A stretch of DNA of 64,000 bases. Source: the human T2T-CHM13v2.0 reference genome, Homo sapiens. The notes beneath the pieces were generated by a model. That model saw only the letters and a program-made list of their open reading frames with translations, did not search any database and was not told where the DNA came from. Positions 1 to 64,000 of the stretch are shown here, piece by piece (position 1 is the stretch's first letter; every line of letters starts with the position of its first letter). The stretch lies in assembly GCF_009914755.1 (NCBI RefSeq), contig NC_060934.1, one strand, 5' to 3'. The position numbers and the translations under genes were made by a program.

Positions 1-615
1 TGAACTAGACATTGAGACTTGACCCAGCCAAATTAGGGCCTTCAATTAACAGGCAACAAATGGGGTTTCTGTACTAGTTGGAGTGATTCTTCTAGCTATC
101 AAGGTAAAATTAGGTTTCTACTAAAAAATAAAAAGATATATATACCTGAAATGGAGGAGATCTTCCAGAGTGCTTATTAGTATTCTCATTTCTTGTGATT
201 GAAATCAGTGGAAAACTAGCACAGCTCAATTCAGGATGGACTGATAATCACCCAGATCCTTCAGCAATAATGATTTAGGTAACTTCATCAGGCAAGAAAT
301 TAAACAAACTGAAGTTCTTGCTGGGGGCAAAGGATATAAAAATGGTAGTGGAAGAAGCTGTTTAAACATACCAGCTATAACGATGAGACCAGTTGCGGAT
401 ATATGGACTAACTTAATTATGAGTATTTCTTATCTTTATATAAATATGACTCTTTTGTGTGTGTGATATCACATACACAATGTTTACTTTATTTTCTTTC
501 TTCCCTCATTCCCTAATCATGTAAAATAAGATGTGTTAATAATGCTTAACTTTATATCTCAGTATTTAAGGTACACCGTATCAATAATGGAGCATGAATA
601 GAAGAATGAATATCA
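1..615 (+). mobile_element. ERVL (HERVL/ERVL-B4/ERVL-E-like) internal fragment: 3' end of the pol/dUTPase region plus downstream non-coding part, heavily decayed
   Basis: Colinear similarity to the recalled HERVL 3' internal consensus (GGAGTGATT..CTATCAAG, CCCAGATCCTTCAG, GGCAAAGG..ATGGTAGTGGAAGAAG, ATACCAGCTA..GACCAGTTGC, TATGAGTATTTC). It stops at an A-run at ~616 and no MLT2 LTR follows. Confidence 0.7.
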
Positions 616-2103
616 AAAAAAAAAAAAGAAGCCCGTTAGTTAAATCAGTATGGGAAGTGGGCAATGCTGTAAAACAGCAGCTGACATCAGTATTGTAAAA
701 TACATAAAATCTTTCATAAAATGAAAGATAGCACAGACAGCTATAAGAGGCATGTTTGCTTTGAAATACCCCTTAAGAATCTTAGCACTACACAGTACCT
801 GCCACAGAGTTACCTTTTTACAAAGAAAGAGTAATTCTCCAAAATCTTACAACATTTCTGCACAATACTGGCTAAGGTCATTCTGATCCAGTATGACCCA
901 GCCAGATATTGCATTATAATACCTGTATTAGAATGACAATTCTCACCTCCAGGATGTTAGTAAAATACCAATCTGATTACTAATTCAAACAAAAATACAG
1001 GGAGGGAGCATCAAATATCCATAAAAATTATTTACAGCAACTGTAGTTATTCAGGTCATTTTTACAGAAAGCCTATCCCCTGGGCCAATGTATTTGTGGC
1101 ATTTTTTTTTATTACTACATAGCTCAAAAGTGCCTTTCATGCTCAGCAGGCACATCATAGGCAAAGAACTGACAAATTGAAAAGCTATCATAAGAATATA
1201 AATCAAAAATTCTATAAAATTTGGCTTATATGCCCAAAGATGTCAAAAACATGATATACTACATCAGTTATTCACCATCAACAAAAAGAAACATTGAAAG
1301 CATCTATTTTAATCCTGATTTTTACACTTGCAGATTTTCCCCCACCAAATTTATCTTAAATAATTCTTAAGTACACTTTCTCCTCATATATATTTTATTG
1401 GCTTTCCCTTAAACATGAAAAATTATAGCAGTTTCTCTACACATCTAATCAACTCATTTCAGTAAAAACCATAACCAATTAAAATTTATTCTCAAAAAAA
1501 GGAATCTAATTCTTAACCATAGGCTAATGATGCTTAAAAGAATTGCTTTGCAGCTTGACCAGCAGATGGGACATCACTTTAGACTGCAACACAAGGAGAA
1601 ATTGATGAGAAAAAACTAAGAGACTTTCTGTTAGGAGAAAAACTGTAAGGGACACCACAGGAAGGAGCCATTTATAATCATTTTCTCCTCCACATAATTT
1701 AAAGCTGTGGGCCAGGAGCCAAATGATGGCAAGGAACACACCTCCCACCAAGCAAGAATTAAGATAACCAGCTCTAATATAAGCAACACAAAACTAATTA
1801 TTCTCATAAATTCCCTTCATAGTGTTAACACAAAACATCAACACTATGGTGCTGACAGCAGCAGGCAGGGAAGTGGTAGAAAATTTAGATCCAGCACTTT
1901 CCTTTAAACTTAGATTAGTACATCATAGCAATATCTATATTGGAAAAGTACAAACAGAACTAACAGAAGCATAATGGAACAAATTTCAGAATGTGAATAG
2001 TAGGAAACATTTTCAGATTATAACAACATATATTCTAAATGATGACATTACATAACAACAATAGTTAAGATTTTTTAACATTTCCATTAATCCCACTATC
2101 CAA

Positions 2104-2250
2104 TTTAATCCCCCAACAACCTATGTGGATAGAATTATTTCCCTACTTTACAAACAAGAAAGTAGAGGATTTCAGGGTGACCTCAAGGCAACAATTAGTT
2201 TAATGGCAAAGCCACAAGTCTTGGTTTCCATTTCAGAGCTCTTTCCAATA
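2104..2250 (-). mobile_element. MIR SINE fragment
   Basis: TTTAATCCCCCAACAACCTATG...CTTTACAAACAAGAAA...CAAGGCAACA matches the reverse complement of the MIR core. Confidence 0.6.
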
Positions 2251-2777
2251 TATTAAGCTGCCTATCTATGTATATTTTTTAGTATTATTAACAGTAAATA
2301 TTAAATTAACATTTAAAAACATCACTTTAAATGTATGTTTGTAAAATAAAAGCAGAGTATATTTTTAAAGAAAGATCATTGAAAATTTTAAATGACATAA
2401 AAATTTCTTTAGATGATTACTGTAACCAAAAAGAAATAATCACAAAACTATCTGAAAGCAAACAACAACATCAACTTGTAAACATCAATTATTCAGAAAG
2501 GAAACAGAATATATCCTAGGAAGACACAAAGTTGAAACTCAATATGAATCTAGAAAAATAGGATTATATGTTTAAACTTATAATTTATTTGATGATGACA
2601 CTATAAAAAAGAACATTCAAATAAAATATTAAATAAGATGCTTCTGACATTTGACTAAATTCAATAGATATTATCATTATTAATATGGTATCATCATCAA
2701 AATTATCATATTGGTAAAATTATCATTCCAGCTATGTAATTTGATCATGTTTTATTATAAGCATCAAAATCAATGTA

Positions 2778-5583
2778 CAGATGACCACTGAATAACATGG
2801 GAGTTAGGAGTGTCAAACCCCACACAGATTTTCAGCTGCATATAACTTTCAACTTCCCCAAAATTTAACAGGAATGTCTACTGTTGATCAGAAGCCTTAC
2901 CAATAACATAAACAATTAACAAACATTTTGTATGTTATAAAGCAAGCTAAAGAAAAGAAAATGTTGTTAAAACAATCATAAAAAAGAGAAAATATATTTA
3001 TTATTTGATATGGTTTGGCTCTGTCCCCACCCAAATCTCATCTTGAATTGTAGTTTCCATAATCCCCATGTGTCATGGGAGGGACACGGTGGGAGGTAAT
3101 TGAATCGTGGGGGCAGTTACCCCCATGCTGCTGTTATTGTGATAGTGAGTGAGTTCTCACAAGAGCTGATGGTTTTATAAGGGGCTTTCCCCCGTTTTGA
3201 TTGGACTTCTCCTTCCTGGCACCATATGTTTGCTTCCCCTTCGCCATGTTGTAAGTTTCCTGAGGCCTCCCCAGCCATTCTGAACCGTGAGTCAATTAAA
3301 CCTCTTTCCTTTATAAATTACCCAGTCTCACATATGTCTTTATTACCAGCATGAGAATGGACTAATACAGTATATTGGTACCACAGAGAGTGGGGTGCTG
3401 CTGTAAAGACACCCAAAAATATGGAAGCAACTTTGGAACTGGGTCACAAGCAGAGGTTGGAACAGTTTAGAGGGCTCAGAAGAAAACATGAAAATGTGGG
3501 GAAGTTTGGAACATCCTAGAGACTAGGAGAGCTCAGAAGACAGGAAGGTGTGGGAAAGTTTGGAACTTCCTAGAGATTTGTTGAACAGCTTTGACCAAAA
3601 TGCTGATAGTGATATGGACAATAAAGTCCAGGCTGAGGTGATCTCAGATGGAGAGGAGGAACTTTTTGGGAACTGGAGCAAAGGTGACTCTTGTCATTCT
3701 GTAACAAAGAAACTGGCAGCATTTTGCCCCTGCCCTAGAGACTTGTGGAACTTTGAACTTGAGAGAGATAATTTAGGGTATCTGGCAGAATAAATTTCTA
3801 AGTGACAAAGCATTCAAGAGGAAGCAGAGCATAAAAGTTCGGAAAATTTGCAGCCTGAGGATGCAATAGAATAGAAAAGCCCATTTTCTGGGGAGAAATT
3901 CAAGCCTGCTGCAGAAACTTGCATAAGTAACAAGGCCAAATGTAATCACCAAGACAATGGCTAAAATGTCTCCAGGCCATGTCAGAGACCATCACAGCAG
4001 CCCCTCCCATTACAGGCATAGAGGCCTAGGAGAAAATAATGATTTCATGGGCAGAGCCCAGGGCCCCCCTGCTGTATGCAGACTTGGGACTTGGTGCCCT
4101 GCATCCCAGCTGCTCCAGACATGGCTAAAAGGGGTCAAGGTACAGCTCAGGCTATGGCTTCAGAGGGTGCAAGCCCCAAGCCTTGGCAGCTTCCACATGG
4201 TGTTGAGCCTGTGGGTGCACAGAAGTCAAAAACTGAGGTTTAGGAACCTCTGCCTAGATTTCAGAGGATGTATGGAAATGCTTGGATGTCTAGGCAGAAG
4301 TTTGTTGCAGAGGCAGAGCCCTCATGGAGAACCTCTGCTAGGAAGTGTGGAAGGGAAATGTGGTGTGGGAGCCCCCACACAGAGTCTCCACTGGGGCACT
4401 GTCAAATGGAGTTGTGAGAAGAGGGCCACTGTCCTCCAGACCCCAGAATGGTAGATCTGCTAAGAGCTTGTGGCTGGAAAAGCAGCAGACACTCAATGCC
4501 AGCCAGTGAAAGTAGCCAGGAGGGTTGCTATACCCTGAAAAGCCACATGGGCAGAGCTGCCCAAGGCCATGGGAGCCCACCTCTTGTGTCAGTGTACCCT
4601 AGATGTGAGACATGAAGTCAAAGAGCATTTTGGAACTTTAAGGTTTAATGACTGCCCTATTGGATCTTGGACTTGCATGGGGCCTGTAGCCCCTTTGTTT
4701 TGACCAATTTTGCCCACTTGGAACAGGTGTATTTACTCAACACCTGTACCCCCATTTTACCTAGGAAGTAACTAACTTGCTTTTGATTTTATAGGCTCAT
4801 AGGTGGAAGGGACTTGCCTTATCTCAGATGAGACTTTGGACTTGTACTTTTGGGTTAATGCTGGAATGAGTTAAGACTTTGGGGGACTGTTAGGAAGGCA
4901 TGATTGTGTTTTAAAATGTGATGACACAAGATTTGGGAGGAGCCAGGGGTGGAATGATATGGTTTGGCTGTGTCCCTACCCAAATCTTATCTTGAATTTA
5001 GTTCCCATAATCCCCACGTGTCATGGGAGGGTACCTGGTGGGAGGTAATTGAATCATCTGGGTGGTTACCTCTACACTGTTGCTTTCATGATAGTGAGTG
5101 AGTTCTCATGAGATCTGATGGTTTTATAAGGGGCTTTTCCCCCTTTTGCTTGGCACTCCTCCTTCCTGTCTCCACGTGAAGAAGGACATGTTTACTTCCC
5201 CTTCTGCCATGATTGTAAGTTTCCTGAGGCCTTCCAGCCATGTTGAACTGTGAGTCAATTAAGCCTCTTTCCTTCATAAATTACCCAGTCTCAGATATGT
5301 CTTTATTAGCAGCATGAGAACAGAACGAATACACTATTCATTAAGTGGAAGTGGATTATCATGAAGGCCTTCATCCTTGTTGTCTTCACACTGAGTAGGA
5401 TGAGGAGGAGGAGAAAGAGAAAGGGTGGGTCTTGCTGTCTCAGTGGGGGCAGAGGCAGAAGAGATGGAGGAGGCAGAAAGGGAGGCAAGAGAGACAGGCA
5501 CCCTCCATGTAGCTTTTATTTTTTAAAATCTACATATAAATGCACCTGCACAGTTCAAATCCTTGTTGTTCAAGGGTCAACTA
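2778..5583. mobile_element. Tigger2-family (Tigger2a/2b-like) non-autonomous DNA transposon, split by a THE1 provirus (pieces 2778-3005 and 5334-5583)
   Basis: Terminal inverted repeats CAGATGACCACTGAATAAC / GTTGTTCAAGGGTCAACTA with TA on each side (2776-77, 5584-85). The consensus TATATTTACTATTCATTAAGTGGAAG resumes exactly after the THE1. Confidence 0.85.
3006..5333 (+). mobile_element. Full-length THE1 (THE1C/D-like) MaLR element: 5' LTR 3006-3369, internal region 3370-4954, 3' LTR 4955-5333
   Basis: Both LTRs begin TGATATGGTTTGGCT and end AATACA. The internal region starts with the typical ..TTGGTACCA..GAGTGGGG and a purine tract precedes the 3' LTR. 5-bp TSD TTATT/CTATT. ORFs 3548 and 3957 are THE1-int remnants. 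Confidence 0.95.
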
Positions 5584-6238
5584 TAAACGAATTTGTTAGA
5601 GTGACAGACAAGTACCACCTTTGCTCAAATTGTAAAACCAATATTATTAATTTTATAGCATTTTATCAGCATTTTTTCATTAAATGAATATACAATTGTC
5701 ACATTAAATCCCCTAGACTCTCATCAAAATTGTAAATCATTTCATTAGTAATCAAATAAAATTTGCAGTTTTTGGCTAAGTCATTGACAACACTCCATGC
5801 TCTGTCCCATCCTAACTCTTTCAACACCATTTTCTACCATGTAATCCAAATATACTGGGCATTTTATGCTTTCTCACTTTTACAACATCTCCCAAGGTTT
5901 TTTCCAGGTAGAACACCCTCCATTTCTCCTTGTTAAAATAATACCTGATCTTCACCACCCAACTGACATCCTATGTCCTTAGTTCAGACTTCCCTGATCC
6001 TGTCAACTGTTGGAGATCTTTTCCTCCATTAAGGTACTTACCAAAGTTTGTCTTATGTTTCTGATAATTTTCATAAGTCTCAAATAACTATAAGCATTAT
6101 GGTAACCAAGACTGTTTTAAACTTTTGTATCTCCCAAAATACTTCAGTACCATAGATCAAGTACACATTCATGAATTCTGCATCTACTACATAGTCAGAA
6201 AAGTGGAAGAATTTCTATAGTTATATTTTAATTACAAT

Positions 6239-6456
6239 TTTTTTTTATTATACTTTAAGTTTTAGGGTACATGTGCACAACATGCAGGTTTGTTACATAT
6301 GTATACATGGGCCATGTTGGTGTGCTGCACCCATTAACTCATCATTTAGCATTAGGTATATCTCCTAATGCTATTCCCTCCCACCTCCCCCCACCCCACA
6401 ACAGTCCCCGGTGTGTGATGTTCCCCTTCCTATGTCCATGTGTTCTCATTGTTCAA
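6239..6456 (-). mobile_element. 5'-truncated young L1PA (L1PA3/4-like) 3' end
   Basis: Poly-T followed by ATTATACTTTAAGTTTTAGGGTACATGTGCAC. TSD TTTAATTACAAT at 6227-6238 and 6457-6468. Confidence 0.92.
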
Positions 6457-7419
6457 TTTAATTACAATCTTTAAAATCACAGAAACTCTTGAATACATAT
6501 ACCAAAACCTTCAAGATGCCAATAAGAATTTTACTCTGTTGTGAGTGCTTGTCATTTGTAACTATATTGTTCCCACATCTAACAATCTATCACCCATAAA
6601 CATGTCAAAGTACTGTGACAAAGTATAACAAATGATTCTCCAATATTTTGAATAGATTTACTTTTAAATAAATGTTACAGATGTATTATGAAATAAGAAA
6701 TAAGCTTACAAATACATTTATTTTAACATCTTGTGTTGATTATGAGAACAATAAAAATGAGCAATTCACGGGAAAATAATTTCAGATAGATTTTGTCTCC
6801 CTACAAATGGGCATCCTGATATTCACTCTGGAATAAATACTTTAGGAAGAAGATGATATTGAGATCATATCCCTTTGTTTGGTTATCAAAGGCTTATTTT
6901 TCATGTGGAAAATTTTAAGTGCTAATAAATAATCCACTGCAAACCACATAATTTTTGAAAATAACCCCCAAATTATATACACAAACAAGTAAATTTTAGT
7001 GAATGTATGCAATTGCTATTGGCAGTTATTAGATCCTAATTACTTTTCAAAAGTGGAATTAATAATATGTAATTTAATGTCTTACAGGATATTATAAAGA
7101 TGTAATTTTATTGGACTTTGCTTCTAATACACTGAACCATAAGGCTAAATTTAAAACCACTTAGAAAAGAATATTAGAATTAAATTACAGAGAAATTTAC
7201 AACTAAATTAAGAAACTCTATCAATTAAAAAACTTTGCTGTCATCCTCAAATGTGAGTGCTTATCTAATAATATGATCCTGGACTAAGTGTTGTGTATAC
7301 TTCAGATATAAAATTTTCATATAGGCTATTCCTAGGCAAATACAAAAAGTAAACAAAAACAAAACAAAAAATACTGATGACTAGTGATCACATTAAAATA
7401 AATGACATCATAAAAGTGA

Positions 7420-7592
7420 CCCTTTTCCCCTTCCACCTCCCACCACATTAGGACAGCAACAGAGCATCAGCTTGGAAGCAAAAGCAGCCCTCACAAGATC
7501 ACACCTGTCAGTGCCTTGATCTTGAACTCCTGAGCCTCCAGAACTATGAGAAATAAATTTCTGCTCTTTAAAAACCACCCAGTTTCAGCATA
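7420..7592 (+). mobile_element. MLT1A/MST-type MaLR LTR, 3' fragment
   Basis: GCAGCCCTCAC...GCCTTGATCTTGAACTCC..GCCTCCAGAACTATGAGAAATAAATTTCTG. Confidence 0.75.
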
Positions 7593-10500
7593 TACTGAAA
7601 ATTCAAAACTTGCCATACTTTTAAAATATAGATTGGGACTAGATACAGTCAGAAATTGCCACTCCCACAGAAAGAGACCCAATTTAATATACACCAACAT
7701 AATTTGAACAAATCTTCAGAGAGAAACTACCAAACATGGATTGAGAAAAGATGCAGTCCCAGAGACTGAAGAAGAAGGAAGTTAGGCACCCAATGTGGGG
7801 TGCCTGAATGCTAAGGCTGATTTCCAAACTGGAAAGGTACCTGGGGAAGGGGATTGGTCCAGTAAGGATATGGGTTATTTCCATACCAGACCTCTCCCTA
7901 AGGGAGCCCCGTGGCCCCAAAGACCTAATAAAAACAACAACAAAATCGAAGGTACAGTGCTAGTGATTGGATGTGGCTCCCCCAAGCAGACCTGATGAGG
8001 GGGTCATCTATTTCCCCCTTGCACTGCAGAACACAGCTGCAAATGTTAACATAGACAAAGGAACCACAAGGCTGAGTAGAAGCCTATCTACTGCCCATTG
8101 CTCTCAAGGACCATCTACTAGATTGTAGCCCAAACTACAACACCAAAATCACTTTACTAATCCTGCCCTTGCAAAACCAAGAGTAAGAATTCTGCAACGA
8201 AGACACCATACAGAGCCTTAGTTCTCTAAAAACTTTCAGAAACAAAGCCAACAAAGTACACTCAATTTACACCACAATTAAAAGAATACCATCCCTCCCA
8301 GATGAGAAAGAATCAGCATAAGAACTCTGGCAATTCAAAAAGCCACACTGCCCCCTTACCTCCAAATGAGCCCACTAGCTCCCCAGAAATGTTTCCTAAC
8401 CAGTCTGAATTATCTGAAATGACAGACATAGAATTCAAAATATGGATGGCAAAGAAGCTCATTGAGATCAAGAAGAAAGTTGAAACTCAATCCAAGGAAG
8501 CCAAGCAATCCAGTAAAATGATTCAAGGGCTGAAAGGTGAAATTCTCACTTAAAGAGAGACAAAAACTTAATTTCTTGAGCTGAAAAATTCACTACAAAA
8601 ATTACATAATATAATTGGAAGTATTAACAGCAGAATAGACCAAGCTGAGGAAAGAATCTGAGAGCTCAAAGAGCAATTCTTTCAATTAACACAGTCAGAC
8701 AAAAATACAGAAAAGAGAATTGAGAAAGATGAAGAGCAGAGAGTGGGCCGAGACCTCCAATTAGAAGTAGCTATGGTGCATGGCACTCATAAAGAGGAAG
8801 AAAAGCAGTGAGTAAATACAGCACCTTCAACTGAAATATCCAGGTTTTCGCACTGGGACTGATCAGGGAAATAACCAATCCACAGAAAACAGAGAAAAGT
8901 AGGGCAGGATGATAGCCCACCTGGAAGTGACGCAAAGCCAAGGGAACCCCCACCCCAGCCAAGGAAGTGGTAAGTGAATGTGCCACCCTGGGAAACCACA
9001 TTTCTCCCATGGATCTTTGCAACCCTCAGATCAGGAGATCCCCTCATAAACCCACTCCACCAGGACCTTGGGTCAGATACACAGAGCTGTGTGGAGTCTC
9101 AGCAGGGCAGCCACTCAGGTATGCACAGAGACCCAAGAGATTTACATACCCCAGCCACAGGATCCCTGGCAAAGGTGACTACAACTCAGTCAAGGCGGGA
9201 GGTCCATACATACCCCTAGGAAGGGGGCCGAATCCAGGGAGCTGAACAGCGTCCATCTGTGGGCCCCATTTCCAAGGCACCTCACAAAATAAGACCCACT
9301 GGCTTGGAACTTCAGCCAGCCACCAGCAACAGGGTAGTGCCTGCCTGAGATGGAATGGAGCTGCCAGGGAAAGGGGTGGGCTGTCACCTTTGTTATTTGG
9401 ACAACTCAGCTGTTCAAGTCTGTGGGCTTTGGAGAGTCCAAACAGTCTGGACAAGTAAGGGACCCCCAGCACAGCACAGCACAGCTGCTCTATGAAAATG
9501 TGGCCAGACTACTTCTTTAAGTGGGACCCCAATCCATTCCACCCCACTGGGCAGGACTTCCCAATAGGGACCTCCAGCCACCCCTGCCCATATTCTAGGA
9601 AAGAACTCTGATCTCTCCCTTGGCTGGAGTGCCCAGTGGGGAGGGATGAGCTGCCAATGTTGCTTTGAGCCCATTCCAGCCTGTAGGCTTTGCAGAATCC
9701 AAGCCAATACAGGCAGAGATGGATCCCCAGCAACGCATGGCTGTTTTGTCAAGGTGTGGCCAGACTGCTTCTTTAAATAGAACCCCAATCCATTCCTCCT
9801 TGCTGGGCAGGTCCTCCCAACCAGTGCTTCCAACCACCCTCACCCATGTTCTATGGCTGACAAAGTTCTAATTTCTCCCTGTGATGGAGTGCCCAGGGGG
9901 CCAGGTGGGCTGCCACCTGTGCTGTTTGGGCATCTCACCCAGTCCAACCTGTGGGCCTCGGAAAGTGCAAAACTATATGGGGGTGAAGGGAAGCCAAACA
10001 CAGCACAGCTGCTCTACAAAAACGCAGGAAGGCTGCTTCTTTAAGGAGGTCCCTGATCCCATTCCTCCTGACTAGGTGAGACCTCCAAAACAGGGTTTCC
10101 AGCCACATCCTATGGGTGCATTCAGGCTGGCAACAGGTCAGTACTTCTCTGGGACAGAGCTCTGAGAGGAAGGGGCAGGCTGCCATCTTTGCTGTTTTGC
10201 AGCCTTCACCGGTAATACCTACAGGTACTGAAAAAACTGAGGTGACTAGGGTCTGAAGCAGCCGCCCAGCAAATCATAGCAGCCCTACAGAAAAGTGGTC
10301 AGACTGTTCAAAGAAAAAACGAGCAAAACAACAAGAACAACAACAACAAAAACCCATCCAAAGGTCAACAACCTCAAAGATCAAAGGTAGATAAGCCAAC
10401 AAAGATGAGAAAGAATCAGCACAAAAACACAGAAAACTCAAAAATCCAGTGTGCTCCCTTTCCTCTAAATGACCACAACACCTCTCCAGCAGGGATTTAG

Positions 10501-12228
10501 AACTGGACTGAGGCTGAGATGGCTGAGATGATAGAAATAGGATTCCAAATGTGGATCTAAAAAATGAACTTCACTGAGCTAAAGGAGCACTTTGCAACTC
10601 AATGCAAGGAAGCTAAGAATCATGATAAAACAATGCAGGAGCTGACAGCCAAAATAGCCAGTATAGAGAGGAATATAACCAACCTGATAGAGCTGAAAAA
10701 AACACAACAAGAACTTCACGATGCAATCACAAGTATTAATAGCAGAATAGGCCAAGCAGAAGAAAGAATCTCAGAGCTTGAAGAATGTCATTCTGAAATA
10801 ACACAGGCAGACAAAAATAGAGAAAAACAATGAAAAGGAATAAACAAAACCTCCAAGAAATATGGGATTATGTAAAGAGACTGAATCTATGACTGATTGG
10901 GGTACCTGAAAAAGATGAGGAGAATGGGACCATTTTGGATAACATAATTCAGGATATCATCCAGGAGAACTTCCCTGACCTACCTACAGAAGCCAACATT
11001 CAAATTCAGAAAATGCAGAGAACCCCAGTAAGATACTTACTCCACAAGAAGATCGTCCCCAAAACATGTAATCATCAGATCCTCCAAGGTCAAAATGAAA
11101 TAAAAAATGTCAAAGGCCACTGGAAAGAAAGGCGAGGCCACCTACAAAGGGAAGCCCATTGGACTAACAGTGGACCTCTCAGCAGAAACCATGCAAGCCA
11201 GAAGAGATTGGGGGACAATATTCAACATTTTTAAAGAAAAGAAATTCCAATGCAGAATTACATATCTAGCCAAACTAAGCTTCATAAGAGAAGAAATAAG
11301 ATCCTTTTCAGACAAGCAAATTCTGAGGGAATTTGTTACCACCAGACCTGCTTTATAAAAGCTCCTGAAGGAAGCACTAAATATAAAAAGGGAAAACTGT
11401 TGCCAGCCTCTACAAAAATACACTGAAGTATACAGACCAGTGACATTATAAAGCAACTACATAAACAAGTCTGCAAAATAACCAGCTAGCATCATGATCA
11501 CAGGATCAAATCCATACATAACAGTATTAACCTTAAATGCTCCAATTAAAAGACACAGAGTAAAAAGCTGGATAAAGAACCAAGACCCACTGGTAAGCTG
11601 TCTTCAAGAGACCCATCTCACATGCAAAAACATACACAGGCTAAAAATAAAGGGATGGAGGAAAATTTACCAACCAAATAGAAAACAGAAAAAAGCAGGG
11701 ATTGCAACCCTAGCATCTAACAAAAAAAGACTTTAAACCAAAAAATATCAAAAAAGACAAAGAAGAGTATTACATAATGATAAAGGGTTCAATTCAACAA
11801 GAATAGCTAACTGTCCTAAATATATGTGCACCCAAAACAGGAACACCCAGATTCATAAAGCAAGTTCTTAGAGACCTTCAAAGAGACTTAGACTCCCACA
11901 CAATAATAGTGGGAGACTTTAAAACCCCATTGACAATATTTTCTAATATCTCTATCATCAAGACAGAAAATTAACAAAAATATTCAGGACCTGAACTCAA
12001 CTCTGGATCAAGTGGAACTGACAGATATCTATAGAACTCTACACCCCAGAACAACAGAATATACATTCTTCTCATTGCCACACATCACTTACTCTAAAAT
12101 TGGTCACATAATCAGAAGTAAAACACTCCTCAGCAAATGTAAAAGAACTGAAATCATAATGAACAATCTCTCAGACCACAGTGCAATCAAATTAGAAATC
12201 AAGATTAAGAAATGCATTCAAACCCACA

Positions 12229-12602
12229 TAATATGGTTTGGCTGTGCTCCCACCAAAATCTCCTCTTGAATTGTACTTCCCAAAATCTCCACCTCTCATG
12301 GGAGGAACCTGGTGGGAAGTAATCAGAACATGGGGGCAGTTTCCTCCATGCTGTTCTCATAATAGTGAGTGAGTTCTCAGGAGAGCTGATGGTTTTATAA
12401 GAATCTGACATTTCCCCTGCTGGTACTTCTCTCTCCTGCCACCTTGTGAAAAAGAACATGCTTGCTTCCCCTTCTGCCATGACTATAAGTTTCCTGAGGC
12501 CTCCCCAGCCATGTGGAACTGTGAGTCAATTAAACCTCTTTTCTCTACAAATTACCCAGCCTGGGGTATTTCATCATAGCAGCATGAAAACAAATTAATA
12601 CC
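12229..12602 (+). mobile_element. THE1D-like solo LTR inserted in the endonuclease domain of L1 ORF2
   Basis: Runs from TAATATGGTTTGGCTGTG to AATACC. Perfect 5-bp TSD CCACA (12224-28, 12603-07). Confidence 0.92.
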
Positions 12603-14082
12603 CCACAAAATTACATGGAAATTGAATAACCTGTTCCTGAACAACTGTTGGATAAATAATAAAATTAAGGCAGAAATCTTGAAATTAATGAGAACAAAAA
12701 TACAACATACCAAAATCTCTGGAACCCAGTTAATGCAGTGTTAAGAGGGAAACTTACAGCACTAAATTCCCACATCAAAATGTTAAAAAGATCTGAAATT
12801 AACAACCTAACATCACAACTAAAAGAACTAGGAAACCAAGAGTGAACAAATAACAAAGCTAGCTGAAGACAATAAATAACCAAAAGCAGAGCTAAACTAA
12901 AGGAGATAGAAACATGAAAAACCTTTCAAAAGATCAAAAATCCAGAAGCTAATTTTCTGAAAAAAAGTTAATAAAATAGACTGCTAACTAGACTAATAAA
13001 AAAGAAAAGAGAGAAAATTCAAATAAACACAATCAGAAATGACATGGAGGATATTACCACTGACCCACAGAAATAAAAACGACCATGAGAGAATGTTATG
13101 AACACCTCTATGCACACAAATTGAAAATCTAGAAGAAATGGACAAATCCCTGGACACATACACCCTCCCAAGACTGAACCAGAAAGAAACTGAGTCCCTG
13201 AACAGATCAACAACAAGCTCTGAAATCAAATCAGTAATGAATAGCCTATCAACCAAAAAAAGCCCATAACCAGATGGATTCACCGCTTAACTCTACCAGA
13301 GGTACAAAGAAGAGCTGGTACCATTCCTATTGAAACTATTCCAAACAATTGAAAAGCAGGGACTCCCCCATAACCCATTCTATGAGGCCAGCATCATCCT
13401 GATACTAACACCTGGCAGAGATATAACAAAAAAGAAAACTTCGGGCCAATATCCTTGATAAACATTGATACCAAAAATCCTCAACAAAATACTGGCAAAC
13501 TGAATCTAGCAGCACATCAAAAAGCTTATCTACCATGATTAAGTAGTCTTCATCCCTGGAATGCAAGTTTCGTTCAACACACACAGATCTATAAATGTGA
13601 TTTATCACATAAACAGAACTAAAAACAAAAAACACATGATTATCTCAACAGATGCAGGAAAGGCCTTTGGTAAAAATTAGCATCCTTTCATGTAAAAAGC
13701 TCTCAATAAACTCGGTTTTGAAGGAACATACCTCTAAATAATAAGAGCCATATATGAGAAACCCACAGCCAATATACTGAATGGGCAAAAGCTGGAAGCA
13801 TTCCCCTTAAAAACTGGCACAAGACAAGGATGCCCTCTCTTACCACTCCTAGTCAACATAGTATTGGAAGTTCTGACCAGGGAAATCAGGCAAGAAAAAG
13901 AAATAATGTGTATTCAAATAGGAAAGGAAGAAGTCAAACTCTCTTCGTTTGCAGGTGACATAATTGCGTATCTAGAAAACCCCACTGACTCACCCCAAAA
14001 GCTTCTTAAGGTGATAAGCAACTTCAGCAAAGTCTTAGGATACAAAAATCAATGTGCGAAAATCACTACCATTCCTGTGGAA

Positions 14083-14430
14083 CAACAGCAGGCAAGTAGA
14101 GAGCCAAATCATAAATGAACTCCCATTCACAATTGCCACAATGAGAATAAAGTACCTAGGAATACAGCTAACAGGGAAGTGAAGGACCTCTTTGAGAAGA
14201 ACTACAAACCACTGCTCAAAGAAATCAGAGATGACACAAACAAATGGGAAATCATTCAACAACAGGCAAGTAGAGAAACAAATCATAAATGAACTCCCAT
14301 TCACAGTTGCCACAATGAGAATAAAATACCTAGGAATAGAGCTAACACGGAAGTGAAGGACCTCTTCAAGGAGAACTACAAACCACTGTTCAAAGAAATC
14401 AGAGATGACACAAACAAATGGAAAATCATT
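14083..14430 (+). repeat. 174-bp tandem duplication within L1 ORF2 (14083-14256 and 14257-14430)
   Basis: Two adjacent copies CAACA.CAGGCAAGTAGAG...AAATCATT with about 12 differences by eye. Confidence 0.9.
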
Positions 14431-16094
14431 CCATGCTAATGAATAGGAAGAATCAATGTTTTGAAAATGGCCATACTGTCCAAAGTAATTTATAGATTCA
14501 ATGCTATTCCCATCAAGCTACCATTAACATTCTTTACAGAAATAGAATAAAATATTTTAAAATCAATACGGAACCAAAATAGAACTCGTATAGCCAATCC
14601 TAAGCAAAAAGAACAAAGCTAGAGGTACCACATTCCCTGACTTCAAACTCTACTACAGGGCTACAGTAACCCAAACAGCACAGTACTGGTACACGAACAG
14701 ACACATAGACCAATGGAACAGAATACAGAACCCAGAAATAAGACTGCACACCTACAACCATCTGATATTCAACAAACCTGACAAAAATGAGGAATGGGGA
14801 AAGGATTCCCTATTTAATAAATGGTTCTGGGAGAACTGGCTAGCCCTATGTAGAAAATTAAAACTGGACCCCTTCCTTACACTATATATAAAAATCAACT
14901 CAAGATGAATTAAAGACTTAAATGTAAAACCCAAAATTATAAAAACCCTAGAAGAAAACCTAGGCAGTACTATTCAGGACATAGGCACAGGCAAAGATTT
15001 CATGATGAAGATGCCAAAAACAACTGCAACAAAAGCAAAAATTGACAAATGAGATCTAATTAAACTAAAGAGCTTCTGCACAGCAAAAGAAACTATCATC
15101 AAGTGAACAGATAACCTACAGAGTGGGAGAAAATTTTTGGAAACTATGTATCTGACAAAGGTCTAATATCCAGCATTTAAAAGGAACTTAAATTTACAAA
15201 AAAAAAAAAAAAAAAAGCCATTATAAAGTAGGCAAAGGACTGAACAGACACTTCTCAAAAGAAGACATACATGCATGTGGCCAACAAACATGTGAAAAAA
15301 AGCTCAACATCACTGATCAGTAGAGAAATGCAAATCAAAACCACAATGAAATACCATCTCATGCCAATCATAATGGCAACTATTAAAAAGTCCAGAAACA
15401 ACAGATGCTGGCAAGGTTGCAGAGAAATAGGAACACTTTTACACTGTTGGTGGGAGTGTAAGTTAGTTTAACCATTGTGGAAGACAGTGTGGTGATTCCT
15501 CAGAGATCTAGAGGCAGAACTACCATTTGACCCAGCAATCCCATTACTGGTTATATACCCAAAGGATTATAAATCATGCTACTATAAAGACGCATGCACA
15601 CGTATGTTTATTGCGGCACTATTCATAATAGCAAAGACATGGAATTAACCCAAATGCCCATCAATGATAGACTGGATAAAGAAAATATAGTACACATACA
15701 CTATGGAATACTATGCAGCCATAAAAAGGAACAAGATCGTGTCCTTTGCAGGAACATGGATGGAGTTGGAAGCTGTTATCCTCAGCAAACTAATGCAGGA
15801 ACAGAAAACGAAACACCATATGCTCTCACTTATAAGTGGGAGGTGAATGATGAGAACACATGAACACATTGAGGGGAATAACACACACTGGAGGCTGTTA
15901 GGGGTGGAGGTGGGGTAGGGGGAGGGAAAGCATCAGGAAGAATAGCTAAGGGATTCTGGGCTTAATACCTAAGTGTTGGGTTGATTGTGCAGCAAACTAT
16001 CAAGGCAAATGTTTACCTATGTAACAAACCTGCAAATCTTGCACATGTACTCTGGAACTTAAAATAAAAGTTGAAGGACAAATATTTTTTAAAA

Positions 16095-16851
16095 AGAAAT
16101 GCAAATCAAAGCCACAATGAGATACCATCTCACACCAGTCAGAATGGCTACTGTTAAAAAGTCAAAAAATAACAGATGCTGGAGAGGTCGTGGAGAAAGA
16201 GGAACACTTACACACTGTTGGTGAAGAGTGGAAATTAGTTCAACCATTGTGGAAGACAGTGTGGCAATTCCTCAAAGACCTAAAGACAAAAATACCACTG
16301 GACCCAGCAATCCCATTACTGAGTATATACCCAAAGGAATACAAATCATTCTGTAATAAGACTCATGCACACATATGTTTACTGCAGCACTATTCACAAT
16401 AGAAAAGATATAGAATCAACATAAATGCCCATCAAAGATAGACTGGATTAAAAAATGTGGCTCATATACACAATGGAATACTATGCAGCCATAAAAAGGA
16501 ATGAGATCATGTCACTTGCAGGGACATGGATAGAGTTGGAGGCCATTATCCTTAGCAAACCAACACAGGAACTGAAAACCAAACACCAAGTTTTCACTTA
16601 CAAGTGGGAGCTAAATGATAATAACACATAGACACATGGGGGGAACAACACACACTGGGTCCTGTCAAAGGGCAAGGGGTGAGAGGAGGGAGAGGATGAG
16701 GAAGAATAGCTAGTGGATGCTGGGCTTAATACCTGGGTGGTGGAATGATCTGTGGAGCAAACCACCATGGCACACATTTACCTATGTAATAAATCTGCAC
16801 AACCTGTACATGTACCCCTGAACTTAAAATAAAAGTTGGAAATATAAAAAA
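16095..16851 (+). mobile_element. Second L1PA (PA11/12-like) 3' end, ~750 bp
   Basis: Restarts at AGAAATGCAAATCAAA in the ORF2 C-terminus and runs to AATAAAAGTTG at 16828. Confidence 0.9.
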
Positions 16852-17664
16852 TAGTGTTGGCAAGAGTACAGAGAAAAGGGAACTCTTCCACACTATTGGT
16901 CAGAATGTAAATTAGTACAGCCTTATGGATGATGCTTCCCCCCACCCAAAAAAAAAAAAAAACCCACAGAAATAAAGCTACCATATGATCCAGCAATCCC
17001 AATATGTAATAAAGTATGTCCCACTACTAGGTATATACCCAAAGTAAATGAATCAGTATTTCAAAGAGATTTCTGCTCCCCTATGTTCACTGCAGCCAAG
17101 ACACAAAATCAACCTAAGTGTCCATCCACAGATGAGTAGATAAAGAAAATGTGTTATATATACACAGGGGGAACCTGTTCAGCCTTAAAAACAAAGGAAA
17201 GCTTTTGATTTGCCACAACATTGATGAGTCTGGAGAACATTATGTTACATAAAATTAGCCAAGCACAGAAAGACAAATACTGCATGATCAAACTTGTGTG
17301 TGGAATCCAGAAAAGTCAAACTCATAGAAGCAGAGTAAAAATAGTGGTTAACAGAGGCTGGGAGTGAGGAGATGGGTTACCCAGAAAAATGCTGGTGAAA
17401 GGATACAAAATTTCAGTTAGACATGAAGAATAAGTTCGAGAAATGTACAACATGAGGACCACAGTTAATGGCAATGAGTTGTGTACCTTAAATTTCCAAA
17501 GACAGCAGATTTTAAGTGTTCTCATTACAAAAAAATGAAAAGTATATGAGGTCATGTGTATGCTAATTAGCTTGATATAATCATTCCACAATGTCTACAT
17601 ATTTCAAAACATCATGTTGTATGCCATAAATATATACAATTTTTGTCAAGTAAAAATTTTTAAA
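16852..17664 (+). mobile_element. L1MA (MA6-9-like) 3' end
   Basis: GTGTTGGCAAG..AGAAAAGGGAAC start, then the L1MA 3'UTR ..GATTTTAAGTGTTCTCA..AATTAGCTTGAT..AAAACATCATGTTGTA..TTTGTCAA. Confidence 0.85.
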
Positions 17665-19507
17665 GGCCGAATTTACTCAAAGGTTAATTTAATATGACCA
17701 AAACTGAGTGGTTCAAGGGATTTGCTTATAGGCATTTCTAGGTCATTGACTCAATTCCTTTTTATGGTCATAGTTTTCAGTAACTTGGCTCTGTGTAGCA
17801 GCCCATTCCAAATGAGGATCTGTACCCTGTTATATTTCTGTTTTGTCCACAACTGAGAAGAATATTCATTGGATTGTGTATCTGAGTTAGGGGAAAGTCT
17901 AGTGCTTCTAGAAAACTCCATGACAACTGTAGATCAATGCACAGTTTTCTGCCTTGAAACTTGAAATTTCAATTGTAAGACAATATTAAATAGAATAAAA
18001 AATGATACTCTGGCAAATATAACAGAGTTTTCCTTTTTTGTGGGAGTGTCAGATTTTGAGTTTTACAGGAGAACTAGGCCTTCTAATTCTGATTTGACTT
18101 TCCAACTAACATCAAACTTAGAGCTCCATATCTGAGGGATAACTGGACTGGTGATTGTGCAAAATATTTCTGTCTTGCATTTAAAGTTGTAACGAATTGA
18201 TAGAAATCAATCTTACCAGCACTGGCTGTCATTTAATTCTTATTCTTAACTTTGGTGATAAAAAAAAATAAATCTGTTGAATCTGTGCAAAGAAGCCTTT
18301 CTGAGACCAAAATGGCAGCTAAAATTATTTCTGTAATTAATTTCTGCCTTGTGTGTCAATGTTCTTTAGAATATAAATGATTTTGTAAATACTTGGCAGC
18401 AATTTGTTTAATTTGGAAGGGCACAAAGTACACTCCATTGAGTTGGCAAATGCAACATCCTTCTAAATATTTTTCCTAAAACATCAAGTATATTATATGT
18501 ATTTAAATTTATATTACAACACTTTTCTGAGAAAGTGTAATTTTTAATTATGACCTAAGTCTGACTACATGCATGTCTTTGCCTTCTTGTTTCATGCATT
18601 CATTAGCAATTTGAATAGAATTTTAATAAAATTCAACAAAAAGAAAAATGAACAAAACATCTGAGAAATATGGGATTATGACCAAATATATGATTCATCA
18701 GCATTCCTAAGAAATAAGGAGAGAGAATAAGCAACTTGTAAAATACATTTGAGGACACAGGCATGAAAACTTCTCTAGTGTCACTACAGACATTGACATG
18801 CAAATCCAAGAAATACAGAGAATTTCAGCCAGATACTATACAAGATGACCCTACCCGAGGCACATAGTCATCAGAATCACCAAGATCAATGCAAAAGAAG
18901 AAATCTAAAAGGCAGCTAGAGAGAAAGTGCAGGTCACCTACAGAGGGAATCCCACCAGGCTAGAAGCAGATTTCTCAGAAAAAACCTTACAAGCCAGAAG
19001 AGATTAGGGGCCTATTTTCAGTGTCCTTAAAGAAAGGAAATTCCAACCAAAAATTTTTATATCCTACCAAACTAAGCTTCATAACTGAAGGAGAAATAAG
19101 AGGCTTCTCTGACAAGCAAATGCTGAGGGAATACGTTTAAACTAGAGTAGCCTTACAAGAGGTCCTTAAGGGAGTTCTAAACATGAATTCAAAAGAATGA
19201 CACCTGCCACCACAAATGCACACTTAAGCACATAGCTCACAGGCACTATAAAGCAACTACACAAGAACCAGCTAACAATACAATGATAGAATCAAAATCA
19301 CATATATCAATAATAACCTTGAATGTAAATGGGCTAAACAGCCCACTCAAAAGACACAGAGTGGCAGGCTGGATAAAAAGACAAGACCCAACCAATCTGT
19401 TGTTTTCAAGAGACCCATCTTACATGTAATGACACCCACAAACTCAACGTAAAAGTATGCGGTAAGATCTACCATGCAAACAGAAAACAAAAAAGAGCAG
19501 GTGTCAC

Positions 19508-19623
19508 CATTCCTCATCATTCATTCATTCTTCATCATTCAATTTTCATTCTTCATCTTTCATCATTCATTCTTCATGTTTCATCATTCATTCTTCATTC
19601 ATTCATCATTCATTCATTCATCA
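19508..19623 (+). repeat. Compound (TTCA/TCA/TTC)n simple repeat expanded inside L1 ORF2
   Basis: Visible directly. It interrupts the consensus ATTCTT..ATCAGATAAAACAG. Confidence 0.9.
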
Positions 19624-22600
19624 GATAAAACAGATTTTAAACACATAAAAATGAAGGACAATGAAGGGCACTGCATAACAATAAAGGATACAGTCCGACA
19701 AGAAGCCTTAACTATACTAAATATATACACACCCAACTTTGGAGCACTGAGATTTATACAACAACTTCTTCTTGGCCTAGGAAAACACTTAAACAACCAC
19801 ACAATAATAGTGGGAGACTTCAACACCCTACTGACAACATTAGATCATCAAAGCACAAAACTAACAAAGAAACTCTGGACTTCAACTCAACACTTGACCA
19901 AATGGGCCTATAAAGCACTCCATCCAACAACCACAGAATATGCATTCTTCTCATCTGCACACAGAACATATTCAAAGATCAACCACATGCTCAGTCATAA
20001 AGCAGGCCTCAATAAATTCAGAAAGAAATTGAAACTATACCAAGTATACTCTCAAACCACAGTGTAATAAAACTAGACATCAATACCAAAATGATCTCTC
20101 AAAATTACACAAATAAATGGAAAGTAAGCAACTTATTCCTGAATAACTCCTGGGTGAACATAGAAATTAAGGCAGAAATTTAAAAAATTATTTGAAGTTA
20201 ATGAAAATAGGAACACAACTTACCAAAATCTCTGAGATATAGCCAAAGCAGTGTTAAGAGGAAAATTAATAGTCCTAAATGCCTTCATCAAGAAGTTAGA
20301 AAGGTCTCAAATTAACAAACTAACTTTGCACCTACAGGAACAAGAAAGAAAGAGAACAAACCAACTCCAAAGCTAGCAAAAGAAAAGAAATAACTAAAAT
20401 TAAAGAAGATCTTAATGAAATTGAGATGCAATAAACCATACAAAAGACCAATGAAACCAAGAATTGGTTCTTTGAAAAACTAAGACTGGTAGAATCCCTA
20501 ACTAAATCAACAAAGAAAAAGAAAGAGACTATCCAAATAAGCAAAATCAGAAACAACACTAATGATATTACAACTGATCCCACAGAAATACAAAAGAACC
20601 TCAGAGACTACTATGAACAACTCTAGGCACACAAATTAGAAAATCTAAAGGAAATGGATAAATTCCTGGAAGCATACAATCTCCAAAGATGGAATCATGA
20701 AGAAATTGAAACTCTGAATAGACCAATTTTAACTTCTGAAATTGAATCAATAATAAAGAACCTACCAAGCAAAAAAAGCCCTGGACCAAGTGAATTCACA
20801 CCCCAATTCTACCAGACATACAAACAAGAACTGATACTAATCCTACTGAAGCTATTCCAAAAAACTGAGGAGCAGGGGCTCCTCCCTAACTTATTCTATA
20901 AGACAAGCATCAGCCTGATACCAAAATCAGGCAGAGATACAACAACAACAACAAACTTCAGACTAATATCCCTCATAAACACAGATGCAAAAATCCTCAA
21001 CAAATATTAGCAAATTGAATCTAGCAGCACATCAAAAAGTTAATACACCACAATCAAGTAGGCTTTATTCTTGGGATTCAATACTGAAATCACATTTGTT
21101 GTGATTTGTGATTTGCTGTGTTGCAAGATTGCAAATACTTGCATATGTTGCAAATCATATTTGCGTTTGTTGCACATGTTGCAAATCAACAAACATGATT
21201 CACCACACAAACAGAATCAAGAGCAAAAACTATAGGATCATCTCAATAGATGCAGAGAAACCTTTTGATAAAATTCAACATTCCTTCATTATAAAAATCC
21301 TCAATAAACAAAGGAACATACCTCAAAATAATAAAAGCCATCCAGGCAAACCCACAGCCAACATCAGACTGAATGGGCAAATGATGGAAATATTTCCCTT
21401 GAGAACTAGAACAAGACAAGGCTGCCTACTCTCACCACTTCTCTTCAACATAGTACTGGAAGTCCTTGCCAGATCAACCAGGCAAGAGAAAGAAATAAAA
21501 GGAATTTGAAAAAGAAAAGAAGAAGTCAAACTCTTTTCACTGACGATATGATTTTGTACCTAGAAAACCCTAAAGACTGCTAAAAGGTTCCAAGAATTAA
21601 TAAGCAACTTTAGCAAAGTTTCAGGATAAAATCAATGTACAAAAATCAGTATCATTTCTATACACCAGCAACATCCAGGCTGAGAGTAAAATCTAGAACA
21701 CAATTCCACTTACAATAGCCACAAATAAAATGAAGTATCTAGGAATACAGCTAACCAGGAGGTGAAAGATCTCTATAAGGAGAACAACAAAACATTGGTG
21801 AAAGAAATCAGTGATAATGCAAATAAATGGACAAACATTCCATACTCATGAATTGAAAGAATCAATATTGTTAAAATGACCATACTGCCTAAAGCAATTT
21901 ACAGTTACTGCTATTCCTGTCAAACTACTAATGTCACTGTTTACAGAATTAGAAAACACTATTTTAAAATTCATATAGAACGACAAAAGAGTGTGAATAG
22001 CCAAAACAATACTAAGCAAAAGGAAAAAAGACAGAGACATTACACTACCCAACATGAAACTGTACTACAAGGATATGGTAATCAAAACAGCATGGTATTG
22101 GTACAAAAATAGAAACATAGACCAATTGAACAGGTTAGAGAACCCAGAAATAAAGCCACACACCTACAACTATCTGATATTTAACAAGGCTGACAAAAAT
22201 AAGCAATGGGGAAAGGACTCCCTATTCAATAAATGGTGCTGGGATAACTGGCTAGCCATATGCAGAAGACTGAAGCTGGGCCCATACTTTTTACCATATA
22301 CAAGAATGAACTCAAAATGGATTAAACATTTAAATGTAAATCCTCAAACTATAAAAATCCTAGAAGAAAACCCAGGAAATAGTCTTCTCAACATTGGCCT
22401 TGGCAAAGAATTTATGGCTAAGTCCCCAAATGCAACTGCAATAAAAACAAAAATATAGTGAGAACTAATTAAACTAAAGAGCTTCTGCATGGCAAAAAAA
22501 ACTATGAACAGAGCAAAGAGACAACCTATAGAATGATACAAGATATTTGCAAACAAGGCATCCAACAAAGCCTAATATCCAGAATCTATGGTAAAAAATA

Positions 22601-22641
22601 AATAACAAGCAGAAAATAACCCCATTAAAAAGTGGACAAAT

Positions 22642-23170
<529 letters not shown>

Positions 23171-23967
23171 TTAGTACGGCCACTGTGGAAAGCAGTCGGG
23201 AGATTTCTCAAATAATTTAAAACATAGCTACCATTAGACCCAGCAATCCCACTACTGGGTATATATGCAAAAGAAAATAAATCATTCTACCAAAAAGACA
23301 CATGTACTTGTACATTCATCACTGTGCTAGTCACAATAGCAAAGACATAGAATCAACCCAGGTGCCCATCAATGGTAGATTGGATAAAGAAAAAATAGTA
23401 CATATACACCATGGAATACTGTGTAGCCATAAAAAAAAATGAAAATGTGACTTTTGCAGCAACATGGATGGAGCCCTTGGAGGTCATAATCCTAAGCAAA
23501 TTAATGGAGGAACATATAACCAAATACCACGTTTGCACTTATAAGTGGGAGCTAAGCCTTGTGCACACATGGACATCAGTATGGGAAAAATAGACATTGT
23601 GGACTCCAAGAGGGTGGAAGGCAGGGGATATTGGGTTAAAAATCTACCTACCAGGTACTAGGCTCACTACAACAGTGGACGGGATCTATACCCCAAACCT
23701 CGGCATCATGCAATATTCCCATGTAACAAATCTGCACATGTACCCCCTGTATCTACAAGTTGAAATTAAATAATAACAATAATAAAAAGTAAAAGTGCCT
23801 GGGGTGGGGGAAGGTATTATCAAGGTGTAAGTTTTCAGAGTGGATCTACCCTAAAAGTCCTTATAGAAAGCCGGTTTATTTTATTCAATAAAACAAAAGA
23901 AAGGAAATAACTCTAAGACAAAAGATAGGGTTGTCACATGTTGTAAATATAATCTTCATTCATATAC

Positions 23968-24057
23968 AAATCCAATTAAATTTAAATCCAATTTAAATTG
24001 GTTTAAATCCAATTTAAATTGGATTAAATCCAGTTTGGATTGGGTTAAATCCAATTT
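23968..24057. repeat. AT-rich palindromic patchwork of AATCCAATTT / AAATTGGATT units
   Basis: Contains the perfect 20-bp palindrome AATCCAATTTAAATTGGATT at 24006-24025. Confidence 0.85.
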
Positions 24058-24187
24058 CGAACCCATCCACTGTATAAATATGAGGAAAATATGTTAAATT
24101 TTTTATATTTATATCTCTCCATTTAAATTCTTACATATTGTGAATAAAATCAAATTTTATTGACATATTGGCGAAGCATAATTCAAT

Positions 24188-24401
24188 ATTAAAGCATATG
24201 TCCACACAAAACTTTTACACAATGTTCATAGCAACATTTTTCATAAGAGCCCAAAAGTGGAAACAACCCAAATGTCCATCAACTGGTAAATGGATAAGCA
24301 GCATGGAGCAGAATATCCATACAAAGAAGTATTACTTGGCAATAAGAAAGAATGAAGTACTGATACATGCTACAACATGGATAAACCTTAGAAGAATTAT
24401 G
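24188..24401 (+). mobile_element. Old L1M (L1MD/ME-like) ORF2-end fragment
   Basis: GTCCACACAAAAC..AAGTGGAAACAACCCAAATGTCCATCAACTGG..ATACATGCTACAACATGG. Confidence 0.75.
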
Positions 24402-24559
24402 CCCTCACATTCTCCACCATAGTGCAACCTTTGTTCATCAAAGAAAAATGAAATAACGTCTTTTATTCCTTTATTATTTTGGAAAGCAAGAGAAAGTTAT
24501 TAACAGTAACATGACAATAAATATCATATGGAAAAGTTTCAAACTGACCAATTCACCTT

Positions 24560-25335
24560 GCACATTGTTCATTCAAATGTAAATTAGTGCAACTATTATA
24601 AGAAATAGTATGAAGTTTTCTCAAAATCGTAAAAATAGAACTACAATATGATCCAGAAATCCCATTTCTGGGTACATATAACTTTTTGTCAAAGAGATCT
24701 GCATTCTGATGTTTATTGTGGCCTTATTCACAACAGCCAAGATAAGAAATCAACCTGTATCTATCGACACATAAATAAATGGATAAAGAAACAGGGGTAT
24801 ACACACACAATTGAATACTATTTCACTGTAAAAAAAAAAAAAAGACAATATTGTCATTTGCAACAACATGGGTGAACTTCAAGCATATTATGTTAAGTGA
24901 TATGTCAGGCACAGTAAGAGAAATACCACATGATCTGACATATGTAGAATCTAAAAAAAGTTGAACTCACACAAGTAGAGAGTAGAATGCTAGTTACCAG
25001 GGTCAGGGGCATTATTGGTTAAAGAATAGAAAATTTCAATTAGATGGAAGGAATAAGTTCAAGAAATCTATTGTAAAACATGTAGTAGAAAATCCGTGCA
25101 AGGAAGTATTACAACAGAATAACAACGTATTGTATTTTTGGAAGTTGTTAAGAGAATAAATCGTAAGTGTTCTCACCACAAAAAAAATGATAAATATATG
25201 AGGTAATGAATATATTGATTAGCTCAATTGAACTATTTCACAATGTGTACATATTTTAAAATATCATTCACATGATAAATATACATAATGTTTATTTGTC
25301 AATTAAAATAAATTTTGTTTACAAAAGAAAAAACA
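24560..25335 (+). mobile_element. L1MA-type 3' end
   Basis: AAATAGAACTACAATATGATCCAG..GGAATAAGTTCAAG..GTGTTCTCACCACAAAAA..GTCAATTAAAATAAA. Confidence 0.85.
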
Positions 25336-25659
25336 GTATGCATATTTATATTTATCAGGATTCTTGTTACATTGACTTTGTTTCCAATAGTAATTGTGAG
25401 GTTCTTCATGAACTGTGCCCATGGGCTCCAGTGATTGGTAAATTATTCCACCTCTACCATGGTGACTGAATTAAACAAGATCCTCAGGTGGTTCATGTGT
25501 ACATTAAAATCTGAGAAACACTTAAAAAACAAAAAATGGAACAATGAAGACATTTAATAAAATAAATCTTAAACAAATTATATAATTAGATAGGACAATA
25601 CAATAACATGCATTATCCTTGTCTTAAAACCAAAAGGATATTTTTTCTTCCAATTTTCT

Positions 25660-25863
25660 TATTTTTAAATTTATTTTTAATTTCAACTTTTATTTTAGAT
25701 ACAGGGGGTTCATGTGCAGATTTGTTATGTGGGAATATTGCATGATGTTGAGGTTTGGAGCATGGACCTCGTCACCCTGGTAGTGAGCATAGTGCCTGAT
25801 AGGTAGCTTTTTAACCCACCCAGCCCACTTCACCCTCTAGTAATCTATACAGTGTTGATTGTT
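25660..25863 (-). mobile_element. Short L1PA16/17-like 3' end
   Basis: CAACTTTTATTTTAGATACAGGGG..GGGAATATTGCATGATG. TSD TTCCAATTTTCT at 25648-59 and 25867-78. Confidence 0.85.
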
Positions 25864-26170
25864 TTTTTCCAATTTTCTACATATGCCTCTAGAGTAATTC
25901 TGTCATCAATTACAAATAAATTAAAGCGCTTTCTCATATCTCTGAAGGATGTAAATGAATATTAGCAAAACAGTTGGTCTTCAGAAATTTAGAAACTAAT
26001 GTAATTTGAATCTTTCCCTTGCCAGGGAACATACATGCCAATCTAGATACTCAAGAGCTATGATTAAAATTTATTCTTTTGTAAAAACACCAGTACAGTA
26101 GCTATATTCACATAATCCCTTTTCTTAAATTAGTCACATATCTGATGCACTAGTGTTCTTCCAGAGTTAA

Positions 26171-26430
<260 letters not shown>

Positions 26431-26727
26431 TAAACAGGACATTTTAAAAGCCAACATCAGCTAATAAGCTAACAGCATTTTATTTTTACTAATGAAAAAA
26501 ACATTTAAATCTATCTGTGTAGTTTTTTATTTCAATCCTCTAAAACAAAATCAAGAACTAACAAATGGTTAAGTGAATTATGCATGATAGTATGATTTTT
26601 TATTATAATTAAAATGCTCTTTTTCAATATTTCTAAATTATAAATAATTTTAACATATAGTACAAAAACTTTGCAGCAATAAGTCAGCATAACTGGTAAC
26701 TGAATAAAGACAATTTATTATGATCCT

Positions 26728-26952
26728 GGACTCACAAGACAGATTCTCTGGGTTCAAATCCCAGCTCTGCCTTTTCCAGCTGCATGACATTGGAGAGTAC
26801 TTTAACCTCTCTGAACCACATCTGAAACTAGGAAGAATATTAGTACCTACATCAGAGGGATTTTAGGAGGGTTCAATGGGCTAATACATGTAACACACTT
26901 ACGGTGTTTCCTGGCACATAATCAGTACTACATGAGTTAGCTCACATTATTA
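26728..26952 (+). mobile_element. MIR SINE
   Basis: GGGTTCAAATCCCAGCTCTGCC..TTTAACCTCTCTG..GTACCTAC..CCTGGCACATA. Confidence 0.8.
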
Positions 26953-28249
26953 TATTTATTTTATTTATTTTCTCAGAGCACAGAGTATTATCTTTATTTT
27001 CCTTATTACTATTATCCTTTCTTATTTTATTGTTATTATCTTCAGTTATATTTCATGAGCAAAGTAGTATTATCTTTATTTATTTTCTTAGAGCACAAAG
27101 TATTGTTATACGATATTAAACCAAATTGTAAAATAGTTGTTTCTTATTATTGATATTAATACGTATAAAGTTCAGGGGTTAATGAGTCTCAGTTGAAGTA
27201 AAGAGTGTCTTTTATCAAACTTAATAGTTTTGTTGTTGTTGTTCTAAAGAAAATAATTCAAATTTACTTATAATAAAATAATGAGTATGCCACAGACACA
27301 AGGTACATGTTAAAGGCCTCTTCTTTATAATGAAATAACATCACCTTCATCTTATCATTTTAGAACATCATCAGACATCTCCACTTCACTAAAGTCTAGG
27401 GAACAGGAAAGGAAGAAGTTGAATTCTCCTCATTTATCTGAATCAAAAGACATCAATAAAATCTATGGAGCATGCCTCCTAGATTGACAAAGACATGGTC
27501 TTTCACTAAAACCAAAGTGAAAGAACTAAAGAATTTGAAATATGTCTGCTACTTTGCAGGTTGCAGGATGTGAGAAATGTCTGTATAAAATAGAAAATAT
27601 CCATCATGGATTCAGCTGTGGAGATTTTCCTTATGATTATAATTCCATGGATAACTCACAAAGTTAATTTCTTACTACAACCCAGTATTTCAGGGTGTTT
27701 TTGTTGTTATTTTTTGTTTTTGTTTTGTAGACCAAACTGCATCTGCTCTAACATCCTCATAGATTGTATGTACAAGTAAACATGTCTCAGGTAGAATAAC
27801 ACATCAGCTTCAGAAGACTACCCACAAGGGCACCTTTCCCATTGTCACATGGGGACCATGAACACCTCTCTACACATCATGGGCTTTGGGTTTTTAGGTA
27901 CATTAAGCACTCAATTTACACAACCCTTCTTTGGGTTTCTTGAACAATAAATCTGAATAATGATTTCTTCTTAGATTTCTTACAAATTTTAATAAATTAT
28001 GTTTTTTCATCACGAAATGAAAGAAGCTAATCAGATTAATAAGACTTTTCTGATACAGATATTTTCTTCTACTCTTTCTGAATTCTCCAGAATGACTGAT
28101 AAGGTATTCTGCATGTTATATAAACTTAAAAAAAATACTGATATAAACAAACAAATGGACTAGTATTGGTGGCATTAGAATAAACTCATTGTTTTGAAAA
28201 TATATACATAGAAATATAGATGTATGTATATGTATGTGTGTATAATATC

Positions 28250-28820
28250 ACTAATATTGGGACAACCAACATCATGCTCACACTGAGGACACAATATCGC
28301 TTTGTGCTATTGTTATCAAAAATGCATAGTCTGAATTTAATCATGAAAACATCAGACAAACTAAAAACACAAACATAAGACAAACTGAGAAAATCTTCCA
28401 CATTAAATGAAACTAAGGGAAAAAATTCAGTACAATGCATGACCCTGGAATGGATCCTGGACTGTGAAAAATAAATAGACATAATCTGGGGACAACTGAC
28501 AAAATTTGAATATGTGTGGACTCTAAACTAGATAATATTATATCAATGTTAAATTTCCTGATTTTGATAACTGTATTGAGATTATTCAACACAGTGTCCT
28601 TGTTCTTAGAAAATATACAATAACGTATGTAAGGGTAAAGGGGCAGGGTGTCTCCAACTTACTCTCAAAAAGTCCAGAAGGAAGAGAGAGAGAATGAGAA
28701 AGGAAATGATATACATTGTAAACAATTAATGAATCTGAGTAAAATGTGTATGGGTAAACAAGAGCTTCTTGTACTATTTCTCCAACTTTTTTGTAATTTT
28801 AAGTTAAACTGAAATGAAGT
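28250..28820 (+). mobile_element. Old L1MC/ME-type 3'UTR fragment
   Basis: CTGAATTTAATCATG..ATCAGACAAAC..TGGATCCTGGAC..TCAATGTTAAATTTCCTGATTTTGATAACTG. Confidence 0.7.
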
Positions 28821-28826
28821 TACCCC

Positions 28827-29194
28827 AGATATAGCTTAGATTTGTCTCCCCACTCAAATCTCATGTCAAATTAGAGGAGGGGCCTGGTGGGAGGTGATTG
28901 GATCATGGGGGTGGATTTCCCCCTTGCTGTTCTCATGATAGTGAGTGAGTTCTCACTAGAACTGATGGCTAAACATGTGGGCACATTCTCATGCACTCTC
29001 TCTTTCTCCTGCTCCACCATGGTAAGATGTGCTTGCTTCCTCTTCACCTTTTGCCATTACTGTACGTTTCCTGAGGCCTCCCAGCCATGCTTCCTGTACA
29101 GCCTGTGGAACTGTGAGTCCATTCAACCTCTTTTCTTCATAAGTTACCCAGTCTCAGGTAGTTCTTTCTAGGAGTGTGAGAACAAACTAATACA
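28827..29194 (+). mobile_element. MSTA-like solo LTR
   Basis: CAAATCTCATGTC..GGCCTGGTGGGAGGTGATTGGATCATGGG..CTTCCTGTACAGCCTG..ACTAATACA. Confidence 0.88.
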
Positions 29195-29434
29195 CTCCCC
29201 CAAAATATTAATCTGTCAAAAGGAATAGAGGAATGTTCTTTCTAAAAGGCCTAGTAATTAAACAAACAAGAAAAGGTTGATCTTTTAAATAGAGGTGATT
29301 TCCAATATACTCTTAGATTTTATGCTCTTTGGTAAATTTATTATGCAAAGTGATATGAAAGCCTAGATTTATTTGAATATATTAAGGAATTTTCTTTAAA
29401 TAAGCCACCCAAACAATTAGGCTTTGCATATATT

Positions 29435-29820
29435 TGTGGTAGACATCCGTTGTTTTACCTGCTAGCATCTCTTAGTCCTTCTTCAGGAAACAGCACCTCT
29501 CTCCTCCCTCCCCAACCCCCAGTTAGCACTCTGCCCTTTCATCACTTCATATGACTATAAATGCTGTCAATATTTTCACTTTATCTTTCTCTCCTAGGAG
29601 TAGCACACAACCTCAATTGACCAACCAGAACATCTTGTCCCAAGATTTTACATGACCCAGGCAGAGCCAATAAGAATGTTTAGAGATATTGACATAGAAG
29701 AAAGAGGGTAATTATCAGCTAATAAAAAGAACCATGGAAGCCTAAGGTTTCAAGGAACTCGCTTTGCTACCTCATAGAGAAGTCAGCCTGAGAACAGAGC
29801 CAACTCAGAGGAAAACAACA
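29435..29820 (+). mobile_element. Ancient MLT1 (MLT1K/L-like) LTR
   Basis: TGTGGTAGAC start, CATGACCCAGGC..GCCAAT and GCCTGAGAA..AGCCAAC motifs. Confidence 0.5.
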
Positions 29821-31004
29821 GCTACTTTGGGTTGTTTTCCGAAGACAAAGATTTATCTAATTCAAAAAGATAGACACTAAACACTTTTCAGTTTTAAATC
29901 AAATTCAAAATGAGAACTAGAATATTCATTTTATTTTCTTATTGCAACCTTCTCCCCACCAAACATACCACAAAAAGAAATGAATCAACAACACAATAGT
30001 AATACATGAGACAAAGTTAACATTATTGATGATTGATAATGGAGTGTATTATTCTCTCAGATTCATAGAACAGGGCCCCACCTATACAGGCAGTGCCAAG
30101 AAAAGGACTTGGCACATAGTGTGCTCAATCAATGTTTGCTGAATAAATGAAGGTCGGGGACTCTTCAATCTTTACAAGTTACTATTGTTATCAAAAACGA
30201 AAGTGCCTCAAAATAATAACTGATAGAGAATGAGCATATCATCTTCCCTTAGAAATATATTCTAAATTTCAAACATAGCTCTTTCTGGATCTTCTTATTA
30301 TGAAAGCATAAATGCTGTTCTAGTCAGGAAAAAGAATCAATAAATACTCAAAAAATTACCAGGACCTACAAAATGTGGGTCAAATGTCAATTAACACAGT
30401 CAGCCCTAATGAGCTGTTCTGTTACCATCTCTCACCTTCACCCATTATCTGTAGGTGTGCGACTGATGAGGATGTTTAAATGAACAGATAAAGGGGTCCC
30501 TGCTTCTATACATTTCATATTACTGTTGACATTTATCACCAAGCTTTCAACCCCAACTGTCTTTGACAATAGATTTTAAAAGATAATAAAATTCTTCAAC
30601 AGGCTTTCAATTCAATCCTCTTGTCATTGTAACAAAACAGCACTAAAAATGAAACGAAAGCCAGATATGACAGAAACTGCTGAGGAGCTAAGGATGTATG
30701 ATCATTCTTTTTAATGTTGATATTTACATATGAGTTTTTGCTTTTCCTACCAAACCATAAATAAAAATTTCAATAGAAAATAAATAAGTTAATTCATTCT
30801 TCTTATCAATATGGTTTCTATAGCATTTCATTTATTAATACCTTTAAAGATAACTGAAGGATTCTGATTATATAACATTTGCTAAGGCTTCAAGGTACCC
30901 TAGATAAATTTTCCAAAAACTTTCTTTTTTATATTTTGAGGCAAACAATTTCTAACTACTATTTCTTTCCAAAACAGAAAAAATAGAATCATCATTATAC
31001 TCAA

Positions 31005-31190
31005 TAATTTTCTTCCTAGCACTTAACTCTCTAAACAATTATTTCTATATTTATTTGTCTAATTATGCTCATCGACTAAATTGTAAGTTCCATGAACAGA
31101 GATTGTGTTTGATGATGTTGTCAATCTTTGTTACCCAAGCATCAAACCTGGTCCATAGTTGGTGCTCAATCAATGTTTGTTAAATGAATA
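31005..31190 (+). mobile_element. L2 3' end fragment
   Basis: TGTAAGTTCCATGA...GGTGCTCAATCAATGTTTGTTAAATGAATA. Confidence 0.6.
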
Positions 31191-31513
31191 CATAGGTCTG
31201 CTAACTTTCTCACTTCTTTTGAAAATACTCAAAAAACATTTAATTTAATCCAAATTCATTCAGTCCCTAATACTATTTTTAAAAAGCGTGTATTAGAAAT
31301 GTTTTCGGAATTAACTGGGGGCTTAGACATCAGTGTGTCACTCAAAGCACTTAGTATAATGCTTCAAAAGTACTCCCTAAATGTTAAATTGAAATAAATT
31401 ACATGTAATAAAAGTTACTTTGCTTCTACCTGTGAAATATAAGAAAAATTTAACAACATAGCAAAACTAAAAGATGTCTTAATTAACTTATTTTTGCTCA
31501 TTTTGTGGTGTCT

Positions 31514-31750
31514 TTCATTCATTCAATATTTATTGAAGGCTTATACTCAGCCATGTAGGTGCTAGACATACCCAAATGGATGAGATATAGTTTAGTGAAG
31601 GAGACAGGTGAACAAACAACAATGGTATAATATGAAACCTCTGTAATAGAAGTATACACAAAAGAGCTGCTGGAGCACAATGCAGCAGAGAGGCACTCTC
31701 AATGACAGGAAGGAAGAAAGTTTCAAAAAGAGATGGGTGATCAGGCAGAA
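31514..31750 (-). mobile_element. L2 fragment, probably continuing at ~32330-32700
   Basis: TTCATTCATTCAATATTTATTGA..GGTGCTAG, the antisense L2 tail. Confidence 0.55.
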
Positions 31751-31909
31751 AATAGGAAATTATTAATTCCATACAAAGAATATAGTACATTCTTGGTTCT
31801 GCAGAACTGGAATGCTTTTTCTCTTCATCTGTTTTTTGAAGAGGAAAAAAAAACCGTGCAGAAGCAGGGTATAGCCACTAGGAATTTACTTTTCCTTTAT
31901 TTGCTATCA

Positions 31910-32326
31910 AATATGGTGGCAAGCAATATCCATATATTAGCTGCTTTGCCTCAGCCCGCCATCTGAAGGTAGGGTTCTTCAAGTGCCCAAATGGTGCAAA
32001 ATCTCGAAGCTGATATCACTCACTCCATAATGAGATGAATCACAGAGGGGTCTTTTGCTACTCACAGCTGGGCCACTGTGGCCATGCATCACCACTCATA
32101 GAGAAGGGGGATGGAGAGAGGTGTTATGACCGTTTTTGTTGCTTTTTGTGGAGTGAAAATTATCAGCCTATGGTGTTTTCCAACCACAACATTCTTACCT
32201 CATATACTCCTCCATGCTGCAGAGAGACATCCTGTTTCTGGGAAGGGCCTTGAAGACTAGAGACCTTGGCTTATTTGAGAACTAGGGTCACCCTCTGTTT
32301 ATTGCATAGCCCTATGGGGTGTCACA
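31910..32326 (-). mobile_element. Probable old ERVL-type solo LTR, family not identified
   Basis: More GC-rich block that interrupts the L2. It begins TGTGAC on the minus strand and has an internal GTGAGTAG motif. Confidence 0.3.
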
Positions 32327-32796
32327 GGTCCTAAGGAAGAGACTTTCCTTAAAGGTCATAAAGCATAAAACACACACGAGTGTTCCAGCGCATGAAATGT
32401 TCAGAGATCAGCAAGAATTCCCAAATGGGTAGAAAAAACATAGAACAAATGAGTAGAAGAAGCAGAAAATGACCTTGAACTAACATATGAAGAGATTTAT
32501 ATTCTAGGATAATGAAATTATTATGACTTTATCCTCCTAGCAATGTGGAACCAACAACACTTTTGAAGCAAAGAAATGGAGCAAACAAATATGTCTGGCT
32601 GATAACTATGGTGGTAGCAAGAAAGATGGATTGAAAGAGAACCTAAAAGCAAAGGGGAAAACTATTTCTGATTTCCAAGTGCAACTTATTAACAGTTCCT
32701 CATGAACTGTAGATAGGAAATACACAAAATTAAAGCAAATGATGCTGTTTGTAATAATAGTAAGTTGTAATAGAAGAAAGAGTAGAAAGTTGGTAA

Positions 32797-33131
32797 AGGA
32801 TGAGTTCATGTCCTTTGCAGGGACATGGATGAAGCTGGAAATCATCATTCTGAGCAAACTATCACAAGGACAGAAAACCAAACACCGCATGTTCTCACTC
32901 ACAGATGGGAATTGAACAATGAGAACACTTGGACACAGAGCAGGGAATATCACACACCGGGGCCTGTCGGGAGGTGGGAGCCTGGGGGAGGGATAGCATT
33001 AGGAGAAATACCTAATGTAAATGACGAGTTGATGGGTGCAGCAAACCAACATGGCACATGTATACCTATGTAACAAACCTGCATGTTGTGCACATGTACC
33101 CTAGAACTTAAAGTATAATTAAAAAAAAAAA
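32797..33131 (+). mobile_element. 5'-truncated L1PA5-like 3' end
   Basis: GGATGAGTTCATGTCCTTTGCAGGG..GGAGAAATACCTAATGTAAATGACGAG, A-tail, TSD AGAAAGTTG(G/T)TAA. Confidence 0.93.
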
Positions 33132-34901
33132 AGAAAGTTGTTAAGTAGTAGCAACTTGCAAGGAAATCTTGAAATAAAGATGCAATTTAAATAGCTAACT
33201 ACTTAGTGCATTTATGATACATGCTGAAAATTTTCAATGTACAGGAAGAAACAGTATTTTTTCCAGATTCAGTCATCAAGAGACAGTTAACTTAATTTTG
33301 AAGATGAGTTTTCATTTCTTATTATTTAACTTAGTGCGTGGTAATTAATTTTTAATTTATAAATGAACAGAAACCAGATGGTTTCACTTGATGGCTTTAA
33401 CAAAATTACTGTATGTCATTAATGATTCTATCTGATTCTTTATGGGTACCAGGCATCTTTTGGGGGATGTTTAAAAGATCTACCAATTTTGCTTCTATAA
33501 AAGGCTAAATAAAGGAGGGGTGACTGGGCACACAGTATGGCTAGTTTCTCCAACAGTCCTCACTCCCAAGAGTGAGGAGATCTGCTTCATATACAACTGT
33601 CCTAGAAAATCCACTCTGAGTCAAAGCCCCAAATAAGTTCCTATATTCCTGGAGAATCTTCCTGGAGGGAGATATGCCAGGGGAAGGGAGTACTAAAAAG
33701 TGTAATGTTGTGATTAGATATGTCATATTGTTTGATATCATTAAATAGCAATTAGATATTCTTGCCTTAAACAAAATTATGTCATGTTTTGGCCCCTTCT
33801 CTTTGTAAAAATTCAAAAAACTCATATTACTGCCGAGAAAGCTCACTGCCTTCTCGAGATTATTTTTCCTCTCAACTTAAACTGTGGATGTAGATACTTT
33901 TCTCATACGTATTATGTGTATATGAATATATATAATTCTTATATAAAGTAAACTAAGATCCAAAATATTTAACTCTGTTAAGTGCAAAGTCTCATTTTTA
34001 TAAATCAATAAAATGACCAGGGCAAAAAACTAGACAGTGAGCTGGGGGTCTGAGGATTCAGATCCATTCCCAGCTGAGCTTTGACACCACCTGTTGAAGG
34101 CTGTCCTCACCAGAGTTCAGTATGCATGGGGATGATTCTGGGCCCAGAAGATGGGTGGACTTGCAGAAAATAATGATGCTTACAGAAGACCTCCCAGTTG
34201 GTTAGCTCTAGTTCTGTTAGTTCAATAGAGGGAGACAGCTTAGTGAACAGTGAGGTCTCAAGGTCCACCTTTCATCTCCCTGCTTCTAGAGAAAAAATTT
34301 TCCCATGAAAAGTCTTCTTCCCCCTCAGGTCTCCCATAGAAATTCAGTCCACTCTTTTGAGAACAAGGGTTAAGAGGAAAATAGGACCCAATTTTAAATT
34401 ATATTATATCCAAGTAAGAATTCAAAACAATTAACATAAACATTCATGAACAGCCTTCATATGGATATAAGATATTGAATATCCCTTGACTTGACAGTAC
34501 ATATGTAGTAGTTCAGAAATAGCAATTGGCATCCTAGGTAAGTATGATGAATTAAATGCTCTTATCAAATTCCATAGTTTACCTTTATAATTTTGGAGTA
34601 ATTTTAGTATTTACAACATTTTTCTACTATAATAATATACAATAAAAGGAAATTATTTATATATCATTAATGAGTTGAAGACACGTAAATGAACAAATCA
34701 TTTTAAAATGGGCCTTAGTAATAGAATTAGAGAGATGTAAATTAATTAAGAAAATACTTTAATAGGTTTTTCCAGGAACACAACTAGAATAATTGTAGTT
34801 GTAAAGGGAAATATTAGCATTATAACATAGCTTAATAAATGGACAAATACCTGGGGAGATGAGTTAATTACTAAAGTAGTTTCATTCCAAACATAAGTGA
34901 C

Positions 34902-35330
34902 TGTGATGGTTAACACTGAGTGTCAACTTCATTGGATTGAGGGATACAGATTATTAATCCTGGATTTGTCTGTGTGGGTGTTGCCTAAAGAGATTAACAT
35001 TTGAGTCACTGGGCTGGGGAAGGCAGATCCACCTTTAATCTGGTGGGCACAATCTAATCAGCTTCCAATGAATATAAAGCAGGCAGAAAAATGTGAAAAG
35101 GGGAGAGATGGGGCTAGCCTACCAGCCTACATATTTCTCCCTTGCTGGATGCTTCCTGCCCTTGAACATCGGACTCCAAGTTCTTCAGTATTAGAACTCA
35201 GACTGGCTCTCCTTGCTCCTCAGCTTGCAGACAGGACCTTGTGATCATGTAAGTTAATACTTAATAAATGCCCATTTATATATATCCTATTAGTTCTGTC
35301 CCTCTAAGAGAACCCTAATACACTAATACA
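34902..35330 (+). mobile_element. MLT2A (MLT2A2-like) HERVL solo LTR
   Basis: Runs from TGTGATGGTTAACACTGAGTGTCAAC to CTAATACA. Perfect 5-bp TSD GTGAC (34897-901, 35331-35). Confidence 0.93.
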
Positions 35331-36582
35331 GTGACACTTTCTTTACTCCTGCAAACCTCAAATAATATACTTCTTCCAGAACTTGATTATGATGTTTGTT
35401 TTTATCCTTACTTGGATATGGCAATCACACATTAACTCTACGAATTAGTTTTTGATTTGTGTTTGTCTAGTATTAAGTTACTTACTAGAACTTTGGCCCC
35501 TCCTTACAAATAAAAGCCCTAAAATTATCAAAATCAACCCTTCAAACTTTTCTCAAATGCTTTCATTAAAATAGATTAAGAATAAAATGATTTAGTTTGC
35601 ATCCATATTTCTCCCATATTCTTATATATTTTACATCTTTTTTATAAAAGGCAAAGAGCCTGAATAGAAATAACAAATTACAATTTGACTATAATAGTGG
35701 TGGTGCAATGCTATCAATGAATAAGTGTATAAAGACCCAGAGTTCTGTTTTCTTAATAATTTTGAGGACAATTAGAAGAGATTAATGATTCCCCAAAGCA
35801 AGAAATACAGGCATTTATTTGTGTTGTATATAGTTAGCTAAATAGAACTCATTATTAGCTAGTAGAACTCAGCAACATTCCAAAATAGTCTGATCATTAT
35901 TTATTTCCATTTGTATTTGCTAGAAACAGAGAAACAAAAGGCAACATCAAGAAAAAGTATAAAAACATCCAAATCCCTTATTTCTGCCTGATCAATTGTG
36001 TAGGTTTTTTTCTACATGTCGAGGCCTTTTTGATAAAGCAAATTGTCTATCAGAGCCCAATCCAGCATCTCTCCACTCCAAACTGGTAAGGCAATTATCT
36101 AGAAGACTATTCTCCTGAGAAAACCAATTATAAATGTTCTCTCAAAGTAAGTAAGCATACCAATTTGGATGCACATGTTTTTTTGGTTAGCACTTAAAAG
36201 AGAAACAAAAAAAGTGTGCTGAGAAAAAAAGATCTCTGTCTCTCTCACTCGATACAAACCAAAGAATCATCAATTGAGGGAATTACCAAGAATTAACTGA
36301 TAAAGGAAAAAGACTTCCATTGATAGTTCTCCATAAAATTTATTTTTGGTGAGAAGAGTATATTACTTTCTCTTGGTTTGCTCTGCCAAATCTCTTGTCC
36401 AAATCCTTTATATTTCATTTTCAAGCAATGCTACTTGGCTCCCAACTCTATAGTCCTCCTACTCTTAAACATTCCAAATATGACCAAAAATACAATGTTC
36501 TTTATCTGTTGCTTTAGCCACGGAAGTAAACAATTCACAATTACCCAATTCAGCTCAAGGAGCGCAGTTGGTTCCTAGAAAA

Positions 36583-36745
36583 GTGCTAGATTAGAAATCT
36601 AAAGACCTGGACTGTAGTCTTGGATATAAATTTACCAGCTGTGTAATCAAGGCAGTATCACTTCAACTCCCCTAGTGTCCATTTTCACATATGTTAATGG
36701 TGGAGGTTGAATTGGACTAGATGTCCTCTAAAATCTCTTCCCATT
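36583..36745 (+). mobile_element. MIR/MIR3 fragment
   Basis: AAGACCTGG..CCAGCTGTGT..TCACTTCAACT..TTGGACTAGATG..CTCTAA. Confidence 0.6.
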
Positions 36746-37132
36746 AAAAGAAGTATGGGATCTTATTATTGTGATTAGGAACTTCTACTCCAAAGGGCAA
36801 TTTTATATTTAATAGTAGAAGGAAATGATATATTTAATAGTACCCAGAATTTTTTTTTACTTTCCTAATACAAGGGAGATGGAAGGAGATAATAGGAAAA
36901 TGGTTATGATCCCCTCCTTCATGTATACTCAGGTCCAGGTCATTCATTTACTCAAAAATAGTTATTAAAACTTGGTATGTGCTAGACATATCAAGCATTA
37001 GACAACAGTAAACAGGTGTGAAACATCCTTTAATGCAGCTTAGGGTCTAATGAAAGATTAAAATACTGTATATGCAATTATGGGCTGGAAAAAATGGTCC
37101 TCTTTTAATGAATGAGCATGACTCAAACATAA

Positions 37133-37134
<2 letters not shown>

Positions 37135-37166
<32 letters not shown>
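37135..37166 (+). repeat. (AC)16 microsatellite
   Basis: Visible directly. Confidence 0.95.
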
Positions 37167-37169
<3 letters not shown>

Positions 37170-37679
37170 CACACATTTCGCCTAAAAAGAAAACTGTTCT
37201 CCAAGTGGGCAAGAAAATCACCTTTTGTCCCCAGCCTAAAGATATTATCTTTAGCAAAGATAAATAAATTTGTCATTCTTGCTAAATTCCTCTGAGTTTG
37301 TTTATAATTGAAACTTCAGATAGCTCCTTAAGTTAACAAAATGGGTAAATGGCATTAAGCATGAATTTGACCATTAAGGGAAGGCTATTGTCCTGTTGCT
37401 CCTGCCTATCATCTTTCTCAAACTGTCATAGGTATTTTCACCTTTGGATATCAGTTGAAGTCAACCACTAATGGACTATATTAATTTTTCTTCTGATGTC
37501 AGCAACTGAAGGAACAAGTACATCCCATGCCTGAAATGGAAAAGGATGGTGGTTATCAGTGCAGCTTTATTCCCTAGGAACTCTAAACTTGTCTTGGAAA
37601 ACAATTCCCTTTGCAGTTTTCAGGGTCTTTGACCGCAGACTTAACATATCTCAGAATCAGAGTATCTGCTCATGAACTA

Positions 37680-37870
37680 CCTTTACTGGTTGTTTCAGGT
37701 ACTCTTCTAAATGCTTTAAGAATAGGGACTTATTTAGTCCTTCTAACAAACCCCATGAGATAGATACCTATGTTATCCTAATTTTACAGATGAGCAAGCA
37801 GTTCTCACAGCTTGTATGGCAGAAATAGAATTCAATCCAGGTAGTCTGGCCCCATGTAGATACTTTTAAC
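37680..37870 (-). mobile_element. MIR fragment
   Basis: AACCCCATGAGATAGATAC..ATTTTACAGATGAG..AATTCAATCCAGGTAGTCTGGC. Confidence 0.7.
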
Positions 37871-38329
37871 TATGTAGATACGGGTACAAAATGCAGCAAA
37901 TGACAAGAAGATGCAGCCTGAAGGGTACACTGAGAATATGAAATAACCCAAAATGGACTCTGGGGTAACATGTACAGCATTCTTATTATATTAAATACCC
38001 ATTAAACCAAGATGAACAAATCTCCTCTTGTTTAAGAGACACAGGGTTAGAAGTGTTAATTTTTTTAAGGAATATAAATAAGATTGAAAATGAACCCACA
38101 TGGCTTAAAATGAAATTAATCAAACAGGAGCCTTTCCAAAAATGGAAGCACTATCTCATAGGGACTTTAATCCCATAATTCAAAATGGAATATCATTCCC
38201 CAAAACATGTTTCTCCTCCAGTGTTCGTATTCCAGTTATGGCACCACTACTCTCTTAATTAGAAACCTGGGAACCATCTGAACTCCACCTTCTCCTCCAA
38301 CCCACATATTCAACCTATAATAACTTAGA

Positions 38330-38582
38330 TTCAAAAAATGAAATTAAAAATATTTTGAACTGAATAAAAATGAAACAGCATTTCAAACTTGCAGGATGCA
38401 ACTAATGCAGTGTATAAAGGAAAATTTATATCGCTAAATGCCTATATTAGAAAATTAAAATGGTCTGGAACCAATTAACTAAGCTCCCACCTTTAAAACT
38501 AGAAAAAAATCAAGTTAAAGCCAAAATAAACCAATAAGAAAGAAATAATAAAGATAAAATTAGAAATTAATAAAACAGAAAA
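38330..38582 (+). mobile_element. Old L1M ORF2 fragment
   Basis: AAAATATTTTGAACTGAAT..GGATGCAACTAATGCAGTG..AAATTTATA..AAATGCCTATATTAG. Confidence 0.7.
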
Positions 38583-38643
38583 TGTACACTTACATTAAAA
38601 ATTTCATATATGTTTCTGCTAAAAAACTTTAGTACCTATGTTT

Positions 38644-39135
38644 CTATTAGTTTCCTAAGGCTGCTTAAACAAATTGCTACAACCTTTGTAGCTTAAAACA
38701 ACGTAAATTTATTCTCTCACAGTTTTAGAGGCCATGAATCCAAAATCAAGGTGTCAACAAGGCTGCACACCCTATAGAGAGATGCTGTAAGAGAGAATCT
38801 CTTCTTTGCCTTTTCCAGCTCCTGGTGGTTCCAGGTGTTCCCTGGCCTGTGGTGCTATCACTCCGGTCTTTGCTTCTGTCTTCACATCACTTTCTCCTCT
38901 ATGTGCCTGTGCCAAAACTCTCTCTGCCTTTTTCATATAAAATACATATGATTGCATTTAGATCCCAACCAGATCATCCAGGATAACCTCATCCTCATGA
39001 GATCCTTATAATGTGATCACATCATTTACCATATAAAGTAACATTCACTCTTTTGCCATATAAGGTACTATTCACAGATTCTGAGGATTAGGACATGAAT
39101 TTATCTTTTTGGGGGTCACCATTCAGCCCATGACA
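38644..39135 (-). mobile_element. MLT1 (MLT1B/C-like) LTR
   Basis: TATTAGTTTCCTAAGGCTGC..AAATTTATTCTCTCACAGTT..ATCAAGGTGTC..GGATTAGGACATG..CATTCAGCCCATGACA. Confidence 0.85.
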
Positions 39136-39139
39136 ACGA

Positions 39140-39297
39140 TCATGAGAGATATAGTTTTTCTTTCTTGCAATGTTTCTGTCTGATTTTGGCATCAGGGTGA
39201 TGCTGACTTTATAGACTGATTTGGGGAGTTTTTTCTACAATTTTTCTAGAAAAGTATGTGTAGCACTTGTATTATTTTTTAAATATTTGATAGAATG
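39140..39297 (-). mobile_element. Old L1M ORF2 fragment, antisense
   Basis: TAGTTTTTCTTTCTTG..GTCTGATTTTGGCATCAGGGTGATGCTG. Confidence 0.6.
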
Positions 39298-39898
39298 CAT
39301 TTTTAATTTCCTTCATGAACTTTTCCTTTGCCTTCACAACTTGGCTGTTTGGCACAAGAGGCCCAGCTTTCAGCCTGTCTTAGATTTTGACATACCTTCC
39401 TCACTGAACTTAACTATTTTTAGCTTTTTACTTAAAGTGAGAGACATGCAACTCTTCCTTTCATTTGAACACTTTGAGGCAACTGTAGGGTTATTAATTG
39501 ACCTAATTTCAATGATTTTGTACTTCAGGTAATAGGGAGGCCCAAGGAGAGAGACACAGATGGGGAAAGGCTGGTTAGTAGAGCAGTCAGAACACATACA
39601 GCATTTGTTAAGTTCACCATCTCAAATGGGCTTGGTTTTTGGTCCCCAAAACAATTACAGTAGTAACATCAATGAGCACTGATCACAAATCACCATAAAA
39701 ATGTAATAATAATGAAAAATTTTGAAATATTGCAAGAATTACCAAAATGTGACACAGACAGGAAGTGACCACACGCTGTTGGGAAAATGGAGCTGATACA
39801 CTTGCTCAATACAGAGTTGCCACAAACCTTCTATCTGTAAAAAATGCAGTAACTGCAAAGTGCAATAAAGTAAAGCACAATAAAACGAGGTATGCCTG
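39298..39898 (-). mobile_element. Tigger1 5' portion including the decayed transposase N-terminus
   Basis: Terminal repeat CAGGCATACCTCGTTTTATTG on the minus strand. ORF 39370-39597 contains ASKCSNERKSCMSLTLSKKLKIVKFSEEGMSK, matching the Tigger1 transposase start. Confidence 0.92.
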
Positions 39899-40469
39899 TG
39901 TTTCTTTGTATTGCCTTTATCAAACACATTGAACATTTACAGTAAGAATTCAATGTATTGAATGTATCAAATTAATATGTATGAAAATATGTATTGGATG
40001 AATATATCATGAAAATGTATTGAATAAATAAAATGAATGAATAAATGAACAAGTGAATAAACAAGTGAAAGTTCCTGTCCGTGCCATCATCATATATTCC
40101 TTAGACACCACTTCGCACAATAGCTTTAAGTGGACAAATATGAATCAACCCTAGCCATACCACCTCTCTAAAAATGAAGTGTTCAAAAAATTATTTTCCT
40201 GAAGTTTATAATCCTACATCTACTAAGTACTAGGCAGTCAGAACTGCCTGGATTTCTTGAACTTCCCTCTCCAACACACCCTTTCTCACCTCTGAGATTT
40301 CTATCTAGCCTGGGTACAATCTCCTCAATACACTTTTATAATTTTGACATTTCAGTGACATTTTCATTTGAACCACATATTAGTCTTTCTTGTCTCCTCT
40401 ATTAATCTGAAACTCCTTCAAGACAGGCTTTTGACTATTTTTTAATATATTCCTAAAACCTAAAAGAAC

Positions 40470-40710
40470 AAAAGAGCCACAGCTTTGGAATGAGTCAGAC
40501 CTTAATTTGAATCCTAAGTGTTTCTGTTAACTTGCAAGCTGAGTAGCCTTGGGTAAGTTACCTCAACTCTCCATCTCAATGTCCTCATTTGAAGTTGGCA
40601 ATAATAGTATCTATCTTGTAAGGTTGTCATTAGTACTAAATAGGATAAGGTCCATAAGCCCCTATCACAGTTTCTAGAATACTAATAATGCCATCAATAG
40701 TACTTAAAGT
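40470..40710 (+). mobile_element. MIR SINE
   Basis: GCTTTGGA..GTCAGACCT..TTTGAATCC..CCTTGGGTAAGTTACCTCAACTCTC..ATAATAGTATCTA. Confidence 0.75.
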
Positions 40711-41631
40711 ATGGGTGCTTAATGAACACTACAATTATTTTTCCTTTAGGAAAACAGAAAGCTTCACAAGGTACACATTTTAACAGTGTCCAGATTAAAT
40801 CTATTTAAATCCAGAAAGCATCCCCTATTATTTGCTGAATGGCATTTACTGACTATAAAAACTCAGGCGGTGCTATATATCCATATATGTGTGTGTCTGT
40901 GTGTATATGTTTAAGCCCATTCTAATAAAGAAATTGCTCAATTAGACTCAAAGAATTGCCTAAAATATGTACTGCCAGCAGCTCAACTATATTCACACCA
41001 AAACCCAAGCGACATCATGGAAATTTAAAGCTGAAACCTATAAGGAATCCTAAAAAGCACCTGATTCGCTTCTTCATTTTTCTGATAAGGAACCTGAGTT
41101 TGATGAAAGTCATGACTTACCAAGTCAGCATAGTGAGTACATAGGAGAGCCTTGTTGCTGCCTCCCAGATTTGAAAGTATTACTGTTTCATATCTAAACC
41201 CACATTCCCTCTATCTTCAATCACCTGAGTACCTGTGAAATCAGAAAGTAACCTTAGCAATAATAAAGGAGTAGATGTATATACAGGTAGCCTCCGAAGC
41301 AGTGTGATGTTATGCCTATTGTTCCGATATATTGCTATAGGAATCTGCTCCATGTTCTACAATTTACAAATAAAGCATTTCTTTTTGTTATGTATTCAAA
41401 TGTTCCTAGCTTTTTCTTTCTCTCATTGCCTTTTATTTGTAACTAGTGCTCAGACATAAAGGTTTCTTTTTCTATTAAGTTTTAAGCCCAATTTCAACAG
41501 TAATTTCAAGTGTAATTACTGCTCCTTTCTGGCAACAGCTCTGAAGTAAACCCACATTCATACTGTTCAGCAACATAGACAAACTCAAACATCCATACAT
41601 CCGCTTTCACATTTTACTCTTAAAGACTGAA

Positions 41632-43850
41632 TTTGAACATACCTTAATGTAATAAAAGCCATCTGTGACAAACCCACAGCCAATATAACATTGAATAAGG
41701 AAAAGTTGAAAGCATTCTCTCTGAGAAAGGGAATAGGCCCACTCTCACTGCTCCTCTTCAACATAGTACTGGAAGTCCTAGCGAGAGCAATCAGACAAGA
41801 GAAAAAAAATGAAGGGAATCCACATCAATAAAGAGGAAGTCAAACTGTCACTGTTTGCTGACAATATGATCGTTTACCTTGAAAACCCTAAAGATTCCTC
41901 CAGAAAGCTCCTAGAACTGATACAAGAATTCAGCAGTTTCTGGATACAAGATTAATGTACACCAATCAGTAGCTCTTCTATATACTAACAGCAACTAAGC
42001 AGATAATCAAATCAAGAACTCAATCTCTTTTACAATAGCTGCCAAAAAAATAAAATACTTAGGAATATACCTAACAAAGCAGTCGAAAGACCTATACAAG
42101 GAAAACTACAAAACACTGCTGAAAGAAATCACACACAACACAAACAAATGGAAAAACATCCCATGATCATGGAGGGGTAGAATCAATACTGTGAAAATGA
42201 CCATACTGCCAAAGACAATCTACAAATTCAATGCAATCCCTATCAAAATACCACCATCATTCTTCACAGAGTTAGAAAAAACAATTCTAAAATTCATATG
42301 GAACCAAAAAAGAGCCTGCATAGCCAAAGCAAGAGAAAGCAAAAAGAACAAATCTGGACACATCACACTACCTGATTTCAAACTATACTATAAGGCCATA
42401 GTCACCAAAACAGCATGGTACTGGTATAAAAATAGACACATAGACTAATGGAACAGAATAGAGAACCCAGAAATAAACCCAAATACTTACAGCCAACTGA
42501 TCTTCAACAAAGCAAACAAAAACATGAAGTGAGGAGAGGACACCCTTTTCAACAAATGGTGCTGGGATAATTGGCTAGACACATGTAGGATAATGAAACT
42601 GGATCCTAATCTCTCACCTTATAAAAAATCAACTCAAGATGGATTAAGGACTTACACCTAAGACCTGAAACTATTAAAATTCTAGAAGATAACATTAGAA
42701 AACCCTTCTAGACATTGGCTTAGGCAAGGATTTCATTACCAAGAACCCAAAAGCAAATGCAATAAAAACAAAGATAAATAGCTGGGACCTAATCAGACTA
42801 AAGAGCTTCTGCACAGCAAAAGGAACAGTCAGCAGAGTAAACAAACAAACCACAGAGTGGGAGAAAATCTTCACAATCTATACATCTGACAAAGGACTAA
42901 TATCCAGAACCTACAATGAATTCAAACAAATCAATAAGAAAAAAATAAACAATCCCATCAAAAAATGGGCTAAAGACATGAAAAGACAATTCTCAAAAGA
43001 AGATACACAGATGGCCAACAAACATATGAAAAAATGCTCAACATAACTAATTATCAGGGAAATGCAAATCAAAACCACAAGGCAATACCATCTTACTCCT
43101 GCAAGAATGGCCATAAGCAAAAAATCAAAAAACAGTAGATGTTGGCATGGATGCGGTGATCAGGGAACACTTCTACACTGCTGGTGGAAATGTAAACTAG
43201 TACAGCCACTATGGAAGACAGTATGGAGATTTCTTAAAGAACTGAAAGTAGAGCTACCATTTGATCCAGCAATCCCACTAATGTGTATCTACCCAGAGGA
43301 AAAGAAGTCATTATTCGAAAAGATACTTGCACATGCATGTTTACAGCAGCACAATTCACAACTGCAAAATCGTGGAACCAATGCAAATGCCCATCAATCA
43401 ATGAGTGGATAAAGAAACTGCAGTAAATACATAGATGGAATACTATGCAGCTATAAAAAGGAATAAATTAACAGCATTTGCAGCGACCTGGATGAGATTG
43501 GAGACTATTATTCTAAGTGAAGTAACTCAGGGATGGAAAACCAAACATCATATGTTCTCACTGATATGTGGGAGGTAAGCAATAAGGACCCAAAGGCATA
43601 AGAATGATACAATGGACTTTGGGGACCTGAGAGGAAGACTGGGAGTGGGGTGAGGGATAAAATACTACAAATATGGTGCAGTGTATACTGCTTGGGTGAT
43701 GGGTGCACCAAAATCTCACAAATCACCACTAAAGAACTTACTCATGTAACCAAATACCATCTGTACCCCAATAAATTTAATAAATACCCCAATAAATTTA
43801 ATAAATACCCCAATAAATTTAATAAAATTTAAAAATATAAAAATTACACA
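41632..43850 (+). mobile_element. 5'-truncated L1PB1-like element
   Basis: ORF2 RT and C-terminal remnants (ORFs 42191, 43062). L1PB 3'UTR GGGTGATGGGTGCACCAAAATCTCACAAATCACCACTAAAGAACTTA. Confidence 0.92.
43764..43826 (+). repeat. 21-bp unit repeated three times (TACCCCAATAAATTTAATAAA)
   Basis: Three exact copies at the L1PB 3' terminus. Confidence 0.92.
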
Positions 43851-44108
43851 AAAAAACAACTAATTTTAGAAATGATCTAATCATGTAGGAACTACAACCT
43901 ACGTAACTGGCCATTTGAGTTGTAATATAAATTAGTAAAAATTTTTCACTTTGTCTTTCTTTTATCAATTTCTTAGTAAGAAAAAAAGAAATAGAACTTA
44001 AATATTCTTAGATATTTTTAAGGTTGATGTGGTAATTAGTTTTATAACTTTTTTCTGGAATGAAATGAAAATAGGAAAAAAGAGCTGTTTTAGCTAACTT
44101 TCTGACTG

Positions 44109-44415
44109 GGTATAAAAATGGTAAAATAAGCCTATAATTACTTTTTCTGGAGAAATATGAAATAAAAGATTTAAATTTGCTAAAGAAAAATACTGAATTT
44201 GAAAGGGCAACAAATAATGGCTTGGAGGAAAATAAATTAAGATAAAATAATTATAAAAATGGTAGAATTTTGGTATAAAAATGGTAGAATAAGCTTATAA
44301 TTACTTTTTCTGGAGAAATATGAAATAAAAGATTTAAACTTGCTAAAAAAAAAGAAAAAGACTGCATTTGAAAGAGCAACAAATAATGGCTTGGAGGAAA
44401 ATAAATAAATTAAGA
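44109..44415 (+). repeat. ~135-bp tandem duplication of non-repeat DNA with a 29-bp filler
   Basis: Copies at 44109-44242 and 44272-44415. Confidence 0.9.
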
Positions 44416-45556
44416 GGAAAGGGTCAGGGAGCACTACCGACTCACAGCCAAGTTGTTTTTCCCACTTACTGGCATAAGCAGTACTTGGCAGTTTGGGCAT
44501 GATGGGAATGTTCCCACCACCCCTCCTAAAAGAAGAAAAATTGTATGTCAACATACAAGAGGCAAGGCTGCCAAAACTATCAATAAAGTATAAATTTCAT
44601 GAGGGTAGAAATTTTTGAGAGTTTCATTCACTGCTGAAATCTCTCAGGACAGTATCTGACACACAGCAGGCTCTCTCTAAACATCTGCTCCGTGAAGGCA
44701 GTACATAGACCTTATTGGCCTCAGCATCAGATCCTGACAGTGAAACTCCTTACAACACCACTAGCATCTAAAATTAAATATTCAAGGGAGGAGCAAGATG
44801 GCCAAATAGAAGCCACCATCAATTGTCCCTAAAGCCGGAATACCAAATTTTAACAACTAACTACACACAAAAAAGCACTGACATAAGAACAAAAAATCAG
44901 GTAAGCAATCACAGCACCTGGTTTTAACTTCATATTGCTGAAAGAAGCACTGAAGAGGGTATGAAAGACAGCTTTGAATTGCTGGTGCCACCCCTCCCCA
45001 ATCTCCAGGCAGTGACCATCTGGCACAGAGAGAGAATCTGTGCACAAGGGGGTGGAAGAGCACAGTGGCTGGGGCACTTGCTGCCTTGAAGGAAGATTGA
45101 ACTTATGCCCTGTCACAGCAGAGAGCAAAGCCATGCTGGGCTTAGCCAGCTCCTGCCCAAAAAGGGAACATTTGGACAAGCCCTAGCCAGAGGGAAATCG
45201 CCCATCCCAGTGGTCAGAACTTGAGTTTCTTGACAAACATCACCACTGCGGGCCAGAGAGCTCTGGGGTCCTTGGTAAGCTTTAAAGGCAGTCTATGACA
45301 CAAGGACTGAAATTCCTCCTACTGCTGAGCTTAGAGCCAGTGGACTAGGGTGGCACATGACCTAGGGACAGAGTGAAAAACGGGGTGTTTTTTCTACTCC
45401 TCCCACAAGCCCAGGCAGCCCTGCTCGCAGAAATGAAAGTGACTCTTTCCTTCTGCTTGAGGAGAGGAAAGCAAATAGCAAAGAGGACTTTGCCTTGCAT
45501 CTAGAATACCAGCTCACCCACAACAGGATAGGGCATCAGGCAGAGTCCTGAGGCCC

Positions 45557-45985
45557 TGTATTAGCCTGTTCTTGCATTGTGATAAAGAAATACCTGAGGC
45601 TGAAAATTTTATAAAGAAAAGAGGTTTAATTGGCTCATGGTTCTGCCAATCAGCATCAGGAAACATGATGCTGGCATCTGTTCAGCTCATAAGGAGGTCT
45701 CAGGAAACTTACAATCAATGGCAAAAGGCAAAGGGGAAGCAAGCACATCTTACATGGCCGGAGCAAGAGCAAGAGAGAGAGGGGGAAGGTGCTACACACT
45801 TTTAAACAACCAGACCTCATGAGAACTCACTCACTATCGTGACAACAGCACCAAGGGGGATGGTGTTAAACCATAAGAAACTGTCCTCATAATCCAATCA
45901 CCTCCCACTAGGCCCCCCACCTCCAACAATAAGGATTACAATTAAACATGACATTTAAATAGGGACAGAGAACCAAACCATATCA
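45557..45985 (-). mobile_element. MSTA/B-like solo LTR in the L1 5'UTR
   Basis: Runs from TGTATTAG to CCAAACCATATCA. 5-bp TSD GGCCC/GACCC. Confidence 0.9.
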
Positions 45986-48900
45986 GACCCCCATTCCAGT
46001 CCGTAGCTCCTGGGCAACATTTCTCAACACACCCTGGGAACCTGCCCAGAAGGGAGCCTGCTACCTTGAAGGGAAAGACCAAGTCCTGGCAGGATTCATC
46101 ATCTGACTAAGGAGCCCTTCGGCCCCGAACAACCAAAGGCAATATCCAGGTAATATGCCATGGGCCTTGGGTGAAACTCTGAGACATGCTGGCTTTAGGG
46201 GAGATGCAGAATATTCCCAGCTGTGGGAACTATGGTGAAAAATTCTTTCTGCCTGAGAAAAGCATGGGGAAACGTAAAGGGGGCTTTTTCTTGCACATTA
46301 GGTACCAACTCAGCCACAGTGAGGTAGAGTATCAAGCTGACTCTTGGGGTCCTTGAGTCCAGACCTAGGTTCTTAAACAGAATTTCTGGACTTACCCTGG
46401 GCCAGAAGGGAGCCCACATCCCTTAAGGGTGACTTCCAGGCCTGGCAGTGTTCACCACAAGCTGACTGAAGAGCCCTTTGGCTTTAAGTGAACATCAGCA
46501 GTGGCCTGGAAGTAACTCTTGTCACCTGTGGTGGTGGTGGTGGCGATGGAAAGAGACAGCTCCGCCTGTGGAAAGTGGAGGGAAGAGTGGGAAGGACTTT
46601 GTCTTGTGGTTTGAGGGCAAGCTCAGATGCAGTAAAACAGAACACAAGGCAGATTTCTAAGGTTTTTTTACTAGAATCCCTGGCTCCTAGACAGCATCTC
46701 TGAACCTACTCAAGACCCAGGAGAACTTTCCACTCTGAAGGGAAGGACATAAACCTAGCTGGCTTCCGAACCTACTGATTGTAGAACCCTAGAATGAGCT
46801 AGTCAGTAGCCAGTTAGTGGTTACAGTAAGCCTTTGGTGAGACCCAGTGCTGTCCTGGCTTCAGGTCTGACCTCTGTAGTCCCAGTATTGGTGGCCACAG
46901 GGGGGATTGTGTTACCCCATCCCCAGATGCAGGCAGCTCAGCACAGAGAGAGAAGGTCCATTTGTTTGAGAGAAAGTAAGAGAAGAGAACAAGAGTCTCT
47001 GCCTAGTAATCCAGAAAATTATTCTAGATTCTATACAAGACCACCAAGACTGCACCTCTATAAGTTTGCAGGAACCACAGCATTATTGGGCCTGGGGCCC
47101 AAATCCCTTCAAATACCTGGGAAGCCTTTCCAAGAAAGATGGGCACAAACAAGCCCAGACTGAGAACACTACAATAAATACCTAACTCTTCAATGCCCAG
47201 ACACTGACAAATACCCACAAGCAACAATACCATCCAAGAAAACATGACCTCACCAAACAAACTAAATAAGGCACCAGGGACCAATACTGGCGACACAGAG
47301 ATAGGTGACCTTTAAGAGAGAGAATTCAAAAAGCTGCTTTAAGGAAACTCAAAGAAATTCAAGATAACATGGAGAAGGAATTCAGAATTCCATCAGATAA
47401 ATTTAACAAAGAGATTTAAATAATAAAAAGAAGCAAGCAGAAATTCTGGAGTTAAAAAATGCAATTGACAAACTGAATAATGCATCAGAATACCTTAATA
47501 GCAGAACTGGTCAATCAGAAGAAAGAATCAGTGAGCTTGAAAACAGACTATAAGAAAATATACAGTGAGAGAAGACAAAAAAAAAAAAAGAATAAAAAGC
47601 AATGTAGCATGCCTTCAAGATCTAGAAAATAGCCTCGAAAGGGCAAATCTAAGAATTATTGGTCTTAAAGAGGAGGTAGAAAAAGAGATAGTGATAGAAA
47701 GTTTATTCAAAAATACAATATCAGAGAACTGCCCAAACCCAGAGAAAGATATCAACATTCAAATACAAGAAGACTATAGAACACCAAGCATATTTAACCC
47801 AAAGACTACCTTAAAGCATTTAATAACAAAACTCCCAAAGTTCAAGGATAAAGAAAGGATCCTAAAAGCACCAAAAGAAAAGAAACAAATCACATACAAT
47901 GGAGCTCCAATACATCTGGCAGCAGACTTTTCAGTGGTAACTTTATAGGCCAGGAGAGAGTGGTATTACATATCTAAAGTGCTGAAGGAAAAAACTTTTA
48001 TTCTAGAATAGTATATACTGTGAAAATATCCTTCAAGCATGAAGGAGAAATACTTTCCTGGACAAAGAAAAGCTGAGGAATTTCATCGAGACCAGACCTA
48101 CAAGAAATACTAAAGGGATCTCTTCAAGCAGAAAGAAAAGGATATTCATTATCATAAGAAGTCATCTGAAGGTACAAAACTCACTGTTAATTGTAAGCAT
48201 ACAGAAAAACACAGACTATTACAATGTTGTAATTGTGGTGTGTAAACTACTCTTAAGTACAAAAACTAATGATGAACCAATCAAAAATAATTACTACAAC
48301 AACTATTCAAAGCCTAAGCAGTGCAATAAGGCATAAGCAGTGCAATAAGACCTAAGAGAAACAACCAAATGATAAAAAGCAGGGAGATGAAGTTAAAGTG
48401 TAGAGTTTTTATTAGTTTTCTTTTTGTTTTTTTGTTTATGCAATCAGTGTTAAGTTGTTATCAGTGTAAAATAACGGGTTATAAGATAGTATTTGCAAAC
48501 TTCATGGTAACCTCAAATTGAAAAAACAGACAACAAATACACAAAAAAATAAAAAGCAGTAAATTAAATCATACCACCAAAGAAAATCACCTTCATGGGG
48601 AAAAAAGAAAGAGAAGACCACAGAACAACCAGAAAACAAATAACAAAATAACAATAAGTCCTTACTTATCAATAATAATATTGAATGTAAATGGACTAAA
48701 CTCTGCAATCAAATGTCACAGAGTGGCTAAACAGATTAAAAAAAAGAGAGAGACCCAATGATCTGTTGCCTACAAGAAACACACTTCACTTACAAAAATA
48801 CACATAGACTGAAAACAAAGGAATGATAAAAGATACTCTATCTGAATGAACAGCCCCCCAAAAAAGGAGTAGCTATACTTACATCAGACATAATAGATTT

Positions 48901-49103
48901 CAAGACAAAAACTGTACAAAGAGACAAAAAAATCATTATAAAGGATCAATTCAGCATGATAAAGGGTCAATTCAGCAAGAGGATATAAAAATTGTAAATA
49001 TATATGCACCCAATGATAGAGCACCCAGATATATATCATTAGAGCTAAAGAGACAGGTAGACCTCAATATAATAACAACTAGAGACTTTAACACCCTACT
49101 TTC

Positions 49104-50284
<1,181 letters not shown>

Positions 50285-51468
50285 TCAGAATTGGACAGAT
50301 CTTCCAGACAGAAAATCAACAAAGAAATGTAATATTTAATCTGTGCTATAGAACAAATGGACTTAATAGAAATTTACAGAACATTTCAATGGCTGCAGAA
50401 TACACATTCTTTTCTTCAGCACAAGGATCACTCTCAAGGACAGATCATATGTTAGGTCCCAAAACAAGTCTTAAGATATTCAAGAAATTAAAATAATATC
50501 AAGGATCTCTTCTGGCCACAGTGGAATAAAACTAGAAACCAATAACAGGAGGAATTTTGGAAACTATACAAACATATGAAAATTAAACAATATACTCCTG
50601 AATGACTAGTGGGTCAATGAAAAAATTAAGAAGAAAATTTACAAATTTCTTGAAACAAATGACAATGGAAACACAACATACCAAAACCTGTAAAACACAG
50701 TGAAAGTAGCTCCAGGAGGCAAGTTCATACCTATAAATGCCTACATCGAAAAAGAAGAAAAACTTCAAATAAATAACCTAATGATGAATTTTAAAGACCT
50801 AAAAAAGCCAGAGCAAACCAAACCCAAAATTAGTAGAAGAAAATAAATAATAATGATCAGAGCAGACATAAGTGAAATTGAAATGAAGAAAACAATACAA
50901 AAGATCGATGAAATGAAAAGTTAGTTTTTTGAAAGCCTAAACAAAATTGACAAACTTTTAGCCAGAATAACTAAGAAAAAAGGAGAGAAAATCCAAATAA
51001 ATAAAATCAGAGATTAAAAAAGAGATGTTACAACTGATACCACAGAAATTCAAAGGATAATTAGTAGCTACTATGAGCAACTATATGCCAACAAATTGGA
51101 AAATCTAAAGGAAATGGAAAAATTCCTAGACACATACAACCTACCAAGATTGAACCACAAGGAAATCCAAAACCTGAAGAGACCAATAATAAGCAAAGAG
51201 ATCCAAGCCATAATAAAGTGTCATCCAGCAAACAAAGGCTCAGGACCTATGGCTTCACTGCTGAATCCTATCAAACATTTAAAGAAGAACTAATTACTAC
51301 AATATAGCTTATGAAGAACAAATAATCAGGAAAAAAAAACTAATACCAATTCTGCTCAAACTACTCTGAAAAATAAAGGAGGGAGTACTTCCAAACTCAT
51401 TCCATGAGGCTAGTATTACCCTGACACCAAAAGCAGACCAGACAAAGACATAACAGAAAAAAGAAAAC

Positions 51469-51748
51469 TTGCAAGCTTAATGGTAACCTCAAATTGAAAA
51501 AAACATACAACAAATACACACACAAAAAAAGCAAGAAATTAAATCATAACACCAAAGAAAAGCACCTTCATAGGGAAAAAAGGAAAACAACAAAACAACC
51601 AGAAAACAAATAACAAAATAACAGGCATAAGTTCTTATAAATAATATTATTGAATATAAATGAACTAAACTCTGCAATCAAATGATGTAGAGGAGCTAAA
51701 TGCATTAAAAAAAAAAAGACCTGTTGATCTGTTGCCTATAAGAAACAC
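51469..51748 (+). repeat. Dispersed copy of 48493-48782 (L1 spacer and ORF2 start)
   Basis: TTGCAA..ATGGTAACCTCAAATTGAAAAAA...GATCTGTTGCCTA.AAGAAACAC is present at both sites. Confidence 0.85.
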
Positions 51749-51749
51749 A

Positions 51750-51971
51750 AGAAAAGAAAAGAGAGGGGTGAACCCTTTCTTTGCCCTTTGCCCCACTCCC
51801 AAGATAACAAACCTACTGCAACCCACTTCCATGATAACAACATTAATCCATTTAAGAAGGCAGAGCCCTCATGACCTAATCACCTCCTATTAGGCCCTAC
51901 CTTCCAAACTGTTGTACCGGGGATTAGATTTCCAACACATGCTTTTTGGGAGACATATTCTAAGCATAGCA
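51750..51971 (-). mobile_element. Partial MST (MSTC-like) LTR
   Basis: CATTAATCCATT..GGCAGAGCCCTCATGACCTAATCACCTC..CATAGCA terminus. Confidence 0.75.
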
Positions 51972-52813
51972 GAGAGGTCTTTGGTTCTTAAAGCAATACC
52001 ACTATTCAGCAGCTAAAGGTAGGCTGAGTTTAAGCAGGTATTCTTTGAATAATAACAGGATCATCAATAGAAATTTATGTTTGAGATATACAATTATGGG
52101 ATTACATATAAATTTTATTTCAGCAAATTACTGCATACAGCCATCATAGAATTTATCATCTTGCACTGCAATAACCCATTTACTCATCTATCTCAAGTAG
52201 ACAGTGAGCTTCCTGAGGGCAGAGAAAGCTTCATTTTGTCCTAGTGTCTGGTACATGACAGATGCTCAATAAACATCAGAGAGAAAAGATAAAAGGGACA
52301 TACCAGTTGACACACTGACCTGTTCCCTCACATAGTATTAAAGCATAGATGGCAAGTTAATCTTTCATTCAACAAACGCGAGATACAGTCTCTGCCCTCA
52401 AGCACCTTACAATATGGAATGCAAGGGAAGGCAAACATGAAGAAAAAGGCCTGTATTTTGAACCGAATCAGTCATTTGTGAGCTTTGTACATCTCCTCAT
52501 TTAACTTAAGCCTACACCCCTTCTAACATCTAAACCCTTCCACTGTATCCCTTAAAATCTATACTGTGCTCTCCTACACTCCCACCCCTACTCCCTAGTC
52601 CACCCCTGACAGAACTTTCAAAAACTACAACCTCCACCTGAGCTCTCCTAGACCGAACTCTCAATGCAGCAGATAGGGTTTCCTTCTAAAACCCCAAAGG
52701 AATGTGTCATTCCCCTGCTCAAAACTTCTCAGGACCCTCATCTTACTCAGAGTAAAATCTAAAGTGCTGACCACTGTTCATAAGGTCTGTTTCCTTCTCT
52801 CACTTATCATCTA

Positions 52814-53790
<977 letters not shown>

Positions 53791-54225
53791 ACTACCACTC
53801 TTCTCCTTGCTCCTTGTTCCTTCAAAGAAAAGCCTCCACCTTTGTTCTGCACATATCCCCTCAGTCTAGAACATTCCCCACCACTACCACCCATATCTGT
53901 TTGGCCCATTTCCTCCCATGTATTCAGGTCGCTGCTCAATGTCACTTTCAAAGAAAGATGATCCCTGACCACCTTGTATCAAACAACACCCCTTGGTCAT
54001 CACATTTCTACTTTACCTGTCTTTATTCATCCTCATAGCTCTTATAACTGCTTGATGTGTATGTGTTTGTTTACCTGCTCATTGTCTGTCTTCTCTGACC
54101 AGGATAAAGTCTCCCCAAGAGCAGAGACTTTTCCTGTTTCATTCACCTCTTATATTTCCAGGGCCTAGATAAGAGTCTGGCACAAAGGAAGAGCTCTTTC
54201 AATGTTAGTTCAATGAATAAATTAT
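53791..54225 (+). mobile_element. L2 3' end, continuing from ~52600-52813
   Basis: TCAATGTCACTTTC..TCCCTGACCACC..CTGGCACAAAGGAAGAGCTC..AATGAATAAA. Confidence 0.7.
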
Positions 54226-54544
54226 TGTTAATTATACAAAGCAAAAGAGATTCAAATAAAGTGCTATTAGAATGAGCCACTTAACTTTGCAGAAAGTGCA
54301 ACTCTGTATAGCTAGAGCTATAAAAGAGCTGAGCTTTTGGCTACAGAAACACCTGAGCAAGAATTTATGATAGCTGAGTGCTTCTTGTCACCCCTGCTTT
54401 CAAAATAACTGCAAATTTGTGATGGACAGCAAAGAGTTGTCATCTTCATGCACCAATTCATATGATTCGTATGGTCTTACCTCACTAATCAAATAATGAG
54501 GGAGGAGAGCAGGGAAAGGGACTGGTTTTTAATAATGAAAAGTG

Positions 54545-54992
54545 AAATATTAGAATAAATGAATAAATGTTCCTGTGTATGAAGAGAAATTAAAGAAATT
54601 CTGTCCAATTCATTTATAGATTTATGCAACTCCAATCAAAACTCCAATGCAATTTGTTCAGAAAGTGATAGAATAATTCTAAAATTCATCTGGAAAATTA
54701 AGCAGGTAAGATAATTCTAAAAAGAAAGAGATTAAGCATCCTAAAGCTATAATAATAAAACAAAGTGCTACGGATATAAAAGTAGATTAATAAAACAGGA
54801 TAGCTAGCCTAAAATAGAAAGAACTTATTCATGATTTAAAAAACTCCTAATCAAAGAAGAATGAATGAATGAATGAATAATAAAACATATCATTTAATAA
54901 ACGCTTTTGGGATAATTGATTATGTATTTAAAGAAAAAATAATTTGAGCACCTGTTGTACATTTTATACTAAAAGAAATTCTATGCGAGTTG
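54545..54992 (+). mobile_element. Old L1ME-type ORF2 fragment, continuing at ~57650-57890
   Basis: TAGATTTATGCAACTCCAATCAAAA..TTCTAAAATTCATCTGGAAAA..AAAGCTATAATAAT..TTTAATAAA..GGGATAATTG. Confidence 0.65.
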
Positions 54993-55214
54993 AAGAGTTA
55001 AGATGGAATCTTAAAGATTCTTTAAGATTGAATTAAGATGGAATTCTTAAAGATTTCATCTTTAACTCTTTAACTCGCATAGGATTTCTTATCAAAAACT
55101 TGATAAAAAATTACTATTTATTATAGATATATAATTGTTATACAATTTAGAAATATATATTATTTTAATTTCTAAATATATATTAAATATAATAATATTT
55201 ATATATCTATAGGT

Positions 55215-57110
55215 GGCAGATGACATGATTCTATATCTAGCAAACCTCATAGTCTCAGCCCAAAAGGTCCTTCAGCTGATAAACAACTTCAGCAAAGTTT
55301 CAGGATACAAAACCAATATACAAAAATCACTTCCATTACTATACACCAACAACAGTCAAGCCAAAAGCCAAATCAGCCGAATCTCATTTACAATTGACAC
55401 AAAACGAATTAAAAACCTAGGAATACAGCTAACAAGGGAGGGGAAAGATCTCTAAAATGAGAATTACAAAACACTGCTCAAAGAAATGTGAGAAAACAGA
55501 AACAAATGGAAAAACATTCCATGCTCATGGATAGAAAGAATCAATGTCATTAAAATGGGCCAATCTGCCCAAAGCAATTTATAGATTCCATGCTATTCTT
55601 ACCAAACTACCAATAACATTCTTTACAGAACTAGAGAAAACTATTTTAAAATTCATATGGAACCAAAACAGAGCCCAAATAGCCGAGGCAATGCTAAGCA
55701 AAAAGAACAAAACTGGAGGCATCACATTACCCAATTTCAAACTATACTACAGGGCTATAGTAACAAAACAGCATGGTAGTGTTACAAAAAGAGGCACCTA
55801 GCCCAGAAATAATGCTGTATACCTACAACTATGTGATCTTTGACAAATCTGACAAAAACAAGCAATGGAGAAAGGACTCCCTATTCAATAAATGGTGCTG
55901 GGATAACTGTCTAGCCATATGCTAAAGATTGAAACTGGACCCCTTCCTTACACCATATACAAAAATCAACTCAAGATGAATTAAAGACTTAAATGTAAAA
56001 TCCAAAACTATAAAACCCCTGAAGACAAGCTAGCCAATACCATTCTGAACATAAGAACAAGCAATGATTTCATGACGAAGATGCCTAAAGCAATCAGGAC
56101 AAAAGCAAAAATTGACAAATGGGATCTAATTAAACTAAAGAGCTTCTGCACAGCAAAAGAAACTATCAATAAACAGACAACCTAAATAGTAGGAAAAAAT
56201 TTTGCAAACTAACAAAGGTCTGATATCCAGCATCTATAAGAAACTTAAACAAATTTACAAGAAAAAACAAATAACCCCATTAAAAAGTGGACAAAAGACA
56301 TGAACAGGCACTTTTCAAGAGAAGACATAACATGTGGCCAACAAGCATATGAAAAAAAGCTCAATATCACTGATCATTAGAGAAATGCAAATCAAAACCA
56401 CAATGAGATGCCATCTCACACCAGTCAGGATGGTTATTATTTAAAAGTGAAAAAATAACACATGCTGGTCAAGTTGTGGTAAAAAGGGAACACTTATATA
56501 TTGTTGATGGGAGTGTAAGTTAGTTCAACCATTGTGGAACGCAGTGTGGCGATTCCTCAAAGACCTAAAAACAGAACTACCATTTGACCCAGCAATCCCA
56601 TTACTGGATATATGCCCAGATTAATATAAATCATTCTACCATAAAGACATATGCACATGAATGTTCACTGCAGCACAATTCACAAACAACCTAAATGCCC
56701 ATCAGCGGTAGGCTGGATAAAGAAAATATGGTACATATACACCATTCAATGCTATGCAGCTACAAAAAAGAATGAGATCATGTCTTTTGAAGGGACATAG
56801 ATTGAGCTGGAGGCCATTATCCTTAGCAAACTAATGCAGAAATCGAAAATCAAATACCACATGTTCTCACTTACAAGTGGGAGATAAAGGATAAGAACTC
56901 ATGGACACAAAGAGGGGAATGACAGACACTGGAGCCTATTTGAGGGTAGAGAGTAGGAGGAGGGAGAGAATCAGAAAAAATAACTATTGGGTACTAGGCT
57001 TAATACCTGGGTGATGACATAGTCTGTACAACAAACCACTGTGACACAAATTTACCTATATAAAAAACCTGCACATGTACGCTGAACCTAAAATAAAAGT
57101 TTAAAAAAAA
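55215..57110 (+). mobile_element. 5'-truncated L1PA14-16-like element
   Basis: Starts at the RT motif codons GCAGATGAC (ADD). 3'UTR GAATCAGAAAAAATAACTATTGGGTACTAGGC, AATAAAAGTT and an A-tail. Confidence 0.9.
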
Positions 57111-57253
57111 GTTAAAGATTGAATCATAGACAACTTTATGAAAAAAAGACTTTATTCTAGATATATAAATTGTATGTAATTTATAAATATATATTTATTT
57201 CTTTTAGATATAATATCTATATATCTATAGATGGCCTTTCGAGACTTAGAACC

Positions 57254-57647
57254 TGCTATGGTTTGAAAGTGTCCCCAAAGTTCATGTGTTAGAAACTTAA
57301 ACTGCCATTGTAACAGTATTAAGAGGTAGGGCCTTTATGAGGTAATTAGGCCATGAAGGCTCCATCCTCATGAATGGTTTAACACCAACTTTGCAGGAGT
57401 GAGTTAGTTATCTCAGGAGTGGGCTCCTGATAAAGGATAAGTTTGGCCCCCACTTTCTCTTCATCTAGGGTACTCACTTCCACCCTTCCATGCTTCTGCC
57501 TTCTTCTATGGGATGACACTCATTAGATACAGCCGCTTGATCTTGGACTTCCCAGCCACCAGAATCACAAGCCAAATAAATATGTTTTCTTTATAAATTA
57601 TGCAGTCTGTGGTATTCTGTTATAGCAGGAGAAAACAGACTAGGAAA
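57254..57647 (+). mobile_element. MST (MSTC/D-like) solo LTR
   Basis: TGCTATGGTTTGAA..GTTCATGTGTT..TCTTGGACTTCCCAGCC..CTGTTATAGCA..AACAGACTA. Confidence 0.85.
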
Positions 57648-58306
57648 CTATAAAAATAAATGTAAAAAGACTAGAAAGATGTGATGTTAGAAACCTATGG
57701 TAAAAAAAAAAGCAATTATGAGAAAAAGTTTTTGTTGTAAACATGATAGATCTAGCTTAATATGTTGAATAAAGAGATCAAACAAGCAGATAACAGAAAC
57801 ACTAAAATCCCAAAAGATAAGTGAGCAAAGGTCAAAAACAGACAATTCATGAAAGAGGAAATACATCTAGCAAAAAGACATATGAAGCAGGTTCTGGCTC
57901 TTATCCTAGATTCTGCTTCTGGTATCCAGTCCACTGAACTCTTGGTTTGATGCTTCCTGACAGCCAATAATTAGCCTCCATTTTGCTCTTCAACTGTGCC
58001 CTTGCTTTTCAACTAGAATTTGATACTTCATTGCTGCATCTTCTGTTCTAACTTTCACACATTCTCAGTTCCCAGCTTTTCTATGCCCTGCCTTATGGAA
58101 GGGTAAGAAAACCATAGGAAATCTCTATTTTCCTTACTTCATATTTTACCATTTTATTCATTCAGTGCTGCTACATAAAGGCCTATATTTTATTCTTCAT
58201 CACTTTTTCTTTTATATACACTATCCAAACAGGTTAAGTAATCCCATACACAATGTACAATGATCCGTGTTGTGATAACTACGTGCAAACACATAGTTAG
58301 AGTTCC

Positions 58307-58440
58307 GAAGGAAATAAGGAAGGAAGAATAGGAAGAGGGAGAAAGGGATGGAGGGAGGGAGGGAGGGAGGAATGGAAGGAAGGAAGGAAGGAAGGAAGGA
58401 AGGAAGGAAGGAAGGAAGGAGTAGGGAGAAAAAAAGGGAA
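58307..58440 (+). repeat. Polypurine tract containing (GGGA)3GGG and (GGAA)11
   Basis: Visible directly. Uninterrupted GGAA run at 58374-58417. Confidence 0.95.
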
Positions 58441-61400
58441 GATCATATAAGCAACACTTTAAAGCATCCAAAGCAAATACAAATTCCAGGGCGTTGTTAA
58501 TTTACTAGGCATTATAGATGCATTTGGGGGAAATATAATGTTTGCAATACCCTGTGAAAAACTAATATTGATATCAAAATATAAAAAGAAAGTAAAAATG
58601 AATAACGTAATTGCCTGCAAAATGTATTATGAGACTCAATTAACTTTAAATTATGCTATCATAAACAATTCATTATATTTAAAAAGTTTGTATATTAGTT
58701 TATCTTACTACAAAAGAATTCCCAATGGTACCTAACATCTAATTTAAATTAAATAGTATTTATGTGTGAGCAAGAATCACAACACATGAATTAAACATTA
58801 CTCATAAGATATTAAATTTCAAAGTACATTTATAAAAATATTTCCAAATTTTTCTATATCAAAAACTACGTTTAATGTTGGGTTGCATTGTAAGTATATT
58901 TTAATACATTTGCTATGAAGTGACTGAAGCCTCCAAAAACAAGAGTGCTTAAGGCAGAAAAAGTTTTTCAATGGTTGTGGCACATGCTTTGAAAATTCAG
59001 ATATGTCCAGGAGGAGCGGAGGGTTCTCTTTGCTTAATGAAACTTGTCTTGAAGAAAAGGATAGGCAGGAACACAGATAATAGTTTCCAAGTGAGGACTG
59101 AGTTTGAAATAGCACAGTAATGTGTTGTTAAAATTGTCCTTAGAGTCAGCTGAAGCCTAGGAGTCAGGGGTCAGGGGGTAGTTGGGAGGAGAAGACTAAA
59201 ATATAATAGCAAATTAAAAATTATATAATCATATCAGCAAAATCTCTAAAAGGAACTGGTGAACACAACTTGGCACAAATAGTAGTGGAGGCTATTAGCC
59301 ACACTTCAACATGTGGCTGGCAGTGTGTTACTTTTTGACACTTACCTAGTGGAGAAAGAGTGGGGCCATGTTACCAGATAGAGACGGAGGCAGCCAGTTA
59401 TGTAGGAGCACTACAGCCTGGGCACTGGGCCAGCTGCCTCCACTGATCATCAGCTTGAGAGCTAGGGCCATGCAGCCAGTTACCAAGTGGAGAGAAAATA
59501 GTGATTGTATGGCCAGTGCTAACCTTATGAACACATATGAAAGACATGAAAATCCCACAATAGATATACAAAGACATTTTTGTCATGACAGTTATGATGT
59601 ACTCCTAGCAGGTAAGGCCTAGAGAAACATGGGTTATATAAAGAATTCTATTAAGTAGACACATAGAAATCCTTGAATATGCATTAGGGAAAAAATGTTG
59701 TCAAATGGTCAACTTGGCCATGTTATTTCTGAAAATATAAGGTACTAACTCTGTGGGAAACTTTCCAAGGTTTAACTTTTGCTTTTGTCCTTGCTACAAT
59801 TGTTGTTGCAAACTTATAGTAAAACATTAGTCAGATCTAGATCAACAAGGACACTGCAAGGTATTTCCAGCATGGAAAACAAACTTCACTTTCCCAAATT
59901 CCAATTCTGTCAAACCAGATGATGCATCCATTTGGAAAAGAAAAGAAAACAAGGCAACTACTTCAGAGCAAGCTTCATTAATAAATGCAGAACAGTCTGT
60001 TATCTGTAAAAATGTGCAGATAAGAGAGGAAGAGAAAAATCTGCAAGATTCCCAGGCTTTGTTGTGAATAAATATAGCATGGCTGTCAAAACAAAATTGT
60101 AAACCGTATTATGTAGAGTTTCCTTTTGTTAATTTGGAATTTAAATGTTTAAGTCCAATCCCCTAAATGCAAAAGTGATCAATCCCAGAGCAATATGATT
60201 ACTGTTTCTTGACAATGTGGATAGAAACCATCAAAGCCATATGTATACTTAAAAACAACAGACACTGTTATTTTTATTCACTTTATTTTATTTTATTTCT
60301 CTGAAACCCATACACACAGAATAAGAATTTCCTCTGTATGTAAACAATATAAATAAAATATGCATTGGATATGAGATAATATCATATGAAATCTACAGAG
60401 GAAAACATTCATTTCTTTATCAGGCAGAATCACTATATTAGAGATGAATACATTCTCTTAAGACTCTCAAACACTTTTAGGTTGCCTATCCTTTAGTTTT
60501 AAGGTACATTACTAATACAACATCTTTTAAATTTGAACCAAGTGACTTTTTAACATCTATTGAAGCTATTGGTACCTTCAATAGACAGGAGATGGATCAG
60601 AATTCTCGTGGTTATTTAAGAAATACATATGTAAGTAAGTTCAATTCACAACTGAGCTTATGTTTCCTCTATATGATAAACATGCTGAAAACAAGTTATA
60701 CAGGGAAAATTTTTCTGGCTGTATTGGAAAGCTTAGGCCAAAGTCAAAGAGAAAAGAAGAACTAAAGCAATCTAGCTTTTCCCATATGCAAACGTCTATT
60801 TCGAAACACAGGATGCTGATTTACAGTGAAATTTCCGAGTCAAATAAAAATGAAGCATTGTTGTATAGTGGGGGAAAATGCTGGCCTCGCATCAAAAGTT
60901 CTACATTCCAATCTCACTTTGTTCTTGCTAGCTGATAACCTATGCCAAGTCTCTTATGGGCCTTATTAAATGAGGAGTGAATTAGATCATTTCTAACGAT
61001 GTTCAACTCTAACATTTTATGAACCTCTACCAATGGGATCAATGTATAAGAAAATGAGCCAAACAAAAGAAAATAAAAGGTATTAAAGAAAGTGGAATAA
61101 CTAACAGAGAACTATACTCAATTTACATTGAAAAGACAAAACATTTTGTACCATTCTAATCTCATAAATAAAATATAATTCAATCTATTTTGTGCAAAAC
61201 ACAGTTTAGAGAATTACAAAATAAAGATATGACCCTAAAATCTACTTTAGTTTATTGTGCATATAAAGAATTTCAAACTGATTTAAATTTAGGTGATGTT
61301 TCCAATTTTATGAAACAGGAAAAAATTACCTTAAATCACTGCATCCAAGATTTAAGAAAGAATTTCTTCATAATACAGTTAATAAAAATTCTTTCTAAAG

Positions 61401-61449
61401 GAATTTGTGAAACTGTCCTCCAGATGATTCGATTGTACTTTCTATTATA

Positions 61450-61553
61450 CTGCATGGCATCAATTTTAACATGCACATTTTCCCATATGTTCACATTTCT
61501 CAAATTAGGATATGTCTTCCAAGTGATGGCATCTTAGATACAATAAAATAGGG
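61450..61553. mobile_element. MER104/Kanga-type (Tc2) MITE remnant
   Basis: TA-flanked. ..ATGCACATTTT..GATGGCATCTTAGAT.CAATAAAATAGGG resembles recalled MER104 termini. Confidence 0.55.
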
Positions 61554-61689
61554 TAGTTTTTAAAATAGGCATGCCTTATCTTCTCTATCATATTGTATTT
61601 GAGAAGGAAAAAATAGAACTGTGCAAGAAATCAATATCAAGTCATAATAAACAAATAAAAGAAAAATAAAATCCCAATTGTTGGGATAC

Positions 61690-62390
61690 CGAAGAATTCC
61701 AACTAGTTTACAGATACTCCCCCTCCAGGAAGAGGAGCTTAAATCTCCCCACCTTGAGTGTGGACTGCATTAGTGACTTACTTCCAAACAGGAGAGTAGG
61801 AAGGGGAAGGGACAGGGTGAGGAAGTAACCTTGCAGTGGAAAAACCTGGCAAACACTACATTGGTCAGTGATCAAAGTTAATATCATCATTGATAAGTCA
61901 TGTCAATAGAATGTCCCCTTTATATAATGTCAGAGAATGTCACTTTACCTTTGTGGTCATCCTCCCCAAAACCCAAACCCCAGTCTAACCCTAAGGAAAA
62001 TGTTCAGACAAATCCCATTTAAGGGCCATTCTACAAAATGCCTGACCAGACCAGTATTCCTGAAACTGTCAAAGTCATGAAAAACTTCCTTGTTTTTCAT
62101 GTCTGAAAGACTGTCACAGAGCAGAATGTGGAGACATGATGATTACATGTAACACTGAATCCTGGCACAGAAAAGACATTAAAGGAAAAATTAGGGAAAT
62201 CTGAATAAAATGTAGAGTTTAGTTAGCAATAACATATCAGTGTTGGTTTATTGGTTGTGACAAATGTATCATAGCAATATAAGGTTACAATAGAAGAAAC
62301 TGCAAGAAAGGTATACAAGAACTCCTCTGTACTATCTGTAATTTTTCTGTAAATCTAAAACTATTCTAAAATTAAAAGTTTATTTAAGAA
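61690..62390 (+). mobile_element. L1MC/MD-type 3'UTR
   Basis: GTGACTTACTTCCAAA..GTGGAAAAACCTGGCAAACACTAC..GTGATCAAAGTTAATATCA..CTGTAAATCTAAAACTATTCTAAAATTAAAAGTT. Confidence 0.85.
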
Positions 62391-63699
62391 AACCAAGCCA
62401 TGCATAATTTTATACACATATTCTACAATAAAATGACCCAACAAATCAAAATGGAAGAGAATTAGATCCTAAACTAATCCAGATTTTTAGAAAAATAACC
62501 AAGCTAATAAGTGTAATAATACAGGAAGATAAAATGTACCAAAGAGAATTAAGAGGCTCTTATCTCAATTCTTACCATGGGAACAATTTTTCATTTGTGA
62601 CAAGACCTGAATTATATGTTAGTCCATTTAGTACAAAGTAACCATCAAAATAGTTAAATCCTCAACTGTTGTACACTCCTATGGATAGCAATATTTCTAG
62701 AATAATGAACCTTGTCCTCCCTTTTTCTGATAACCCATCATAACTCTGGATGTCTTGGGTTTCCAAGAAAGACTTGTGGGAAAATATGTGAAACAAGTCA
62801 TTAAACTTGGGCTTCAACTGCTATACAGCTCATAAAACAAATAGAACTAAACTGATTTATTTGAGCCATCTGATTTTTTGCTCAAGAGACAGGGTCAAAA
62901 CCACCCTTTAGGGTTCAAATGGTAATATTCTTTCTCTGTATGAACATGAGCAGTGTAGTCAACAATTGCTATGTAGTCTAATTCCTTAATTGACTAAAAA
63001 TACTGTCAGGCCCCAAGTTATAATCAAATTGTGTTTTAAACTGCTGTCATATCTGTTATGTATAATTTATAACACATGTTCTCAATGACAAAATTCTTAT
63101 AAAGGATGGCTAAATGCAGTCTAGTTCAGAAAACTTTTTAACCCGTAAAATAAAAGATGTTCACAGCAATGTAACCAAGGTGACTACTGCCCTGAAAATA
63201 GACTATGAGCCAACTCTAGCAGAAAGCGAGCCCCCTCCAAACAAACAAACAAACAAAAAAACATATCCTGGATTATTCCCTATTCAGACTCCACCTCATG
63301 TTTTCTAAAGAAAATGGAAAGTAAGCATCCAGGGTAAGCCAGTTGCAGTGTTTCAGAGAGTGGATAGAGGTGGAAAGCAGGATTTATAATATTAGATAGA
63401 AAGGAAGGATAGCTAATATAAGAAATACTCTGTGAACAGGATTTTTCCACTAACTGTCAGCAGCACTGAAGTTTCAAGAAAAACTGTGGACATTTCCAAG
63501 GTCCTGGATGAAAAGGTATGGACAGCAATCCCCAAAGCCAAAGTTATGGCCAAGAAGAGCTGAAGATGCTTTGCATAACCAAGCAAGGCACTCAGCTAGG
63601 AAAAACACTAGAATGGCCCACTAAGACAGGCAAGAAAGTCTTGAGCCCAGGGCCTGCCAAGGACACCTGAAGGATTCCAAGTAACAGTGGAAGGCCACA

Positions 63700-63830
63700 C
63701 ACTAAATAGAGTGCAGGCTTTGGAAATAAATCTGAATTTGAATCCTCTGCCTTTAATTAGACCTGTGACCATAAGAATCTTTCTTAACTGCTCTAAGACG
63801 CAGTTCTTTCATTCATCAAATCAGAATAAA
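63700..63830 (+). mobile_element. MIR fragment
   Basis: GGCTTTGGA..TTTGAATCC..CTGTGACC..CTTAAC..CAGTT. Confidence 0.6.
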
Positions 63831-63857
63831 AAATATCCATTTCTGAATTTCTAACAG

Positions 63858-64000
63858 TTTTATATTGATGTTCTAACAAATTATCACAAATTTGGCTGCT
63901 GAAAACAACACAAATTATCATTTTACAGTTCTGGAGGTAAGAAGTCTGAATTAGGCCGCATGGGCTAAAATCAAGGTGTCAGTAGGACTGCGTTCCTTCT
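63858..64000 (-). mobile_element. MLT1 (MLT1D-like) LTR running off the window end
   Basis: AACAAATTATCACAAA..AAAACAACACAAATT..TTACAGTTCTGGAGG..GCTAAAATCAAGGTGTC. Confidence 0.8.

What the first reader, a model, noticed from the sequence alone, without database searches (positions are those of the whole stretch)
8722..18652. Ancient ~9.9-kb L1 insertion carrying a 1.8-2.5 kb 3' transduction, nested inside another L1's ORF1
Seen: ORF1 of the host L1 stops at ..GAATT GAGAAAGATGAA (8722-33) and resumes at AAGAAAAATGAA CAAAAC.. (18641-52). These form a 12-bp TSD with 2 mismatches at a TT|AAGA endonuclease-type site. Between them, in order, lie a full-length L1, a second L1PA 3' end, an L1MA 3' end and ~970 bp of non-L1 DNA ending in AATAAA (18625-30) and a short A-run. 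Established: L1 transcripts read through their weak polyA signal and mobilise downstream flanking DNA. Inference: the whole block was one RNA copied from a donor locus elsewhere. This also explains why an apparently older L1MA piece and unique DNA sit inside a younger L1's ORF1.
Basis: partly seen in the sequence, partly recalled or inferred. Interest (0 to 1): 0.85.

Follow-up and report, generated by a model that had tools for sequence, protein, structure and literature searches.

The report
Composite L1 insertion carrying chr4 DNA
A 9.9-kb block sitting inside an older L1 element consists of two L1 copies followed by 1.8 kb copied through RNA from chromosome 4, an ordinary though tidy example of L1 elements moving neighbouring DNA around the genome.

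Summary
The host L1 ORF1 is cut at 8733/18641, and both edges repeat the same 12 nt (10 of 12 identical) at a TT|RAGAAA endonuclease-type site.

The block has three parts:
- A: a full-length L1, 8734-16096.
- B: a 5'-truncated L1 of a more basal subfamily, 16097-16851.
- C: 16853-18640.

C has exactly one paralog, chr4:98,624,836-98,626,626 (81% identity over 1.8 kb). There the L1MA continues upstream, and similarity stops 7-11 nt after AATAAA. C is therefore an RNA-mediated copy of chr4.

However, the chr4 site is empty: no L1 sits at the junction. A, B and C are equally old within error, about 0.09-0.10 substitutions per site per lineage.

L1 tails directly followed by a truncated same-sense L1 are common: 3 of 58 sampled, plus 2 more found separately. 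The A-B junction therefore needs no special donor.

My reading is that B's lost progenitor on chr4 transduced C. A was then joined either by template switching in one event, or because B+C landed in A's tail.

This is a known phenomenon and of low interest.

The parts
8277..8733 (+). Host (older) L1, ORF1 left piece; the last 12 nt (8722-8733, GAGAAAGATGAA) are the 5' copy of the target-site duplication, preceded by TT
   Evidence: Aligns to A coordinates 1647-2106 at 70% identity. The end maps on the same 12 nt of A's ORF1 as the start of the right piece. Sequence read.
8734..16096 (+). A: full-length, decayed L1 (7.36 kb). It carries a long 5' UTR, a later solo-LTR insertion and a 174-bp tandem duplication. 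Its own 3' end is ..AAAGTTGAAGGA (to 16078), followed by CAAATATTTTTTAAAAAG.
   Evidence: 5' end compared with 7 relatives. Pfam ORF1 and RT domains found. 3' end compared with 29 relatives. All reading frames are broken; the longest + strand ORF is 126 aa.
16097..16851 (+). B: 5'-truncated L1 3' end (755 bp). It starts at AAATGCAAATC in ORF2 and ends ..AAAGTTGGAAATATAAAAAA.
   Evidence: 82% identical to A's own 3' end. Many of its relatives end ..GTTGGAAAT(A/T)AAAAA, unlike A's relatives, which end GTTGAAG(G)AAAAA. It branches more basally than A in the ML tree.
16853..17664 (+). C1: L1MA-like 3' end fragment, copied from chr4:98,624,836-98,625,640
   Evidence: Contiguous alignment with chr4; K2P 0.222 over 778 nt.
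17665..18640 (+). C2: non-L1 DNA copied from chr4:98,625,640-98,626,622. AATAAA lies at 18625-18630; only 0-4 A lie beyond the chr4 homology.
   Evidence: One paralog in the whole genome, 85% identity; K2P 0.141 over 965 nt. The chr4 sequence diverges after ..AATAAAATTTAACAAAA.
18641..23770 (+). Host L1 right piece (rest of ORF1, ORF2, 3' UTR); the first 12 nt (AAGAAAAATGAA) are the 3' copy of the target-site duplication
   Evidence: Aligns colinearly to A coordinates ~2102-7336. Junction shown. Host tail seen at ~23770-23790.

Best explanation
**Shown**
- The block 8734-18640 is a product of L1 target-primed reverse transcription. It lies inside one 12-bp target-site duplication, at a TT|RAGAAA site in the ORF1 of an older L1.
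- Its last 1.8 kb (C) is an RNA-derived copy of chr4:98.6248-98.6266 Mb. That stretch comprises an L1MA 3' end plus unique DNA, and the copy ends at a poly(A) site.

**Inferred**
- C was carried as a 3' transduction by the L1 directly upstream of it. A full-length progenitor of B sat in the chr4 L1MA on an allele that is no longer present. Its transcript ran past its own poly(A) signal to the AATAAA 1.8 kb downstream. The RNA was then copied into chr10 with 5' truncation to 755 nt of L1.
- The full-length L1 A, from a slightly more derived subfamily, became its upstream neighbour in one of two ways:
  - In the same event, the reverse transcriptase jumped from the B+C RNA at an A-rich site onto the poly(A) end of a second L1 RNA (A) and copied it to its 5' end.
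  - A was inserted first with this duplication, and B+C then landed in A's 3' end. That end reads TTTTTT|AAAAAG, a perfect endonuclease site.

I cannot separate these two routes with one genome.
For: **One duplication around the whole block**
- The duplication is 10 of 12 identical. Both copies map to the same 12 nt of an independent L1 ORF1, and the host is otherwise colinear.
- TT precedes the 5' copy. This gives a bottom-strand YYYY/AA site, within the variants listed in passages of the review PMC4859970.

**C comes from chr4 through RNA**
- C has one paralog genome-wide, and the alignment is contiguous over 16853-18644.
- On chr4 the L1MA continues upstream, and unique DNA continues downstream past AATAAAATTTAACAAAA|TGATGCC. 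The chr4 locus is therefore the parent.

**An L1 tail sits directly upstream of C**
- B's 3' end reads ..GTTGGAAATATAAAAAA, the same type of end seen in many of its 29 relatives.
- This is the "two homopolymer stretches" layout described for transductions in passages of PMC4859970.

**The source is probably not an mRNA**
- The chr4 locus lies 66 kb beyond the UNC5C TSP1 exon and 105 kb beyond its ZU5 exon, on their 5' side, and on the opposite strand.
- It is colinear with genomic DNA, including a repeat. An L1-driven read-through is therefore a more natural source than an mRNA.

**The three parts are equally old within error**
- ML end branches: A 0.096, B 0.105.
- C versus chr4: K2P 0.176, or about 0.088 per lineage.

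**The A-B junction is a generic arrangement**
- 3 of 58 sampled L1 3' ends (L015, L018, L046) are followed directly by a 5'-truncated same-sense L1.
- 2 of 39 other hits in the junction search (chrX:45.03 Mb, chr3:109.76 Mb) show the same arrangement. All start at A-rich internal sites.

**Single-event chimeras have precedent**
- PMC13174262 reports 452 Alu/L1 chimeras, each a poly(A)-bearing retroelement fused to a truncated L1 within one duplication. Most date from early primate evolution (section read).
Against: - No L1 is present at the chr4 junction; the site is clean and empty. The donor therefore has to be postulated as a lost allele.
- No sibling insertion sharing the B-C junction was found: 0 of 39 other scored hits span it. 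However, only 40 of 4192 candidates were scored.
- C has almost no A tail of its own: 0-4 A between the end of chr4 homology and the duplication.
- The chr4 site where C begins (..GATAAC|AAGTGTTGG) is not a good endonuclease site unless the cut lay a few nt upstream in AAAAGATAACAAG.
- Against the tail-insertion route:
  - B is from a more basal subfamily, and its end branch is not shorter than A's (0.105 versus 0.096, a difference within one standard error).
  - Almost no A-rich DNA lies after C, where two or more tails would be expected.
- Against the template-switch route: no L1/L1 chimeras with a full-length 5' partner were found in the passages I read.
- Divergence of C from chr4 is uneven (0.08-0.24 per 150-nt bin; the L1MA part is higher than the unique part). 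This makes the dating rough.
Confidence: 0.55

Rival explanations
1. One 9.9-kb read-through RNA was driven by the full-length L1 A from a donor locus that already read A | B | L1MA 3' end | unique DNA. It was polyadenylated at the AATAAA and inserted full-length in one step.
For: - One duplication bounds the whole block, and A reaches the family's true 5' end.
- C ends at a poly(A) signal of the parental locus.
- B is not younger than A (end branches 0.105 versus 0.096, and a more basal subfamily). This is what a resident dead copy downstream of a younger active L1 would show.
- A's own 3' end carries a short extra tag (CAAATATTTTTTAAAAAG), shared closely with 1 of 29 relatives (L049). A's lineage may therefore be prone to reading past its poly(A) signal.
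Against: - The only parental locus (chr4) has neither A nor B. Two successive insertions would have had to occur on an allele that was then lost. The second would also have had to land exactly at the first one's end.
- The model further requires read-through of two L1 poly(A) signals and several AATAAA motifs inside C, followed by full-length copying of 9.9 kb.
- The A-B adjacency it was invoked to explain is common in the genome without any transduction.
- No second genomic copy of the same A-B junction was found. The 2 of 39 junction-spanning hits have L1PA-type upstream elements and different start points.
Confidence: 0.15
2. C is an independent retrocopy of a polyadenylated non-L1 transcript from the chr4 locus. 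It was 5'-truncated inside the L1MA, was not driven by any L1, and was mobilised in trans. It lies next to B for one of two reasons:
- It landed in an existing L1 tail, as one of three serial insertions.
- The reverse transcriptase switched templates twice (C RNA, then B RNA, then A RNA), giving a tripartite chimera.
For: - The chr4 site shows no trace of an L1 donor.
- C starts right after an A-rich run of the L1MA (AAAAGATAACAAG). That is the kind of place where truncation or switching junctions are seen in the other L1-L1 examples.
- Tails attract further retroelements. In L039/L045 and L051, L1 3' ends are followed by a same-sense Alu shortly after the tail.
- Double template jumps are reported for a fungal LINE (PMC2104539; title and abstract only, from the listing).
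Against: - The source is colinear genomic DNA with no sign of splicing. It lies, as far as I can place it, antisense within the UNC5C gene body (plus the recalled gene span).
- Retrocopies usually derive from abundant mRNAs, and L1 proteins strongly prefer their own RNA (recalled).
- Three serial hits, or two switches, are needed.
- There is hardly any A-rich DNA after C, where stacked tails would be expected.
Confidence: 0.2
3. The three parts are not linked by retrotransposition. A DNA-level event, such as segmental duplication, double-strand-break repair capture or gene conversion, placed chr4 DNA here. On this view the apparent duplication is a chance match in purine-rich sequence.
For: - The duplicated 12-mer is low-complexity purine-rich sequence with 2 mismatches.
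- C has almost no A tail.
Against: - Both 12-mers map to the same ORF1 positions of an independent L1, with exact host colinearity on both sides.
- All parts are in the same orientation, and each ends in an L1 3' end or a poly(A) signal.
- Homology to chr4 stops 7-11 nt after AATAAA, although chr4 continues with unrelated DNA.
- TT|R precedes the duplication, as expected of an endonuclease site.
Confidence: 0.03

Closest known systems
L1 3' transduction (Moran 1999; Goodier 2000; Pickeral 2000; these are cited in PMC4859970, of which I read passages)
   Same: - An L1 3' end with its own short A-run is followed by foreign DNA colinear with a single distant locus.
- That DNA ends at a downstream AATAAA.
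- The whole unit lies inside one target-site duplication at an endonuclease-type site.
- The length (1.8 kb) is within the known range.
   Different: - The parental locus has no L1 in this assembly. This resembles the orphan transductions from non-reference donors listed in PMC4859970, except that here the L1 part is retained.
- The final A tail is nearly absent.
- A second, full-length L1 of another subfamily lies upstream within the same duplication.
Single-event chimeric L1 insertions by RT template switching or RNA ligation (U6/L1, Alu/L1 and mRNA/L1; Law & Burns 2026, PMC13174262; sections 10, 12 and 40 and passages read)
   Same: - The 5' partner is complete at its 3' end, including its A-run.
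- The 3' partner is a 5'-truncated L1 in the same orientation.
- One duplication bounds both.
- The components come from subfamilies of similar age.
   Different: - Here the 5' partner is a full-length 7.4-kb L1 rather than a small RNA or an Alu.
- The 3' partner also carries a transduction.
- Contemporaneous arrival, which is that paper's criterion, could not be tested here.
Nested or serial insertion of retroelements into the A-rich tails of resident elements
   Same: - The arrangement is same-orientation and head-to-tail, with junctions in A-rich sequence.
- It is seen repeatedly in my own sample: 3 of 58 L1 tails are followed by an L1, and others by an Alu.
   Different: - It predicts that B+C is younger than A, and that A-rich duplications flank B+C.
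- Neither prediction is evident. The ages are equal within error, with B from the more basal subfamily, and only AAAAAG is found on each side.

Membership tests
L1 3' transduction | Foreign segment lies directly downstream of an L1 3' end and its A-run, in the same orientation | tested here: met
   B ends ..AAAGTTGGAAATATAAAAAA at 16851 and C starts at ~16853.
L1 3' transduction | Segment is colinear with one parental locus elsewhere, and that locus continues beyond the segment on both sides | tested here: met
   The single paralog is chr4:98,624,836-98,626,626. The L1MA continues upstream and unique DNA continues downstream.
L1 3' transduction | Parental locus carries the source L1 immediately upstream of the segment | tested here: not met
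   The chr4 L1MA is uninterrupted across the start of C, and no A- or B-type L1 is there. This applies to this one assembly only. A lost or polymorphic donor cannot be tested.
L1 3' transduction | Segment ends at a downstream poly(A) signal followed by a second A tail | tested here: inconclusive
   AATAAA lies at 18625-18630 and is conserved on chr4. Homology ends 7-11 nt later. Only 0-4 A are not accounted for by chr4 or by the duplication.
L1 3' transduction | Target-site duplication and endonuclease-type site flank the L1 plus the segment | tested here: met
   GAGAAAGATGAA and AAGAAAAATGAA match at 10 of 12 positions and are preceded by TT. Both map to the same ORF1 positions. The duplication encloses A as well as B and C.
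Single-event chimeric L1 insertion (template switching) | Parts are fused head-to-tail inside one duplication, with no duplication around the individual parts | tested here: inconclusive
   The outer duplication is present. Inner junctions are A-rich: AAAAAG occurs before B (16091-16096) and again after C (18638-18643). A short inner duplication therefore cannot be excluded.
Single-event chimeric L1 insertion (template switching) | All parts arrive contemporaneously, present or absent together across species | not testable with these tools
   No other primate genomes were available. The proxy is age: 0.096 (A), 0.105 (B) and ~0.088 (C) substitutions per site, equal within error.
Processed retrocopy of a cellular mRNA | Source is a spliced, polyadenylated gene transcript | tested here: not met
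   C is colinear with genomic chr4 DNA, including an L1MA fragment, with no intron loss. The locus is on the strand opposite the UNC5C exons at 98,521,702 and 98,560,046. No transcript annotation for chr4 was available, so an unannotated + strand RNA is not excluded.

The most novel reading that the evidence does not exclude
The whole block was made in one target-primed reverse transcription. The L1 reverse transcriptase began on a transduction-bearing L1 RNA from chr4. After 2.5 kb it jumped from an A-rich site onto the poly(A) end of a second, full-length L1 RNA of a different subfamily, and copied all 7.4 kb of it.

This would be a natural L1/L1 RNA recombinant. The five other tail-to-head L1-L1 junctions seen here would then hint that such L1-to-L1 jumps are a frequent and uncatalogued class of chimeric insertion. 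They could also be a route to mosaic L1 lineages.
Probability: 0.3. Interest if true: 0.5.

Novelty: new member of a known kind. Interest (0 to 1): 0.3.

Why it matters
It is a clean, datable example (roughly 40 million years old, using a recalled neutral rate of 2.2e-9 per site per year) of an L1 moving 1.8 kb of another chromosome's DNA. The parental locus has been identified and the donor element is gone.

Its practical value is as a test case for separating three routes to L1-L1-flank composites: serial tail insertions, template-switch chimeras and long read-through transcripts. The frequency I saw, 3 of 58 L1 tails followed directly by a truncated same-sense L1, suggests this class deserves the same species-alignment census that has been done for U6/L1 and Alu/L1 chimeras.

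No function is implied for the host gene CTNNA3. The annotated MIR7151 hairpin is simply part of A's 5' UTR, on the opposite strand.

Tried and rejected
**A inserted later, exactly at the 5' edge of a pre-existing B+C**
- This would reuse the same nick site and leave three copies of the target.
- Rejected: the A-rich string before B (AAAAGAAATGCA) matches the left copy at only 7 of 12 positions, against 10 of 12 for the outer pair.
- The host site reads AGAAA[G/A]ATG, not B's AGAAATG (reading).
- A's relatives show that the L1 5' end does not need the host's trailing AA.

**A+B as a post-insertion tandem duplication of A's 3' end**
- Rejected: K2P between them is 0.207. The 3' termini are of different types and the tree positions differ.
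- For contrast, the real 174-bp internal duplication in A has K2P 0.073.

**chr10 as parent and chr4 as copy**
- Rejected: chr4 extends beyond C on both sides.

**Looking for sibling insertions**
- C itself has only 2 loci in the genome.
- For the B-C junction, 0 of 39 other scored hits span it.
- For the A-B junction, 2 of 39 span it, but these are independent L1PA-type cases.
- These searches scored only 40 of 4192 and 40 of 8130 candidates, and common words are skipped. Absence is therefore weak evidence.

**Other steps that led nowhere**
- Rfam at gathering thresholds over 8000-19500 gave 0 matches, so there is no family model for the annotated miRNA.
Seven 70-nt stretches, and later two 601-nt stretches, were fetched instead.
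- No repeat library, no primate orthologs and no chr4 gene table were available. Subfamily names (L1PB-like, L1MA, THE1/MST-like LTR) and the UNC5C gene span are recalled, not tested.
- Supplementary tables of PMC13174262 were not opened. They might list this locus or L1/L1 cases.

Full report
**The observation**

The window is chr10:68,262,001-68,326,000 of T2T-CHM13, in an intron of CTNNA3 (hub note).

The host L1's ORF1 reads ..GAAAAGAGAATT GAGAAAGATGAA up to 8733. It resumes at 18641 with AAGAAAAATGAA CAAAACATCTGAGAAATATGGG.

I used the full-length L1 inside the block as an internal coordinate reference.
- The left host piece (8277-8729) aligns to its positions 1647-2106.
- The right host piece (18629-19501) aligns to 2090-2966.
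- The host then continues colinearly to its 3' end near 23770.
- A close-up shows that the end of the left piece and the start of the right piece both fall on the same ~12 nt of that reference ORF1, TGAAAAGGAATAAAC.

The host is therefore one element, interrupted without loss, and 12 nt are duplicated (10 of 12 identical). TT precedes the 5' copy. This gives a bottom-strand YYYY/AA cut site, within the range of L1 endonuclease sites tabulated in the review PMC4859970 (passages).

**Anatomy of the block**

*A (8734-16096)* is a decayed full-length L1.
- Seven of seven fetched relatives with the same 5' UTR type begin within a few nt of A's first base. None needs the host's last bases.
- Pfam finds Transposase_22 and Tnp_22_dsRBD at 10893-11358 and RVT_1 at 13738-14118 on the + strand.
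- No open frame exceeds 126 aa on that strand.
- A's L1 sequence ends ..AAAATAAAAGTTGAAGGA at 16078, followed by CAAATATTTTTTAAAAAG.

*B (16097-16851)* starts inside ORF2 at AAATGCAAATC and ends ..AAAGTTGGAAATATAAAAAA.

*C (16853-18640)* is an L1MA-like 3' end (to 17664) followed by non-L1 DNA. AATAAA lies at 18625-18630.

A whole-genome search with 17665-18640 finds exactly one other locus, chr4:98,625,640-98,626,622, on the + strand at 85% identity.

I fetched 19 kb of chr4 around it.
- Window 16853-18644 aligns contiguously to chr4:98,624,836-98,626,626 (81.5% over 1836 columns).
- On chr4 the L1MA continues upstream. Window ORF2 segments 13333-13866 and 14433-15727 match chr4:98,622,630-98,623,162 and 98,623,868-98,625,169 at ~70%. 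The second of these runs straight across the point where C begins.
- Downstream, chr4 reads ..TTTTAATAAAATTTAACAAAA|TGATGCCTGTTAACG.., unrelated to the window after that point.

Chr4 is therefore the parent. The copy ends 7-11 nt after a conserved AATAAA, and an RNA intermediate is the natural explanation.

**What the test does not show**

The chr4 site is empty. There is no L1 of A's or B's type at 98,624,836; the old L1MA simply continues. The donor L1 must therefore be postulated on a lost allele, whichever L1 it was. Only 1.8 kb can be traced to chr4, not 2.5 kb.

**Where the parental locus lies**

- Pfam searches of the genome place a TGF_beta_GS exon at chr4:98,439,734 (+). From recall this is BMPR1B.
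- A ZU5 exon lies at 98,521,702 (-) and a TSP_1 exon at 98,560,046 (-). From recall these belong to UNC5C.
- The parental stretch lies 66 kb further towards that gene's 5' end, on the opposite strand.
- From the recalled ~390-kb span of UNC5C, the stretch is probably intronic and antisense.
- It is colinear with genomic DNA and includes a repeat, so it does not look like part of a spliced mRNA.

This makes an L1-driven read-through more plausible than an ordinary retrocopy. I had no transcript annotation for chr4, however.

**A and B are different elements of similar age**

*Sequence differences*
- Over their shared 734 aligned nt they differ by K2P 0.207.
- Many of B's 29 sampled relatives end ..GTTGGAAAT(A/T)AAAAA. 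Most of A's 29 relatives end ..GTTGAAG(G)AAAAA.

*Position in the tree*
- I built an ML tree of 63 L1 3' ends, rooted on the host element.
- A sits inside a clade with 97% SH-aLRT support that excludes B, and B branches more basally.

*Ages*
- End branches are 0.096 (A) and 0.105 (B). The medians are 0.079 for A's relatives and 0.089 for B's.
- C differs from chr4 by p = 0.155 and K2P 0.176 over 1743 nt, or about 0.088 per lineage if the two lineages are equal.
- That divergence is uneven: 0.08-0.24 per 150-nt bin, 0.222 in the L1MA part and 0.141 in the unique part.
- Within these errors (about ±0.012 each), A, B and C are equally old. With a recalled neutral rate of 2.2e-9 per site per year, that is roughly 40 million years.

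B is not a later duplication of A's end. The ages neither require nor exclude a single event. The one directional hint is that B is not younger than A, which goes weakly against B+C having arrived after A.

**The A-B junction is a common kind of junction**

- Among the 58 L1 3' ends fetched as relatives, three (L015, L018, L046) are followed directly after their short A-run by a 5'-truncated L1 in the same orientation.
- In several others a same-sense Alu follows the tail: shortly after it in L039/L045 (one duplicated locus) and L051, and after a ~40-nt spacer in L024.
- A search with the A-B junction itself gave 2 of 39 other hits that span it.
- On inspection these two have L1PA-type upstream ends. 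Their downstream L1s start 22-35 nt upstream of B's start, at or near the internal A-run GAAAAAAAGCTCAAC. They are independent cases, not siblings.
- In all of these the truncated element begins at an A-rich internal site.

Two routes would give that pattern. In the first, a new L1 inserts into a resident tail and its 5' end joins by microhomology. In the second, the reverse transcriptase jumps from an A-rich stretch onto another RNA's poly(A). Law & Burns (PMC13174262; sections 10, 12 and 40 read) document 452 Alu/L1 chimeras of the second kind inside single duplications, mostly from early primate evolution. They use species presence/absence to tell the two routes apart.

Because the A-B arrangement is generic, it does not call for a donor locus that already contained A next to B.

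**Weighing the readings**

- two successive insertions at one point of chr4 on an allele that was then lost;
- read-through of two L1 poly(A) signals;
- full-length copying of 9.9 kb.

*B's progenitor as carrier* requires:
- one lost insertion on chr4;
- an ordinary truncated transduction;
- one generic junction event with A.

I therefore put about 0.15 on the single RNA and about 0.55 on B+C as the transduction unit joined to A. The second figure is split roughly evenly between a template switch in the same event and insertion into A's 3' end.

Points bearing on that split:
- A's 3' end, TTTTTT|AAAAAG, is a perfect endonuclease site. AAAAAG recurs right after C (18638-18643), which could be a short inner duplication.
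- Against tail insertion, there is almost no A-rich DNA after C, where stacked tails should be. B is also not younger than A.

I put about 0.2 on C being an independent, non-L1-driven retrocopy that was joined by serial tail hits or by two template switches. A DNA-level origin is very unlikely, given the duplication, the orientation and the poly(A)-site boundary.

**Comparison with what is known**

This works like a classical L1 3' transduction and meets most of its defining features. The exceptions are a donor L1 at the parental locus (tested, not met in this assembly) and a clear terminal A tail (0-4 A). It also resembles single-event chimeric L1 insertions, but the defining criterion, contemporaneous arrival, cannot be tested with one genome.

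It is a new example of known processes, not a new kind of thing. Interest is modest. The more novel reading is a natural L1/L1 template-switch recombinant, together with the hint that such junctions are frequent. It is open at about 0.3 and would be settled by the species alignments listed under next steps.

**Limits**

- No repeat library, primate orthologs or chr4 annotation were available.
- Whole-genome DNA searches scored only 40 of thousands of candidates.
- Subfamily and gene names are recalled.
- I did not open the supplementary tables of PMC13174262, which might bear on L1/L1 cases.

Noticed in passing
window 12229-12604 (+): A ~375-bp insert interrupts ORF2 of A. It matches four other places in the window (3008-3368, 4954-5363, 28839-29206, 45558-45983 minus) and chr4 L003, at 60-77% identity. 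The flanks read ACCCACA / ACCCCACA, like a short duplication. From recall it looks like a THE1/MST-type MaLR solo LTR; no library was available to test this. The host L1 lacks it, so it entered A or A's source separately.
   Followed up: partly
window 14083-14431 (+): Tandem duplication of 174 bp within A's ORF2, two copies at 93% identity (K2P 0.073). This is far less diverged than A is from its relatives, so it arose well after the insertion, or the copies were homogenised.
   Followed up: partly
window 9355-10306 (+): A's 5' UTR contains diverged internal repeats with a period of about 270 bp (self-matches at 63-68% identity, offsets ~270 and ~530). TRF did not report them. The 5' UTR is long: ORF1-homologous sequence starts about 1.65 kb into A.
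   Followed up: no
window 9666-9725 (-): The annotated MIR7151 lies inside A's 5' UTR repeat region on the opposite strand. The 80-nt stretch folds into a hairpin of -35.6 kcal/mol, z = -4.7, with 0 of 200 shuffles as stable. No Rfam family matched at gathering thresholds. It is thus an L1-5'UTR-derived hairpin. The papers listing it were seen as a search listing only.
   Followed up: partly
window 16079-16096; L049 (chrX:130,300,646-130,301,408, minus): A's L1 end is followed by CAAATATTTTTTAAAAAG rather than a plain A-run. One of 29 relatives (L049) ends GGATAAAATAATTTTTTAAAAG, nearly the same string. Four others (L050, L053, L055, L063) have AAAAAATAT/ATTTT-like continuations. This may be a short 3' tag inherited from a shared source locus. 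L049 is not A's nearest neighbour in the tree, so this is unresolved.
   Followed up: partly
L015 (chr18:22.637 Mb), L018 (chr3:122.975 Mb), L046 (chr1:60.569 Mb), L072 (chrX:45.035 Mb), L073 (chr3:109.762 Mb): Five further loci where an L1 3' end and short A-run are followed directly by a 5'-truncated L1 in the same orientation. Each truncated element starts at an A-rich internal site; two of them (L015, L018) start at the same AAGAAAATGTGG site. In my sample of 58 tails the frequency was 3 of 58.
   Followed up: partly
L039 and L045 (chr13:51,698,294 and chr13:51,556,836): Two L1 3' ends with the same downstream Alu, almost identical to each other (end branches 0.0095 and 0.013). They lie 140 kb apart in opposite orientation. 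This looks like a recent inverted segmental duplication on chr13.
   Followed up: no
window 16853-18636 versus chr4: Divergence between C and its parent is uneven. The L1MA part has p = 0.190, while the unique part has 0.126, with a minimum of 0.080 at 18087-18237. This could reflect alignment trouble near indels, rate variation, or constraint on the chr4 unique sequence. It was not resolved.
   Followed up: partly
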